Assembly (NCBI GenBank): GCA_051362555.1
Contig: CM120642.1
Coordinates: forward strand, 10,974,001 to 11,038,000
Source: Lingula anatina
Taxonomy: Eukaryota > Animalia > Brachiopoda
DNA: 64,000 bases
Reading direction: 5' to 3'
Part shown: positions 1 through 64,000 of the stretch, one piece after another
Position numbering within the stretch: position 1 is the stretch's first letter
How the letters are laid out: each line of letters begins with the position of its first letter
Translations under genes and position numbers: made by a program
Notes under the pieces: model-generated
The model's database searches: none
What the model was told of the DNA's origin: nothing
What the model saw: only the letters and a program-made list of their open reading frames with translations

Positions 1-685
1 CCTTGCATCAGTGTTAAGCAACAAAGGGGTATCCTAAAAGTGTCTATCAATTTGTACTACAGAAAGCATCCCCTCCACCCAGTAAACCCACCCATGGAAC
101 CATCTGGATTGCCAAGACATACCCTCCCTGGCAGAATACAGTGCTCACTACTCTGAACCAGCTTTATAAGGTAAGGTATGGGGATCACCTAGTAAGTAGC
201 ATGGTCTTCTCTCACTGTACGATTTGGGGGTAACATACTCTGTAACAATGGTTACTCTCAGGGATTGTACTCTTAATATCAAGAGTAATTCTCCATGTTA
301 AGTTTTGGGGTTGCTTCACTTTATTCAGCATTGGCTTTAATGTTCTACCTTCTTTTCTAGATATTTGATTAAAGGTAGCACTCTCACTCATTCAGTTGTG
401 GCAGGAGAGAACTTATCAGTAATGTCACATATTCAACGAAACATTTGCTTTTTGACGAACAGTACTGGCTTCGTAAATGAGCAAAAATGTTCATTAGCTT
501 GGTTGTTGGATAAACATGAAAATTCTCAGACACAAGCCTAAAATTTTCCGTACCGTTAGCTTACGGCCAACCTGGTCGAAGGCCTTCATCAGACTGACGT
601 GAGTAGTTGTTCACACTCACTGACCGCTAGGTGACCGCTGGCTTCGTTTGAGTATGATTGTGAATTCACCATTTTTTATTGCAAG

Positions 686-2457
686 GCCCATGGCAATCAG
701 TTCCCAGAGAACAAGGAGATAGCTGCAGCATTCGGCAACAAACCTGAGCTGAAGAAGTACATGAAGAAAGTGATGCCTTTTGTACAGCTGGTCAAGGTTG
801 GTTAATTGCTTGATTGATAGTCTGAAGTTTTGGATTGATTAGTTTAATTTATGTATAAACACAGTATGAAGAACCTGCATAGATTTATACAAAATTAGAC
901 AAAGTATATCTGGTAACAGTTTGATCTTTCAGTTCTAGTTTCTTTGCAATGTAATAAGATGCAGATTCCGAACTAAAACTGTACCTTGACACCAAGTGTT
1001 AAACATTTGTGAAGTCCTTGCATCATGCACATGTCTTTGTGGTTGAGATTTGAAACCAAAGTTTTTTTTTCTTTAATACCAACCCAGTGGTTTATATAAA
1101 CTAAACTGAATAGGTTTGCTATGCCATGATGTAATGAAAAATAATAAATTTGAATAATGCTGTCAACAGCTTTTTAAATTGCCATTGTAGGAGGGCGTGG
1201 CACAGAAGGGAGTGGAAGCCATGAATCTGACCCTGGACTTTGATGAGAAGGCTGTACTGGAGGCAAACCTGACCTATCTAGTGTCCACTCTGGAGGTAGG
1301 GTATTTTTTTTTAAATCTTTATAGTAATTAGTATTGTATAGATTTTATTTACGTATTCTGATATCACATTATAGTTGTAAAGGTAACAAAATATATTGAA
1401 AGGATTGTACTTATAGGCATTTGTAATATTTACAGCTTGAAGGCCTGGAAGTGAAGTTTTCTACAGAGGCAAGTGAGAACAAGATAAAGGAAGAGAACTG
1501 TCCAGGAAAACCATTCCTGGTTTACTATTCTCAGGTAAATGTCCTATAGTTCTCACTGTAAGGAAGAAGGCATGGAGTCATTGTTCATTAAGGGTGATAG
1601 TAATTGAAATGAAATATTATGCAAAGGCTAAGATAACTTACCTTAATGTTTTTATTTATTGATTTCTTTGAGAATTGGTATATTATATATGAAAATGACA
1701 AATAATGTATCTTTAATGAAAATTTTGTAAAAAAAAACTTTTGTTATGAGACATCGGCAATTATTAATCAGACTAAATCAAATTTCTAAAGATTTTTTTT
1801 TAAATATCAGGTCATGTTACACTAGAGACTAGACAAATCTTTGAAGTTATTAATATTATTAGTTTTATTTATCCCTTTTCCAGCCCTCAGTGGCCATGAC
1901 TTTGGTAAACCCCCAGCCATGTAGCGGTCACTTTCAGATGACCATCCCCATTCTGGACAATGATACAACCAGCAAGATAGCACTTAGGGTAACCAAGATG
2001 GACAGACTGATTAAAGGTAGGCTGTGAATTTAAACACAAAATCGGTATGTTTTGTTAAAATGATAAAGAGAGAAAATGAACATTCCCTCAACCATTTTCA
2101 TAATTTTGAATTTGGATATATGGAATGTAATATGGTACAAGTGAAAAATGATGGCATATTTGCTTTTGCAAAGAATATAAAATAATTGCTGCCATAATAC
2201 AGTAAGCTTTTTATTGGCAGACAATATATGTACGCCTTTTTTTTTCAGATGCCAAAAAAGTGAAAATAATGAGGTACGAAGATCCAAACCTAGGACCACG
2301 ACAAATCCCTGTAATGGACCAGCCAATGAAAAATAAAATTGTAGTGCCTGACAATGCCATCTACAGGATAAATCTGGAAACACAGACTGTTAGTGTACAG
2401 GAGAATGGGAAGACAGTGGATGTCGGCTCACAGATGGCTTATATGGTTGATGACTGA
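686..2457 (+). CDS. LARS1: Cytosolic leucyl-tRNA synthetase, last 5 coding exons (partial; gene begins left of window)
   Basis: GT-AG exons 686-796, 1191-1295, 1436-1534, 1884-2016, 2249-2457 join in frame: ...FPENKEIAAAFGNKPELKKYMKKVMPFV...LDFDEKAVLEANLTYL...EENCPGKP...LVNPQPCSGHF...KIMRYEDPNLGPRQIP...AYMVDD*. This matches the metazoan LARS1 C-terminus. AATAAA at ~2824 and ~2844. Confidence 0.95.
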
Positions 2458-3378
2458 AAATTTACTGCTAATTAACTTCTTAAATTATTTTTGTGGAAAA
2501 ATGCAGCTCTCAATTTTCGACAGGAATTGTAATGAATTGACATTGTGAATATATTTATTAAAGTTTACAGCTGGATTGACTTAATTATGGTATGACTTTG
2601 AGTGTGCTAACGGCCTTACTCAATTATGCAATTGCATTTTTTCAGAAGTCAATTCTCCAATAGAAAAAAAACGATTTACTGAAAGTTTATACACTGTGCG
2701 ACCTTTGAAAGCATTAAATTAGAAAATAAGTTATCTTTGTTTTATTGATAAAGCTGTTTAAACTGAACTGCAATTTTTTGAGGTTACAGTATCAAAATTA
2801 TACGAAAAGTGCTTGGTTTGAATAATAAATTGTTTTTATTATGAATAAAACTATTTCTTCAATTTTATTTAAAGTTTGAAGACATCATCAATTTTATTTA
2901 AAGTTTGAAGACTGAACGTTGCACACCTGATAATGAGGTGCAGAGCGTTCACAAAATCCCGTCTTGTGTAAAGCCTAGTTGTAACATCTAGTCATTAAAA
3001 GATGCTGACTTTCCTGAATTTATGCCATGATCTTGAGAAGACCGAAAAAGAGGTGAAAACGGTTTTCTATAAAACCTGCCTCCGCCATTTATGCGGCGGT
3101 TAAAAGCTGAAGGAAAACGGTCACTCCTGTCCCCCAGTTCCGCCATATTTTCGACACATCTCACCAGGAAATTCTACTTGACTCTCCGGACAAAGTCGCA
3201 ATTAAACGGTTACTCTGATCAGTCCTTGCGTCAGACACTACCTTACATCGTGTTACTAGGTTTTGCTGATCAACTTTTCGAAATAAAAAAATTCATAAAC
3301 TTGCGTAAGCCGTTAATGCATGGGAGTCTCGAAACGGCTTAACGCAGCATTTATGAAGACTGATAGATTATAAAACCG

Positions 3379-3409
3379 AGGAGTTACAACAGTAACTGTT
3401 GTAACTCCT
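3379..3409. repeat. Perfect palindrome with 15-bp arms
   Basis: AGGAGTTACAACAGT-A-ACTGTTGTAACTCCT. Confidence 0.8.
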
Positions 3410-4674
3410 TGATAAAACTAAACTTAAACTTATCAAAGAGTTGTATTAGATACAGTTCTTTGGACTCTTGTTCAGTAAATGCCAACATGAAACATAAACC
3501 ACCAACCTGATTGTGCATGGACATTTTTTATTGTTCCAGAAAGCCAGCCCCGAGTATTTATTTCTCTCTGTTTATTGCACAGGAACCAGTTTTGTAGTGT
3601 TTAATTATGTCCATGTAATTTTTCTCCAATATTCTGGCTGTATGCGTGTATATAGTCGATTACCGGTGATTTATATTTAATGGGCAGACGAATGATTTCA
3701 CCAAGAGTCGATTTTTTTTCTCAAAACAAAGTAGTCCAACGCGCACCATTATTTTAAGTAATTTTAATTTGCAAAAATTGTGTGAACGTATGATATGACC
3801 CTTCACATTCTGACACTCCATAGAAAACCTTCAACATTTTAGTTCTCAAAGGAAAAAAGGCTTATACTAATAATTTCTTTAATGGGCACTTAAATGTAAG
3901 GAATTTACATTTCATAGATAGAGAATGTTGACCCGTTAAGTATCACGTCTTACGCCATTTGAGATGTTATCGTGACCAGTAATATTCCAGTCACACAATG
4001 ACCCCTTGGTAACGTAAACAATATACAACAATAGAGGGGCAAAATGGACAGGGAAAGAGTGCCCATGATATTATGGACATTACGTAATACTTTTATAGTA
4101 AATACCAACCAGCCAACATTGCGGCCATCTTGTACATGATTTAATCAGAATTTTTACATATTTAGCAGTGCTGAGAAGATAATCAGGTGAGTCTGAAGCT
4201 CTGAGACGTGCACATTTACTGGTTTTATTTGAGAGGAAAATAGTAGCAAATATTCAAGTTTTAACATTCTTAAAGTTTGAATATATTTGATTTGAAGAAT
4301 CGATCCAGGGACATCGATATTTTGGTCTGAACGCATTGATCAAAATCACCATTACATATTCATAGAAATAGAGGTCCAAGTTGATTTTATTATGTGACGT
4401 AGAACTGTGTGTGTGTGTCACACCAAGCAAAGCCTGGCGTTCGGCAGCATAGTGCTGTAGAAATCCCTGTAGTAAAAATTGTCACTTTTGTCACATAAAC
4501 ACCGTGTAAAGTAAGTCATGCAATATACATGTACTTTCAAACAGTATTTACACTTAATAATTTTACAAATTTGAAATTATTCAAAAATAAGTCTACGTAA
4601 ATATGTCACCTAGAGCCGTAACGCTGTGCTATTTTCAGGTATACCATTTTGCCACAGAGGCACTAGTCATCAAA

Positions 4675-5418
4675 ATGAAAGAGGTTAGTCAAGTTATTAT
4701 TCTTTACGTATTTGAAAGAACGGAGGACCTATGGAGATTGTAAAGTTATCTTAGTAAATGTTTATCGAGCAATAATGCTAGCTTTAAATTTCGAATCTTC
4801 ATTTAAGAAATAGAAAGCCGAAGCTGTTTTGTAAGGCGAACAAAGCAAATATTATAATCATAATTATAATCAATCATATATTGCATGGGTTTCTTTCAAA
4901 GGTTTTCTATCACCTCTGTTTGGTTGTGTTTCTGGTCCATGGTGGTCATCCTAAAGCCGTCTCGGACACAAGGTCTGAAGGGTTAGCTGAAGGTGGGTCG
5001 GGATTGAACTCCATGTAATAAAATTTGACTTGTAATGTTTTATTATTCATCAAAGTTCTTTGTTATGCAAATTTTTGTCTCATCAATGAATTTCAAATGA
5101 ATATAAAGTGTTTTGTAAATGATTTTTGTGAAGTCGTATATCACATGCTTTTCATTATGTGTCTGTCATCACGTGAACGTCAAATCCTTGTTTTCAGATG
5201 AGTTGGGAAAACTTTTAGCACTGAGAGAAAAATTTGCAAATGGCATTCAAACAGTGAAAGAAAAATCAAGCGATGAAGGTATGTGGCAGACAATGCAATC
5301 ATAACAATTTTGTAATATGTAATTATAGTCCTCTAGCTAGTGTTCTATAATAGTGGGTAGAAGATACGCACATGCTTTTTGTCTTAATAGCTTTTTTCAC
5401 ACACACACACGCACACAA

Positions 5419-5476
<58 letters not shown>

Positions 5477-7755
5477 CATTGTTTTTTCAGTTGCAAATGT
5501 CGTAGCGCTGCTGAGGAATGAAGTTGCTAAGGACCAAGAGCTAGAAAGACGAGCCGAGTATAAGCGCTATTTGGATTCTCTGAAAGAAGGAGGTAGGGTT
5601 GAATGTTAGGGTTGAAAGTAACATGAATGAAAATTTGAAGTACAACGATCCAAAAACTGAAATCTCTGACTATGTATTGTGTCCCTGTGTCTAGGTAACA
5701 CTAACAGTTCAAAACGAAAAAGTACATGTATTTTACCTCTCGACAACGACCCGAATAGCGGCCAGACATTTTCTTACGAGATGAAAAACGATTTTTTTTA
5801 TTCCAGACCTCCACGAAGGCGACATATTAGTTGACAAGGAGCTGCTAGCAATGCTTAGAGATGACGTCAGTGATGCACCAGCGGAGAAGAGACAGATGAC
5901 GTCACGGGCTAACAGGAAGTGGAGAAAGTCTGGTAATGATGTCATCATTCCTTATACCATGGCTGCTGGTAAGTTAACCCTGTCGGGGAAATGTGGCTAT
6001 AATAATTATAGGTAAATCCCTTTTATAAAGTTAACATACAATTGTACTTATATAGCTTGTAGTACCGGATGGTATTTAAGATTATCATACGCCTACTATA
6101 CACCTAACAGTACGACAAGTGTGTGTTTTGTGGGTTTTCTTTGTTCTTGAATCTAACTAATTTTGTTAAAACTACTCGGTTAACACCTCAAAATCGCCCA
6201 ATCCATTCCTTTCGTTGCAGGTGGTTCAGCCTCCTCTACGTTCCAATTGGCGATTAACAGTCTGAGCATGTTAACTTGTATCAAATTTCAACACAGAACA
6301 AACCATAGGGACTATATTAAAGTAACAGGGGATGGTAGCAGGTAATCAACATAAACAAAACAACTTGAAAGCTGAGAATTTTGCATAATTTAAGAACATC
6401 GAAAGTGTTTACAGAGAAGTGTAGAAGTGTATTATGTTCTGTTGTATGTGTACACATAAAGCATTGCGGTCTTACACATACATTGTAGCTGGAGAGCTGC
6501 ACGTAAACGCACACGTTAATGACGTTAATATCCAGAAACTGCATTATTAAAGTAACATAGGATTCAACATAACGTTTCAAGAAATAGAATATGTTACCAG
6601 AATTTGAATCACAATGCTTTCTTTATGCCTTCAGTTGCTTTTCGTCCTATGGTCGCCAAGGTGGCATGCAGACACTGAATCTTGGGAACGGATGCTACAG
6701 TAAAGGCACTGTGCTGCACGAAATACTTCATGCAATTGGATTTTTCCACGAACAAAGTCGACCTGACAGAGATAATTATGTCACGATTAATTATAGAAAT
6801 ATTAAATCCGGTAAGTAAAAGAAGTAAGCGTGCAGTTTGTATTTCCTATCATATTTTACAATTTTATATCTTAAAAATCGTTTTGCTAGCTGGTGTGAAT
6901 ATATTCTTGGTTGATAAATGTAAGTGGCGAAAATCTGACACAGAAGGTCATGTAATAAGCAAAACATTTGTACTTGTGGAGCGTGGTTTTATAAAGAAAA
7001 GTTCCCTTCTTCAATTTTTTTTTCATATTTAGGAATGTCAAGTCAATTTGCAAAGAAACGATCTTGGGAAGTAACAACCAAGGGCCAACCGTACGACTTC
7101 CAGTCTCTGATGCACTACAGAAATACTGAATTCAGCGCCAACGGACAGAAAACGATACAGGCAAAAGCCAACCCATCCATGACACTCGGGAATGACGACT
7201 TGTCTGCAACTGATGTCGACAAGATTAATTTGTTTTATGGATGTCCACAGGCTCGATGGAAAAGTAAATAATATAATATTGGAAAGCATTTTTGTATTCT
7301 GCTATTAAGATGTCCATAGTCAGATGCGAGCATGCACGATGAATCGTCTCTGCTACTCTGAGAAAAACAACACGCTATCTTCTAATCTATTATATCAATC
7401 CGATATTTCTTTTTGCCATTTCGTTCACATTTTATGCAATTCCATTTCAGTGGACGACTTTGTGATTCAGGTAAAGACCAGTTCTTCTTGGTTTTCTGGC
7501 ACCGATGCCAAGGTGTATATGGAATTGTTCTGGGCAGATGGCGTGAATTCTGGAGAATTCCCAGTCCAGGGAGAATTTGAGAGGTGGTCGTAAGTACAAA
7601 ATCGCACTCAGTTTCGTTTTGTTGAATGAAAATTGTAGTGGTAATCAGATTAATTTGACATGTTTTTTCAACAAGAGGACCACGGATAAAATCGTTTCCA
7701 AAAAATCACCGTGCAAATCTCTATTAAGCTTATAATAATAATAATAATAATAATA

Positions 7756-7791
<36 letters not shown>

Positions 7792-8421
7792 GGGATGATC
7801 TTGGCTTTCTCAAGTGTAATGATGTGCGTATAAGTTGCCGATCAATGACCAATAATGTACCGTTCGTTTTTCAAATTCTCTAAGATCAATCAATTAATTA
7901 ATTAATTTATTTATTTATTTATTGCAAAGTTATTAATTTCAATAATTATTTGCACCCAGCGTGGATACCATGGAGCTGTATTTGCCGAACGAGAGCAATC
8001 TGAGTAAGATAAATATTCGTCAAGATGGCACTGGTTTTGGCTCCGATTGGAAACTAGATAGGGTAAGGGCAAACAATTCTAAAAGATAAGTGGAAAAATA
8101 CCTATCAAAACAAAGATCAATATTTAACAAAAAAAATACGTTATAGGGAAGTAACAGAAATATTATAAATTCTGTTTTACCACCAAAAGGGAATCTGTGC
8201 TTGCCATCGGACCCCGTGACCTCCATAGATGAGTACCTTCGGTATTAATCCATTAAGACACGTGCAAAATGATATTTGTAAAATGCCAATTAATAAAGTT
8301 TTTTTTGTTTTGTTTTCAGGTGACAATAGAAGATAAAACCCGAAGTACAAGATATGAGTGTTATTGTGACTGCTGGCTGGACAACACTCTTGCCAAGACC
8401 ATCGTCTGTAACCGACTTTAA
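4675..8421 (+). CDS. Astacin-family (M12A) zinc metalloprotease with C-terminal PLAT/LH2 domain, copy A (11 coding exons)
   Basis: Exons 4675-4683, 4902-4992, 5198-5278, 5491-5592, 5807-5968, 6221-6341, 6635-6810, 7033-7263, 7451-7589, 7960-8062, 8320-8421 are phase-consistent. Signal peptide MKEVFYHLCLVVFLVHGG; pro-domain EGDI motif; EKR cleavage site; HEILHAIGFFHEQSRPDRD Zn motif; SLMHY Met-turn; PLAT-like FVIQVKTSSSWFSGTDAKVYMELF...FER...QDGTGFGSDWKLDRVTIED...CDCWL. Confidence 0.92.
5398..5474. repeat. (CA)n(TA)n compound microsatellite
   Basis: Read directly; lies in astacin A intron 3. Confidence 0.9.
7732..7791. repeat. (AAT)n(ATT)n self-complementary microsatellite
   Basis: Read directly; lies in astacin A intron 9. 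Confidence 0.9.
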
Positions 8422-10592
8422 GTAGCCTGGAGACCACCAATATTGTCCACCCAGGCTCAGTTTTCACTGTGATCGCTATACATTTTAGGGTAGTGGTCTT
8501 CTGGATTAACCGTCAAGCAAATTGTATTAGCTGATGTCTAAAAGTTCGCGAAGGTCTGTTTGTCTCAATTGTGTTAGGTGGTCCTGTTGAGACTCGGAAA
8601 ATCTCAGATTGTGTTGTCCAGTTGCTTGGTTACAAATGGTTTTCCAAGACCATGTGCATAGCACTCTCTGTTAGAGGTATTTTATCTTTAGTGCCCTTAC
8701 GCAATTTATTCCTACGTAGCAGTGTTTGTGTTTTTCCTATTCAATCCGTTTAATATTGTGCAATTTCATAGTGCGGTGGCTTTTAACTTTAATACTATTC
8801 ATGTATGTGTTTATGCTCAAAAGATGTTTCCGTCCCATGCAGTTATTTTAGACACACGCATCTCAGAGGCACACTGTCGATTTGCTTTAACTTTAAGAAA
8901 ACTTAAATATACTTTATTTGAATATCAACTTTATGTATCTAAATATTGATGATGTCTTCCCTTTTCTGAAAAATGTGTGGGTAAAATAAGTTATTTTTTT
9001 ACTTGAGCCTTCCGCCTACACAATACATTTATACAGGACACAATCTTTAGAATCCATCCATTGGTTTACATTTACATTGGTTTACTTTTTCAAGTTTAGA
9101 TTTTTGTACCGTGTAATCTTTATGAATAAAAGGATAAGAAAATATCTAGATCTTCCGACAGAATTCGAGCAAATCTGTGTTCTAAGTTACTCATTTTCGA
9201 GACACTCAAAATGACTGATGAACTTCACTCGTGATATCAAAAGCTGGGTATACATTTGGTTTATTAAAAGACCATAATTTTCTCAATGTTTTTTTTTTAT
9301 ACCTCAATGATATCCAGGAAAATTTATTTAATGATATATCTAGGCTTAACCAAGCACTGTATGCCTTTAAAATAAAAAAGTGCAAGTTATAAAGTTCACT
9401 GATCACCTTTGTGTGTTTGTATCTAATGGTGCTAGTGAACGTGAAGTATAGTGGAGGGGGGCGGGTGACAGGGACAAGCCAGTTCTCTGGTCGGCTTCAC
9501 AAAAAAAAAAAGTTAAAACACCATCGGTATACAAAGGTCAACCCAACCCTGTGAGAACTCTTTCTGAGAGCAACCAGCTTAACTGAATAACATGCCTCCT
9601 CTAGTTACCAACGTACTCGAATAATCACCATTGATTCCACTAAAGCACAACAGCTACTGGACTGAGATACCAGCCACGTCTTTCTTTTTATGAAATATAC
9701 AATATTTTATGTTAATTACTATCTACATAACTTATGTCACAGAAAACTAAAATAGTTGGTCTTTAAAGGCCACTTTTATGTCTAAAGGCCATAAACACAC
9801 TAAAAATTATCAATCTATCTATCCTTTGATTGACAGCTATTATTACCCTTGTTAAAATAAGACCTTTTATTATCAGTACATATCCAAGAGATAACAACTA
9901 GTAAAATTATACATTTTAACGCATGATAATAACATCGAACGTTTAAAACCTAGTTGCACCGGTTTATAATTGCTGACCTTCTTTGCATTGTTTGGCATAT
10001 AGAGATTCTAGTTTCATAAGAATCTTGAAATATTCCTTTGAAGAACTAAAAACGGTTAAAATCTACTTCTAAATACATGTACTTTTAAACAATTAAACTG
10101 CAATTTTAACTCAACAAAGAAAATAAAATTACAATTAACTGTAATAAAAGACAGCAAAGTATCAACATACGTTATTCTTTTCAAAAGCGCGATAAGATTT
10201 AATAAAATATGACTGATATATATACATTTAAAATCGTTATAAATTCACATTTCGTAGTCAAAATTCCGTTCGGTTACATGTCATTTTTATTGTCATTAAC
10301 TGGTCGTTAATGTAACGTACATTTTTTGACTGCGAACTGTATATTTTCAAAATTTATAACTCAAATCTAAAGACAAAGTGGGCAATTATGTAGCAAAAAA
10401 TACCACATAATACGAATTTGATCTCTTTTTGGATATTTTCCCCTTAATAACCAATTGGTATTTCTTTATCAGTAAATCTTACAATTATCCTCTGATCACT
10501 TAAGAGAATTAATGTGCTTATTTATAAAACATTTAACTTCAAAATAAATGATGGTGCTAGTATACAAATATTACATCTAAATGGAATACAGA

Positions 10593-13500
10593 TCAATATC
10601 CTCGCATTCCCAAGCTTCTCATATTAGCAAAGCTCGCTCGTTGTCTCTTGCTTGCGTCTAATGACTGTCTGTTCTCTTTGGCGCGCGGGTCAAGGCATCG
10701 ACACAAGTCGCCGCAGAGCAAGGGGCGGTTCATGACAAACCCGCCTTCGACAGTGGACGGACAACAGTCTCCGCCGTCCCAATTGCAGTGCTCTCGGTTG
10801 TTTTCTGGATCACAGTATCTGTTACCAACACTGAACTGAAATCGAAAGTAAATTGCTACATGTTTTTTGAACCATGAAGTAATTCAAGTTTCTAAACTGT
10901 AATTAAAACTAAAGCATAATGTAATGGAAGTATTAGGATCATTAAAAGGTGCAAGGAGGGCCTTTCAAAGGCAGGTAAATCACAGTTTCTTGTTCCCTTT
11001 CAACGGATACGAGTAAAAAATCATTTTTCGCCAAAGGACACAATTACGCAATCATAAATACAAAATTCCTTTACATGGTTTAATCCCCGCTGACAAAGCA
11101 CCATTGCAATGACTGAACACATAAACACTTACCAATAGACACTGCTCCATGCACCTAATAGTGGTAATCTCAGGTTGCCATGTCAACCCTCCAGTGCACG
11201 TTAACGTCCGAACGACATTTCTCTCACCAATATATCCCTCCAAATGGCGCTGTGGCTTACCCAGGAGCACAGGGTCGTGGTACAGCCCTTTGCATGACAC
11301 GTTGCACGTGGAACCTGCAAGATATTTGACTCCATACAAGCAGGACATAAATGCAAATCGATATTGTAAAAGGTTGTTTGGGCTGTTAATGCCTGTTATT
11401 ATACAGTACATTGTCAATGCGATGCCAAAACGAAAACAAAAATTCAACATAAACAAGAACCGTCAAAAATTGAGGATATTCAATGAAAGAAACATAAAAC
11501 ATAATTCTCTCATAGAAATAAATGCAACAAGTAATGAGACGTATGTAGAGCGGGCCGCAATTTTTAATACTTACCAACTGAAGTCCCGTTACAGAAAATG
11601 TCCAGCTGGTCATCTACAGGCATTGGGCAGTGACCGGCAATGGTCGTACAAGGGGCAAAATCCTTGTCCCAATGTCCAGTATTCTGGCATGTTATAGTGG
11701 ACGTCATCTAGATCGAAAATTAGACTGCAGTTTTGAAGTTGGCACTTATCGTATAAATCCATTTTAACTTCTTAAAAAAAATATTGAGTTGAAACTATCA
11801 CATGCTATCTCTGATGCTCATGCACGGCTGACAGACCCGTAGCCAGCAATTTCAAAAGGGTGGGGGTGGGGGTGGGGTCTTTTTTCTAAAAAAAAGTGGA
11901 CATTTTCCCTTATGAAACCTTCGTGCACTTAGATATAATTTTACCCAGAAGGGACCTCTGGTTCTTTCGACCCCCCACCCCCACCCCCCTGGCTACAGAC
12001 CTGGCTGATGACGTCAACTAGGCGTACTATTAAGCTGTCTATTAAATATGCATTTACCAGTATGAAATGTGTACATCAATACTTATACAAAAAACAAAAA
12101 ACAAAAAACAATACCGCAAAACGCTGTAGTTAAACAACGTGCTGTACTACTATAGTAGTGTTCTTGAAAATTTACATTAAACCTTCATTATTTCCTGAAA
12201 TATGCGGACTTTGATCCCTGCTTACAACGTATATGGAAAAATATAGGAAAATGGTAAAAGTATTAAAAATCGGCCATGCTCACAACAGCCACCACAGTCG
12301 TGAATCAAGCACTAATATCAGTCAGAACAATTGTTTAAGTTAAATCGCCTGTTACAAGTCAAAGAAATCCATTCAAAGGTTATTTTCCGATAGACAAATT
12401 CAAGTGAGAGATGAGAGCTCTAAAAAATATACCGGTAGAACATGCATGACGGCAATCGAGAAGTGTTACATCTACAGTACGTTCACATAATCTGTGAGAG
12501 CATGCTGTCCTCTGCGCTATACTGGTAAGTCGTAGCTGAACCAGCGACCGCAAAATAAAACTACGTAAAAGCAATTGCAATACAAGAGACAAGCAAACAT
12601 CCAACTACCGCTAGCATAAAAATCCTTAGGACTTGCAACTTACTACATGGGACCGTCGAGAAAAATATCCCAGAAACGTGGAGACTAGTCTGGATGTACG
12701 TCCCGTCCATGAAGGTCTTGGCTGATAAATTTAGTGGAAAAAACATCTGTCAAACGAGTTGTTGGCTTACTTTGTATCTCAACAGTCTTAGAAAATAGAG
12801 AAAGGTGGATTCCCTTAAGCTTAGAATAACTCATATTTTCACACGTGTAATTGCTATGATACTAATTTAAAACTTTTGTAAAAACTTCGGATCATGATAC
12901 ATAAGCAAATGCAGCTGTAATATATAACGCGTGGGAATATTCAAGTCAGCTTATGAATGTAATTCATGTATAAAAATATGGGGAATTAATTTTATCATGT
13001 TGGTTGGTGCGAGTCAGTTCATCTTTAGGCATCGAAAAACACTGCAATTTAAACAGTACTTTTGAAACGATATCAGCATAACCTCACGACTATTTGAGTC
13101 TTCGGGAATTGATAATTTCATTATACCTGATTGTATTGCTTGACAATGTGTTAATATTCCTGATTAAACATCCGTTAATTAAAAAACAGTAGGCATTTCA
13201 CATACAACTTCAAGTGGAGTTGACACAATTAATGCAGAGCGACCGAGATTCGACAGAATATTTGTGAGTATTCTAATGTATAAGTAACATCAAGACAAAA
13301 CAATAAGACAGTTCAAGATCGTGTTAATTTGATGCTGAAATAGGTTAAAAGTTTTTTTCCTGAAATAACCGTGCAGTTAAAACACATTAGTCAGTTTAGG
13401 ATAAGATATCATTTGGCTACCACAGACATACACATCAACCACGACATTTCCGACCATCCAGGTAGTTTATCACCGAGTATTGAATGAATAAGATACGATA

Positions 13501-16500
13501 GAGCTAATACAAATGACCCAAAAATGTTTGTTCCCTAAAACTGTGTAAGTCAATTCAAATTCAAGTGGCCATGAAATGTCATTTAAAGATGTAATAAAAT
13601 ACTGCAAGTTACCTCTTCATCTGGGCATTTCATGGTGCAAGACGAGCCAGAGTCGTAGCGGTCTGTGCAGGCATAAAGGCCATAATATTGTAAACCCGGG
13701 GGATCGCACGTGACTTTATCACAATCAGCTCCAAACCAACTGCCGTCCCCCATGCAGGTCTTGTGAAACGTCCTCCTTCAAAGAATAAGTCAAAAAAGAT
13801 GATCGACCGCTCCTGCTTTCAAAAGGTCGAGTGATTCGGATCAAATTAAAATAAAAATCCTTTTTGGACGTGTGCTATTGACGTGAACATTCATAACTGA
13901 ATATGGGATAAGCTTAAAATTCTATAACATAAAATGAGTTGCAATAAATATTTCCAAAGGTTTGTTTTGCTACTCAGAACTTCCAATAGATCGACCTACC
14001 TGGATTTCGCCATGGAGGTGACATGGTACCCTCTCTGACACCTGAATTTGCATTTGGTTCCGGGGTCCAGTTCATTTTCCTTGCACTGAACTGTGGCCAG
14101 CATGGCGTTAGTCGGGCTGGGTGGGCGCGGACACTTTACTTGACAGTAAGCCACGGGAAGAGACCACAGGCCATCGGAATCGCACGTGACCGTATTGTCT
14201 GTTCCTGTAGAAAGGAATTAATCTCATGCCATTCCTAGTACATTCACATGCAACTTTGTATATTTATCAAGTTTTATTTGTACAACAGACCCTACATCTA
14301 AATCAACCTTACGGATTTCCCTATTTGTAACTAACGTACAATGGCCATGCTATTTACAAAACACCCACCTCTTAACAAAGCTGGTGGGTTGCAGTTAAAG
14401 ATGCACTGGTTCCCAAAACTGGTACCATCAGGACAGACGCTGGTGGCAAACCGAATTCGTGGCTCTCCACACTGTATGGGGACACACATGAGGTCCCGCC
14501 CTGTCCAAACGCCGGCCACACACACGATATCTTCTTGGTGGGAACGGCTAAGGGTATAACTGAGGAAACAAAACACACATGAATAGATTCTCATATTGAT
14601 ATAAGAACGTTATTCTTAGCCAAGTAAATATTTGAGTACCAAACTAAATACATTATATTTCATCCATCGCTTGATCATTTCCATCTCTTCGGTGAAAAGG
14701 AATAAAAGATTGAAGGCACCGTAGATTGGACAAATGAAAAACAAATTGTTTGATGCGTAAAGTAATTTTACTAGATAAATATATGCCTTCCTTTTTATAC
14801 AGCCTCTGAAATGAAATACTCCCAAACACCTTAAATTTTGCCAAAAGCAGTAATATTTAACCATGTGTTATCATGTTTCAATTACCCGTCATGGCAAGTC
14901 ACATCACAGGTGTCGCCATCTTCAGTCCCGGTGCAGTGTACCTCTGCGTTTTCGACAGTATATTGTCCGCATACAGGGAGTGTACAGCTGTAAGCTGAGC
15001 AACGTCCAGTGCTAGGGTTGTACAGCTCTTGATCCGTGCATTGGCTGATTGTAATGGGGTCCAAATGTTTGGAAGACCGAAGGCGAACAGCTGCTATTGC
15101 CACATTTGGGGACGTAAACTTTATTAAAACACCTAAGAAGTCAAAAGAGATTCAAAATTGTATAATAACCCATTTGGAAGACTTATCCGAAATTTTTGGT
15201 AGAAAAATGGGCCCGTTTGATAGTTGAATAAAAGACCATCTAAACGACATCACAAATTTGCTGTAAGAAAAAAAAATTCATATAGGCCTATTAGGTTTCT
15301 GAGAATCAACGATCACTAAAACATTCCCATGACATTATATAATTGCCCTAATCAACATACCTTTTGTTTTAAAGAATGGTTTACTTAAATCATGTTGCAC
15401 CCCAATTTCGACAGGATTGTCCCTACAACGGAGTTCCACCTCTTTGTGCCCGACAGGGTGCAGTTCCCCATTCTCATCAATTAGCTCGACATTTATGGTG
15501 GTCACCTCGCGGGAGTACTCCATAAGGCCATCAGAACCTATGTACACTATGACCATGGACGCTATGGCAGGACGCTGGAAGGACACCTTGAGCCAGAACT
15601 GTTCCCCGGTGCCGTAACCGCCGCATGGGTACCACGAGTGAACAGGGTCTATTTCTGGACCGCACACCTGCAAAACATTGGATCCTATGAACGACTGTTA
15701 CCGCCAAAATAATCGGCGACATGGCTGTCCAGATCAGGTCCGGCCTGATTATGGATATTACATTATGGATACAGCAACTAATAAGAAAACATAAATGTCA
15801 TTTTAAGAGAAAGTTGCATAGATGTCTACGTTGCCCAAAGCATTTTGACGATATTTGTATTTTTAAATGTGCAGGTGTGTCTCATGAATTGTCATTAAAT
15901 TTTTTTTTAAATATTTACTTGACCCTTTCTCATCTTCTATGGTGCCCCATCCCCAACCCCATATAAACAGTATTACAAGCGAAATCAAAGAATGAGACAT
16001 AACCAACCTCATCCCTGTGCCCTACAAATTATAATGTACTAAAATTGTCTTCGTCGACTGCTTTATACATGTACATCTCTTTGCCCCGATTCGCAGGGCA
16101 CTTCTATCATCTTAACGTCGCCCTTAGCAAGATGTTGGATTAGCTAATACATATTTATTGTAGAATGTGAAGATTCTTATATTGCATGCAGGCATTTCTG
16201 TAACGTGAGATGCAAATTAAAAAAAAAAAAACCGCTTTAAACAAACTGATAAGGCCATACTTATACGCGTCTGATCAAAACACCATAAAAGTTTTTGGCC
16301 ATAAAGAGCACTTGTTAAGTAATAATATTATGAAGGTGGTACTAAAATTATCTAGACTTTCATCAATAAAATACCTGCGGGTGTGTGGGTGGCCCAATGA
16401 CCACCGACTCTGGACATGACCTCCGCTGGTAGACGGGGTTAGCAACTGCTCCGGCTGCCCACTGGTCAAAGTGTCCGAGCGGGGTGTAGTAGCCGCAGTC

Positions 16501-19500
16501 TTCCACACTTATTTGCTTCTCGAACTCCTCACACACACCGTCGCCGTCATGGCGATAACACAGACTAGGGGAACCTTCAAACATGGGGGTTTAAATCAAA
16601 CTATTTTGACTTTCTTATTATTTTCGGTCACCTGTACCATGCTGTCACTTAATATATTTTATACGGTTCCATATGGCTGTATCTTCACGTATTAAATTAT
16701 TGAAATATCGACAGAAATTCCGCTTCCAACTTGACCAATATTACATGTATATTAGACATATTAGTTTCAGTATTACCTCTGCATTTAAAGAACTCCTCTG
16801 TCATGCAGTCAATGGAACAGCCATCACCATCAGCGGCATTTCCGTCATCGCACTGTTCGTTTGAATCCCTGGGAATGTATTCCAAGTTTATGATTAACAC
16901 TCATAATATCTTAACAAAAAAGAAAACAAGATGCATCTAAACAATATATATTACACAATCGCATGACTTTTTGTGGTCTTAGTTTGTCCATTTTTTGTAT
17001 GTTATGGAATACTGAAATTAAACTGAATTATAGTTTTTTTTTCGGTTTCGAGACAATTCACAGAGAAAAGAAACCAAACATTAATGAATCTGAAATGGTA
17101 TCACAGCCAGCTACAAAATATACTGGTGTAGAAGACAACTTACAGATGACCATCTCCGCAAAACGGACTCCCATGGACATAGCTAATCGCCGGGGACAGC
17201 GCGCTGCCCTTGCCGTCCACTAAAGCCTGGATGCGGTACGTGTAGTTCGTGTCAGCTGCCACACTCCTGGTCGGAAATCCGATAAAAAAAGACTCATGGA
17301 ATATTTTCTATATGCAGAGAGAGGCTTTCCATTTTAAATTTGGTAGTATAAATTCTTTAAGGCAAAATGGGTGAATCGCACATGTGCGTGTGTGTGTGGG
17401 GGGGGGGGGGGGGTATTCAATCTATATGCCCTAAAACAAATTTTGGTCGTGAAACCAAATTTTTTTACCTTTTTACGCATCTCCATCCTTTCCTCAAACA
17501 CGCATCTGAGATACTTTGGTGAGTTTCGGTAGGATCGAGTGACATTTATCACAATGAAGCTATCGTTTTACGAAGATCGATCCTACTCCAAATGAACTAT
17601 CCCTGAATGCAATCAGATTGGCAAACAAACAGGTTCCTCCTGGAGTTGAGTAGAATGCAGGAAAGCTGGTCATTATACGAGTAGGTATGAAACAAGAGGG
17701 GTGTGAATCTCTCAATCTGATTGCATTCAGCGAGAGTCCCCGCTGAGTTGGATTGACCTACATCGTACAAAGAGAAGTGGGTCAACCAAGGAATACGTGT
17801 AGGCCGGAGTGACCGACCCAATACGGTACAATGTCAGGCAGTCATCATTTGGGTTATCAAAGTTATACTTGGGCATTACATGTACCTTGCTGACAGCTAA
17901 TTCGGGACTGTCATTGGTCGGGTAAGACGGAAATTGCCCAAGCAACCGATCTATCAGTTTAAATATAGGCTTTTTTCAGTAAATATTTATAAATATATAT
18001 ACATGCAGCATGCTTCATATAACCTTCGTTGTATTCTGAGCACGTATTTGTGCCATATCATTATCATTTCGAAACTCGTCAACTTAATTTATGACAGTAG
18101 GCCCCTTTGTCCACTTAGACATATGAAGCACCTTCACCTATAATTTTCATGTTGTTTTGCCATTTACCCTTAAATTGGACCTTCCCTAATATCCATGGCA
18201 CTGTGACCATACAGTTGCAATATAAATGTACAGATAAAAACTTCTATTTTTAAAACTTAACCTATAAACTCAACTTATAATATTACCTTTCCTCACCTGT
18301 CAATTAATTTACATTCATCTACTGCTGCCGGGGCTCCGTCGGGGAAGCTGGGCTCACGATATACTTTGTATTTGAGAGGCCTGCAGCGAGTACAGTTGGG
18401 ATGGTTTGGCTTAGAGACGAGCTCAACGGCATCTATGCCGACCCACGGCTTGCTGGTGTAGATACGAACCTGAGTGACAAAATGCCGGGGGATTATGCAA
18501 CAGAAAATATATTATAATGGGACTTTTTGATAATGCTGAAATAAACCCAGACCCCGTTTTACGAAAGAACTTTAGTCGAGAACGGGTCTTAAAAGCTCCG
18601 AAATTATAGGAGTGAGTTGACCCAGGAAAATAAGCAGTCGTCGCCAAATAAATAAAAATATTGGACCTGATAAACATAAAGTAGGGAATGATAAGGGCTA
18701 AATGTATAAACGTTGCTATGTTGACAACATATCCATCCTGGATCAAAATAGATAGAAATGGTTCAGAGTAAGAACAACTTCAACTTTATGAAATTCATGA
18801 AAGGGGGGGAGGCATGTAAAACTCGAGTAGACTGACACGGAAGTACCCAGAAATAAAATGATGATTTCAAAGCTGCTGTGCATATATTACGATTTCATTA
18901 TCTTTACAACTTCATAAATCGACACTTGTTTTTAATTTTTGTTTGGATTGTCAAATTTCTGTTTGCAGTCTTTCCTAGCAGAAAGAATATAAAATGCTAA
19001 TTTTAAAGTATCGAGTTTGTCCGTGAAAACATTTTTTTGAATATTTTCGTTAACAGCTCATCGGCCTTGAATATTCCATCAGACAAAAAAAACTTTCTAA
19101 CGTATAATTACAAAAGTCATCTCTTTAAAAGGTCGGGCATTAAGTATTGTGATTGTATCCCTCGTGTTATAAAACATGTGATTTATTACAAATATCAACT
19201 GGACAACGGCATCATTGATCGTAAATCCGATCCGATGTGCAGATCAAGTATCTTGTTTATCAAGAAGAGTCCTTCCGTCTAAAAAGGAGTCAAGCAAGGC
19301 GACACAGTATTTTATGACCTTTACTTTACAGTCCCAGCAACAATTTAAAGGACCATATAGCCTTTTAAATCACAGTCCAGGTGATTGTTTAATAGACCGG
19401 ACCCAAATACGGTATCACACTGACAAAGGCCAAAGTCAAAAATACTATATACTTCACATTTTTGAAACAGAAGTGACAGTGATGTATTTGAGAAATAGGT

Positions 19501-21140
19501 ACATTGAGCCTTCGTGTCTTTCAACGGGATTCAGATGTGAGAGGGGTTGCTAAGATCTAGTTCACTCGCAGTGCCATCCAACTAAGCTTTGAACCGGTCC
19601 TGAATCGGCCTAAGAGGACCGCGCGATCATTTTTTTATCACATTGCGTATAAATCCGTAATTCGGCATGCTTGAGCAACAACTTTGACTAATTGCAGTCA
19701 CAAGTGTACGCATGGTTGGCTTAATATTGCACACTTTTCGTTTATATCAGATAAATGTCACCATCTTTGGACAGCATGGCAGTAATTACAAATGTAGGTT
19801 GTAGAAAGTTTACTGAATCACCGCATGCTGAGGTCCCTTCACGGCGTACTCATTGACTTGTGCATAATTTGTCCGCTACGATAATGTATAGATTTGTATA
19901 TTTGTTATAAAGTTGTTATGATTAGAATAGAGAGCCTGTAAAATGTAACTTGTACACATTTTAGTGCTCAATACAGATTATTATTATTATAATCTGAACC
20001 GAACCAGTCCAATCGCAATACAGGGAAAGCTTGGGGGGGGAAACGTGTGAACGACCCCTAGATAGCCCTCGATTTCCGTTTATTTTCAACTCTCTGCGCG
20101 CCTCAAACCCCTGAGCGTACGATTAAGGATCGAGCAAGGATTTGTCCTTTTGAAAGCACATTGTTGACGTTTAGGCAAGTATTCGTTTATCTTAAATCAT
20201 TTTGATCACATGTACTAGTAAATATATGACATTTTGCGAATTAAAAATTGTCACAAATTCACTCTTTAGTCCAGATTGGAAAGGGAAAACAACAATATAA
20301 TGTTAAGAAGGCGTTTATATTTACGATAGATACATGTAGCAACGGATTTTTAAAGCACAAATTGAAAAGTTTCATTTAGTTTTATTTTCATATTTTAGGC
20401 GAGGGCGCGGAAAAACGTTGCATCTTGGCCAGTTTATTCATTTTAATTAGGGACCATTTTCAACAGCTCGACAAAATGCAATGTAGCATAGTTTACATTC
20501 TTCTTATTAACTTCGTGTACCTTCACACAGCGTCCACATTAGGTGAGTGTACGTATGTTAAAAAACGATTTAAAAAACCGTCACGCTTTCCGGTCCAGCG
20601 CATTTTGCTGGATTTGAATATATGCAACAACAGTTAACACACATTTTGTCCTAAAATTGGCCATAACAGTTCTTAAGTAGTATGAGACAAGTACTAAAAG
20701 AGGCAAGCTGTCGCAGTTATTACATGTTATATTGATTAAAATAACGCCAATACTATTCATAAATATTATTCATCAAGAATTCTCGAAAAAAAAACTATGT
20801 ATTCAATTTTATATGCTATTATTTAAAACTTCAGCTCGCGTTATTTTGTTATGGTCATGCACCCCATTTCCATAGATTAGATCGACCTACTTTGGATCGA
20901 CCTAACTCCCTGGGGGTTCGCGCTGAATAGCTGTCAGCCGGGCGGACACGAAATTTAATTGCCCCTTACGGCTTGTAGTGGGCGGGGACGGACACTTAAG
21001 GGGGATTATCTGACGGTAGTCTGGTGAGACTCCCCGCGGTGATAGATCGATCTAAAGTTGTGGGAACAGACCCATGGAGGTGGAACGCCGTCTTTTGTTA
21101 ATGACACAAAAGTCAATCAAAATAAATATCCGAATTCTAT

Positions 21141-21174
<34 letters not shown>

Positions 21175-21177
21175 TCA

Positions 21178-21228
<51 letters not shown>

Positions 21229-24200
21229 AATCAAAACGAATAATATTCCATCATTTTTGCAACACACTCTCTTTCTTTTTCTTTTTCTTTTTTTCGATGA
21301 AGCATGTCCTCCAAATCTCGCCCCTTCGTCCGACCGCCGTCATCTCTATGGACCAAAGAAGAGCACTTCAGTGACTTTGTTCGATTGTGAAAAGTCATGC
21401 GTCGTTAACAAGCCATCCTTGACCTCATCTTTCACGTCGTGCGATGAAGAAACATGCGGAACCAAATTCGGAAAAATATTTCTTGAAGCCAATAGGTCGA
21501 CAGATCTGAGTACCCTACACATTGATACTCCTTTACATATAAGGTTTATAGGAAATGGGGTGAGTTATCTCCGCCAAGAAGGTTATGTTTTTGGTTCCGT
21601 TGGTCTGTTTGTGTGCTTGTCGCTTTGCCCGTCTGTCTGTTGGCTACATTAAGGAAAAATTTGTGGGCGCATTTTAATAAAAAATTCAAGAACTGTCGGA
21701 AGGGGACCGAGTAACAAACAATGAGATAGAGGTGATCTGTTAATTAAAGTTAATGATTAATTAACCATCTGTCTGTCTGTTTCCTAGCAACAGTATAGAA
21801 AATTGCCGTAGAAAATTCTCTTTCAGTGTTTTTCTAGTTTATTACATACACTGTATCAGTTAACTGCAGTAGGAAAACATTTTTACAACTTTCAGATTAC
21901 GATATTTTATATCTCTACACAGGCCCTCGGCAATTTTTTATTCGTCGATAAATGTAGGGGGTCACGATATGGGGCAATTCTGTCCATTTGAAAGACTAGA
22001 AGAACGCATTTATATGCGAAACCGTAACGACTCTATGGATCGTTTAAAAAAAATCTAAGAGCCTAAAAAAATATCGGAAAATATCCATTCTATTTTAGAT
22101 TTGCTTCTCGTGGAGCTACTCATGCACGGGTCGGTTAAAACACGGCTGTGAAGACACCTGCTACTCCGAGTGTCACTCCACGATGGCGGAGGAGGTGACA
22201 TTACATTACGATACTAAGTGGAATGGAGAGGCCAAACCACTTGGGGTCACCGGTAAAACTGAACGCTTTGTAAAGTTTAAACTCGGTAAGTGTACGTACT
22301 CTGCGTAAAATCAGCTAAAAAATCATCTGTCAAATTAGACGCGCTATATTATATTTTACATTAATATATATTAAATTTGTCTTCAAATGATTTTCATTGC
22401 CTGGCAGTGGTTGCGCTAGTTGAGCGTGGCTCTGATACGCAATCGGTAATAAGTGTGTCAGATTTGTGTTATGTGTGGTGCAGGGCAAAGTGTGCTCGTC
22501 AGAAAAGCCTTTTCATCATATTATGAAAAGGCTTTTCATTATAACAGTAATTAATTGACTGTTACATAGAATTCTACGTTATCTCCCAAACCTTATATTT
22601 ATTGCCAAGGTAGACAACAGCGGTATTTTTTTAACTTTCAGAGCAACTTTCAGCTGGAATTAGTGGGAGTAAGAGAAGCTGGAGTACACACTCCCTGCTA
22701 ATGTCGGTCACGCTTCTCATAACTGTCACTATGTGCACCAGAGTGTAACGTTGGCGGTTTAATCAAGTCTAAGACAGAATTATGAGGAAATCGAAAGGAC
22801 AACCCTTGCGAGTGAGATAACACACATCGCAGGATTGCAATATTTTAGTCGGAACTATTGCGCATATCGTCCAAACTTTACGCTCTCTGATTTTTAACGA
22901 CATATATGATAGTAGGCCCAGTTGGTGTTATGGATCTATACATCAGTGCACGGCGCCATCATGAAAGTAACACTGCTTCACAACAAATTGACATTAAAGA
23001 ATCCTAAATCGTCAGGTTGTGCGTTATAGTGCATACCTAGAACGTTGTTATCACAACAGCGATACTGTGCATATCGGGTATGTGTACAAGCTTTCTTATT
23101 TTCAAAACTTCTGCCTGTTCTAAGACAGAATATTCATAATTTATTTTAAGATTTCGGTTTCATCATTTACACAGAATATAAGGTTAAATATACATGTTGC
23201 AGTGGGTATGTAACTGTAACGTATATATCAACTTAGATATTGCATTCATACAGCTTTAGTAAATCATTTTAAGGACATTTTAAAATCAAATAAAATGAGG
23301 ACAACAATTCTTACCAAATAATTGTCGGTTTGATCAGTTAAAACAACTTCTCCATTGTTCTAGAAGTTTGTGTACAAAAATTTAATCACATATATGTATC
23401 CAAATGGTTTGTCAACAAAATGCACATACCTTGTTCACTTTTTGGTTGACGTCAAGGTGAGTTGTGAATGGCATATCACAGAACACTGTTATTAGACCCA
23501 AGGATACGGTGGTGCCATCTATGAAGTGGAGCTCAACGTCCGCTATGGCGTCCACGGTGTTCCACGTCACCCACAACAACAACCTGTCCAGTGTGAATGC
23601 ATATATTTCATTATCAAAATGCATTAAATGTGTTTGTTTCTGTGCACTGACCATAGTTCTAGGTCACGCCTTACTAAAGAGTTAGTAACTACTTTGGGAG
23701 GAAAATTTTGGATATTGGCTTGCCTTCCTTTCGCAATTTAAGAGGAACCAAATGCATCAAGTGTTTTAGACCCAAAAGTACTATATGTAAGATGTTTAAT
23801 TATTACGTCAAATTGTGTGATCGAAATGATGAAATTAATGTCATTGATACATGTATATCAGGCATGCTTGCTTTGAACAATAAATGTTTGCAAATTAATC
23901 TCTTTTCTATTTCCCGATATATATAAACATTGATAGTTACATGTACATTTAATAAACAACAATTAGGCATATCTTGAGAATGTAATCTTGTAAAACGATT
24001 TACCCTCTCTTTCGTTCTCTCCGACATCACACATGTACAGGTATAACCTACCTAGTGGGAATAACCGGTACACTAAAGCCGACGTCTATGAAGCAATCCA
24101 TATCACAGAAATCCTGCTCAGAGAACCAAATACCTTGACTAGGAGTGCACCTGTCAGCATCTGGGGCTCCTGTAAGAACATGTTTGTTTAGAAAAAAATA

Positions 24201-27200
24201 TTAATCGTCTGCTTGATACATTCATATGTTGAAAAAGTGTGAACACTCAGAAATTTTAATTGAATTTAATCAATATTCATTCTTTTCCCAAACTATTTTG
24301 TCCCAATAAGTTACAATGATGGCAACGGGTTTGTCTGTTCGCTGGTCAAAATCAGAGCACGGCTTGTTGGTCTTCGATCACAACTGAGAAAAATCGATTA
24401 AAAATCGTTAACCCACCTAAGACCTCGTCCGGTGTGACCATGACAGTCATATTCCCAGGGTTGGAAGAGGTCGCAGAGGTGGCGTACTGGCCCAGAGAGT
24501 CGTCCTGGTGACACAGAGAACAGAACTGATTCACATCGTCCTCGTTCTGGGTGTTGAGAGGAGGAATCCACGCCAAAGTCACCGTGTCTGCGGCAGTGTT
24601 AAGTATCTGGAGTAGAAATCTAGACGAATGTCAAATGTTCTTATTGTGATTTCAGTACACAATAATCAGTTATTTATCTTTGCATTACTGATTTTGAATG
24701 GGCAAATTCCTCATTTTGTGTATGTTTGCAGTTGAAACCTATTTCGATGGTGAAAAAAATTCAAGTAATTTTCAGTATTTCAAGAGTTTAGCGTTTCATG
24801 TTTGAATGCCAGCATGAAAGGTCCATCTCCGCAGAGTCTGTTGTGTTTACGTTTTGGTCAAACAACGGACATATTTAGTCCAGTTTGGACTTACCCTTGG
24901 TGCAATTGGTATTGGTGAAGGTTCCCTCCCAGTCATCCAGGTCCCGTACCTCAGATCGGCGTAACAGTGAAGACGGGCCACCTGCTGAGGAGTGAAATGA
25001 TCCGTACAATTGTCTCCTTCTATAAAACACAAAGACAAAGTAAAGAAATTGATGGATCGAACGTTGGACAATAAACAAGTCGAAAAATGACCACGTGTCC
25101 ACGTGGTTCAATAACTTTAAGACCCAAGCCAAAAGTCGAATGTTCAAGTTAGATATCAACATAACGAACAGCCATTTTGTGTATTTTGAGTATGACATGT
25201 AATTCGACAGTTGCCCGATATTTCTGAAGCAAACCTATATTCCAACCATTTTGTCATTGTTTCGGGTATACTGTTTATTCCAGACTCAGTGACAAGTTGC
25301 CATGCCATACAAAGTTTCATATACCTGCGTAACTCATGTAGTTTCGGTACGGCGTGTTTTTGTAAACTGTCCCTGAGCACGTAACTTCATCCGGGTCTCG
25401 GCATTTGGAATTCATCGGAGTAGGGTTTGTATCTGAACACAAATCCCCGAGCTCCAAAGAAGGGCGTGACTCGGCGCACTGGTCATCACATCGGAGGTCA
25501 GAGACGCCATGATGCACGTGAAGGAGACCCAGGACGTGTCCTACCTCGTGGACTAGGGTGGACATAAAGCCTGGACGTCCATACCGGCTAGCATCGATAA
25601 CGACTCCCCCTAAAACACAGAACATTGGCATATAAACGTTTACAAAGGGACACATTCGACGACCTGGAAGCGTTTGAATCTGCAATTCAGTAAGGAAGAC
25701 ATTATTTTCCATTATGTTCCACTCACATTATAATTTCTTTTCTTCTACATTACGTCTTCTCGTATTTTCAAACATGTCTCAATGTCTTTTAGAGGCAAAC
25801 GCATTTGACTTACTATCCAATTATAACATTATTAATTACCTCCGCCCAGGAGGTCGTGTTTTGTTTGTTAGTTCGCCACCAATTTAACTCAAAAATTTAC
25901 GGACGGATTTTGATGAAATTTTTAGGATATGTCGGCATGGGCTAACTTTAAAAGGATTATATTTTGGTGTTGGTTCAATGATTAAGTAATGGTTAATTAT
26001 TAGTTAATTGTTTGTCTTGGCGATGTCTGCGTTCTCTAGGTGCTTTTCTAGTTTTGCTTATTTTCATCGATGAATCAACCTAGTACAGAAACGTGCCAAT
26101 TCACTTGTACAAGTAAAATGTTACTTCAAAAACATTTTAGCGCCAATCCTATATATGCTTGGCTTGTTCTTAAAAGGCCTTACTTAAAGCCCTAACAACA
26201 TGTGCTAACCTTTACTTCCAAAGACATCATACTAGTGCCTGCCAATACGTGCTTACAGAATTGTTCCCATAAAACCTCACCCAAAAGCACTGGCAGCCCT
26301 TATACCTGTACCTTGTTCTTCTAAAGCCCCTTTCTCCCAGGGGTATGTGGCCTGTCCAAGGATACTGGCTGCAATCAACTCTGGGACGAACACGTTCAGG
26401 TGTGATTTGCTGGATATATTTAACATGGCTTTGTATTCAGACAAGGTCAGGTAGGTTCTGAAACATACAATTTTATGATAGTCCTATAGAACCTCTGATA
26501 TGATCTGTTTAATTTCATACAAAGGCATTTTTGCTGTGACTCGAAAAGGTGAAATACGTAGTTTTTGAATTTGTTTTATTTGGAAATAAGATTGACGATT
26601 TTTATCTACTTTCCATGTTGATCAAATTTCAAGGGCAAGTCTCTCAATCTAACGCCAAAATCTATACAGACACCTTCAAAAGATTATTTCAACGGCTACA
26701 CCACGTCTTTGCGCTGTCATACGTTATGGAACGCCGTTGAACGAGATCGACTAAGACACGTGTTGTTCTCACCTGTGTGGCGACTCGGGGTCTATGCAAT
26801 GTCCTCTGTCACCGGTCTCACAGCAGTCACCCCCGTCCCAGCCATAGCGGTACTGGTTACAGTTCAGGTCACAATAATGGTTCCCTTTGTAAAAAAAATA
26901 TGAATTAGATTTGAAAACTGCAATGGATGTTTCACCCTTAAGAAAGCGTTATAAGAATCGCATAATTTTAAATCTAATTCTCTCTCTCTCTCTCTGTGTG
27001 TGTGTGCACTTTGTATGTGTGTGTGGGCATCATCCGTGATAGCCTAAAACGAGGCTGTATTGAAGCCATGCCGTCAAACGTGCAAGAATCCGAGCGAGGT
27101 GGGGTTAACATTGAGGGTGAAATTCTATGCACTGAAAATATCCGATTGTCATCTTTAAAAGCAAAACAATAGTGATACACAAATCACAGTGAAGTTGTAT

Positions 27201-29655
27201 TCCTGTAATAGTCAGTAATTAAACATTTTTTTAGAAAAACCAAGCAGAGAAATAAGACCCTACCCATTGGTGCATTCTGTCAGCTTTCTTTTGTTTGTTT
27301 GTTTATTTGTTTGTTTGTTTTTTCGTTTTGCACCACGCTCAATTCTGCGAAATCTCGCTTGATACTTCGGCTATCTCGGATGATCTAAATTTCATCAATC
27401 TGAAACAAAAGTACACGCGTTTTGTGCCATTGTTATTCACAAAATTAAATTACCTATTTGTTCTTGGTCACATGGCAAAGACAAACAATCCCCTCCATCG
27501 TAGCCTGTCGTGGTGAAGTTACAGTTACGATCACATTTATTGTCCCCAATTTTCGCTGGATCGCACTCTCTTAAGACTTTTCTCTTTCTCATCGAACTGC
27601 TTTTTACTTCTTTTACCTCATACGTCCATGAAATGTCATAACGTAGAAATGCATCTTGTAACATTGCATGTTGTGCGAGTATCTGAGAAGAGGAAACGGA
27701 TGGGTTTGTGCCATCATCATCGTAAACGTTGATTAAACGGTATCGAAGTTCTTTCGGTGCGCGCAGTTCTGGGTGCGCTACGTAACTCCGGACTACATCT
27801 GGGTCATCGCAGACCGTTCGACCACAAGGTGGCGTTGTCAGTGCCATGTCGAACCGGTGATCATCAATGGTGGAATATACCCTGAGTGGTTCGTTGTGGC
27901 CGTCTTCTAGTTCCCATCCTGTAAGGGTGTTGAAGTTGGACGATATAACGAGGTTTTGGTGTCGTGCGGTTGTCTTTCCCTCAAACATTTGACGAACTAT
28001 TTCGCTGTGATGCAGCCCTTTTCTCCAGAGGCGTATTTCGTCTAATGATCCTCGGAAATATCGCTTCGCAATAGCGTCTCCGCCAATTTCAAATTGTTTG
28101 CAGCGATGATATGGTTCACTGAAAATATCCCCTCTCTGAGTTGTATCAGTAGCCACTTTGGCGCCATCTAGATAAAATTTCATTTTATGGTTGGCATAAA
28201 CAGCAGCAACATGGACCCACTTCTCGGGAATATAATTTCTGGACGATGTTAATAATGTGCCTTTGCGAGATCGCTCGGTATAAAGCGAGAAGAAGATGCG
28301 CGCATCTTTCCTTTCGTTTTTCCGCGTAGCTTTTATCCCTATTTGCCAGGTTCCTGGGTGTCGTTGACCAGTTTCTGTGACACAGGTATCAAACACGCCT
28401 GTCAAAAGAAAAGTTTTTAAATAAAATATGTGTGCCGGTTAGAAGGACAACAACTCTTCATCTTCATTAGTTATGACACAATCATAGGAAGATAGAACAT
28501 AAATCCAATAAAACCCAATGTCGGTTCTTCAAAAGTATTGATCATTACTAATTATTATTAGTAAGTACACATTTTCCAGACATTTTCCTTTCGCTGCTCG
28601 GATATGGTCAAAATTCACACCGTTCACACAACTGAACATTCTTATATTCGACCCAGAAACTTTCAAAACCCACACCGCTCAAATAATTGAATATTCTTCT
28701 GTTCAATCCAGAAACTTTCGTACCACGTACACGTAACGCTGCTGGGACTCTCGCCAAATTCAGTCATATATTAACACGCCTCCTCTTGTTTCCAACACAC
28801 CCGTATAATCTTTTTATCTGACTGCATTCAGCGAGAGTACCCCCGGACTTAGTTCGTACTACTTTGCGCGATAATTTATTTGTGAAGGCACCTTAATTTT
28901 TGAAATCAGGCAATAATAAGACATGTAGAAAAATCGTCTTTGATAGCCTCTCTCAGTAAATTGTAAAAATAATTAAGTGAAATAGAATTATTTAAAAAAA
29001 AGGGAGTATTACAAAAACAGAAATAACAATAACAGAAACCCGTTTATGAACTTGGACAGAAGTGTCATTAATTGAGAAAAATAGTCACTGGTGCATGACT
29101 AAGCTCTTTTCGTTCATCAGAGCAGTAACTTTAGAGATGAGAATTTACAAAAGAGGTGGAAGGACATCATCGTAATTGCTTGAACGAAATTGAGCTCTAA
29201 ATCGAAAGTTGCGTTGATATTGTACAATCGTGACGCCAGGGGTATGCTACGTATTATAAGTATGCGATCATCTGGTAACGCTGAAGTCGTGTGATTTAAT
29301 GTTATCGCCGCACTTGGCCAAGTTTTGTTCAAATTATCTGCAGTTACCTGACCGCTATTGTACGCGTGCTTGTGAGTTTGGATTGTGGCCAATGTCTGGT
29401 GGTGTTTGGTGTGAAACAGGTGCTGTACCGGACGACCTATATGTTACTGGTTAAGAAAGAAGGAGGAAGCGCGGCAGATTTGTTTAGATAACATACAGGA
29501 ACAGTAATGCTTTGTAAATAGAGACATGAAAAAATGTTAGCGTGTTTTTCAAATATGATCGGAGCTTTTCAACAAAAAGGGAAATGGTGACTATATATTG
29601 TAATTTCATTATTTTTTCAAGAGTACTGATTAACTTTTAAACCTGCTCTCTCTCG

Positions 29656-29691
<36 letters not shown>

Positions 29692-31509
29692 AGAACACCT
29701 ATCCTCTCAGCTAGACTTTCCTGTACAGATTATAAAGAGGCAGACAGACTTCTGTAACATTAAGGCCAATTTCAACATCCATATATTAGTTCGACTACTC
29801 TACAAAAATACATATCCATAAAATGTTTCAAAAATGGTCCCAGAATCACGCCACTTCCCCGGCCTATCACATCACGGAGTTGTTAATAAACCTCCAGCAG
29901 ACATCGGGCTAGCTGTAATAAAAATCAAACATCCTCAGGAACTTGAATGCTAAGATTTATCTACGGGGAGCAAGAATTGCTGCAGGCTTCCATTCAAAAC
30001 CGCAGTTTATCCGTAAATCAGGATACGCTCGCGGTAGACACGGAGTAAGAATAAGAGTAGATATCGTGAGAGAAAAGCACTTTTAACTCATTCACATTTT
30101 TTATTTGGCATTTATGGATAAAATGATTTATTTATCTTTTTCACTGCTTTATAATTAAGTAATTTATCAATTTGTGATTTTCTTCTTCTACTTCTTACCT
30201 CTTTCAATACGTTGCGCAGAACATCATTTCATCAAGGCTTCCATCTTTATATTGGAAGAATTTTAATCAATAATCTTATTTATCGGAAAATAAGTAGAAA
30301 TAATGCTTTATTCACATTTATGAGTATCATTATTTTATTGAATATAATTTATATTTGTCTGATACATTCATAAAAACTAAATTAAACTAAATCAATGTTG
30401 GAGGGATCAAACGTACCTGTGCGTTAAAGTCAAGCAAGTCCAGGAGACTTTTAGTAAAGATAGTAACAAAGCGCCCTTGCGATAAATGGCAGTACTAATA
30501 TTACAATCCCGCTACGCATTTTTCTAAAGAATTTAGGTGCCGTTTTAAATTGCCCTTGTTTACTTTGCAAGTCAGAATTGTTGGATAACTTCCTTGGTGC
30601 CTTTGGCAAAAGTCTTGTCCTCCCGCCACACCCACTACCTCCTCGTGTGTGCCGTTTAAGCGTTGTTCTCTTTTCGGTTATTTGAAAACGAGATGATGAC
30701 TTCTTTTAACCAGAAAATATTGAGACCAAAGAGTGTGGATTCAAAAGTATTAAGTTATCAGAGTTTTAACCCAGGGATATTTGAACCATTGACCGGGCAG
30801 CATTATTTTCCTAAGTGCGTTACACTTGATTTAATTCTTGTGTGAGGGATCGACTGAGACGAAAGCATTTCTCTCGCCTCCTCTCTTTCTCTCTCTTTTT
30901 CTGCGCCCGCGTCTAACGCTTTGTAATGAATAGGGGTGGATAAGACCCCTGGGATCCCCATATTTTCAAAACGGCCAGACAATGAGCGTATTCATTTTTC
31001 CTTTTTTTCAAAATTTTGCGATATCATTCATTTCCCATCGATTCTTTTGAGGCTGACTCGTGATAAATCCTTTGATTGAATAACACTTACGCGAGTATAT
31101 AATTAACATCTACGAATGTGAAAAAGATGTAAACATAAGCAGTGCCAAATTGAGTTGGCAGTTCCGATCAAAGTCCGCATTTATTACTCGTTTCTTTTCA
31201 ATTCTGCTGAGTTGCAAGGTTCAACACGCCCTAAGATGGACTCGTGTATATTTATGTTTGGACACAAACTGAGAACAGACTTAGAATTTCATTCACTGTG
31301 TATGGTGTCAGCATGGAACAAAGTCCACCTGATTTTTTAAAGGCATTACATGTTACATGTGCTTCACGAACAAGTCACACATGTATCCTTACAAAGAGAG
31401 GTTGATTTTGTTAAATCGGAAGAAAAAGCAATCAGAAAGAAATGGGGAGTGTGTGAAGTTGATAGAAAATACCAGAGATGAACGAACCAAAGATCATATA
31501 CCTCATAAT

Positions 31510-31565
<56 letters not shown>

Positions 31566-31589
31566 TTTGTGTGTGTGTGTGTGTGTGTG

Positions 31590-31620
<31 letters not shown>

Positions 31621-34600
31621 AGGAATATCACTGCTTTGCCATACAGACAGTTCTGCTCGAGCAGATCACTGAGCAGCAAGTTCCGCGTGTTTACCGACCA
31701 TCCCACGCGGTTAAATCGGCAATTACTCTGATTACTACATCCTCAGGACACGTAAACAAGTGGTCGTTTATCAGCGCCCTGTACAACTTCAGCAATCCTT
31801 TCACGTGCCTTGCACTTATAAAGTTCTACGACCATTTGGGCAATGTGTAAATAAGAATAAAAATGTAGCATAGAGCCTCAGGATTTAAAAAGGCTCTTTT
31901 TTGATAAATGTCAATTCCATACATTTGATTCTTGTTCTTAGTTTTATAAACCATGGTATTCGACGGCTCAAATAAATTTCTTTCAAAATCTAGCTAATTT
32001 GCCCTTGTGTCAAGCCCTTCCAATCATGATATACATATTCCCCCATAAAGAGATTATTTGTCCAAATAACAGACAGACAGACAGCGCAGACAGACGAGAA
32101 AACTCAACATATCGTACTCGCAATCTGTCGGGAGTGATTTTTGTCCTGAGGGTGGAGATGGAAGGGCGGCAATAGGAGAAAGAAAAGTGCCTTGTTTATA
32201 ACTAAGTGAAAAACGTTTAGTAATGCAGGGATTAACAAAAACATGTATTTTGACGCTGGGCCAAACATCGAGCAATGTACAAACAGCACTAGTTCACATG
32301 CGAATACCTAACGACTGGTTACATGTTAACAGGTTTAGATGAAAAATACAAAGAAAACAAAACAGCAAATTCTTAACCACAAAACTAAAATGATCATAGA
32401 TATATGGTTTTGCTTAAATAAATGGTGTGTGTGTATATAACAATTAAATCGAATTTGAAGAGAAAATGTTATTCGTGAAAAATCAAATTTCACCTCGAAA
32501 GATGCAGTCTACAATTCCTTTTTTGGAAATTCGCGGAAAAAAACAATAACAGAGCTAATGCAATCATCGTATATTGCACGCACCCAACGGAACGCAGTAA
32601 CTATTTTATGAAACTGGCATTGAGCGACTTTAGCCAGACAATAAACTATCAACAGGATCTTACACGTATGTTTTGACTTTTCTGAACCAGTTTGTACATT
32701 TACACATTTTTCTTGCGATATGTCGGGGTATGTTCTGTTTTATGTCGAATTAAACGCATTTTCTATTTAAATGATTTGCACAGGGTTGGACATGTTATTC
32801 AGGAGAAATTGTTTTAAAAATACCGTTGAACGGGCAACCCTTATTGCAAACTGATCGCAAAATTGATAAAATCACATTTCTACTAATAATCTAGTTAGTT
32901 AATTCAGACAACTTTTTTCAGTAAGTGCAACAATATGATAACGATTTTGCGAGGAATGTGGGCGTTTTTCAACAGAGTTGTGTAAATATGACAGTAAAAA
33001 GCTGTGAACGCGACCCGACAAAAGGGCACTAAAATGGTCCCCAGCTCTTTAAGATAAAGTATTACAAATTACTCTGAAAAGATAGAGACACACTCAATGG
33101 AGCACTGGTATGTACAGACTTATATCAAATTGTTTTAAAAACGGAATGAAAAAAAGGTGAGTTCTCGTTCGCAAAACAAAGGGGTGCGTAAAACCAAACA
33201 CCCTCTTGATAATTTTGCGCTTTCAAAATTAAAAGGCAATTTTCATTCTAAAGTAACTTCCACAAAATGTGACAGTTGAATATGATAGACGAGTCAACAG
33301 ACGTAGCCAACTATCACCCAATCAAGTAAGGAGACGGACCGTACAATTTCAAAAATGGAAAATTTAGATAATAGGGGTAATCATATTTGTTTCTCTCACA
33401 ATATGGTAGTCTAGCTTCAAAATAAAAAAGGCAACCTCACATACCACAGATACAACAATTGTGGGCCGAAAGGAGGGAAATGAATTCGCATTTTTTTCGT
33501 GATTTTAGATAGATAGTTTTTATTGCAATCAAATATACCGCTGTCGTGGTAGTTAATTACAATGTATTCAGGGGCGGACCCAGGATTATTTGAAGGGGGA
33601 GTCCGCGGATGCAAAGCAGACCCCTCCCCCTTGGCGTGGGGTTCGGGGCTCGCTGAAGGGCCCAAAAAACTTTTGGTAATTTAGAGGGCGAACGATGCCA
33701 TTTGGTAAGGTTTGGAACTACGATTCAGATGGTTAAAATTCTAATTTCAAGGGCGGACAATCGGTGTAATTTTTTCAGAAATGGAAGGGGGAGTCAGGAC
33801 CCCCCTGACACCCCAATAACTCCGCCACTGGTATTACAGAGAAATACCAGTACAATATAATACGATAGGAGAGAGACTGTGATGATATAACGTAAGAAAT
33901 TACTTATATGTAAGTAATTATGCAGCAATATGATAATGTACATATACACATGTATAGCATGATGAATGCACACAACATACTTGCAGTACAAAACCACATA
34001 CCACATACTGTTACATTTGCGTATACATTGTAAATTCTTAATGAAACGAGCAGATTAAAAATGTGACAAATGCAATTATATTTTCACTCACCGACAATGG
34101 GGACCTCGTCCAGTTGGCCGCCCTCGGGTTTCAGCCAAAATTCCACCGTAAAATCGTTCTTTGGAATCTCGAACGCAACATTCCGACCGCTGGGCTTCAA
34201 TCGCAAAACTTGGGCGTCCCCGGTAAATAACAGCGCGTGTCCATACTTTCCTCCCCTGGCTGTGCTCGACCCGCGTCCCGATCCGTCCACGTGGCGGCGA
34301 TGTCTCCCCAAGGACTGGTGACTCAGGTACTCGTCGGCTGATTCGTGGACCCCCCTGGAGTGACGGTGGTGGGAGGTGGGGTGGACCTGCAGATCCCGAG
34401 AGACATCCGACCGACGGTGGGAAGCGCCACCAAGACGTCTCATATCTCGCCTATGCTGCGTCGCTGCCAGCCAAGCGGCTCGGGCACGTTCTCCATACCT
34501 CCTGTGATAGTCCTCCACACTGCCGCCTTCACATGGTGGTATTTTGACAGTTACTAACAATAACACGGTAAATATCAAACTGTATTTCAATAACACCAAA

Positions 34601-34773
34601 GAACAAACCGAGGAGGTCATCATTGTAGATGCCTCCCGTCTTTCTTGAACCCCTAGAAATTGAAAGGAAGATTCCGTCCCTAGTGAAGTTGAACGTCTCA
34701 ATGATGAACTTAAATGGCGAGAACTTGGCTTTATGTTGTGGTTTGCCAGAGAAATGACCTTTCCCCCACTCAT
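10593..34773 (-). CDS. PAPPA: Pappalysin (PAPP-A family, M43B metzincin), complete, 21 coding exons
   Basis: Approximate exons: 34773(or 34623)-34092, 28398-27454, 26884-26773, 26457-26312, 25609-25325, 25019-24895, 24606-24417, 24169-24052, 23583-23430, 18469-18297, 17266-17144, 16868-16777, 16574-16375, 15667-15361, 15132-14886, 14559-14370, 14204-13999, 13775-13613, 11707-11575, 11314-11133, 10835-10593; all GT-AG. Signal peptide, RHRR furin site, LamG ([13 protein letters not shown]), [13 protein letters not shown]1/2 (DGGDC), [17 protein letters not shown] Met-turn, [18 protein letters not shown]-x-DGDGCS, five CCP modules, LNR3 ([14 protein letters not shown]). Confidence 0.96.
11832..12003. 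mobile_element. Non-autonomous DNA transposon (MITE), CAG..CTG ends, 5-bp TSD (hAT5-like)
   Basis: TIR CAGACCCGTAGCCAG / CTGGCTACAGACCTG, flanked by direct repeat GCTGA (11827-11831 and 12004-12008). Confidence 0.75.
17596..17737. mobile_element. MITE, family copy 1 (related copy at 28747-28838)
   Basis: ~25-bp TIR ACTATCCCTGAATGCAATCAGATTG / CAATCTGATTGCATTCAGCGAGAGT; internal GAAACAAGAGG segment shared in inverted orientation with copy 2. Confidence 0.7.
20476..22748 (+). CDS. Nested antisense gene in pappalysin intron 9: 205-aa secreted, Cys-rich, probably GPI-anchored protein of unknown family
   Basis: Exons 20476-20542 (phase 1, donor GTGAGT), 21303-21559 (long polypyrimidine tract, donor GTGAGT), 22099-22285 (donor GTAAGT), 22642-22748 (TAA). 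Total 618 nt, no internal stop. Signal [23 protein letters not shown]; 10 Cys in the mature part; C-terminus [38 protein letters not shown] at 23289. Confidence 0.8.
20860..21073 (+). mobile_element. ~214-bp MITE, PIF/Harbinger-like (3-bp TSD), copy 1
   Basis: Clearly homologous along its length to 53193-53407 (GATCGACCTAACTCCCTGGGGGTTC...GAGACTCCCC...ATAGATCGATCTAAA); imperfect TIRs; ATG on both flanks. Confidence 0.75.
21140..21226. repeat. (CT)n(CA)n microsatellite
   Basis: Read directly. Confidence 0.9.
21565..21837 (+). mobile_element. Helentron-associated (HINE/DINE-like) non-autonomous element, copy 1
   Basis: Starts TTATCTCCGCCAAGAAGGTTATGTTTT, contains TCTG/TTTG tetramer runs, ends TTTTCTAGTT; homologous to 25836-26051. 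Confidence 0.6.
25836..26051 (+). mobile_element. Helentron-associated (HINE/DINE-like) non-autonomous element, copy 2
   Basis: TTACCTCCGCCCAGGAGGTCGTGTTTT start; subterminal inverted TTGGCG; ends GTGCTTTTCTAGTT. Confidence 0.6.
28747..28838. mobile_element. MITE, family copy 2 (shorter, inverted relative to 17596-17737)
   Basis: ACTCTCGCCAAATTCAGTCA ... TCTGACTGCATTCAGCGAGAGT termini. Confidence 0.6.
31510..31620. repeat. (CT)n(GT)n microsatellite
   Basis: Read directly; further (CT)n at ~29645-29691 and ~43838-43868, (GT)n at ~35471-35506, (ATT)n at ~48192-48238. Confidence 0.9.
33569..33830. mobile_element. Non-autonomous DNA transposon, CAG..CTG ends, 5-bp TSD (hAT5-like)
   Basis: TIR CAGGGGCGGA / TCCGCCACTG, flanked by GTATT (33564-33568 and 33831-33835); GC-rich interior in AT-rich intron. 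Confidence 0.8.
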
Positions 34774-35466
34774 GCTTGTTCCATAACCTGTCTACGATTC
34801 AAAACTTGTCCCGGTTGTCAACAAAAGCGTCTGCTCGCACTCGGGTGAGAGTTGAAAAGGCACGTCCCACCGCCGCAGGGTTAGAGGTCGGGCATCGTGC
34901 GTAAGCTTCATTCAGAGGAAGTTGAGGCACGCAGAGCAATTACACTTAACTCCTCCTCTTGGCCTCATAAGTAATCTGTCAGTTGGTTTGCCCATGTAGA
35001 TTATCAGTGATCATTTGCTGATGGAAAAGATTGCTCTTTCAGATGGGTTTGGAAACATCCCGATTTAAAGAGTGCCATTGTCGCCTTTTAGTTTCCTTTT
35101 GAAAAAGTGCGGGAGAGGCAGAAACTCCACCCCCTCCCTGCTCTCTGGGTTCATCTTCCTATTTCAGAAGGTTCATCGGTCAAAAGTTTCTTTATCAAGT
35201 TATTAGTCACCGATAAATCTGCTACTTTATTTATTTTCATTAAGCGTGTGGAGTACAGATGCACGTGTGTACCTCGTCACATGGGGTCATAGAACAAACT
35301 TTTTTCTGGGAGAAAGAGGAAGTACGTGCCGACGCAGAAAAAACATAAAATGGATAAAATGGATATTCTGTCCTTGTCGTCTTTTGTGCGTGTATGTGTT
35401 ATCAAAGGTGGGTTGTGTCATGATTGACGACAAGAGGGGATATATCCTTGAAGCATATTGGGCATT

Positions 35467-35509
<43 letters not shown>

Positions 35510-38050
35510 GCTAATTCCCATTGAAACCATGGGTCTACGTAGCTTGTGCAAAGAGAGCAAATGAAAATATGAAAAAATAATAAAATGTGGAACCAGTTAG
35601 TGGAAATTATTTTTTTAAAAAATAAAGTAAAAATATTGATAGTTTCGAGCCGAGAACTGGAGCGCGGGAGGAACGCAAATACATTCGAATCTCGTACATA
35701 ATTTTGAAGAAGTAACATTTACAAATGACATTTTGATCTTTTTTCAATTTCTTTCTATTCACTGCACTTTATTGTATTCTGCACAGTTCTGATCAGGCCT
35801 ATAGGCCTACTCGTGCCAGCTTCCTCGGATAGTGATATGTGTAACATGTGTACCAATTATTCTTTCTAAGCGAGAAAATAATGAGCCGTCTGACTGCATT
35901 CATAAGCTTACCATGCAGTAGTTATTGAACCACTCGCCGCCTGGCTGTTGGTGTAAGTTGATTTGGCGGGTTAAAGTCTCCCTGTTCCCGTTTTCATCGC
36001 TCTGCGTACCACAGTGTACAGGTGTGTGCGAGTGTGTGATATTGCTCATATTTGTCTGATAAATTGCAAGATGCATCAAACGACATATACTTTATAATTC
36101 AGCTGAATTTCACTTTTTACCTCTGCATCGACTCAGTAGGCGGAGGCGCGCGTCGCACTATTCATACATATAACTCTAGATGAACTACAGATGAATCCTG
36201 TCATCTTTCTCCACCAAATCCAATGCAACATTGCTTAGACTGTGTAAAATGTCAAAGATAACGTTATGAGTTATATGTGGTAATAGTCGTTTATATTCAT
36301 ATTGAAGGCAGGTGAAAACAAAAAGACATACTATTAATTAATCAATCCATCTCCTTAAAAAGTAAACAAAATGAATTTGGTACGTCACGTGTGACAACGC
36401 GATTACAGCCTTGTATTAGTTGTATCTCGTATTTACACCTTGGTTGTGGGGTCACATTCATAAAATGGACTTTGCACGGGTACACGCCTCGCCACAAGCG
36501 TCCTAAGCAGTAAAGAATGTAAATGTTTACCTCTTTCACATAAATGTCAGGTTAATAGACCGGTTAGTAAACAGCAAACAGGCGCTCGTACACAGAGGGC
36601 ACGTGCCCGATAACTGCCATTATCTTGGAAGTCTCGATTTCAACAAAGTAGACTAGACTCAGACAGGGAGGTTGAAAAAACTTTGTAAACCACAAAATAA
36701 ATTCTACTACTACTAGTGACAATAATTATGATTACCAAGTGAAAGATACCGGTACTAGTAGGTACATAGCGCTAAATAAATGAATAACAAAAGATTATAG
36801 CTACAGTAAAAGATAAAGTCACCCATGCTCTTTATTTGCTCTATTATATTATTCAAACAATGGCTGCTGACGAAATAAAAATTGACACCATCCATCTTTG
36901 CCTATTTGAAGATAGACTTAGCAAATCTATGTTTCATTTATTGTTGTTCTTCGCGAATAAAGGCTCACATCACGCACCTTAGGGTGTATTTTATAGCTTC
37001 AAGATGATTGTAATCGTGGTGATTCTTGTACATATATTGAATATTAATAAAATAACAATTAGTACATAAACACTTTTAAATATCATCGTAAAATACATGA
37101 AACGTGTATTTCACGATGATGTGAGTAATGCAAACGAAATAATGACATTAATAATAATAATTATAATAATTTCCATCATTCTAAGGACAAGCCATGGTTG
37201 AAAGGTCACTGGTCAGGGCAAGGGTTGGACAATTGAAAAAATGTGTACATAATTTGATATTTGAATATGGATGAAAAATAAATACAAAAACATAACAGTG
37301 ATAATGTAGACATTTTTCAAATGCATTTAAATGCATTTTGCCTTTGTGAATCATTGTGATAGTTGCACCGGAAAGTGGCATGAACACGGTCTCAACTATC
37401 ACATTGTCTGCAACCATGGCTTTCAAAACGAATGAAAAAGTTAAATGAGACTTTATTGAACAAATTGAAAATACATAAAATAGTAAACTTCAAGGTTGTT
37501 TATTCCACAAATGAAACATAATTTTAGTGAGGTCAATTGCCTATGCAGGCATCCCACTTCGTCCCTGGCGATCTTATTACTTGCTTAGCGTCCATTGGCG
37601 CGTTTAATATCTTATCCACATTCAATGTAAAAAAAATGATACAATTAAGGGTCATATTACTTTTTGAACAAAACTAATTTAAGTAATTTGAGTTAAAACA
37701 TGTATATTGTGCCTTTGAGATTTCTAAAGTAGGCCTACATTGTAGGCCTGTATGTGGGACGGAAAATGAATTTTACAGCATCAGTACAGGTAAACGCTTG
37801 CATGTAAAATCAATCGATCAATTTAATTGCAGAGCATGTAGTGATTGATTTTTAAAAATCGTTGTCAATTTAACTTATGAATGAAAGGCCACCGAGGAGA
37901 TAATATCTCTTCATTTGGGGCGGTAAAGATGACTTGGCCCACTTTATCGCGGATACAGGTAGGCCTACTCTCCAAAAGGTATAGCGATCACAGTGAAAAT
38001 TGGCCGGGGTGGACAATATTGGTGTTCTATTGGGGTGGCCTCCATGCCGA

Positions 38051-38985
38051 TTAAAGTCGTCTACAGGAGACGGTCTTGGCAAGAGTGTTCTTTAACCAGC
38101 AGTTGCAATAACACTCGTATCTTGTACTGCGGGTTTTATCTTCTATTGTCACCTGAAAACAAAACATAAAGAGAATTTCATAAATTGACATATTAAAAAT
38201 ATCATTTTGCGCGTCTCTTAAGGGATTATTACAGAGGGTAGCCATCTATGGAGGTAACGGGGGTCCGATGGCAAGCACAGATACCAGAATAATTGCGACA
38301 ACAGCCGTTTTGGTGATAAAAATATTTTATTATTTTTATTAGTTGCTTACAATGTATTTATTGTGAAATATTGATCTCATACAAAGATGAGTTGTCCCTT
38401 TCAAGTGTGCAATACATTCATTTTCTAATGCGGTCTTAGGAATTATTAAAAAATATTCGTGCATATACTTCTAATAAAATAAGTTAATAATGGTCAAAGT
38501 CAACTTAATCTTTTTCACACTCTCATAAGACTGTATGAAAAAGTTTTTTCTGGATCATCATTTGACTTTCGTTCGATGCCTCAGGTCATACTAGTCATCG
38601 AGTTGTCTGACTTGGACCTTTTTTTCACAACTTTTGCAGTTTTTTAGTTTTAAACGTATACTGAGGCCAAATGTTGTATTCTGTTACAACACTTGCTTTG
38701 TTTGATACAAATATTTTGCCCACTTCAACTTTAAGAATTGTTTGCCCTTACCCTGTCTAGTTTCCAATCGGAGCCAAAACCAGTGCCATCTTGACGAATA
38801 TTTATCTTACTCAGATTGCTCACGTTCGGCAAATACAGCTCCATGGTATCCACGCTGGGTGCAAATAATTATTGCAGTTAATGACATTGTAATTAATAAT
38901 TTTGAAGAATTTGAAAAACATTATTAGTCATTGGTCGGCAACTTATTAGCAGAACATCATTACGCTTGAGAAGACAAGATCATCC

Positions 38986-39016
<31 letters not shown>

Positions 39017-39041
39017 AATAATAATAATATCTGTATAAAGC

Positions 39042-39081
<40 letters not shown>

Positions 39082-42000
39082 TATTATTATTATTATTATT
39101 ATTATTATACTGAAAGCTATTATGATTTTTATCATTATTATTAGCTTTATACAGATATGCACGGTGATTGATGTAAATGATTTTTTGTGGCCCTCTTGTT
39201 GAGAATATATGTCAAAATAATTTGATTACCACTACAATTTTCATTCAACAAAACGAAACTGAGTGCGATTATGTACTTACGACTTCCTCTCAAATTCTCC
39301 CTGGACTGGGAATTCTCCAGAATTCACGCCATTTGCCCAGAACAATTCCATATAAACCTTGGCATCGGTGCCAGAAAACCAAGAAGAACTGGTCTTTACC
39401 TGAATCACAAAGTCGTCCACTGAAATGAAATTGCATAAAATGTGCATAACGAAATGATAAAAAGAAATATCGGACTTACAAAATGGAAGATAAGAAGATG
39501 ACGTATTTTTTGTAAGAGTAGCATGGAGGATTTATCGTGCTTACTCACGTTTGACAGATTAACATAGGTATCCTAACAGAAGAATACAAAAATACTTTCA
39601 AATATTACATAACTTACTTCTCCATGCAGCTTGTGGACATCCGTAGAACAAATTAATCTTGTCGACATCAGTTGCAGACAAGTCGTCATTCCCGAGTGAC
39701 ATGGATGGGTTGGCTTTTGCCTGTATCGTTTTCTGTCCGTTTGCGCTGAATTCAGTATTTCTGTAGTGCATCAGAGACTGAAAGTCGTACGGTTGGCCCA
39801 TGGTTGTTACTTCCCAAGATCGTTTCTTTGCAAATTGGCTCGACATTCCTAAAATATGAAAAAAAAACACTGAAAGATGGTAACCTTTCTCTATGAAACC
39901 GTGCTCCCAAAGTACAAAAGTTGTGCTTACTATATGACCTTCCGTGTCAGATTTTCGCCACTTATTTTTATCAACCAAGAGTATATTCAAGTATATTCAA
40001 ACCAGCTAGCCATACGGATTTTAAAATATAATTTTTTTATAATATCATAAGAAATACAAAATGCATGCTTACTTCTTTAACTTACCGGACTTAATATCTC
40101 TATAATTGATGGTGACGTAATTATCTCTGTCAGGTCGACTTTGTTCGTGGAAAAATCCAACCGCATGAAGTATTTCGTGCAGCACAGTGCCTTTGCTGTA
40201 GCATCCGTTCCCAAGATTCAGTGTCTGCATGCCACCTTGGCGACCATAGGACGAAAAGCAACTGAAAACAAAAAACAAGTATCGTGATTCAAATTCTGGT
40301 GCCATATATGTATACATATAGCCTACAGTTTAGTATATGTTATTCCTTGAATCGTTATGTCGTTATTAGATTATCCTTATAATGCAATTTCTGGATATTG
40401 TCTTTTTTAATTAAAACAGAACATAATGCATCTGTACACTCTCAACACATTGATAACACGTCCAATTTTCTTAAAGTATGCAAAATTCTCCGTTTTTCAA
40501 GTTGAGCGATTTTGATGTGGCTGTAAATAGCATCTATGACGATTACCTGCTACCACTTCCAGTTACTTTAATATAGTCCATCTGATTTGTCCTGGCTTGA
40601 AATTTGATGCAAGTTAACATCCTCAGACTGTTAATCGCTAATTGGAACGCATAAGAAGCTGAACCACCTGCAATTGCAACAAAAGGAATGGATCGGGCGA
40701 TTTTGAGGTGTTAGCCGAGTAGTTCTTACAAAATTAAGTAGATCCAAGAACAATGAAGACCCACAAAACACACACTTGTCGTTCTGTAAGGTGTATAGTG
40801 GGCGTATGATTATCTTAAATACTAACTTGGCACTACTGGCTATGTATTTACATGTACATTCGTATGTTAACTTTATACAGTGGATTTACCTATAATTATT
40901 CAAGACACATTCACCCGGCAGAATTAACTTACCGGCAGCCATGGTATAGGGAATGATGACATCATTACCAGACTTTCTCCACTTCCTATTAGGCCGTGAC
41001 GTCATCTGTCTCTTCTCCGCTGGTGCATCACTGACGTCATCTCTAAGCATTGCTAGCAGCTCCTTGTCAACTAATATGTCGCCTTCGTGGAGGTCTGGAA
41101 TAAAGCAAATCGTTTTCCATCTCGTAAGAAAACGTCTGGCCGCTATTTGGGTCGTTGTCGAGCGGTAAAATTCATGTACTTAAGACAAATGTGATGAGAT
41201 TTTGTAAGTTATGTCAATTAAAAGGACACAAAAGAGGATTTTCGCGCCAAAATTGATTTATCCCGGGGTTAACAGTACTTTTCCGCGATTTACCAACCAA
41301 CCTTAAATCTATCATTCCCGGCACTCGCCATCGCTCTGTAACATTTTTGGAAAATACAATAAAAGAAAACTCTTCGTGCCGGACACGCATAAATCAACCC
41401 GGCAACTTTTTGTGGTGGCATTTGCCTTCGCTTTGAATTGTTAACTAGACACAGCGCTGCAATACATAGTCAGAGATTATAGGGTTTGAATCATTGAACT
41501 TAAAAAATTGCTTTCATGTTACTGTGTAAACAATCAACCCTACCTCCTTCTTTCAGGGAATCCAAATAGCGCTTATACTCGGCTTGTCTTTCTAGCTCTT
41601 GGTTCCTTTCAAGTTCATTCTCCAGCAGTGCTACGACATTTGCAACTGAAAGAACAATCACACATGTATGTGCAAATATCTTAAACTTTGTAAAAAAAAG
41701 TGCAGATAGGTAGCTCCTACTATATGGATGCCGCCACAATGGAACACATGGCACAGAAATGCTGTGAAAAGAATTGCAACATGGTTATTATTACATTGGC
41801 ATGCTACCTACCTTCATCTCTTTTCTCCTGGTCCCCTCCAGCATCAATTGTTAATTCTTTTTTCAGTGCTAAAAGCTTTTTCAGCTCATCTGAAATTTAA
41901 AAAAATTGTGTTATTACTACTTATCAAAAATTTCGCCATGAAACAATAATTAATTTCAATGCAATGTTTATCAAAAAGAAAAAACACGTTTTTCTTTTAC

Positions 42001-42318
42001 ATATTACATGGAGTTCAATCCCAACCTACCTTCGTCTAATCTGTCAGACCTTGACGAGATGGGTGTAGGATGACCACCATGGAACAGAAACACAACCAAA
42101 CAGAGGTGAAGAAAAACCTATAATAATATTAACAATAATAATAATTTCTTTCCTGGCTCTCCAAAACAACACAGCCTTCATATTTTAAACACTTTTGAGT
42201 GAAGGCTAGCATTATTGTATGATTGGTAGGATATTTATCTAGATTACCCTACAATCTCCATAGGTCTTTCATTCTTTCAAATACGTAAAGATATAATTAG
42301 TTGACTTACCCCTTTCAT
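38051..42318 (-). CDS. Astacin-PLAT metalloprotease, copy B (inverted paralog of 4675-8421)
   Basis: Same 11-exon structure starting ATG AAA GGG|gtaagt at 42318; HEILHAVGFFHEQSRPDRD; SLMHY; PLAT exons; ends VTIEDKTRSTRYECYCNCWLKNTLAKTVSCRRL* at 38051; no frameshift or stop seen in the exons read. Confidence 0.92.
38986..39158. repeat. (AAC)n(AAT)n(ATT)n microsatellite with a fold-back (39027-39158)
   Basis: ATATCTGTATAAAGCTAATAATAA ... TTATTATTAGCTTTATACAGATAT inverted arms. Confidence 0.85.
41182..41428. mobile_element. ~247-bp insertion in astacin B intron 4, absent from copy A
   Basis: The flanks align directly to ~5706-5735 of copy A; termini AAGACAAATG / CATTTGCCTT are inverted repeats. 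Confidence 0.6.
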
Positions 42319-43835
42319 TTTGATGACTAACGGTTGTGATGCGCCTGAAAGTAGTAGTATAACGAGGATATCGAAAATGCCACAGCTCCAGGATTTCAAA
42401 TTTGTATAATTATTGTACAATTTGGCCCATTGCAGAATATGAATTAGATAGGGCCTTTATTTAGTGCTTGTCTCACCCATTCCCGATAACATAGCAGCCA
42501 TTATAAGGACACATATAGCTACTAAACAAATATCGAAATTAACTCTAGTTTCATGAAGAATACATATACGATGATTGAGTGCACTAGTATTACTTTACTG
42601 CTTATTTTTCACTGCTTTCCTTTTCGATGAAATAAACCCACGTTGTACCAATTATGAATAAGTTTGCACTATATGTACAGGGTTCGTTTTATCCCCCCTC
42701 CCAAGACAAATTAATTTTCCTGTTCGCCTTTCCTCCTTTTTTCCGTTTTTGTGTGTATATAGGTGTGTGCCTGTGTGTACCAAGGCCCAGATATAATATA
42801 CACTTTAATGAAATGAAAATGACCAAGGTCCATTTTCACACAAAAATGCCAGTCCAAATCTGATTTACACTTCGAATTTTCCACTTCAAAGTCCAAGAAA
42901 AGTCTGTAGTAGTTCATTAAATTTAACCATCAATATAAAACATCTGCCATCAGCCAGTCGCAATCAGCCCCACTATCACCCTTAAATATTAAATCTTTAC
43001 TCACCTTTAAGAGGACTACTAGTGATTTGCCTAATTAGGTCCAAATTGACTAAGTTTCGGTCCTTCGTAGAATCTTAAAAGGTCAACTTTCGACTTGAAT
43101 TCCCTTAAACTTAGCTTGTACAGTAAGCTGTGTCCATCCAGTCCACTTTCAATAAATTTGATGTTATTTTAAGATATTGTTTTAAATTAAAACGTTGCTG
43201 CACAATTACGTCGACATGAACTATTGTCGACTGAAAATTTCTATATACCTCTGGATGGAGTCTATGTGCAATGCACCATCGATATTAATTTGCACTTAGA
43301 GTAATGTCTCTAAATTAAATGAACAACCATCTAACAAAATATCAACGCAAATGATAAAATCGCAACTTACGACAGTGATTGGGAAAAGCAGTTGATTAAG
43401 TTAAAAATCTTCCCTTTTTTTCTTCAACAAGATGGACGTCACTCGGTTTTTGTGTTTTCGAGTCCACGTAAGGAGAACTAAGAACGGCACTCGAGCTCTT
43501 TCTCTCCTCTGCCTGTCTTTTGTGGTGCCGTGTTGACGTTACCAAGACCCACATTTAAGCCGAACAGAAAAGTACAAAAAAAGCTCCTCGACAAATAAAC
43601 AGTGTTTGCTTGACAATACCTGGGACAGGTAACGGCATTTACCCTTACTTGGCCTAAATATAGAGATCTATATATAGCTTATAAAGCCTCATTGGCCACG
43701 GTTATGAAGAGCTACACTTAAGTTTAGAGCAGACGACACAAATAACAAGAGTTGAACAATAATTATACGGGATTGCGCTCTGTTAAACTTTCTTATACGA
43801 GCTGATTCGCACTTGAACTGCACCCCCTCCATTCT

Positions 43836-43876
<41 letters not shown>

Positions 43877-45117
43877 CTCCAGTGGTGGTATAACGGCATT
43901 TTGCAACATTTATTCAACCGATTTTGATCGTATTTTTGTGCGCTGTGGTAAAGTAGCATGGCAGTCTACGGTCATTGTTGTGGGGTTTTTAGGTTTATTT
44001 ATTTTATGGGCATTTTACGACACTTGTTTACTAACCAATCAAGGTGACAGCCGAGCGTGTTTTTATCGATGTTGCATGAAATTAGTGAGAACGTTTTGAT
44101 ACACCCTCACTGAACATCACTAAACATCGCTCTATAAATGTAAAGCGATGTATATTGAGTGTTGAAAAGGCTATACATGATTTTTTAAAAATTAATAGTG
44201 AGGGAGCATTTGACAAATAAGATTAATTCTGTTTGTTGAATCCTATGTGCCTCCGTCCACACTTTTACTTTTCTAAAAATACAGTGGCCCATAGTAATAA
44301 AAGGCAGTTTTTAAGAGTTTGTTTGTTCATTGGTCAGTTTGTTGTTGTAAGTCTAAAGCAATGGACTGTATATAGTCCATTGTCCAAAGCAAGTATACCA
44401 GTATGCAGCTCGTGCAGCTTAAAAAGAGAGAGAGAAAGGGGGGTTTACAGTAAAATATTAATTACACCTTTCTTGTTACAACTAAAAAGGTTTTGGATTC
44501 ATTAAATTAGACTTGATACAGTTGAATCGTATAGATCTAAGCGCCGCGTTCATTGAATCCACTCTATTCTATTTTAACTTTCGAATATGAAAATGTTGAC
44601 TTTCAATACAAAATTGCACATCTGACAGCTGTAAAGAAACAATGACAATATTACCATGAAAATATATGCACGTTTTTCGAAAAGGAAATATATTACCAAT
44701 TCATCCAGTTTAAAAGACATTTTTTAAAAATTAAAATTGTCATTCTGTCTGGGAAATCAGTAAAATATCAGACATTTTTCAAAGAGAAATCTGACTTTCG
44801 AAACTTAAATGATGGTTTCCAAAATTGAATTTGCGTTAGATATATAGTTAGCAATACATGTAAATCTTTGATTTATCTTTAACGTCGTTCTTGAAATATT
44901 AAACACACTGCCAAGCCCACATACGTTTAAACTCCATATACTGCAACAGGTTGACATACACAGAACAAGATGCAGTAATTGTAGGGTAGCATATTGATCT
45001 ATGCTGACTTAAGGATCAGGAAAGAGAAAGGTGACAGTTACTGGGTCTCCCGGTCAGTTGGGTACACAGTTTCATTGACCGTCAAGATTTAGACACCAAC
45101 GTAGGGTGACTATCACA

Positions 45118-48100
45118 ATGGAGACGAAAGATTCCTCCGCATTTACGAAGTCCGGAACGCCAGTTCACAGAAAGCGAACTTCGATCAAGAAGATTCTCGT
45201 TTACGGCATTTGCTTCCTATTGTTTGCTTATTCGGTTATAATTGTATACGTCTCTTTAAGGATGAATGTTCTAACTCTGCGACGACGGCTATTAGATGCT
45301 CAGGTACAGTCCTACAAGTCTTCTGTTTCTCTTTCTCTCTCTCGAAACGATACTGACACCATAGTTTAATTCAAGTTCGGAGGCAATGGCAGATAGCAAA
45401 GTTTTATTTATCCATTTTAGCATTAAATAGTTTTATCCCATTATGTCAGACGTATAATTTTATAAACACTATCTCGGTTTTATTAGTAACGAATTCCTCA
45501 ATAAGATATTTACTAAACAATCTTAGATTATGCATGATTTATTCAGAGAAGCATTATATCTTCTATGCTGGAAACCTATCACTGATACTTTAGCACGAAA
45601 ACGTAACCCACATATCTTAAGATATTGAAGCATGATTATATGGGTATCTTCTATTATTCATAGCTGCCGCACAGGACAAGGTCTGGAGTTCGCGAAATAA
45701 ATATTTCAATGCATTTATATCAGCAGCTTAACTCCATTGATTATTTTGTTAATATTAATTGACTTGAAATGAAGACTTAGATTACTATTTGTGCCGGAGC
45801 CGAAAAGTTGCGATAAAGCTTCCAAAGAAGAATCCGAAAGATTATGACGCAGATTTTAAGGTTCATTTTGGTTTTGGTGAAACTTGATTTGTTTTATTTC
45901 AGCTTGCGCGTTCAATGGTCTTCGAGGATGCGTTACACGACTTTGATTATCTACCTCTTCGACACGTCAAGGACAACGTGTTCATTTCCGAAATCAACAT
46001 GACAGCAGAGGAGTATGACAAAATTGAACAAAGTTTCTACAGGTAAATTATTCACTCAAAATAACGTCCATTGGAATAAATATAAGGGCATGAGCTGTAA
46101 GATCTCACCATTGGTAAAGTCTACTAGGGATTAAATGCTTGGTCTTACATAAGTCTACAGTGATAGAAATACGGTTAATCAGAGTACTGAAAAGACAGTT
46201 CTGCTTCACTCAAATTACTCTCGATCATATGTCTACTCTAGCTGTTACAAAATTGTATGAAAATCTAATTTTGTAACTGCTAGAGAAGACATCTGGTAGA
46301 GAGTAAAGGGGGGAGACTTCCTTAGCGTGTAGTGAAATTTGGCCCATCGGTCACACACGCGTCTTAGCACGCACGTATACACACGCGCGCCTTACCAGTC
46401 TTTATTTATCAGTCTCTTCGTATCCCTTTGTCCTAAATCTTGTGTGCGTAGGCACAAACGTATAGTCACACTCAGGCACACACGCACACAAACATGCACC
46501 TTGTCTGGACTAGGGGTTTGATCGACACAACATGACCTTAGTTTCCACAAGGAATTACTACAAGTGACTGATTATGTTCATTTTCAAACATATTTTCTAG
46601 ATACATACGACACCAGCAGTATGAATGCCGTAACCAAACTCGTGCAGTATCTCGCAGTAGCCTGGGTTGGGACATTTGCCTCGACCCGCCTTTCATCCTG
46701 GTCCCGGGGCAATGTCTGGTCTACACGTTCAGGTACAGAGGTGGCTGCAACACGCCCCCCCCCCCCCAAATACGTTACGGCTTGTGATTAAGTAAATCCC
46801 CTACTGCCGGCCGCCATCCCCATTTCTCGACATGACAGGCTTAAACCTCGGACATAATAACGTTATTATCGTTATAATGTCCAAGTTTAAAGGGATAATA
46901 ACTCTTCGTTTTGGCCAAAAAATGAATTTTCCTGGAGTAAACAACAATTTTCCCATGCTTAACAATGGTTAATGAATCCATTTTTACATTCAAAGTTAGT
47001 CCCTGGTTTTTTTCTAAAAAGTTTGGTTTTTTTTTTTGTTAAAATATCTTAAGAGATTTTAACAGAGTATAGCCATCAATGGAGGTCACATGGTCTAAAG
47101 ACAAGCTCAGATATCAGAATAATAGCTATAACTGCCGTTTTTGTGGTAAAACAGAATATATTATATTTCTATGAGTTATTCACAATGTTTTTATTGTGAA
47201 ATATAGATCTGATACGAAGAGTTATTATCCCTTTAAACAGAAAAATGCCATGAATTTATGTTTTTTAATCATATCTACCACCTCCCGACGAACCTCGCCC
47301 CTAATCAAGCATTTTTACACTGTTTTACGTCGCTCTAAATCTTGAAGTCGGTGCTCAAAAACCGAGATAGCGATGGCGGAATTTCAAAAACAGTAAGCTA
47401 CAGAGGGAGAAAACGTTACAGGAAATTTAGTTCAGCATTTCGCGGGAAAATATCACCATGTGCAAGTTAAAAGGGTTGACTCAATGACAACATATCCTGT
47501 ACAACGGTTTGACTCTAATCTGTATTGTTCCATCTTTTCTTTTACTCGAATGAATTGCACTCAACAAGGTTTTAAGGTAAAAAAGTGTGTAAATCTATAT
47601 GCAGATGAGAGTTTCCTTGAAATGTACGATTGATATGCATATATGTGCATGTACTAATATATCAGACTGTCACTAATTTCGTTGAATTATATAGATATTA
47701 TTTCGAGATTTTGTTTTGTCGTTTTCAATATACTTACTTGACATTTTCAGACAATCGGGGTTTGTCCAGACTGGTTTTGAACAATACATGACGAAAAAAT
47801 TTAATTGCAAAGTGTTGGCATTTGATCCAAGGTAAATGGTCTGCGCATTTGCATCATACATATAGGTCACATGACTTTCACGGTTGAGCTTTTATATTGA
47901 TTTTTATTGATTATTTATCTATTTATTTGTCATAATTTTTCTTACCGAAAATGCAAGGAGGGGATGTAATAAATCACACAGCTTAGGCCAAGTGAATATA
48001 ACATGTTAATCAAAACGTGGGTAGATAGTCTATTTGTATTATGGAGTTTGGAGTTCGACTAAGAAATGATCCAATAATAAGAAAAATGGTTCAGGACCCC

Positions 48101-48190
48101 AAGAAAAATTTATTCAGGTACACAAATGTTCAATGTTGATTTTAAGCAATCTGTAGTGATGGTACTTTCCACGTGTATGTACAACATACA

Positions 48191-48239
<49 letters not shown>

Positions 48240-49165
48240 TACCAAGAACAGATTTTTATGAATAACATTCTATAATTTGAATGCCATAAATTAATTATTT
48301 TTGAAAACGTTCAGCAAATAAAATTTAGTAATTGCTTTTCTAGGTTAAAGATGAAGAAGCAGTACGTTAAACTACAGGAAAACGTTATCTTGTATAAGAC
48401 AGGTTTATCGGCAGAGAACAAACCGAGCGGAAATGACCAGGACGCCGCGTGGGCAGACAACACGTGGGATCTTAAGACGCTGGGCACAATACTACAGTCG
48501 ACGGCACCTAGCAATGTATGTAGAATATAACTAGGGCGGAAAATGCTTTTTAGTTTTATCTAACTGAATTCTGTCGTGTTTTGCACATGACGCAGTGGAA
48601 TGGTGGATGGCCCAGTCATGGAGTTGTAAAATGTAACCTCATTGTAGTGCCTCATATACAACCGTTTGGGTTGACTGGCACAAAGAAAAATTCGAATTAT
48701 TTAGTTTTGAACACATGTATAAGATGATGTGTAAAGTATTATGCTGTTTAACTTTTATACACTATCCTGTGCACAGAAACGGATTTATAACATATTCGTT
48801 TTCTTGACTTTTATTTGTAGGCAATCATAGACTACATGAAGATCGACATACAGGAAGGGGAATGGAGTGCTTTATTAACAGCATTCCAAGAAATGTCATT
48901 ACAGAATGTAAAACAATTGTGTATAGAGATCCATATTGTCGGGAAGTTCTCCAATTTTCTAACTCACGAACGCGTCAGTGCACTGAAGACGTTGAGAGGT
49001 ATAGGATTCAGAATATATTCGTCAGAGGACCTTGGTAGGCGCAAAGTGTCGCCGTACACGGGCAGAAATGTGCACTCACGCTTTAGGCTTTATTTCATAA
49101 ATAAGCATTTCTTGGAACAAGTGCGCGATATGAAAAGAGACAATTCTTCGGACACGTTGTGGTAA
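45118..49165 (+). CDS. METTL24-like (Methyltransf_22/FkbM-type) methyltransferase with N-terminal TM anchor
   Basis: Exons 45118-45303, 45903-46042, 46601-46732, 47751-47831, 48344-48515, 48821-49165 join in frame. TM ILVYGICFLLFAYSVIIVYVSL; YEC...GWDICLD...CLVYTF...FEQYMTKKFNCKVLAFDP...KTLGTIL...IDYMKIDIQEGEW...VKQLCIEIH...GFRIY. Confidence 0.85.
46215..46306 (+). other. ~92-nt hairpin (~40-bp stem, 12-nt loop) in METTL24-like intron 2
   Basis: TTACTCTC..ATGTCT-A-CTCTAGC-T-GTTACAAAATT [GTATGAAAATCT] AATTTTGTAAC-T-GCTAGAG-A-AGACAT..GAGAGTAA. Confidence 0.7.
46891..47232. mobile_element. Kolobok-like non-autonomous element (TTAA TSD)
   Basis: Perfect 18-bp TIR AGGGATAATAACTCTTCG / CGAAGAGTTATTATCCCT with TTAA on both sides; purine-purine ends fit Kolobok rather than piggyBac (CCY); decayed relatives in astacin intron 10 (~8100-8255, ~38219-38402). 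Confidence 0.8.
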
Positions 49166-49249
49166 ACGTGTCTTTTTTGTGTGAAACTGACTGAACCATT
49201 GGAGTGATACGAGTTGAGGGGATTACCCTCCGATAGCGTTGCGCTTCTG

Positions 49250-49970
49250 GGGCCCGTTTGATGAAGCAGTAGTTAGTTAGAATAACTAACAATTAGAATA
49301 ACTAACTACTGAACTATCTCGCTAACGAGAAAACTTTAGGGGTGTTTCACGAAGCAGTCGTTAACTCATCGCTAAGTTCAATTGTAAAGTTCGGTCGTTA
49401 GTTCTCTCGTTACTCACCGTAGTCTCTAAACAGTTTACCGGAAGTGGAACTCTTGCGTCAAAGTGTCGCGAAAGCTCTAACTCTCCAATTTCCGGCGGCT
49501 GGAAATGCATAAGAACGTCTGCTTTGAGGTCGTCGTAAAGGATCTCCACCACCTTTTTGCCGCTCTTTTTGTCACAGCTAGGTGCAACCTCTCGTAAATT
49601 GCATCATCGCGTGTATATTCTAATAGATTCTGCCTATCATGAAAACGTCGTAGTCTACGTTGCCGTCTGGCGGTACGGATAGAAAGGTCGTCGCCATATT
49701 GGATACAAAGACAAACGACAGACAACGGTAACTAAGCAACCTTTCTATTTCATTCATTACGCATGCGTACGATGAAACTCTAGAGCAATAGAAGTAGAGA
49801 ACTACTATGTCTAGAGTTAGCGACTGGTCTGACCAGTCGCTAAATATCCAAGGTAACAACGACACAATAAAGAGCGAGAGAACTAGCGATAGCTTCGTGA
49901 AACGGCACTCATAACTAGCGAGAGGCTAACTACCGATCTCTAACTAACTACTGCTTCGTGAAACGGGCCC
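49250..49970 (-). mobile_element. Harbinger/PIF deletion derivative with transposase 5' remnant
   Basis: ~30-bp TIR GGGCCCGTTT(G/C)A(T/C)GAAGCAGTAGTTAGTTAG; flanks CTG/CAG (CWG target). Minus-strand frameshifted remnant RRQRRLRRFHDRQNLLEYTRDDAIYERL / VEILYDDL...PPEIGEL resembles the HARBI1/Harbinger transposase N-terminus. Confidence 0.8.
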
Positions 49971-50623
49971 CAGATGTGTATCTAGAAAGTAGTAGGTCTA
50001 CTCCCACGCACAATCAAATCCAACAGAAAAGAGAAAATTCACCAATTCGGTTATTCCACACGCAGAAAATAAAGTATTATAATAAGGGAATAGACAAATA
50101 ACAGGGACGGATCCAGAGATATTTTCTGACAGTCTTCCAAATTATCTTTGTTGATCTATCCTCCAGTTTTGACCGTCTTCCGACAGAAAACATTAGATGC
50201 CCGACAATGTAAACTTGAAAATCTGACCGTCTTCCGGAACACCCAGAAGACGGCCTAAATCCGCCCCTGTAATAATGTGTAAATAAGAAGAAAAAGCACT
50301 GCAGTTTAAATGCTATATATGTTACATGCAAAGCTACTTTTGCTTATTTTTTCTGTAATATTTCTGTTGATAAAAGATAAAAAATACACTACTTTTTCAT
50401 AGTTGCATATAGTTCAACGTGTACCGTGCAGACGGACACGCAAGAAACGCATAAGACCTCGTCAGTGATTTGCTGTCGTGTGACGCAAGGCATAATAATG
50501 AAAGTAATGTATGATTAGGCCTTCATAAAAAGGTCATAAAACAGCTAGCAACTGATTGCAGCCTGATATGCAAAATGCTCGCAAAACTGGTAAATAAACC
50601 GACAAGTTATTCACGTATTACGT

Positions 50624-52177
50624 TTAAACTTTGTCAATTAGACAAGAAAGGCAGAAAGCGTGGAGCAATGCTAGCATAAATGTTTTCAAAAAGCCCACGT
50701 GTCGGGAAGCGCTGCCCGGCACTGGCAGTACATCTACCGGCGACAGGGAGCGCCACTCACTCCACTGTAGCCTGGCATTGGCATGGCATACCGTCACGTG
50801 ATCTGGCAGGGTTGGTCCGTAACCCGGCCAAGGTTCGAACCCTTTGCCGATGCGCCACCTTAGTGTATATCGCTCTCGAATGAGACTGAGGCATTTGAAT
50901 CTAGGTCGACAGCCATTGTCAAATGTGGCCAAAACAACCGTACCCTCTAACTGCTGTACCCTTTTGACGTCGATACACTGAAATTGGCCATAGCCCGGAA
51001 TTTTAGCAAAGGATCCGTTGATCCTTAAGATCTCGTTCTGGGCATTTTTCCAGGTACCTTGAAGGTCGCTCTCGAAATCACACGGGACTGTCAAAGCGTT
51101 ATACGTGGCATTGCACAAATTGCACGTTTTGAGACAGCGATGCGCAAAATGGTTATACAAACCTCTGAGACAACTAGGGCTTTCACAGTCAGCCTGGTCA
51201 TTTTCGCAAAGATCATACTGACGTTTACGTGTCACTGAGAGTTCGACATAGAGATTCCTCGAAATGGAATTTGCTAGATTGAGATTAAGGGAGGCGTCAA
51301 TTATGGCTCCCTTAAAAAGAAAAGCTTTGAACGAGTCGTCGTGGACTGTTGAGAATCGAAGGGTGTAAAAGTCACTGTATCGAGAGAGTAGCCGAAATGT
51401 GTAGTGGCTTTCTTTCCAGGTCGCAATGCATTGTAACTGCAGATAACTCTTCAGGGAATCGGCAACAACACCATACGGTTCGCAAAACCCATCCTTAAAA
51501 TCAATCCTTACATTCTCCCCGGGTAAACACTCCAAGTCCAGGGCCAAGTTCTGACATCTTTTGGCGCGGATTTCTGCGGCAGAAGCACCTGTCTCGGTAT
51601 AAAGCGTGTGATTCGAAAGAGAGAAAGGATAACCGCCATCCGCTGGGCACGCTGCTGTAATGCTTTCGTTGTCATATGTGTACCTAACTATCGGCCAAGG
51701 GTCAAGTCCAATAGACCCACATAATGTCGCGCCTGTATCCGGCCTTTCAGTTGTTGCTGCAGACAGTTTCACTTGAAACACAAAGTTTGTTCGATTCACA
51801 AGCTGCATGCAACGGTAGCGGAGAGGTTCCTTTTCGATCTTTTCGGATATTATATAAGATTGTCCGTCCACGTAGGTAGCGTTTGATTCAGACACCACTT
51901 CTACGCAAGTCCGCACATAGGAGTCAAAGTCAGACGAGTTGAAAGGCCAGCGTCGGTTGTTCAGTGTGAAAATAGCTTCCATTTTCGTTGATGTGAATCT
52001 AATTTCTAAGCCAGCCCTTTGAGATATACTACTTCCATCGGGGTTGCTATAGGCAACAGGTATATACCTGTGGTACCAGGTGCGCGGTATCTGGACACTC
52101 TCTGGAAACACACACACCGTAGAAGAGTAGGAAACGACACTCAGTAAGAGGGCTACGAGAATAATGTTCATATCCAT
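50624..52177 (-). CDS. Secreted/GPI-like Cys-rich protein with ShK-like module, paralog 1 (single coding exon, ~517 aa)
   Basis: Splice acceptor at 52192-52194 precedes ATG 52177 (or 52171); signal MDMNIILVALLLSVVSYSST; ShK-like CENDQADCESPSC...HRCLKTCNLC; hydrophobic C-tail FLKTFMLALLHAFCLSCLI. Confidence 0.88.
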   Translation of the reverse strand: MDMNIILVALLLSVVSYSSTVCVFPESVQIPRTWYHRYIPVAYSNPDGSSISQRAGLEIRFTSTKMEAIFTLNNRRWPFNSSDFDSYVRTCVEVVSESNATYVDGQSYIISEKIEKEPLRYRCMQLVNRTNFVFQVKLSAATTERPDTGATLCGSIGLDPWPIVRYTYDNESITAACPADGGYPFSLSNHTLYTETGASAAEIRAKRCQNLALDLECLPGENVRIDFKDGFCEPYGVVADSLKSYLQLQCIATWKESHYTFRLLSRYSDFYTLRFSTVHDDSFKAFLFKGAIIDASLNLNLANSISRNLYVELSVTRKRQYDLCENDQADCESPSCLRGLYNHFAHRCLKTCNLCNATYNALTVPCDFESDLQGTWKNAQNEILRINGSFAKIPGYGQFQCIDVKRVQQLEGTVVLATFDNGCRPRFKCLSLIRERYTLRWRIGKGFEPWPGYGPTLPDHVTVCHANARLQWSEWRSLSPVDVLPVPGSASRHVGFLKTFMLALLHAFCLSCLIDKV

Positions 52178-53192
52178 GGTTACTGGAAATTCTGGAAAGA
52201 AAAATATTAGAATCAATGAGAAACGTGTGAAGAGAAAGAATTTTTTTATTATTTAGAACCAATTTAACAATTTTAGAAGCAATGACAGGCCTATACATCT
52301 ATAAATATGCGATGAAATTGTAATTACTTATTAAAATGAAATTTGTATATATAGATTGTAAAAATAGCAGTGGTAAAATCCACTTACCGTGGATTTTACC
52401 ACTCTTAATATATGTATGGACGACTGACAATAAATGACTTTCAAGCAAGAACTTTTGAAAATGGGGCGCCTCATATAATATTGGAAACAACTGAATATTA
52501 CCGATTAAAGTTCGACAGGGACGCTCAGCATTTTCATTTCCTTTCATGTTGCTACAGAAAAGCTTGCCTCCGATTACGAACGCCATGGATATTTAAAGTA
52601 GCTTCACATAACAAATCGCTCTTACACACACACGTCCGCACGAGAGTGAGCCTACCTTCGCAGTGTTTTCTATAACTTCAAAATAACTTTTGCTACCTGG
52701 AATGTAAGGACTAATTTCATTTCGAGCACCGACATAGCTTTCAGTGTTCAGTGTGATTAAATGTGGTCAGGTGGCATTAAATGCCGGTGCTTCAAACCAT
52801 AAACATGATTAAAACAATGTACACTAAGCTAAATGTACATTTAGACGTTATGCGCTTATATAGGATGGCTAGAAAAATGTTAATGATTTCAAACACTTGA
52901 CAGTTAAATAACTTTAACAGTTTTCAAGATATTGCAATGAAATTTAGGATATCTGAGGGAATATGTTTTAATAAATGCTGAAAATCACATGATTCTACCT
53001 TTCTTTGTTTGGGCACACCGAAAAAATAAAAATCATAAGTCATAAAAGATCCTTAAAGCCGTTTTTCAGTTCTAGGTTTCTAGTTTTTTAGTCTCTTGTG
53101 AAATGATAAAGACTGATTAATTTTTCCGACACTAAAAATAAGTAAACTAAAGCTCATAACGGATTCATAAGTGAAACTTTCTCAACGACTTA

Positions 53193-53407
53193 GACCCCAT
53201 TCCCGGAGATTAGGTCGATCCAAACTAGATCGACCTAACTCCCTGGGGGTTCACGCTAAATAGCTGTCAGCTGAGCGGGCACGAAAGTTAATTACCCCCT
53301 TACAGCTTGTAGTAGGCGGGGTGGACATTTAAGCCGGATTAACTGACAGTTATCTTTTGAGACTCCCCAAGGGGATAGATCGATCTAAAATCTATGGGAA
53401 TACGCCC
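53193..53407 (+). mobile_element. ~215-bp MITE, PIF/Harbinger-like, copy 2
   Basis: Homologous to 20860-21073; TTA on both flanks (TWA target typical of PIF/Harbinger). Confidence 0.75.
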
Positions 53408-55015
53408 TTAGGATAATGTACACTTCGTTGCTGAGGAAAAATTGGTGAAATTTCCAGTAAGATTGATTTCTTGTTTGTTGGCTACATTTCTCAAAACCCC
53501 AAATTGGCCGTTTAACTACAAATGCCGCATTAAATAAGACTCTAGCCGGACAAGGCAGCCAACAAGACAACTTGACATGTAACGACGTCAATCAGTCTAT
53601 TTTCTTTCCAAGTTAGCTCAGTTATGGACAGTTTTTAGCACGTGGGCCTACTTGTGGCTCTGCATGCACCCCTCACTTTTGTTATCCTCTGGAACAACCA
53701 GTACTGTGTCATTAACTTTAATATTATTCTCTCACTATATCAACTGTATGTATACACATCAAGCAAATAAGTAGGCGTTGTCGCTTAATTACACCGTCTA
53801 TACTTTAATGTATTAATCACACAATCCTCTGTAATCTCCCAGGTCGATAATTTCTTATAGGCCTAGCACCTGGACTAAAGTGCATGCATGTCCATATGCA
53901 ATGGTCAGTTCTGGTGTTAACTATACCTGTATGCGTGTGACCCCAACGATTAATAAACACAATCACGTGTCAACTTACTTGTACGCATGGCCAAGCGTTC
54001 GCAGGTGGTAGCTGTCCACGTTTAGCGTCTTCGCATTGGATTTATTAAGTGGCGCTTCAGGTATCCGATGGTTCTTTAATGACGTGAGTGTGTCAGTTTT
54101 TGTGCGAATTTACAACATTGATTCAGCCTTAAGTGGCATTTACCGGCCTACATGCATCCAAGTCGGTGTATAAAACTGACTGTTGGTAGATTTACTATGG
54201 AACTGGTGTAGGGAATGGGCAATGTCAGTCAAGGTCAAGACTGCATATTACCAACGGTTAATGTTCTTTCTCTCGTATACTTGTAAATGTGCATAATTTA
54301 GGTATGACTCATACCGGTGAAGAATTTTTGGTTCATCCTTCTTTATAAAAAGAGTCATGGATGTTATTTATAGCACTTGTGGTAGATTTAGATAAAGGTA
54401 TATGTGGCATGCGGATAAACGGTGGCTCTGCATGGTTGCTTGTACAGTAAGGTTGTACAGCTACTGTAGATATTTTGATTGACTGTGCTGTTTAGAGGCG
54501 ACAATTTGAAACGAAAATGACTTTTTTATTTACCATTCATAAACATCTATACGCGTGATTTCCATGGTCTTAAAAGTATATAACGAACAGTTAAGTAATG
54601 AACAATGCGTTCAATAAAATATAGCTATCATCGGGCTGTACATAGCGTAAATAGGTTTTTAGATATGATACTGAATTTTCAACTGTTGGAAGTTCTGAAG
54701 AAAGACCAGGAAACGGTACATTTGTGAATAAGCATTTAGACGGAATTATATTTGCATTGGAAATGAATACAGCCGAAACAGCAATGTATCTCAGACATTT
54801 TTATCTATCACATGCATTCCATTTGTAGTGTTTACCTGTAGTGTTTACATTAGGGACAGAGTAATCGATACAGCATTGCACAGTAACTGTGGAACAACCA
54901 ATAGGGCTTCCATATATCAAGTGTTTTCATTCTTTTAGAACATATCATCATCTAACCAATGACGTATGAAATGCGTTTCATATGTATTATATATATTATA
55001 CTCCTTTCAGATACA

Positions 55016-56575
55016 ATGGTCTCTCTCAAAAGCATACGGTTACTGTTGGTGATATTTCAACTATCGCAATCAGATGGCGCGTGCAGATTCCCAAATATTT
55101 TATGGGACACCACATGGTTCCACAGGTTCATCCCACCAAGCTTAGACGATGATTACCTCGGCAAGTTTGGAATGAAGATCACATTTTCATCGGACAGAAT
55201 GACTGCAGCGAATACCATGAATCCTGATTTGCGCTCAGGTTGGTGGCCCTTCAACGAGACGGAATTCAATCCTTACGACAGGACGTGCGAGGAGCTGGTC
55301 ATGGGGAGGGAGTCGTCATACGTTGACGGGCAAACATACTTTGTGTCTGAGAGCCTGAATAGATCGAACTCAGGATTTAGATGCCTTTGGATATATAACC
55401 GAACTTCCAATATTTTACAGATCGGAGTTTCAGGGTTAATATCCCAACGCCCCAGCCAGTTGTCAGAGGCGTGCTCGGAGTCCAACTTGCAGGTTGACCC
55501 ATGGGTTTTAATGCGGAAGTTAACGCCCTTCAGTGATCCACTCAAGCAAGGTGACTTTGACTGCCCTGCATCTGGTGGTTATACGTTTGTTCTTGGGAAT
55601 GAGACAGTGTACGATCGCAAGTCAATATTCCGAGATGAGCGTTGCCATAATCTGGCACTCGAACTCCAGTGCCTTCCCGGAGAGTATGTGACCATGGACT
55701 TTAAGGACAATATTTGTCGCCCTTTTGGTTTACGTTTCACATTTGGCAGTGAAAAAAATCTGTTCACTCTCTGTATTGGGGTATGGGAGGAAGGCGGGTA
55801 CGTCTTCAGATTCATGTTGGGGAATGATGCAGAAAGTGATTTTTACACTCTCCGGTTCCCAAAAAATCCAGGTATGGAATTTGATGCTCATCTTATCTAT
55901 GGCGCTCTCGTGGATATGAGCCCCGATGTAGAGGAGGCTGCAAGGATTTCAGAACGCATGGTTATCCGAATGTCCCTCTCCCGCGACATTAAGAAGGACA
56001 ACTGCGCTGACGACCTGGCCGATTGCTCCTCAGCAGTTTGCTCAAGTGGACTTTTCGGGGTCTATGGCAACGAGTGCCTAAAAAGTTGCAAACACTGTAA
56101 CAGCAGCTTCAACAGGATAACTCCTGGAGGCAACTTTGACCAGCTTTTTCAGGGTACCTGGAAAGATGCTCAAGGATTGAAAGTGATTATAAACGAATCT
56201 TCTCTCCTTCTGCCTGAAGTGGGCACATTTAAAAACATAGGGTTTGAAAAAGTCACCGATCTGGACGGTTTGGTTATTATGACAACGTTTGACAATGGTT
56301 GCCGACCAAGGTACAAGTGCATTGACCTAGCTCGGTCTGGTAACATACTAAAATGGCGCATGGGCCAAAGCTTTGAGCCCTATCCGGGTTATGGTCCGTC
56401 CTTCCCAAGCCATTTTTCAGTTTGTTCCCTGCATCGTGGTCGTTGGGGAAAATGGCTGGATCTGACCGCGGTCAGTGTCAGAGTGGTATCTCATGGTTCC
56501 CGTCTCTCGTCATCTCGATTTTTCTACACACTTTACTTAACAGTCGTGCTTTGTTATCTTCATTTTTCAAGATAG
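55016..56575 (+). CDS. Secreted/GPI-like Cys-rich protein with ShK-like module, paralog 2 (single coding exon, ~519 aa)
   Basis: Acceptor CCTTTCAG ending 55010 precedes ATG 55016; signal MVSLKSIRLLLVIFQLSQSDG; collinear with paralog 1 (WxHRxIP, WPFN, YVDGQ, DPW, CPAxGGY, CxNLALxLxCLPGE, DFYTLRF, FDNGCRPRxKC, FEPxPGYGP); hydrophobic tail FFYTLYLTVVLCYLHF. Confidence 0.88.
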   Translation: MVSLKSIRLLLVIFQLSQSDGACRFPNILWDTTWFHRFIPPSLDDDYLGKFGMKITFSSDRMTAANTMNPDLRSGWWPFNETEFNPYDRTCEELVMGRESSYVDGQTYFVSESLNRSNSGFRCLWIYNRTSNILQIGVSGLISQRPSQLSEACSESNLQVDPWVLMRKLTPFSDPLKQGDFDCPASGGYTFVLGNETVYDRKSIFRDERCHNLALELQCLPGEYVTMDFKDNICRPFGLRFTFGSEKNLFTLCIGVWEEGGYVFRFMLGNDAESDFYTLRFPKNPGMEFDAHLIYGALVDMSPDVEEAARISERMVIRMSLSRDIKKDNCADDLADCSSAVCSSGLFGVYGNECLKSCKHCNSSFNRITPGGNFDQLFQGTWKDAQGLKVIINESSLLLPEVGTFKNIGFEKVTDLDGLVIMTTFDNGCRPRYKCIDLARSGNILKWRMGQSFEPYPGYGPSFPSHFSVCSLHRGRWGKWLDLTAVSVRVVSHGSRLSSSRFFYTLYLTVVLCYLHFSR

Positions 56576-57256
56576 AATAATTGCTAATTACTTGGCAATT
56601 CGGATAAAAATCCATTTAGCTGTATAAAGTATTGAAAAGACAAAAACATTTTTATTTGCATTTGTTTGTACATAGCGTTACAATCTCGCCTTCTCTCCGT
56701 CAGGAAAGGGAATACCAATGTCTGTATTTTCATGCTCAGCCTTTGAATCTAAATTTAGTCATGCTAAGCTTTTGTTTAAACATTAAGTAGCCTGCATCCT
56801 GGATTTCTTTCCAAAAATATTAATGTTCATTGCTGTTCTACCTTCCTTCGTATGTGATATGATTAAAATGCAAGTCCATTGCATATAAAATGCATTTAAT
56901 TGTATATTTTATACATGCACATTATACAATATAACGTACATAAATTCTCTATTAAAAGTATGATGGTTTAACTATTTCTGAGCTAACATATAAAACATAA
57001 GTGAAAAGCATAACTGAAAATACAGTATTCTTACAAAATTTCTGCATAAAAAGTGTAAAATGGTTACAACCTCTGTGTACATTGAAATTTGTAGAAGATA
57101 TCTCTTTGGAAGCACACAGTTTCAATCATAAAGAATTTTTATTGTTAAAATCACACAATTGCACATAACACCTTTAATACTTTTGATTCCATTGGCTCTC
57201 AATCTGAAGTAAAGTTTAAAAAAGAGAAAATATGATGAGATAAAAAAACAGTAATA

Positions 57257-57569
57257 GGGACCTATCAGATCGAGAAGAGCCGAGTGCTAGCAACGCTGCA
57301 ACCTAAATATGGCTGACCTACGTGAATGAAAGACTGCTTAATCCTGTAATGGCCTCTTTACCTCTCACATGCCTCCCCACGCGTCAAATCTTGACCGCTT
57401 GAATTGAGCCGAGATTTAATTACTGTGCCCCTGCAGGGATGACATGCGGGGAAGCGTGTGAGAGGCGGAGAACCCATTACAGGATTAAGCAGTCTTCCTT
57501 TCATGTAGGTCCGCCATATTTAGGTTGCTGCCTTGCTAGCACTTGGCTCTACTCCATCTGAATGGTCCC
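57257..57569. mobile_element. Fold-back element/MITE with ~130-bp imperfect inverted arms
   Basis: GGGACC...GTGCTAGCAA...GCAACCTAAATATGGC...AAGACTGCTTAATCCTGTAATGG is mirrored by CCATTACAGGATTAAGCAGTCTT...GCCATATTTAGGTTGC...TTGCTAGCAC...GGTCCC. Confidence 0.85.
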
Positions 57570-57669
57570 GCTTATGTAACTTCCTAAGCAGCTGCCTCCT
57601 AACAAGTCACAATTTCAATATATTGTATCAAATAAAACCCACGCTTTCATATTTTTCTAATCAGTTTCT

Positions 57670-57670
<1 letters not shown>

Positions 57671-57717
<47 letters not shown>
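57671..57717. repeat. Poly(A) run of ~47 nt
   Basis: Read directly. Confidence 0.9.
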
Positions 57718-57719
<2 letters not shown>

Positions 57720-59319
57720 AGCTAACAACTTCACATATATCCATGACAAACACTGGGGAACTATGGTGTTGTGAACCCAATCCTATGGTTTAAATATTGG
57801 TACCAAACGGTGACTAACAACTATGTTAACACTATTTGTAGTTAGATACTTAAACACCATTATAAATTTGTAAAGCACCAAAGTTAAAATGGAGATAACA
57901 TGTATATTGTGGCAAATGAATACACTTTTTAAAGGTAAACAGATACAGAGCATAGTTAATCAAGTACTTACTGTACACATTCAACACTTAAATCACATTT
58001 GTAAATAATGCTAAATAACAATTAAATAATGATAATAATAACAAACTGCTGTTGTTGGTTACTAGTGAATTCAAGATGGTCGTCTTTGTTGTTGTTGTTG
58101 GTTAATAGTGAATTCAAAGATGGTAGTTAATTTCTTTGCTTTGCTCCATGTATAGACAAACAGACAAATGTCACTTACAATTCTCTGAAAAAACCATTCT
58201 GAAAACCAGTCCACACTTTTTTATCCACACCAAGAAAGTAAATTCACAATCAAATCTATTCAATATCTAAATTGGAAATCAAGATACATGAAGATAACTG
58301 TAAAAAATATCAAAATTGAGTATAATTTTAATAAATTTCACTTGTAATGTACCAAAGTTTATCATAAAGTTCTACCACCAGGTGTAAATAAATTATTCCC
58401 TCTAAAGCTTTTACCTATTAAACAGCAATGATAAAATTGGTATGATGGCACTGCAAAGCCAGATAACATATATAAATTAAATGTATAATATTCGGAGAAT
58501 AATTACACCTGGCTTTTGAAATCGGTTATAATTTGTATGTTATTCATTATAATGTTTTCCAATTTTTATGGTTAAATTCAAGACAAACAGAGAAAACAAA
58601 ACATTGAGAAGGGAAATAAACCAAGCTTACAAAAAGTTTTTCTTAAATTGCACATACATTAGTAACAACTGGCCTTACTATAAACATGTCCATTTCAAGC
58701 CACTAGTAGTTCAAACCTCACATTTAAGTTGGGATATGATCAGGGCAATGCATTCGCACCCCAACTGTTAGTCTCATCTCATGATGGCTTATGTCAACTG
58801 ACCAAAGGAGGGGCGTGTCCTTGTCCATACAAAGCAACTCGAGGTACAGCCTTACATGTAGAATAGAGGACTGATGAACTGAAGTTGCTTTATGCAGCTG
58901 GGGAAAGAGCACATGGGAACATTATTGCTGGGCCAACCAAAATAGGGGAGGGGGGGGGCATAAAATGAAATATAGCAAATGTTATAAAAGGCAAGGAGAA
59001 ATTAATTCAAAATGGGTTTATCAATATGTAAAATTGTAGTATACATCTGCTCTGGCTACATCTTTGCTCCACATTATTTGACATATTGTGCAGTATTACA
59101 TATAACCTTCCATTAATGATAAAATATGATCATTTTTCAAGTACCACGATGTTTACATGTTATCCATATCAATATAAACACATGCTTAATACCATTAAAA
59201 GTGGATTGATTATTTCTATTAAAATACGTATAAAGTAAAGCAATAATTTGATATGAGTCTTTAAATTAAGACAAAGCAAATTATGTGATAGTACTCACTT
59301 AAAGGAATAACATTTAATT

Positions 59320-61689
59320 TCATTGTTTTGATAAATATCCCCCAGAGAAATCTCCTTCAACTTCCCATGTCTCTTCTAACCACATTGTTTCTCCTTGCTC
59401 ACTCTCTTTGTCCTCCACTCTAGTTCCTCCCCTCTCTTCTACATTGCTCTCTTTGTCCTCCACTTCTCTCCCTCTTTCTTCCTCCTCCTCCTCCACTAAA
59501 TCCTCAGCCTCAGCCTCTGAAATCACATGTTCCAACTGCCCCATGGCTTCAGTCTCAGCCTGAATCACCTCAGGATCTTTAGATTCTTCCTGGCATATCA
59601 CCAGGTCAAGTTCATTCAGGGCACTGGCCCTCTCTGACATGTAGGAGTCTGTGCTGATCTGTCTGTTGTATGGAGCCACACCTGTATCAGAAGAGGTGAG
59701 ATAACCAGACTCGTCATGAGGATTTGAGTCGTTGTCTTCTGAGTATTTTCTTGCAGGGACTGGGCAGTCTAATTCAAGAGAAGTGTGAGCTTTGCCATCA
59801 TCAACATCAACATCAAGTCTATGGGCTGGTCCCAGAGACTCCACTTCACTATGAGATATGTTCCTGGATAGTTTTTCATCTTTACTCCCTTCATATTCTT
59901 CCTCTTCAGGGATGACAGTGTACATCACATTTTTCTCCACAACTGTGATGTCTGTTGTGTCACCTACTCCCTTGACTGACTCTGACCCCACAGTGTCTTT
60001 TACGCCACCTTCATCTTCAAGAAGTGAGTCTACATCAGGAATTGCATCGTCTGGCAGCATGGACTCGTACATCACATCGTCATCTTCCTCCGAGAGCTGC
60101 TGTAGAACACGCTTTCGCACATGGGGGTCATGTGGCTCCCCCTCTTCTTCGGCTGATAGTTCCTCATGGGGTTGCGATCCCTCATATGGTGGCAAATCCA
60201 CATCATCAATTCCAGGCAGCATAGACTGGGAAAATGAATGTTCATATTCATATTCTGATTCTAGTCTGTCCCTTGTCAGGCCTATACAATAGATGGTCAC
60301 CACAGACATGCTGAACATGAACAGCCCCTCTCTGTAAATGTTGTACTTCTCCAGAACAAAGGAGACCACTTTCCACAGTGTTGTGATGATGAAGAAAACA
60401 AGGCGGAGAAGCCTGAACAAGTATGCCACTAGGCTGACTAGCCATCGCAGTTTATACCCCACAAGTGTACAAAGTATGTCGAATAGAAAACAGACAATTT
60501 CCCAGGCAAAATCTAGAACTTCCAGGAGAGCCCACAACACGTGTCTCCCTGCTGTGGCAACTTGACCAGCCAGGTACCAGAGGAAACGTTCAACTAAGTG
60601 TACACACCTGTCAAACAGTGCAGAGATCTGTTCAGTCTTGTGTGCCACCCTGGAGTAATTGCCTCTGTAGTAGTCCCACACCAGCAGCATTGTGGTAGTG
60701 AAGACACACATGAAAGCAATGAAGACTGTCGTGTAAATGAGTTTGAAGTGGAGCGGTAGTGCTCTGAACTGCTCCTTTTTCTTGCTGAGATTCTCTCTGA
60801 AGTTGAAAACCCAGTCCTTTGCATCTTCTACTTTTTGACTGGTGTAGTTCCATACTCTTACAAAACCATTTCTAAGGTTCTGAACTTTTTCAATAGTATA
60901 CTCCTTTGGTCGAGTATACAGGTTATGTTTTGTTCGTCTGGCAGATTCTTTAACATTTGTCCAAAAGTTTTTAACCCCTTCTTTGGTTTTTAACCAGCCA
61001 CTGGCAAGGGTTTCTTTTGGCTTTACATATACAGACTGCTTCAATCCAAAAGCAATGTTGTAAATGAACAGTTTTGTATCCCTTAAGGTCTGTTTTAATC
61101 TAGTGTATCCACCCAAAATAACCTGTTTTGGCCAAGTGTATACAACAAACTTTACTGTTTCTCCTGCATGAAAGACGACACTTACTGTAGAATTGTAACC
61201 ACCAATAACAATTTCTTTGGGTTTTGTATAACAGGCATATTTAATGCCCTCTCCTGTCCTTATGCAGGCTTCCTTGGTTTGTGTAGTCACATATATTATG
61301 CACTCCTTGGGTTTTGTATAGAGTCCATATTTTAATCCTTGTCCTACAGCTATAGTAGTCTCCTTGATCCATATGCAAGTGATAGCAAGGACCTCCCTTG
61401 GTTTGGTATAAAAAGTATACTTAATACCCCGGACAGTCACTATGGCACATGCTATCGGTACATCATACACCACATATTTAATCCCCTGGCCAAAAGACAA
61501 AATCCCATTCCATATTGCTATCAACCCTGCTACTATGCCTTCATACACTGATATTAGGAAAAGTTTGGGTCTGATGTAGATTATCCATATGAAGCCTTCC
61601 CACAAGTTCACAAAGAACTGTTGTATGGTACTGACAGTATTACTGACTGTGTTGGTTAGACTGGCCTTAGCTGCCCTTATGGCTTGCAT
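59320..61689 (-). CDS. 789-aa uncharacterised membrane protein: N-terminal amphipathic repeats, TM region, acidic disordered tail (single coding exon)
   Basis: Long uninterrupted ORF, AAAATG start context, acceptor at 61732-61734 upstream; repeat G(I/L)KYxxYTKPKE; hydrophobic segments LIYTTVFIAFMCVFTTTMLLVW and GLFMFSMSVVTIYCIGL; D/E-rich C-terminal ~310 aa. Confidence 0.9.
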   Translation of the reverse strand: MQAIRAAKASLTNTVSNTVSTIQQFFVNLWEGFIWIIYIRPKLFLISVYEGIVAGLIAIWNGILSFGQGIKYVVYDVPIACAIVTVRGIKYTFYTKPREVLAITCIWIKETTIAVGQGLKYGLYTKPKECIIYVTTQTKEACIRTGEGIKYACYTKPKEIVIGGYNSTVSVVFHAGETVKFVVYTWPKQVILGGYTRLKQTLRDTKLFIYNIAFGLKQSVYVKPKETLASGWLKTKEGVKNFWTNVKESARRTKHNLYTRPKEYTIEKVQNLRNGFVRVWNYTSQKVEDAKDWVFNFRENLSKKKEQFRALPLHFKLIYTTVFIAFMCVFTTTMLLVWDYYRGNYSRVAHKTEQISALFDRCVHLVERFLWYLAGQVATAGRHVLWALLEVLDFAWEIVCFLFDILCTLVGYKLRWLVSLVAYLFRLLRLVFFIITTLWKVVSFVLEKYNIYREGLFMFSMSVVTIYCIGLTRDRLESEYEYEHSFSQSMLPGIDDVDLPPYEGSQPHEELSAEEEGEPHDPHVRKRVLQQLSEEDDDVMYESMLPDDAIPDVDSLLEDEGGVKDTVGSESVKGVGDTTDITVVEKNVMYTVIPEEEEYEGSKDEKLSRNISHSEVESLGPAHRLDVDVDDGKAHTSLELDCPVPARKYSEDNDSNPHDESGYLTSSDTGVAPYNRQISTDSYMSERASALNELDLVICQEESKDPEVIQAETEAMGQLEHVISEAEAEDLVEEEEEERGREVEDKESNVEERGGTRVEDKESEQGETMWLEETWEVEGDFSGGYLSKQ

Positions 61690-64000
61690 TTTGTTAAATT
61701 CAACTGGACATCATTGTGTATGAGATCACACCTGAAATGATATAAAATAATTTAATACTGAAAAAATAAATTTGATTTTTAGTTCCTACAAGTAGATTTT
61801 GCTCTTGCAAAGAATGTAACTTGTATCCCATTAATTCCACTGGAATTTCACCTCTGCCATCCATTGCCAGTATCTAAAATGAATGCTATTTTCTTAGGTG
61901 GGCCATCTCTAATAAAAGGCAAAAAGCACATCATTCTGTGACCTAAGAAGAACTTATTTTCTGTTAAATATGTAAAAAACACTGTTTACTGCTCAATAGT
62001 TTGAAAGCAAATACATTTGTTATTATAATTTAGATATTCTAGCTGACAGAGTGCTAGAAACAAAAAAAAAAAAAAAAAAAAAATTCACAACAAATGAAAT
62101 AAGAGTACTGCAGTACAGGCAACATATCAATATCAAAGTTTTACCTTAGCATTTCCCACGACGAATGATGACAAATAAGGCCTGATAAATCTACATTTCT
62201 AAAGATGCATTCAGTGATTGGTTATCCCACGTTGGTTATTTTATGGACGCACCTGCAGACAAACAAATTCTGTTAGCATTACATGTAGTTACATTTTTTC
62301 CAGGGGCGGAGTCTACTGGTTATAATTGCTTGACCTAAATGGTGCAAGTAAAGGTGTGAACAATAAATATCGGAACTTTACTCTGAGTTGTAATTACTCA
62401 AATGCACACAGAACGATTCGCAAATGAAAAAAAACTTCAGGTGAACACGGTAAACCCTTACCCTATTTAGTCCCTAGCTCGAAACCGGAAATTGGGGATT
62501 AACTTTAGCACTATTCAGCAGAAAATAAGACAATCACAATAACCTTTTATTGACAACATAAAATATGAAAGATACCTAGTAGAAATAAAGAGATACAACA
62601 AAAAGATTTTTTAGAGTATAAATTCTCTATTTTTTGGAATGTGGTCTAGAAAAATGCCAAGCAATGGTAAAATAAGCATTTTATGCTGAGCACTCACCTC
62701 ATTGTGCGCCAATATTCAATCATTTTTCATCTCTGGACTACGACAAATAAGTACCAAAATGGACGATAAAAAGGTAAAAATAAGAGTGATACGTCAAATT
62801 AAGTAAATGATATATACTGTTAATTGATTTTCTGCTTCTAGATATCTTTCGATCAAAATCTCAACTTTGTTACTTGACTAAGGGCCTCTGAAAATATGTT
62901 CCAACCAAATTCCAGACAAGTTGTGAGACGCTCCTGTCCGTCACGTGTGATGACAGTGTCCTTTTCTGCGCGTCTCATGAACTTAAGCTTGTGTATTATG
63001 AAAAAGGATTAAGTTTGTAAGCCACAAACAACAATAGAGATAATTGAGTTGCTAATTTTATTTTTATCAGGAGTGAACTTTATATTTAATTAGCTTTCAC
63101 TGAATGTGACACTGAAAGATACTGTACAGTGTATGTGGACTGACTCCTTATGTTTAGAAAGCAAATTTATATTTGCCATCTTTAAATTCACTATCCCTTA
63201 TGTTTTACATGTAGGTGAGTGGTGCTGAAGATGCTTACAGGGGTAGTAGACACAAATATTTCTGGAAAAAGAAAAAACACTATTGAATTAAGTTACAGTA
63301 ATAAGAATGTGACATTAGAAGTGATTTGCACATTGTTTAAAAGAATGCCCTTTTGCTTTGACTAAGTTTCATATCCATGCCAAGAGGAAGAGGGATTATT
63401 TGCAATTTTCTGATTTTCAGTGGTAAAACTCATGCATGTAATTATATGGATATTCCAGCTGTTGATACAAAAAAAAAAAAGTAAATAAAAGAGCTAACAT
63501 TGGATTTTTTATGCTTTACCTGATCTTAATGTGAAACAAAAGAATGAAAGTTCTTTTAAAAAGTCTTCCATGGCTATACTTGCATTAATTATGTAGAACT
63601 GAAATCTTATTTCGTCCCAATTTATCAAAATGGTGGTTTAACATGTATTTAGAGCTTATGCCTTCTGGCTTCAGAATCCTTTGTTGCCTAATGTCCTGCT
63701 ATTGTTGATTGTCAGGGAGTTGCCCGTTATAAATCTGTATACTACCTGAAATCTACTAGCCAGACTGGACAGAAACTGATGTTGAGTTCAAAAGGTTTAA
63801 TCAGACGTGAGCTTTATCCCAAGAATCACAGAACTCAGCTTTTTTATATGATCCCAGAGCAATTAAACCCCCAAAATTTACGTAAGGTGTTTGGTTCCAC
63901 AATAAATGTTCAGAGTCTTTTTTTTCTAAAAACCAGGCTCATGTCTGTTTAATAGCATATGCTGTTTTGAAAACATATTTATTATAATGGCATTTTCTTT

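What the first reader, a model, noticed from the sequence alone, without database searches (positions are those of the whole stretch)
20476..22748. Hidden antisense gene nested in pappalysin intron 9: 10-Cys, signal peptide + GPI-like tail, no recognisable family
Seen in sequence: four exons with canonical splice sites and matching phases (1,0,1) give [206 protein letters not shown] signal-peptide exon ends in phase 1. The mature part has an even number of Cys (10, including CxxxC and CxxxCxxxC spacings) and an NRS sequon. The C-terminus is small residues, a spacer and a hydrophobic tail, as in GPI signals. Only one of three frames is open across exon 3, and it is the one the phases require. 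Established: TIMP genes nested antisense in synapsin introns are a precedent for nested protease-regulator genes. Inference: this could be a cell-surface partner, inhibitor or substrate of the surrounding pappalysin/astacins, i.e. an undescribed metzincin regulatory module.
Basis: partly seen in the sequence, partly recalled or inferred. Interest (0 to 1): 0.88.

Follow-up and report, generated by a model that had tools for sequence, protein, structure and literature searches.

The report
Orphan surface-protein gene inside pappalysin intron
In the lamp shell Lingula, a four-exon gene sits backwards inside an intron of the pappalysin protease gene and encodes a small cysteine-rich protein with no relative found, predicted to be anchored to the cell surface; databases already list it as an uncharacterised gene, and nothing found here ties it to the protease.

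Summary
Four GT-AG exons (20476-22748, +) give a 205-residue frame inside intron 9 (18470-23429) of a 22-exon pappalysin on the - strand; spliced reads confirm that host intron. The three donors are the top three of 288 GT sites, and a gene finder trained on neighbouring genes recovers the core (63 bits; best of 300 shuffles 52). The gene is not hidden: RefSeq holds another allele as Lingula anatina LOC106157637 (XP_013388804.1, 205 aa, 9 differences, 6 in the tail). No relative or family was found (5.8-billion word search, Pfam, NCBIfam, PDB sequences, ESM Atlas). A GON-domain lead failed a direct test, AlphaFold gave no usable model, and the most sensitive search could not be run. No spliced read of the gene appeared in 8 RNA runs (6-30% of each read), some of which express the host. 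Best reading: an independently transcribed, lineage-restricted, likely GPI-anchored surface protein that merely lodges in the intron. The pappalysin-partner idea rests on adjacency alone, and its precedent does not fit: TIMPs nest in synapsin, not in a protease gene. A real orphan in a common architecture; low-moderate interest.

The parts
20476..20542 (+). Nested gene, coding exon 1: start codon and predicted signal peptide (residues 1-22), ends in phase 1. The exon probably begins at an acceptor at 20399, with 77 nt of 5' leader that holds no ATG.
   Evidence: (donor rank 1 of 288)
21303..21559 (+). Nested gene, exon 2: residues 23-108, five Cys, sequon N86; identical in the RefSeq allele
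22099..22285 (+). Nested gene, exon 3: residues 109-170, five Cys spaced x6, x7, x3, x3; 2 differences from the RefSeq allele
22642..22748 (+). Nested gene, exon 4 coding part: predicted GPI signal (candidate omega site S178 in both alleles, polar spacer, hydrophobic end, no cytoplasmic tail) and stop; 6 differences from the RefSeq allele
19265..19380 (+). Possible upstream exon of the nested gene (5' leader or N-terminal extension): strong donor, no coding signal; unverified
22993..23294 (+). Candidate polyadenylation hexamers (ATTAAA at 22993, AATAAA at 23289), both inside the host intron; unverified
18470..23429 (-). Pappalysin coding intron 9 (4960 nt, second largest of 21), the host intron
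   Evidence: (6 spliced reads)
10593..34773 (-). Host pappalysin gene: 22 coding exons, 1697 aa, 14 residues different from XP_013388811.1
20861..21066 (.). Dispersed MITE-like repeat in intron 1 of the nested gene; second copy at 53194-53400 (82%). The deep RNA signal here comes from copies elsewhere, not from this gene.

Best explanation
This is a four-exon protein-coding gene on the strand opposite to pappalysin, inside its intron 9, that is likely transcribed on its own in a narrow tissue or stage and is predicted to make a 17 kDa disulfide-bonded, GPI-anchored cell-surface protein whose job is likely unrelated to the protease. Shown: the exon chain, the open frame in two alleles, the host intron and its splicing. 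Predicted by rule: the N-terminal signal takes the chain into the ER and is cut near residues 20-23; ten Cys close up to five disulfides; N86 is glycosylated; the tail is replaced by a GPI anchor near S178. Inferred: with no catalytic motif and no cytoplasmic part, it most likely acts as a surface ligand or recognition protein that binds an extracellular partner, and it is lineage-restricted or fast-evolving. The intron is only its address; any effect on pappalysin would be through opposing transcription, not protein contact.
For: Splice, coding and whole-gene scores exceed shuffles and other non-coding regions. RefSeq holds a colinear 205-aa model from another haplotype, on a scaffold of the same length as the full pappalysin model (546,245 nt). 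Differences between alleles avoid exons 2-3 (2 of 147) and cluster in exon 4 (6 of 35; Fisher p=7e-4), and all ten mature Cys, the sequon and the S178-G-S site are kept. Only the two ends are hydrophobic: the best 19-residue means are 1.68 (N), 1.39 (C) and 0.63 (middle). No HExxH motif. No reads on the nested exons where about 62 were expected across five runs at the host's level. Opposite-nested genes are common and less co-expressed than neighbours (PMC12274878, passages).
Against: No spliced read was seen in 8 of 8 runs laid, so transcription is not shown. Signal and GPI calls come from simple rules, not from SignalP or NetGPI; the RefSeq allele has Pro in the hydrophobic tail. The recognition role has no direct evidence. 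Orphan status rests on searches with limited reach; the full HMMER search of 1.84 billion representatives was not obtained.
Confidence: 0.6

Rival explanations
1. First reader's module: the protein is a cell-surface partner, inhibitor or substrate of the host pappalysin or of the flanking astacins.
For: Both products would be extracellular. Substrates of invertebrate pappalysins are unknown and invertebrate stanniocalcins are thought unlikely to inhibit them (PMC11925022: abstract, passages, section 20), so a partner is missing. One of four rule-compatible signal cuts leaves an N-terminal Cys, as in TIMPs (TIMP feature recalled).
Against: Position is the only link. TIMP's host gene is synapsin, not a protease. 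No C-x-C start and no Pfam match to any inhibitor family. No reads in runs that show host exons. No similarity to the five pappalysins held (best 3.5 bits).
Confidence: 0.07
2. The gene is a very divergent member of a known extracellular family (GON domain, Ly6/three-finger, PAN or other) that single-sequence searches miss.
For: A multi-exon gene with a separate signal exon and an even Cys count looks derived from an older secreted-protein gene (inference). The searches that ran need shared words or large clusters.
Against: GON tested directly: -0.4 bits against a profile of 21 fetched GON rows, and 724 of 3000 shuffles scored as high. No Ly6 CC-x(3-5)-CN motif. Pfam none; NCBIfam only sub-threshold Cys-repeat hits; Atlas best feature score 0.83 to an unnamed cluster and nothing usable among named ones.
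Confidence: 0.15
3. The protein is secreted or held by a C-terminal membrane helix, not by a GPI anchor.
For: The tail is only moderately hydrophobic (1.39 and 1.37 in the two alleles), ends in Arg-Val, and is the most variable part.
Against: A small-residue omega site 27 residues from the end is kept in both alleles, followed by a polar spacer and a hydrophobic end with no cytoplasmic residues; net hydrophobicity is kept despite four changes in the last 11 residues.
Confidence: 0.1
4. The locus is a silent or decaying gene (recent pseudogene) that still looks like a gene.
For: No reads in 8 of 8 runs. The protein differs between alleles five times as often as the host does (9 of 205 against 14 of 1697, p=3.5e-4). 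Only one copy is on record.
Against: Frame, Cys and length are intact in two alleles; the donors are the strongest in the intron; changes avoid the mature part. Only 6-30% of each run was read, the tissues are not told, and the tool drops some reads without notice.
Confidence: 0.08

Closest known systems
RefSeq Lingula anatina LOC106157637 (XP_013388804.1, UniRef100_A0A1S3HUS3), 'uncharacterized protein'
   Same: Same gene: 205 aa, colinear across all three junctions, 196 of 205 residues identical; scaffold of the same length as that of pappalysin XP_013388811.1.
   Different: Another allele (9 substitutions). The record carries no function. No paper in the held library names its ids, nor do three sets of supplements searched.
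Opposite-nested protein-coding genes of animals (e.g. ceh-10 in polq-1; 567 pairs in C. elegans, PMC12274878)
   Same: A whole multi-exon gene inside one host intron, on the other strand.
   Different: Nothing in the architecture. Whether this nesting is old or young could not be tested.
TIMP genes nested in synapsin (PMC2825198)
   Same: Small secreted Cys-rich product encoded antisense in an intron.
   Different: That host is not a protease; that nesting is conserved from cnidarians to mammals; this protein lacks the C-x-C start and any Pfam TIMP match, and has a GPI-like tail.
Small GPI-anchored Cys-rich surface proteins of the Ly6/uPAR/Quiver kind (features recalled)
   Same: Signal exon ending in phase 1, ten Cys, predicted GPI tail: it would work like one in topology.
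   Different: About 155 mature residues, different Cys spacing, no terminal CC..CN motif, no Pfam match.

Membership tests
Opposite-nested gene | Whole coding sequence inside one spliced intron of a host on the other strand | tested here: met
   Host model and 6 spliced reads over 18470-23429; nested exons 20476-22748
Opposite-nested gene | Own transcript from the opposite strand | tested here: inconclusive
   No spliced reads in 8 of 9 listed runs laid, 6-30% of each read; RefSeq model exists, its evidence not visible
GPI-anchored protein | N-terminal signal peptide | tested here: met
   Hydrophobic N-terminus (1.68) and four (-3,-1) sites after residues 18-23; rule-based only
GPI-anchored protein | Omega site, spacer and hydrophobic C-terminus without cytoplasmic tail | tested here: met
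   Candidate S178 in both alleles, 27 residues from the end; rule-based only
GPI-anchored protein | Anchor attached in cells (PI-PLC release) | not testable with these tools
   Needs expression
TIMP (NTR fold metalloprotease inhibitor) | N-terminal C-x-C and Pfam TIMP/NTR match (feature recalled) | tested here: not met
   The first mature Cys is followed by two Pro, with no second Cys for 26 residues; no Pfam family
Ly6/uPAR/Quiver three-finger proteins | Terminal CC-x(3-5)-CN motif and Pfam match (feature recalled) | tested here: not met
   No such motif; no Pfam family
GON domain (PF08685) | Profile match above chance | tested here: not met
   -0.4 bits; 724 of 3000 shuffles as high, with a 21-row profile whose three full rows are Pfam GON at E 1e-68 or better
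Metzincin protease | HExxH zinc motif | tested here: not met
   None in the nested protein
Pappalysin partner (STC, proMBP or IGFBP-like role) | Binding to or cleavage by pappalysin | not tested
   No complex job sent: adjacency was the only reason and the monomer has no usable model
Lingula shell matrix proteins | Listed in the shell proteome | tested here: not met
   Its accession is absent from the supplement of PMC13425148, which lists Lingula shell proteins by XP_ accession
Any known fold | Confident model with a structural match | tested here: inconclusive
   AlphaFold2 single-sequence pLDDT 29 for the full protein and for residues 24-172; Atlas model 0.29, TM at most 0.39

The most novel reading that the evidence does not exclude
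The nested gene encodes the first cell-surface substrate or regulator of an invertebrate pappalysin, a GPI-anchored protein of a new disulfide fold, kept inside its protease's own intron; it would point to what pappalysins did before the IGF-binding proteins existed.
Probability: 0.06. Interest if true: 0.8.

Novelty: new member of a known kind. Interest (0 to 1): 0.24.

Why it matters
As it stands it adds one annotation: an uncharacterised Lingula gene is a nested, likely GPI-anchored orphan, a modest target for a new small disulfide fold. It would matter much more if it proved to be a pappalysin substrate or inhibitor, because invertebrate pappalysins keep the whole vertebrate architecture yet have no known substrate (PMC11925022). 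Nothing found here raises that above a long shot.

Tried and rejected
Relatives: exon 2 against longer proteins gave 1 hit among 49 candidates, the RefSeq allele; the full protein gave only itself among 56 candidates; cluster of 1. Pattern scans: 0 of 84 stretches in metagenomes, 0 of 2 in viral contigs; 2 of 47 in prokaryote genomes passed a lenient filter but are chance matches of one seed peptide in unrelated 940-aa bacterial proteins. PDB sequences: none for the full protein, three sub-threshold hits for single exons. No paralogue in the window (best other tblastn E 0.49). The HMMER search of 1.84 billion representatives was never obtained, so remote or spiralian relatives are not excluded. 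No whole genome is held, so paralogues elsewhere in Lingula and conservation of the nesting are untested. GON lead (recalled likeness): no GON match in 201 bacterial genomes or viral contigs; 26 metagenome loci were fetched and cut to 21 distinct rows (5 duplicates dropped); the test was negative. Two AlphaFold2 jobs were unusable, so no fold search was run. No complex prediction was sent. The deep reads at 20861-21066 are a dispersed repeat. Small depths (0.1-0.5) in the bins holding the end of exon 2 and the GTCT repeat behind it are most likely from that repeat (table 5c), but in X8 and X9 they cannot be placed within the bin. Skipping exon 2, exon 3 or both gives truncated frames of 39, 127 and 57 aa. 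Earlier scan findings: none by sequence, place or the first word search; the eight listed concern other things.

Full report
Observation. Twelve Cys are present, ten of them between the signal and the tail, with one N-glycosylation sequon. The window is animal DNA of about 37% G+C. The - strand carries a pappalysin (Pfam Laminin_G_3, LNR, Peptidase_M43 and Sushi hits). Fitting GT-AG boundaries to RefSeq XP_013388811.1 gives 22 coding exons and 1697 residues with 14 differences. The small gene lies wholly in coding intron 9, 18470-23429. Spliced reads skip exactly this intron in two runs, 3 reads each, and in the stranded run they have the orientation expected of a - strand RNA.

Is it more than chance? 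With splice matrices from the 21 host introns, the three donors rank first, third and second of 288 GT sites on the + strand of the intron. The acceptors are ordinary (31, 46 and 16 of 264). An order-3 coding model trained on four other genes of the window gives each exon its best score in the one required frame of six. Exons 2 and 3 beat all of 7932 and 8976 overlapping intron windows; exon 4 is matched by 0.6% of 10386 and exon 1 by 6.9% of 11004. A small gene finder run blind on the intron returns exons 2, 3 and 4 and the donor of exon 1 at 63.0 bits, against a mean of 25.9 and a maximum of 52.0 in 300 shuffles, and 16.7-37.1 in five other non-coding strand-regions. It also adds an upstream exon and a 45-nt exon, so the ends of the model are not fixed.

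What it is. A search with exon 2 found one protein, RefSeq XP_013388804.1, 'uncharacterized protein LOC106157637 [Lingula anatina]', also 205 residues. Its scaffold has the same length as that of the full pappalysin model and the accessions are seven apart, so the nesting is inferred to hold there too. A second RefSeq scaffold holds the pappalysin in two pieces: one runs into intron 9, the other starts in exon 14. That suggests a gap over this locus and would explain why one copy is on record. Differences between the alleles fall 1 in the signal, 2 of 147 in exons 2-3 and 6 of 35 in exon 4 (p=7e-4). The mature part varies like the host (2 of 150 against 14 of 1697, p=0.38). This is the pattern expected of a constrained domain with a loose, cleaved tail. 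It is not significant against the 1.6% heterozygosity reported for the species (p=0.09; PMC4595640, passages).

Expression. Nine RNA runs of the same species label were listed and 8 were laid, 6-30% of each run being read. None shows a junction of the nested gene, and the bins over exons 1, 3 and 4 are empty in all 8. Host exon 9 has an estimated depth of 1.6-5.4 in five runs, at which about 62 reads were expected on the nested coding sequence. So in these samples the gene is well below the host. This does not show silence: the tissues are not told, sampling is partial, and the tool drops some reads without notice. That RefSeq models draw on transcript alignments is recalled; the evidence behind this model was not visible.

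Family. No Pfam family for the exons or the whole protein; only sub-threshold Cys-repeat hits in NCBIfam; no PDB sequence relative; no relative among the candidates of a 5.8-billion word search; no usable Atlas lead; none in viral, metagenome or prokaryote contigs. A recalled likeness to the GON domain was tested with fetched GON sequences and failed: -0.4 bits, with 724 of 3000 shuffles as high. The TIMP, Ly6 and zincin motifs (recalled definitions) are absent. AlphaFold2 without an alignment gave pLDDT 29 twice.

How it most likely works. Shown: gene structure, intact frame in two alleles, host splicing. Predicted by rule: ER entry by the signal, cleavage near residues 20-23, up to five disulfides, one N-glycan, and GPI transfer near S178, leaving about 155 residues (17 kDa) on the outer face of the membrane. 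Inferred: with no catalytic motif and no cytoplasmic part it binds something outside the cell as a ligand or recognition protein, in a narrow tissue or stage. It is not in a Lingula shell-protein supplement that uses the same accession type (PMC13425148, supplement search).

The pappalysin link. The open question is real: invertebrate pappalysins have no known substrate, and invertebrate stanniocalcins are thought unlikely to inhibit them (PMC11925022: abstract, passages and section 20). But the precedent cited does not carry the inference, because TIMPs are nested in synapsin, a non-protease host (PMC2825198, passages). Opposite nesting is common, 567 pairs in C. elegans, and such pairs are on average less co-expressed than neighbours, although more than half share at least one cell type (PMC12274878, passages; PMC13343718, passages, gives counts for flies and mammals). 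The reads point the same way. I put the partner reading at about 0.07.

Print record. No paper in the held library names the gene's three ids. 'Lingula anatina' with 'pappalysin' gives one paper, whose main text has no 'nested' or 'intron'. A search for PAPP-A with GPI-anchored and invertebrate gave two unrelated listings. Supplements of PMC13425148 and PMC13121700 lack the ids, and that of PMC4595640 has no hit for 'pappalysin', 'GPI' or a peptide of the protein. Subscription papers, bioRxiv supplements and figures were not seen.

Verdict. A real, already annotated gene; a correct and careful reading by the first stage; an ordinary architecture; an orphan protein with a predicted GPI anchor; no support for a metzincin regulatory module. 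Interest 0.24.

Noticed in passing
window 4664-8486 (+) and 37974-42329 (-): Two copies of an astacin gene with a PLAT-like C-terminal exon flank the pappalysin in inverted orientation, both pointing at it; 73-86% nucleotide identity, introns included.
   Followed up: partly
window 50627-52252 (-) and 54956-56572 (+): Back-to-back pair of intronless ~520-aa secreted-type proteins with DUF7043 matches (DUF7044 below cut-off), 37.6% identical, each with a hydrophobic C-terminal tail.
   Followed up: partly
window 59323-61710 (-): 796-codon open frame with no Pfam family above cut-off: a long N-terminal part with spaced aromatic and basic residues, hydrophobic stretches and an acidic C-terminal half.
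   Followed up: no
window 20861-21066 and 53194-53400: MITE-like repeat, very abundant in polyA RNA from other loci (hundreds to over a thousand-fold depth); a trap for expression estimates of the nested gene.
   Followed up: partly
RefSeq XP_013400123.1 and XP_013400124.1 (P0004, P0008): A second RefSeq scaffold holds the same pappalysin as two partial models that lack the end of exon 9's successor exons 10-13; likely a haplotype scaffold with a gap over this locus.
   Followed up: partly
window 45079-49162 (+): Exons of a likely FkbM-type methyltransferase with an N-terminal membrane anchor; Pfam hits are below cut-off.
   Followed up: no
window 2206-2454 (+): C-terminal ubiquitin-like domain of leucine-tRNA ligase (PF22947, E 1e-23); further exons upstream.
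   Followed up: no
window 22502-22537, 46215-46306, 57257-57569: Self-complementary stretches: an 18-nt-arm hairpin in intron 3 of the nested gene and two larger palindromic elements.
   Followed up: no
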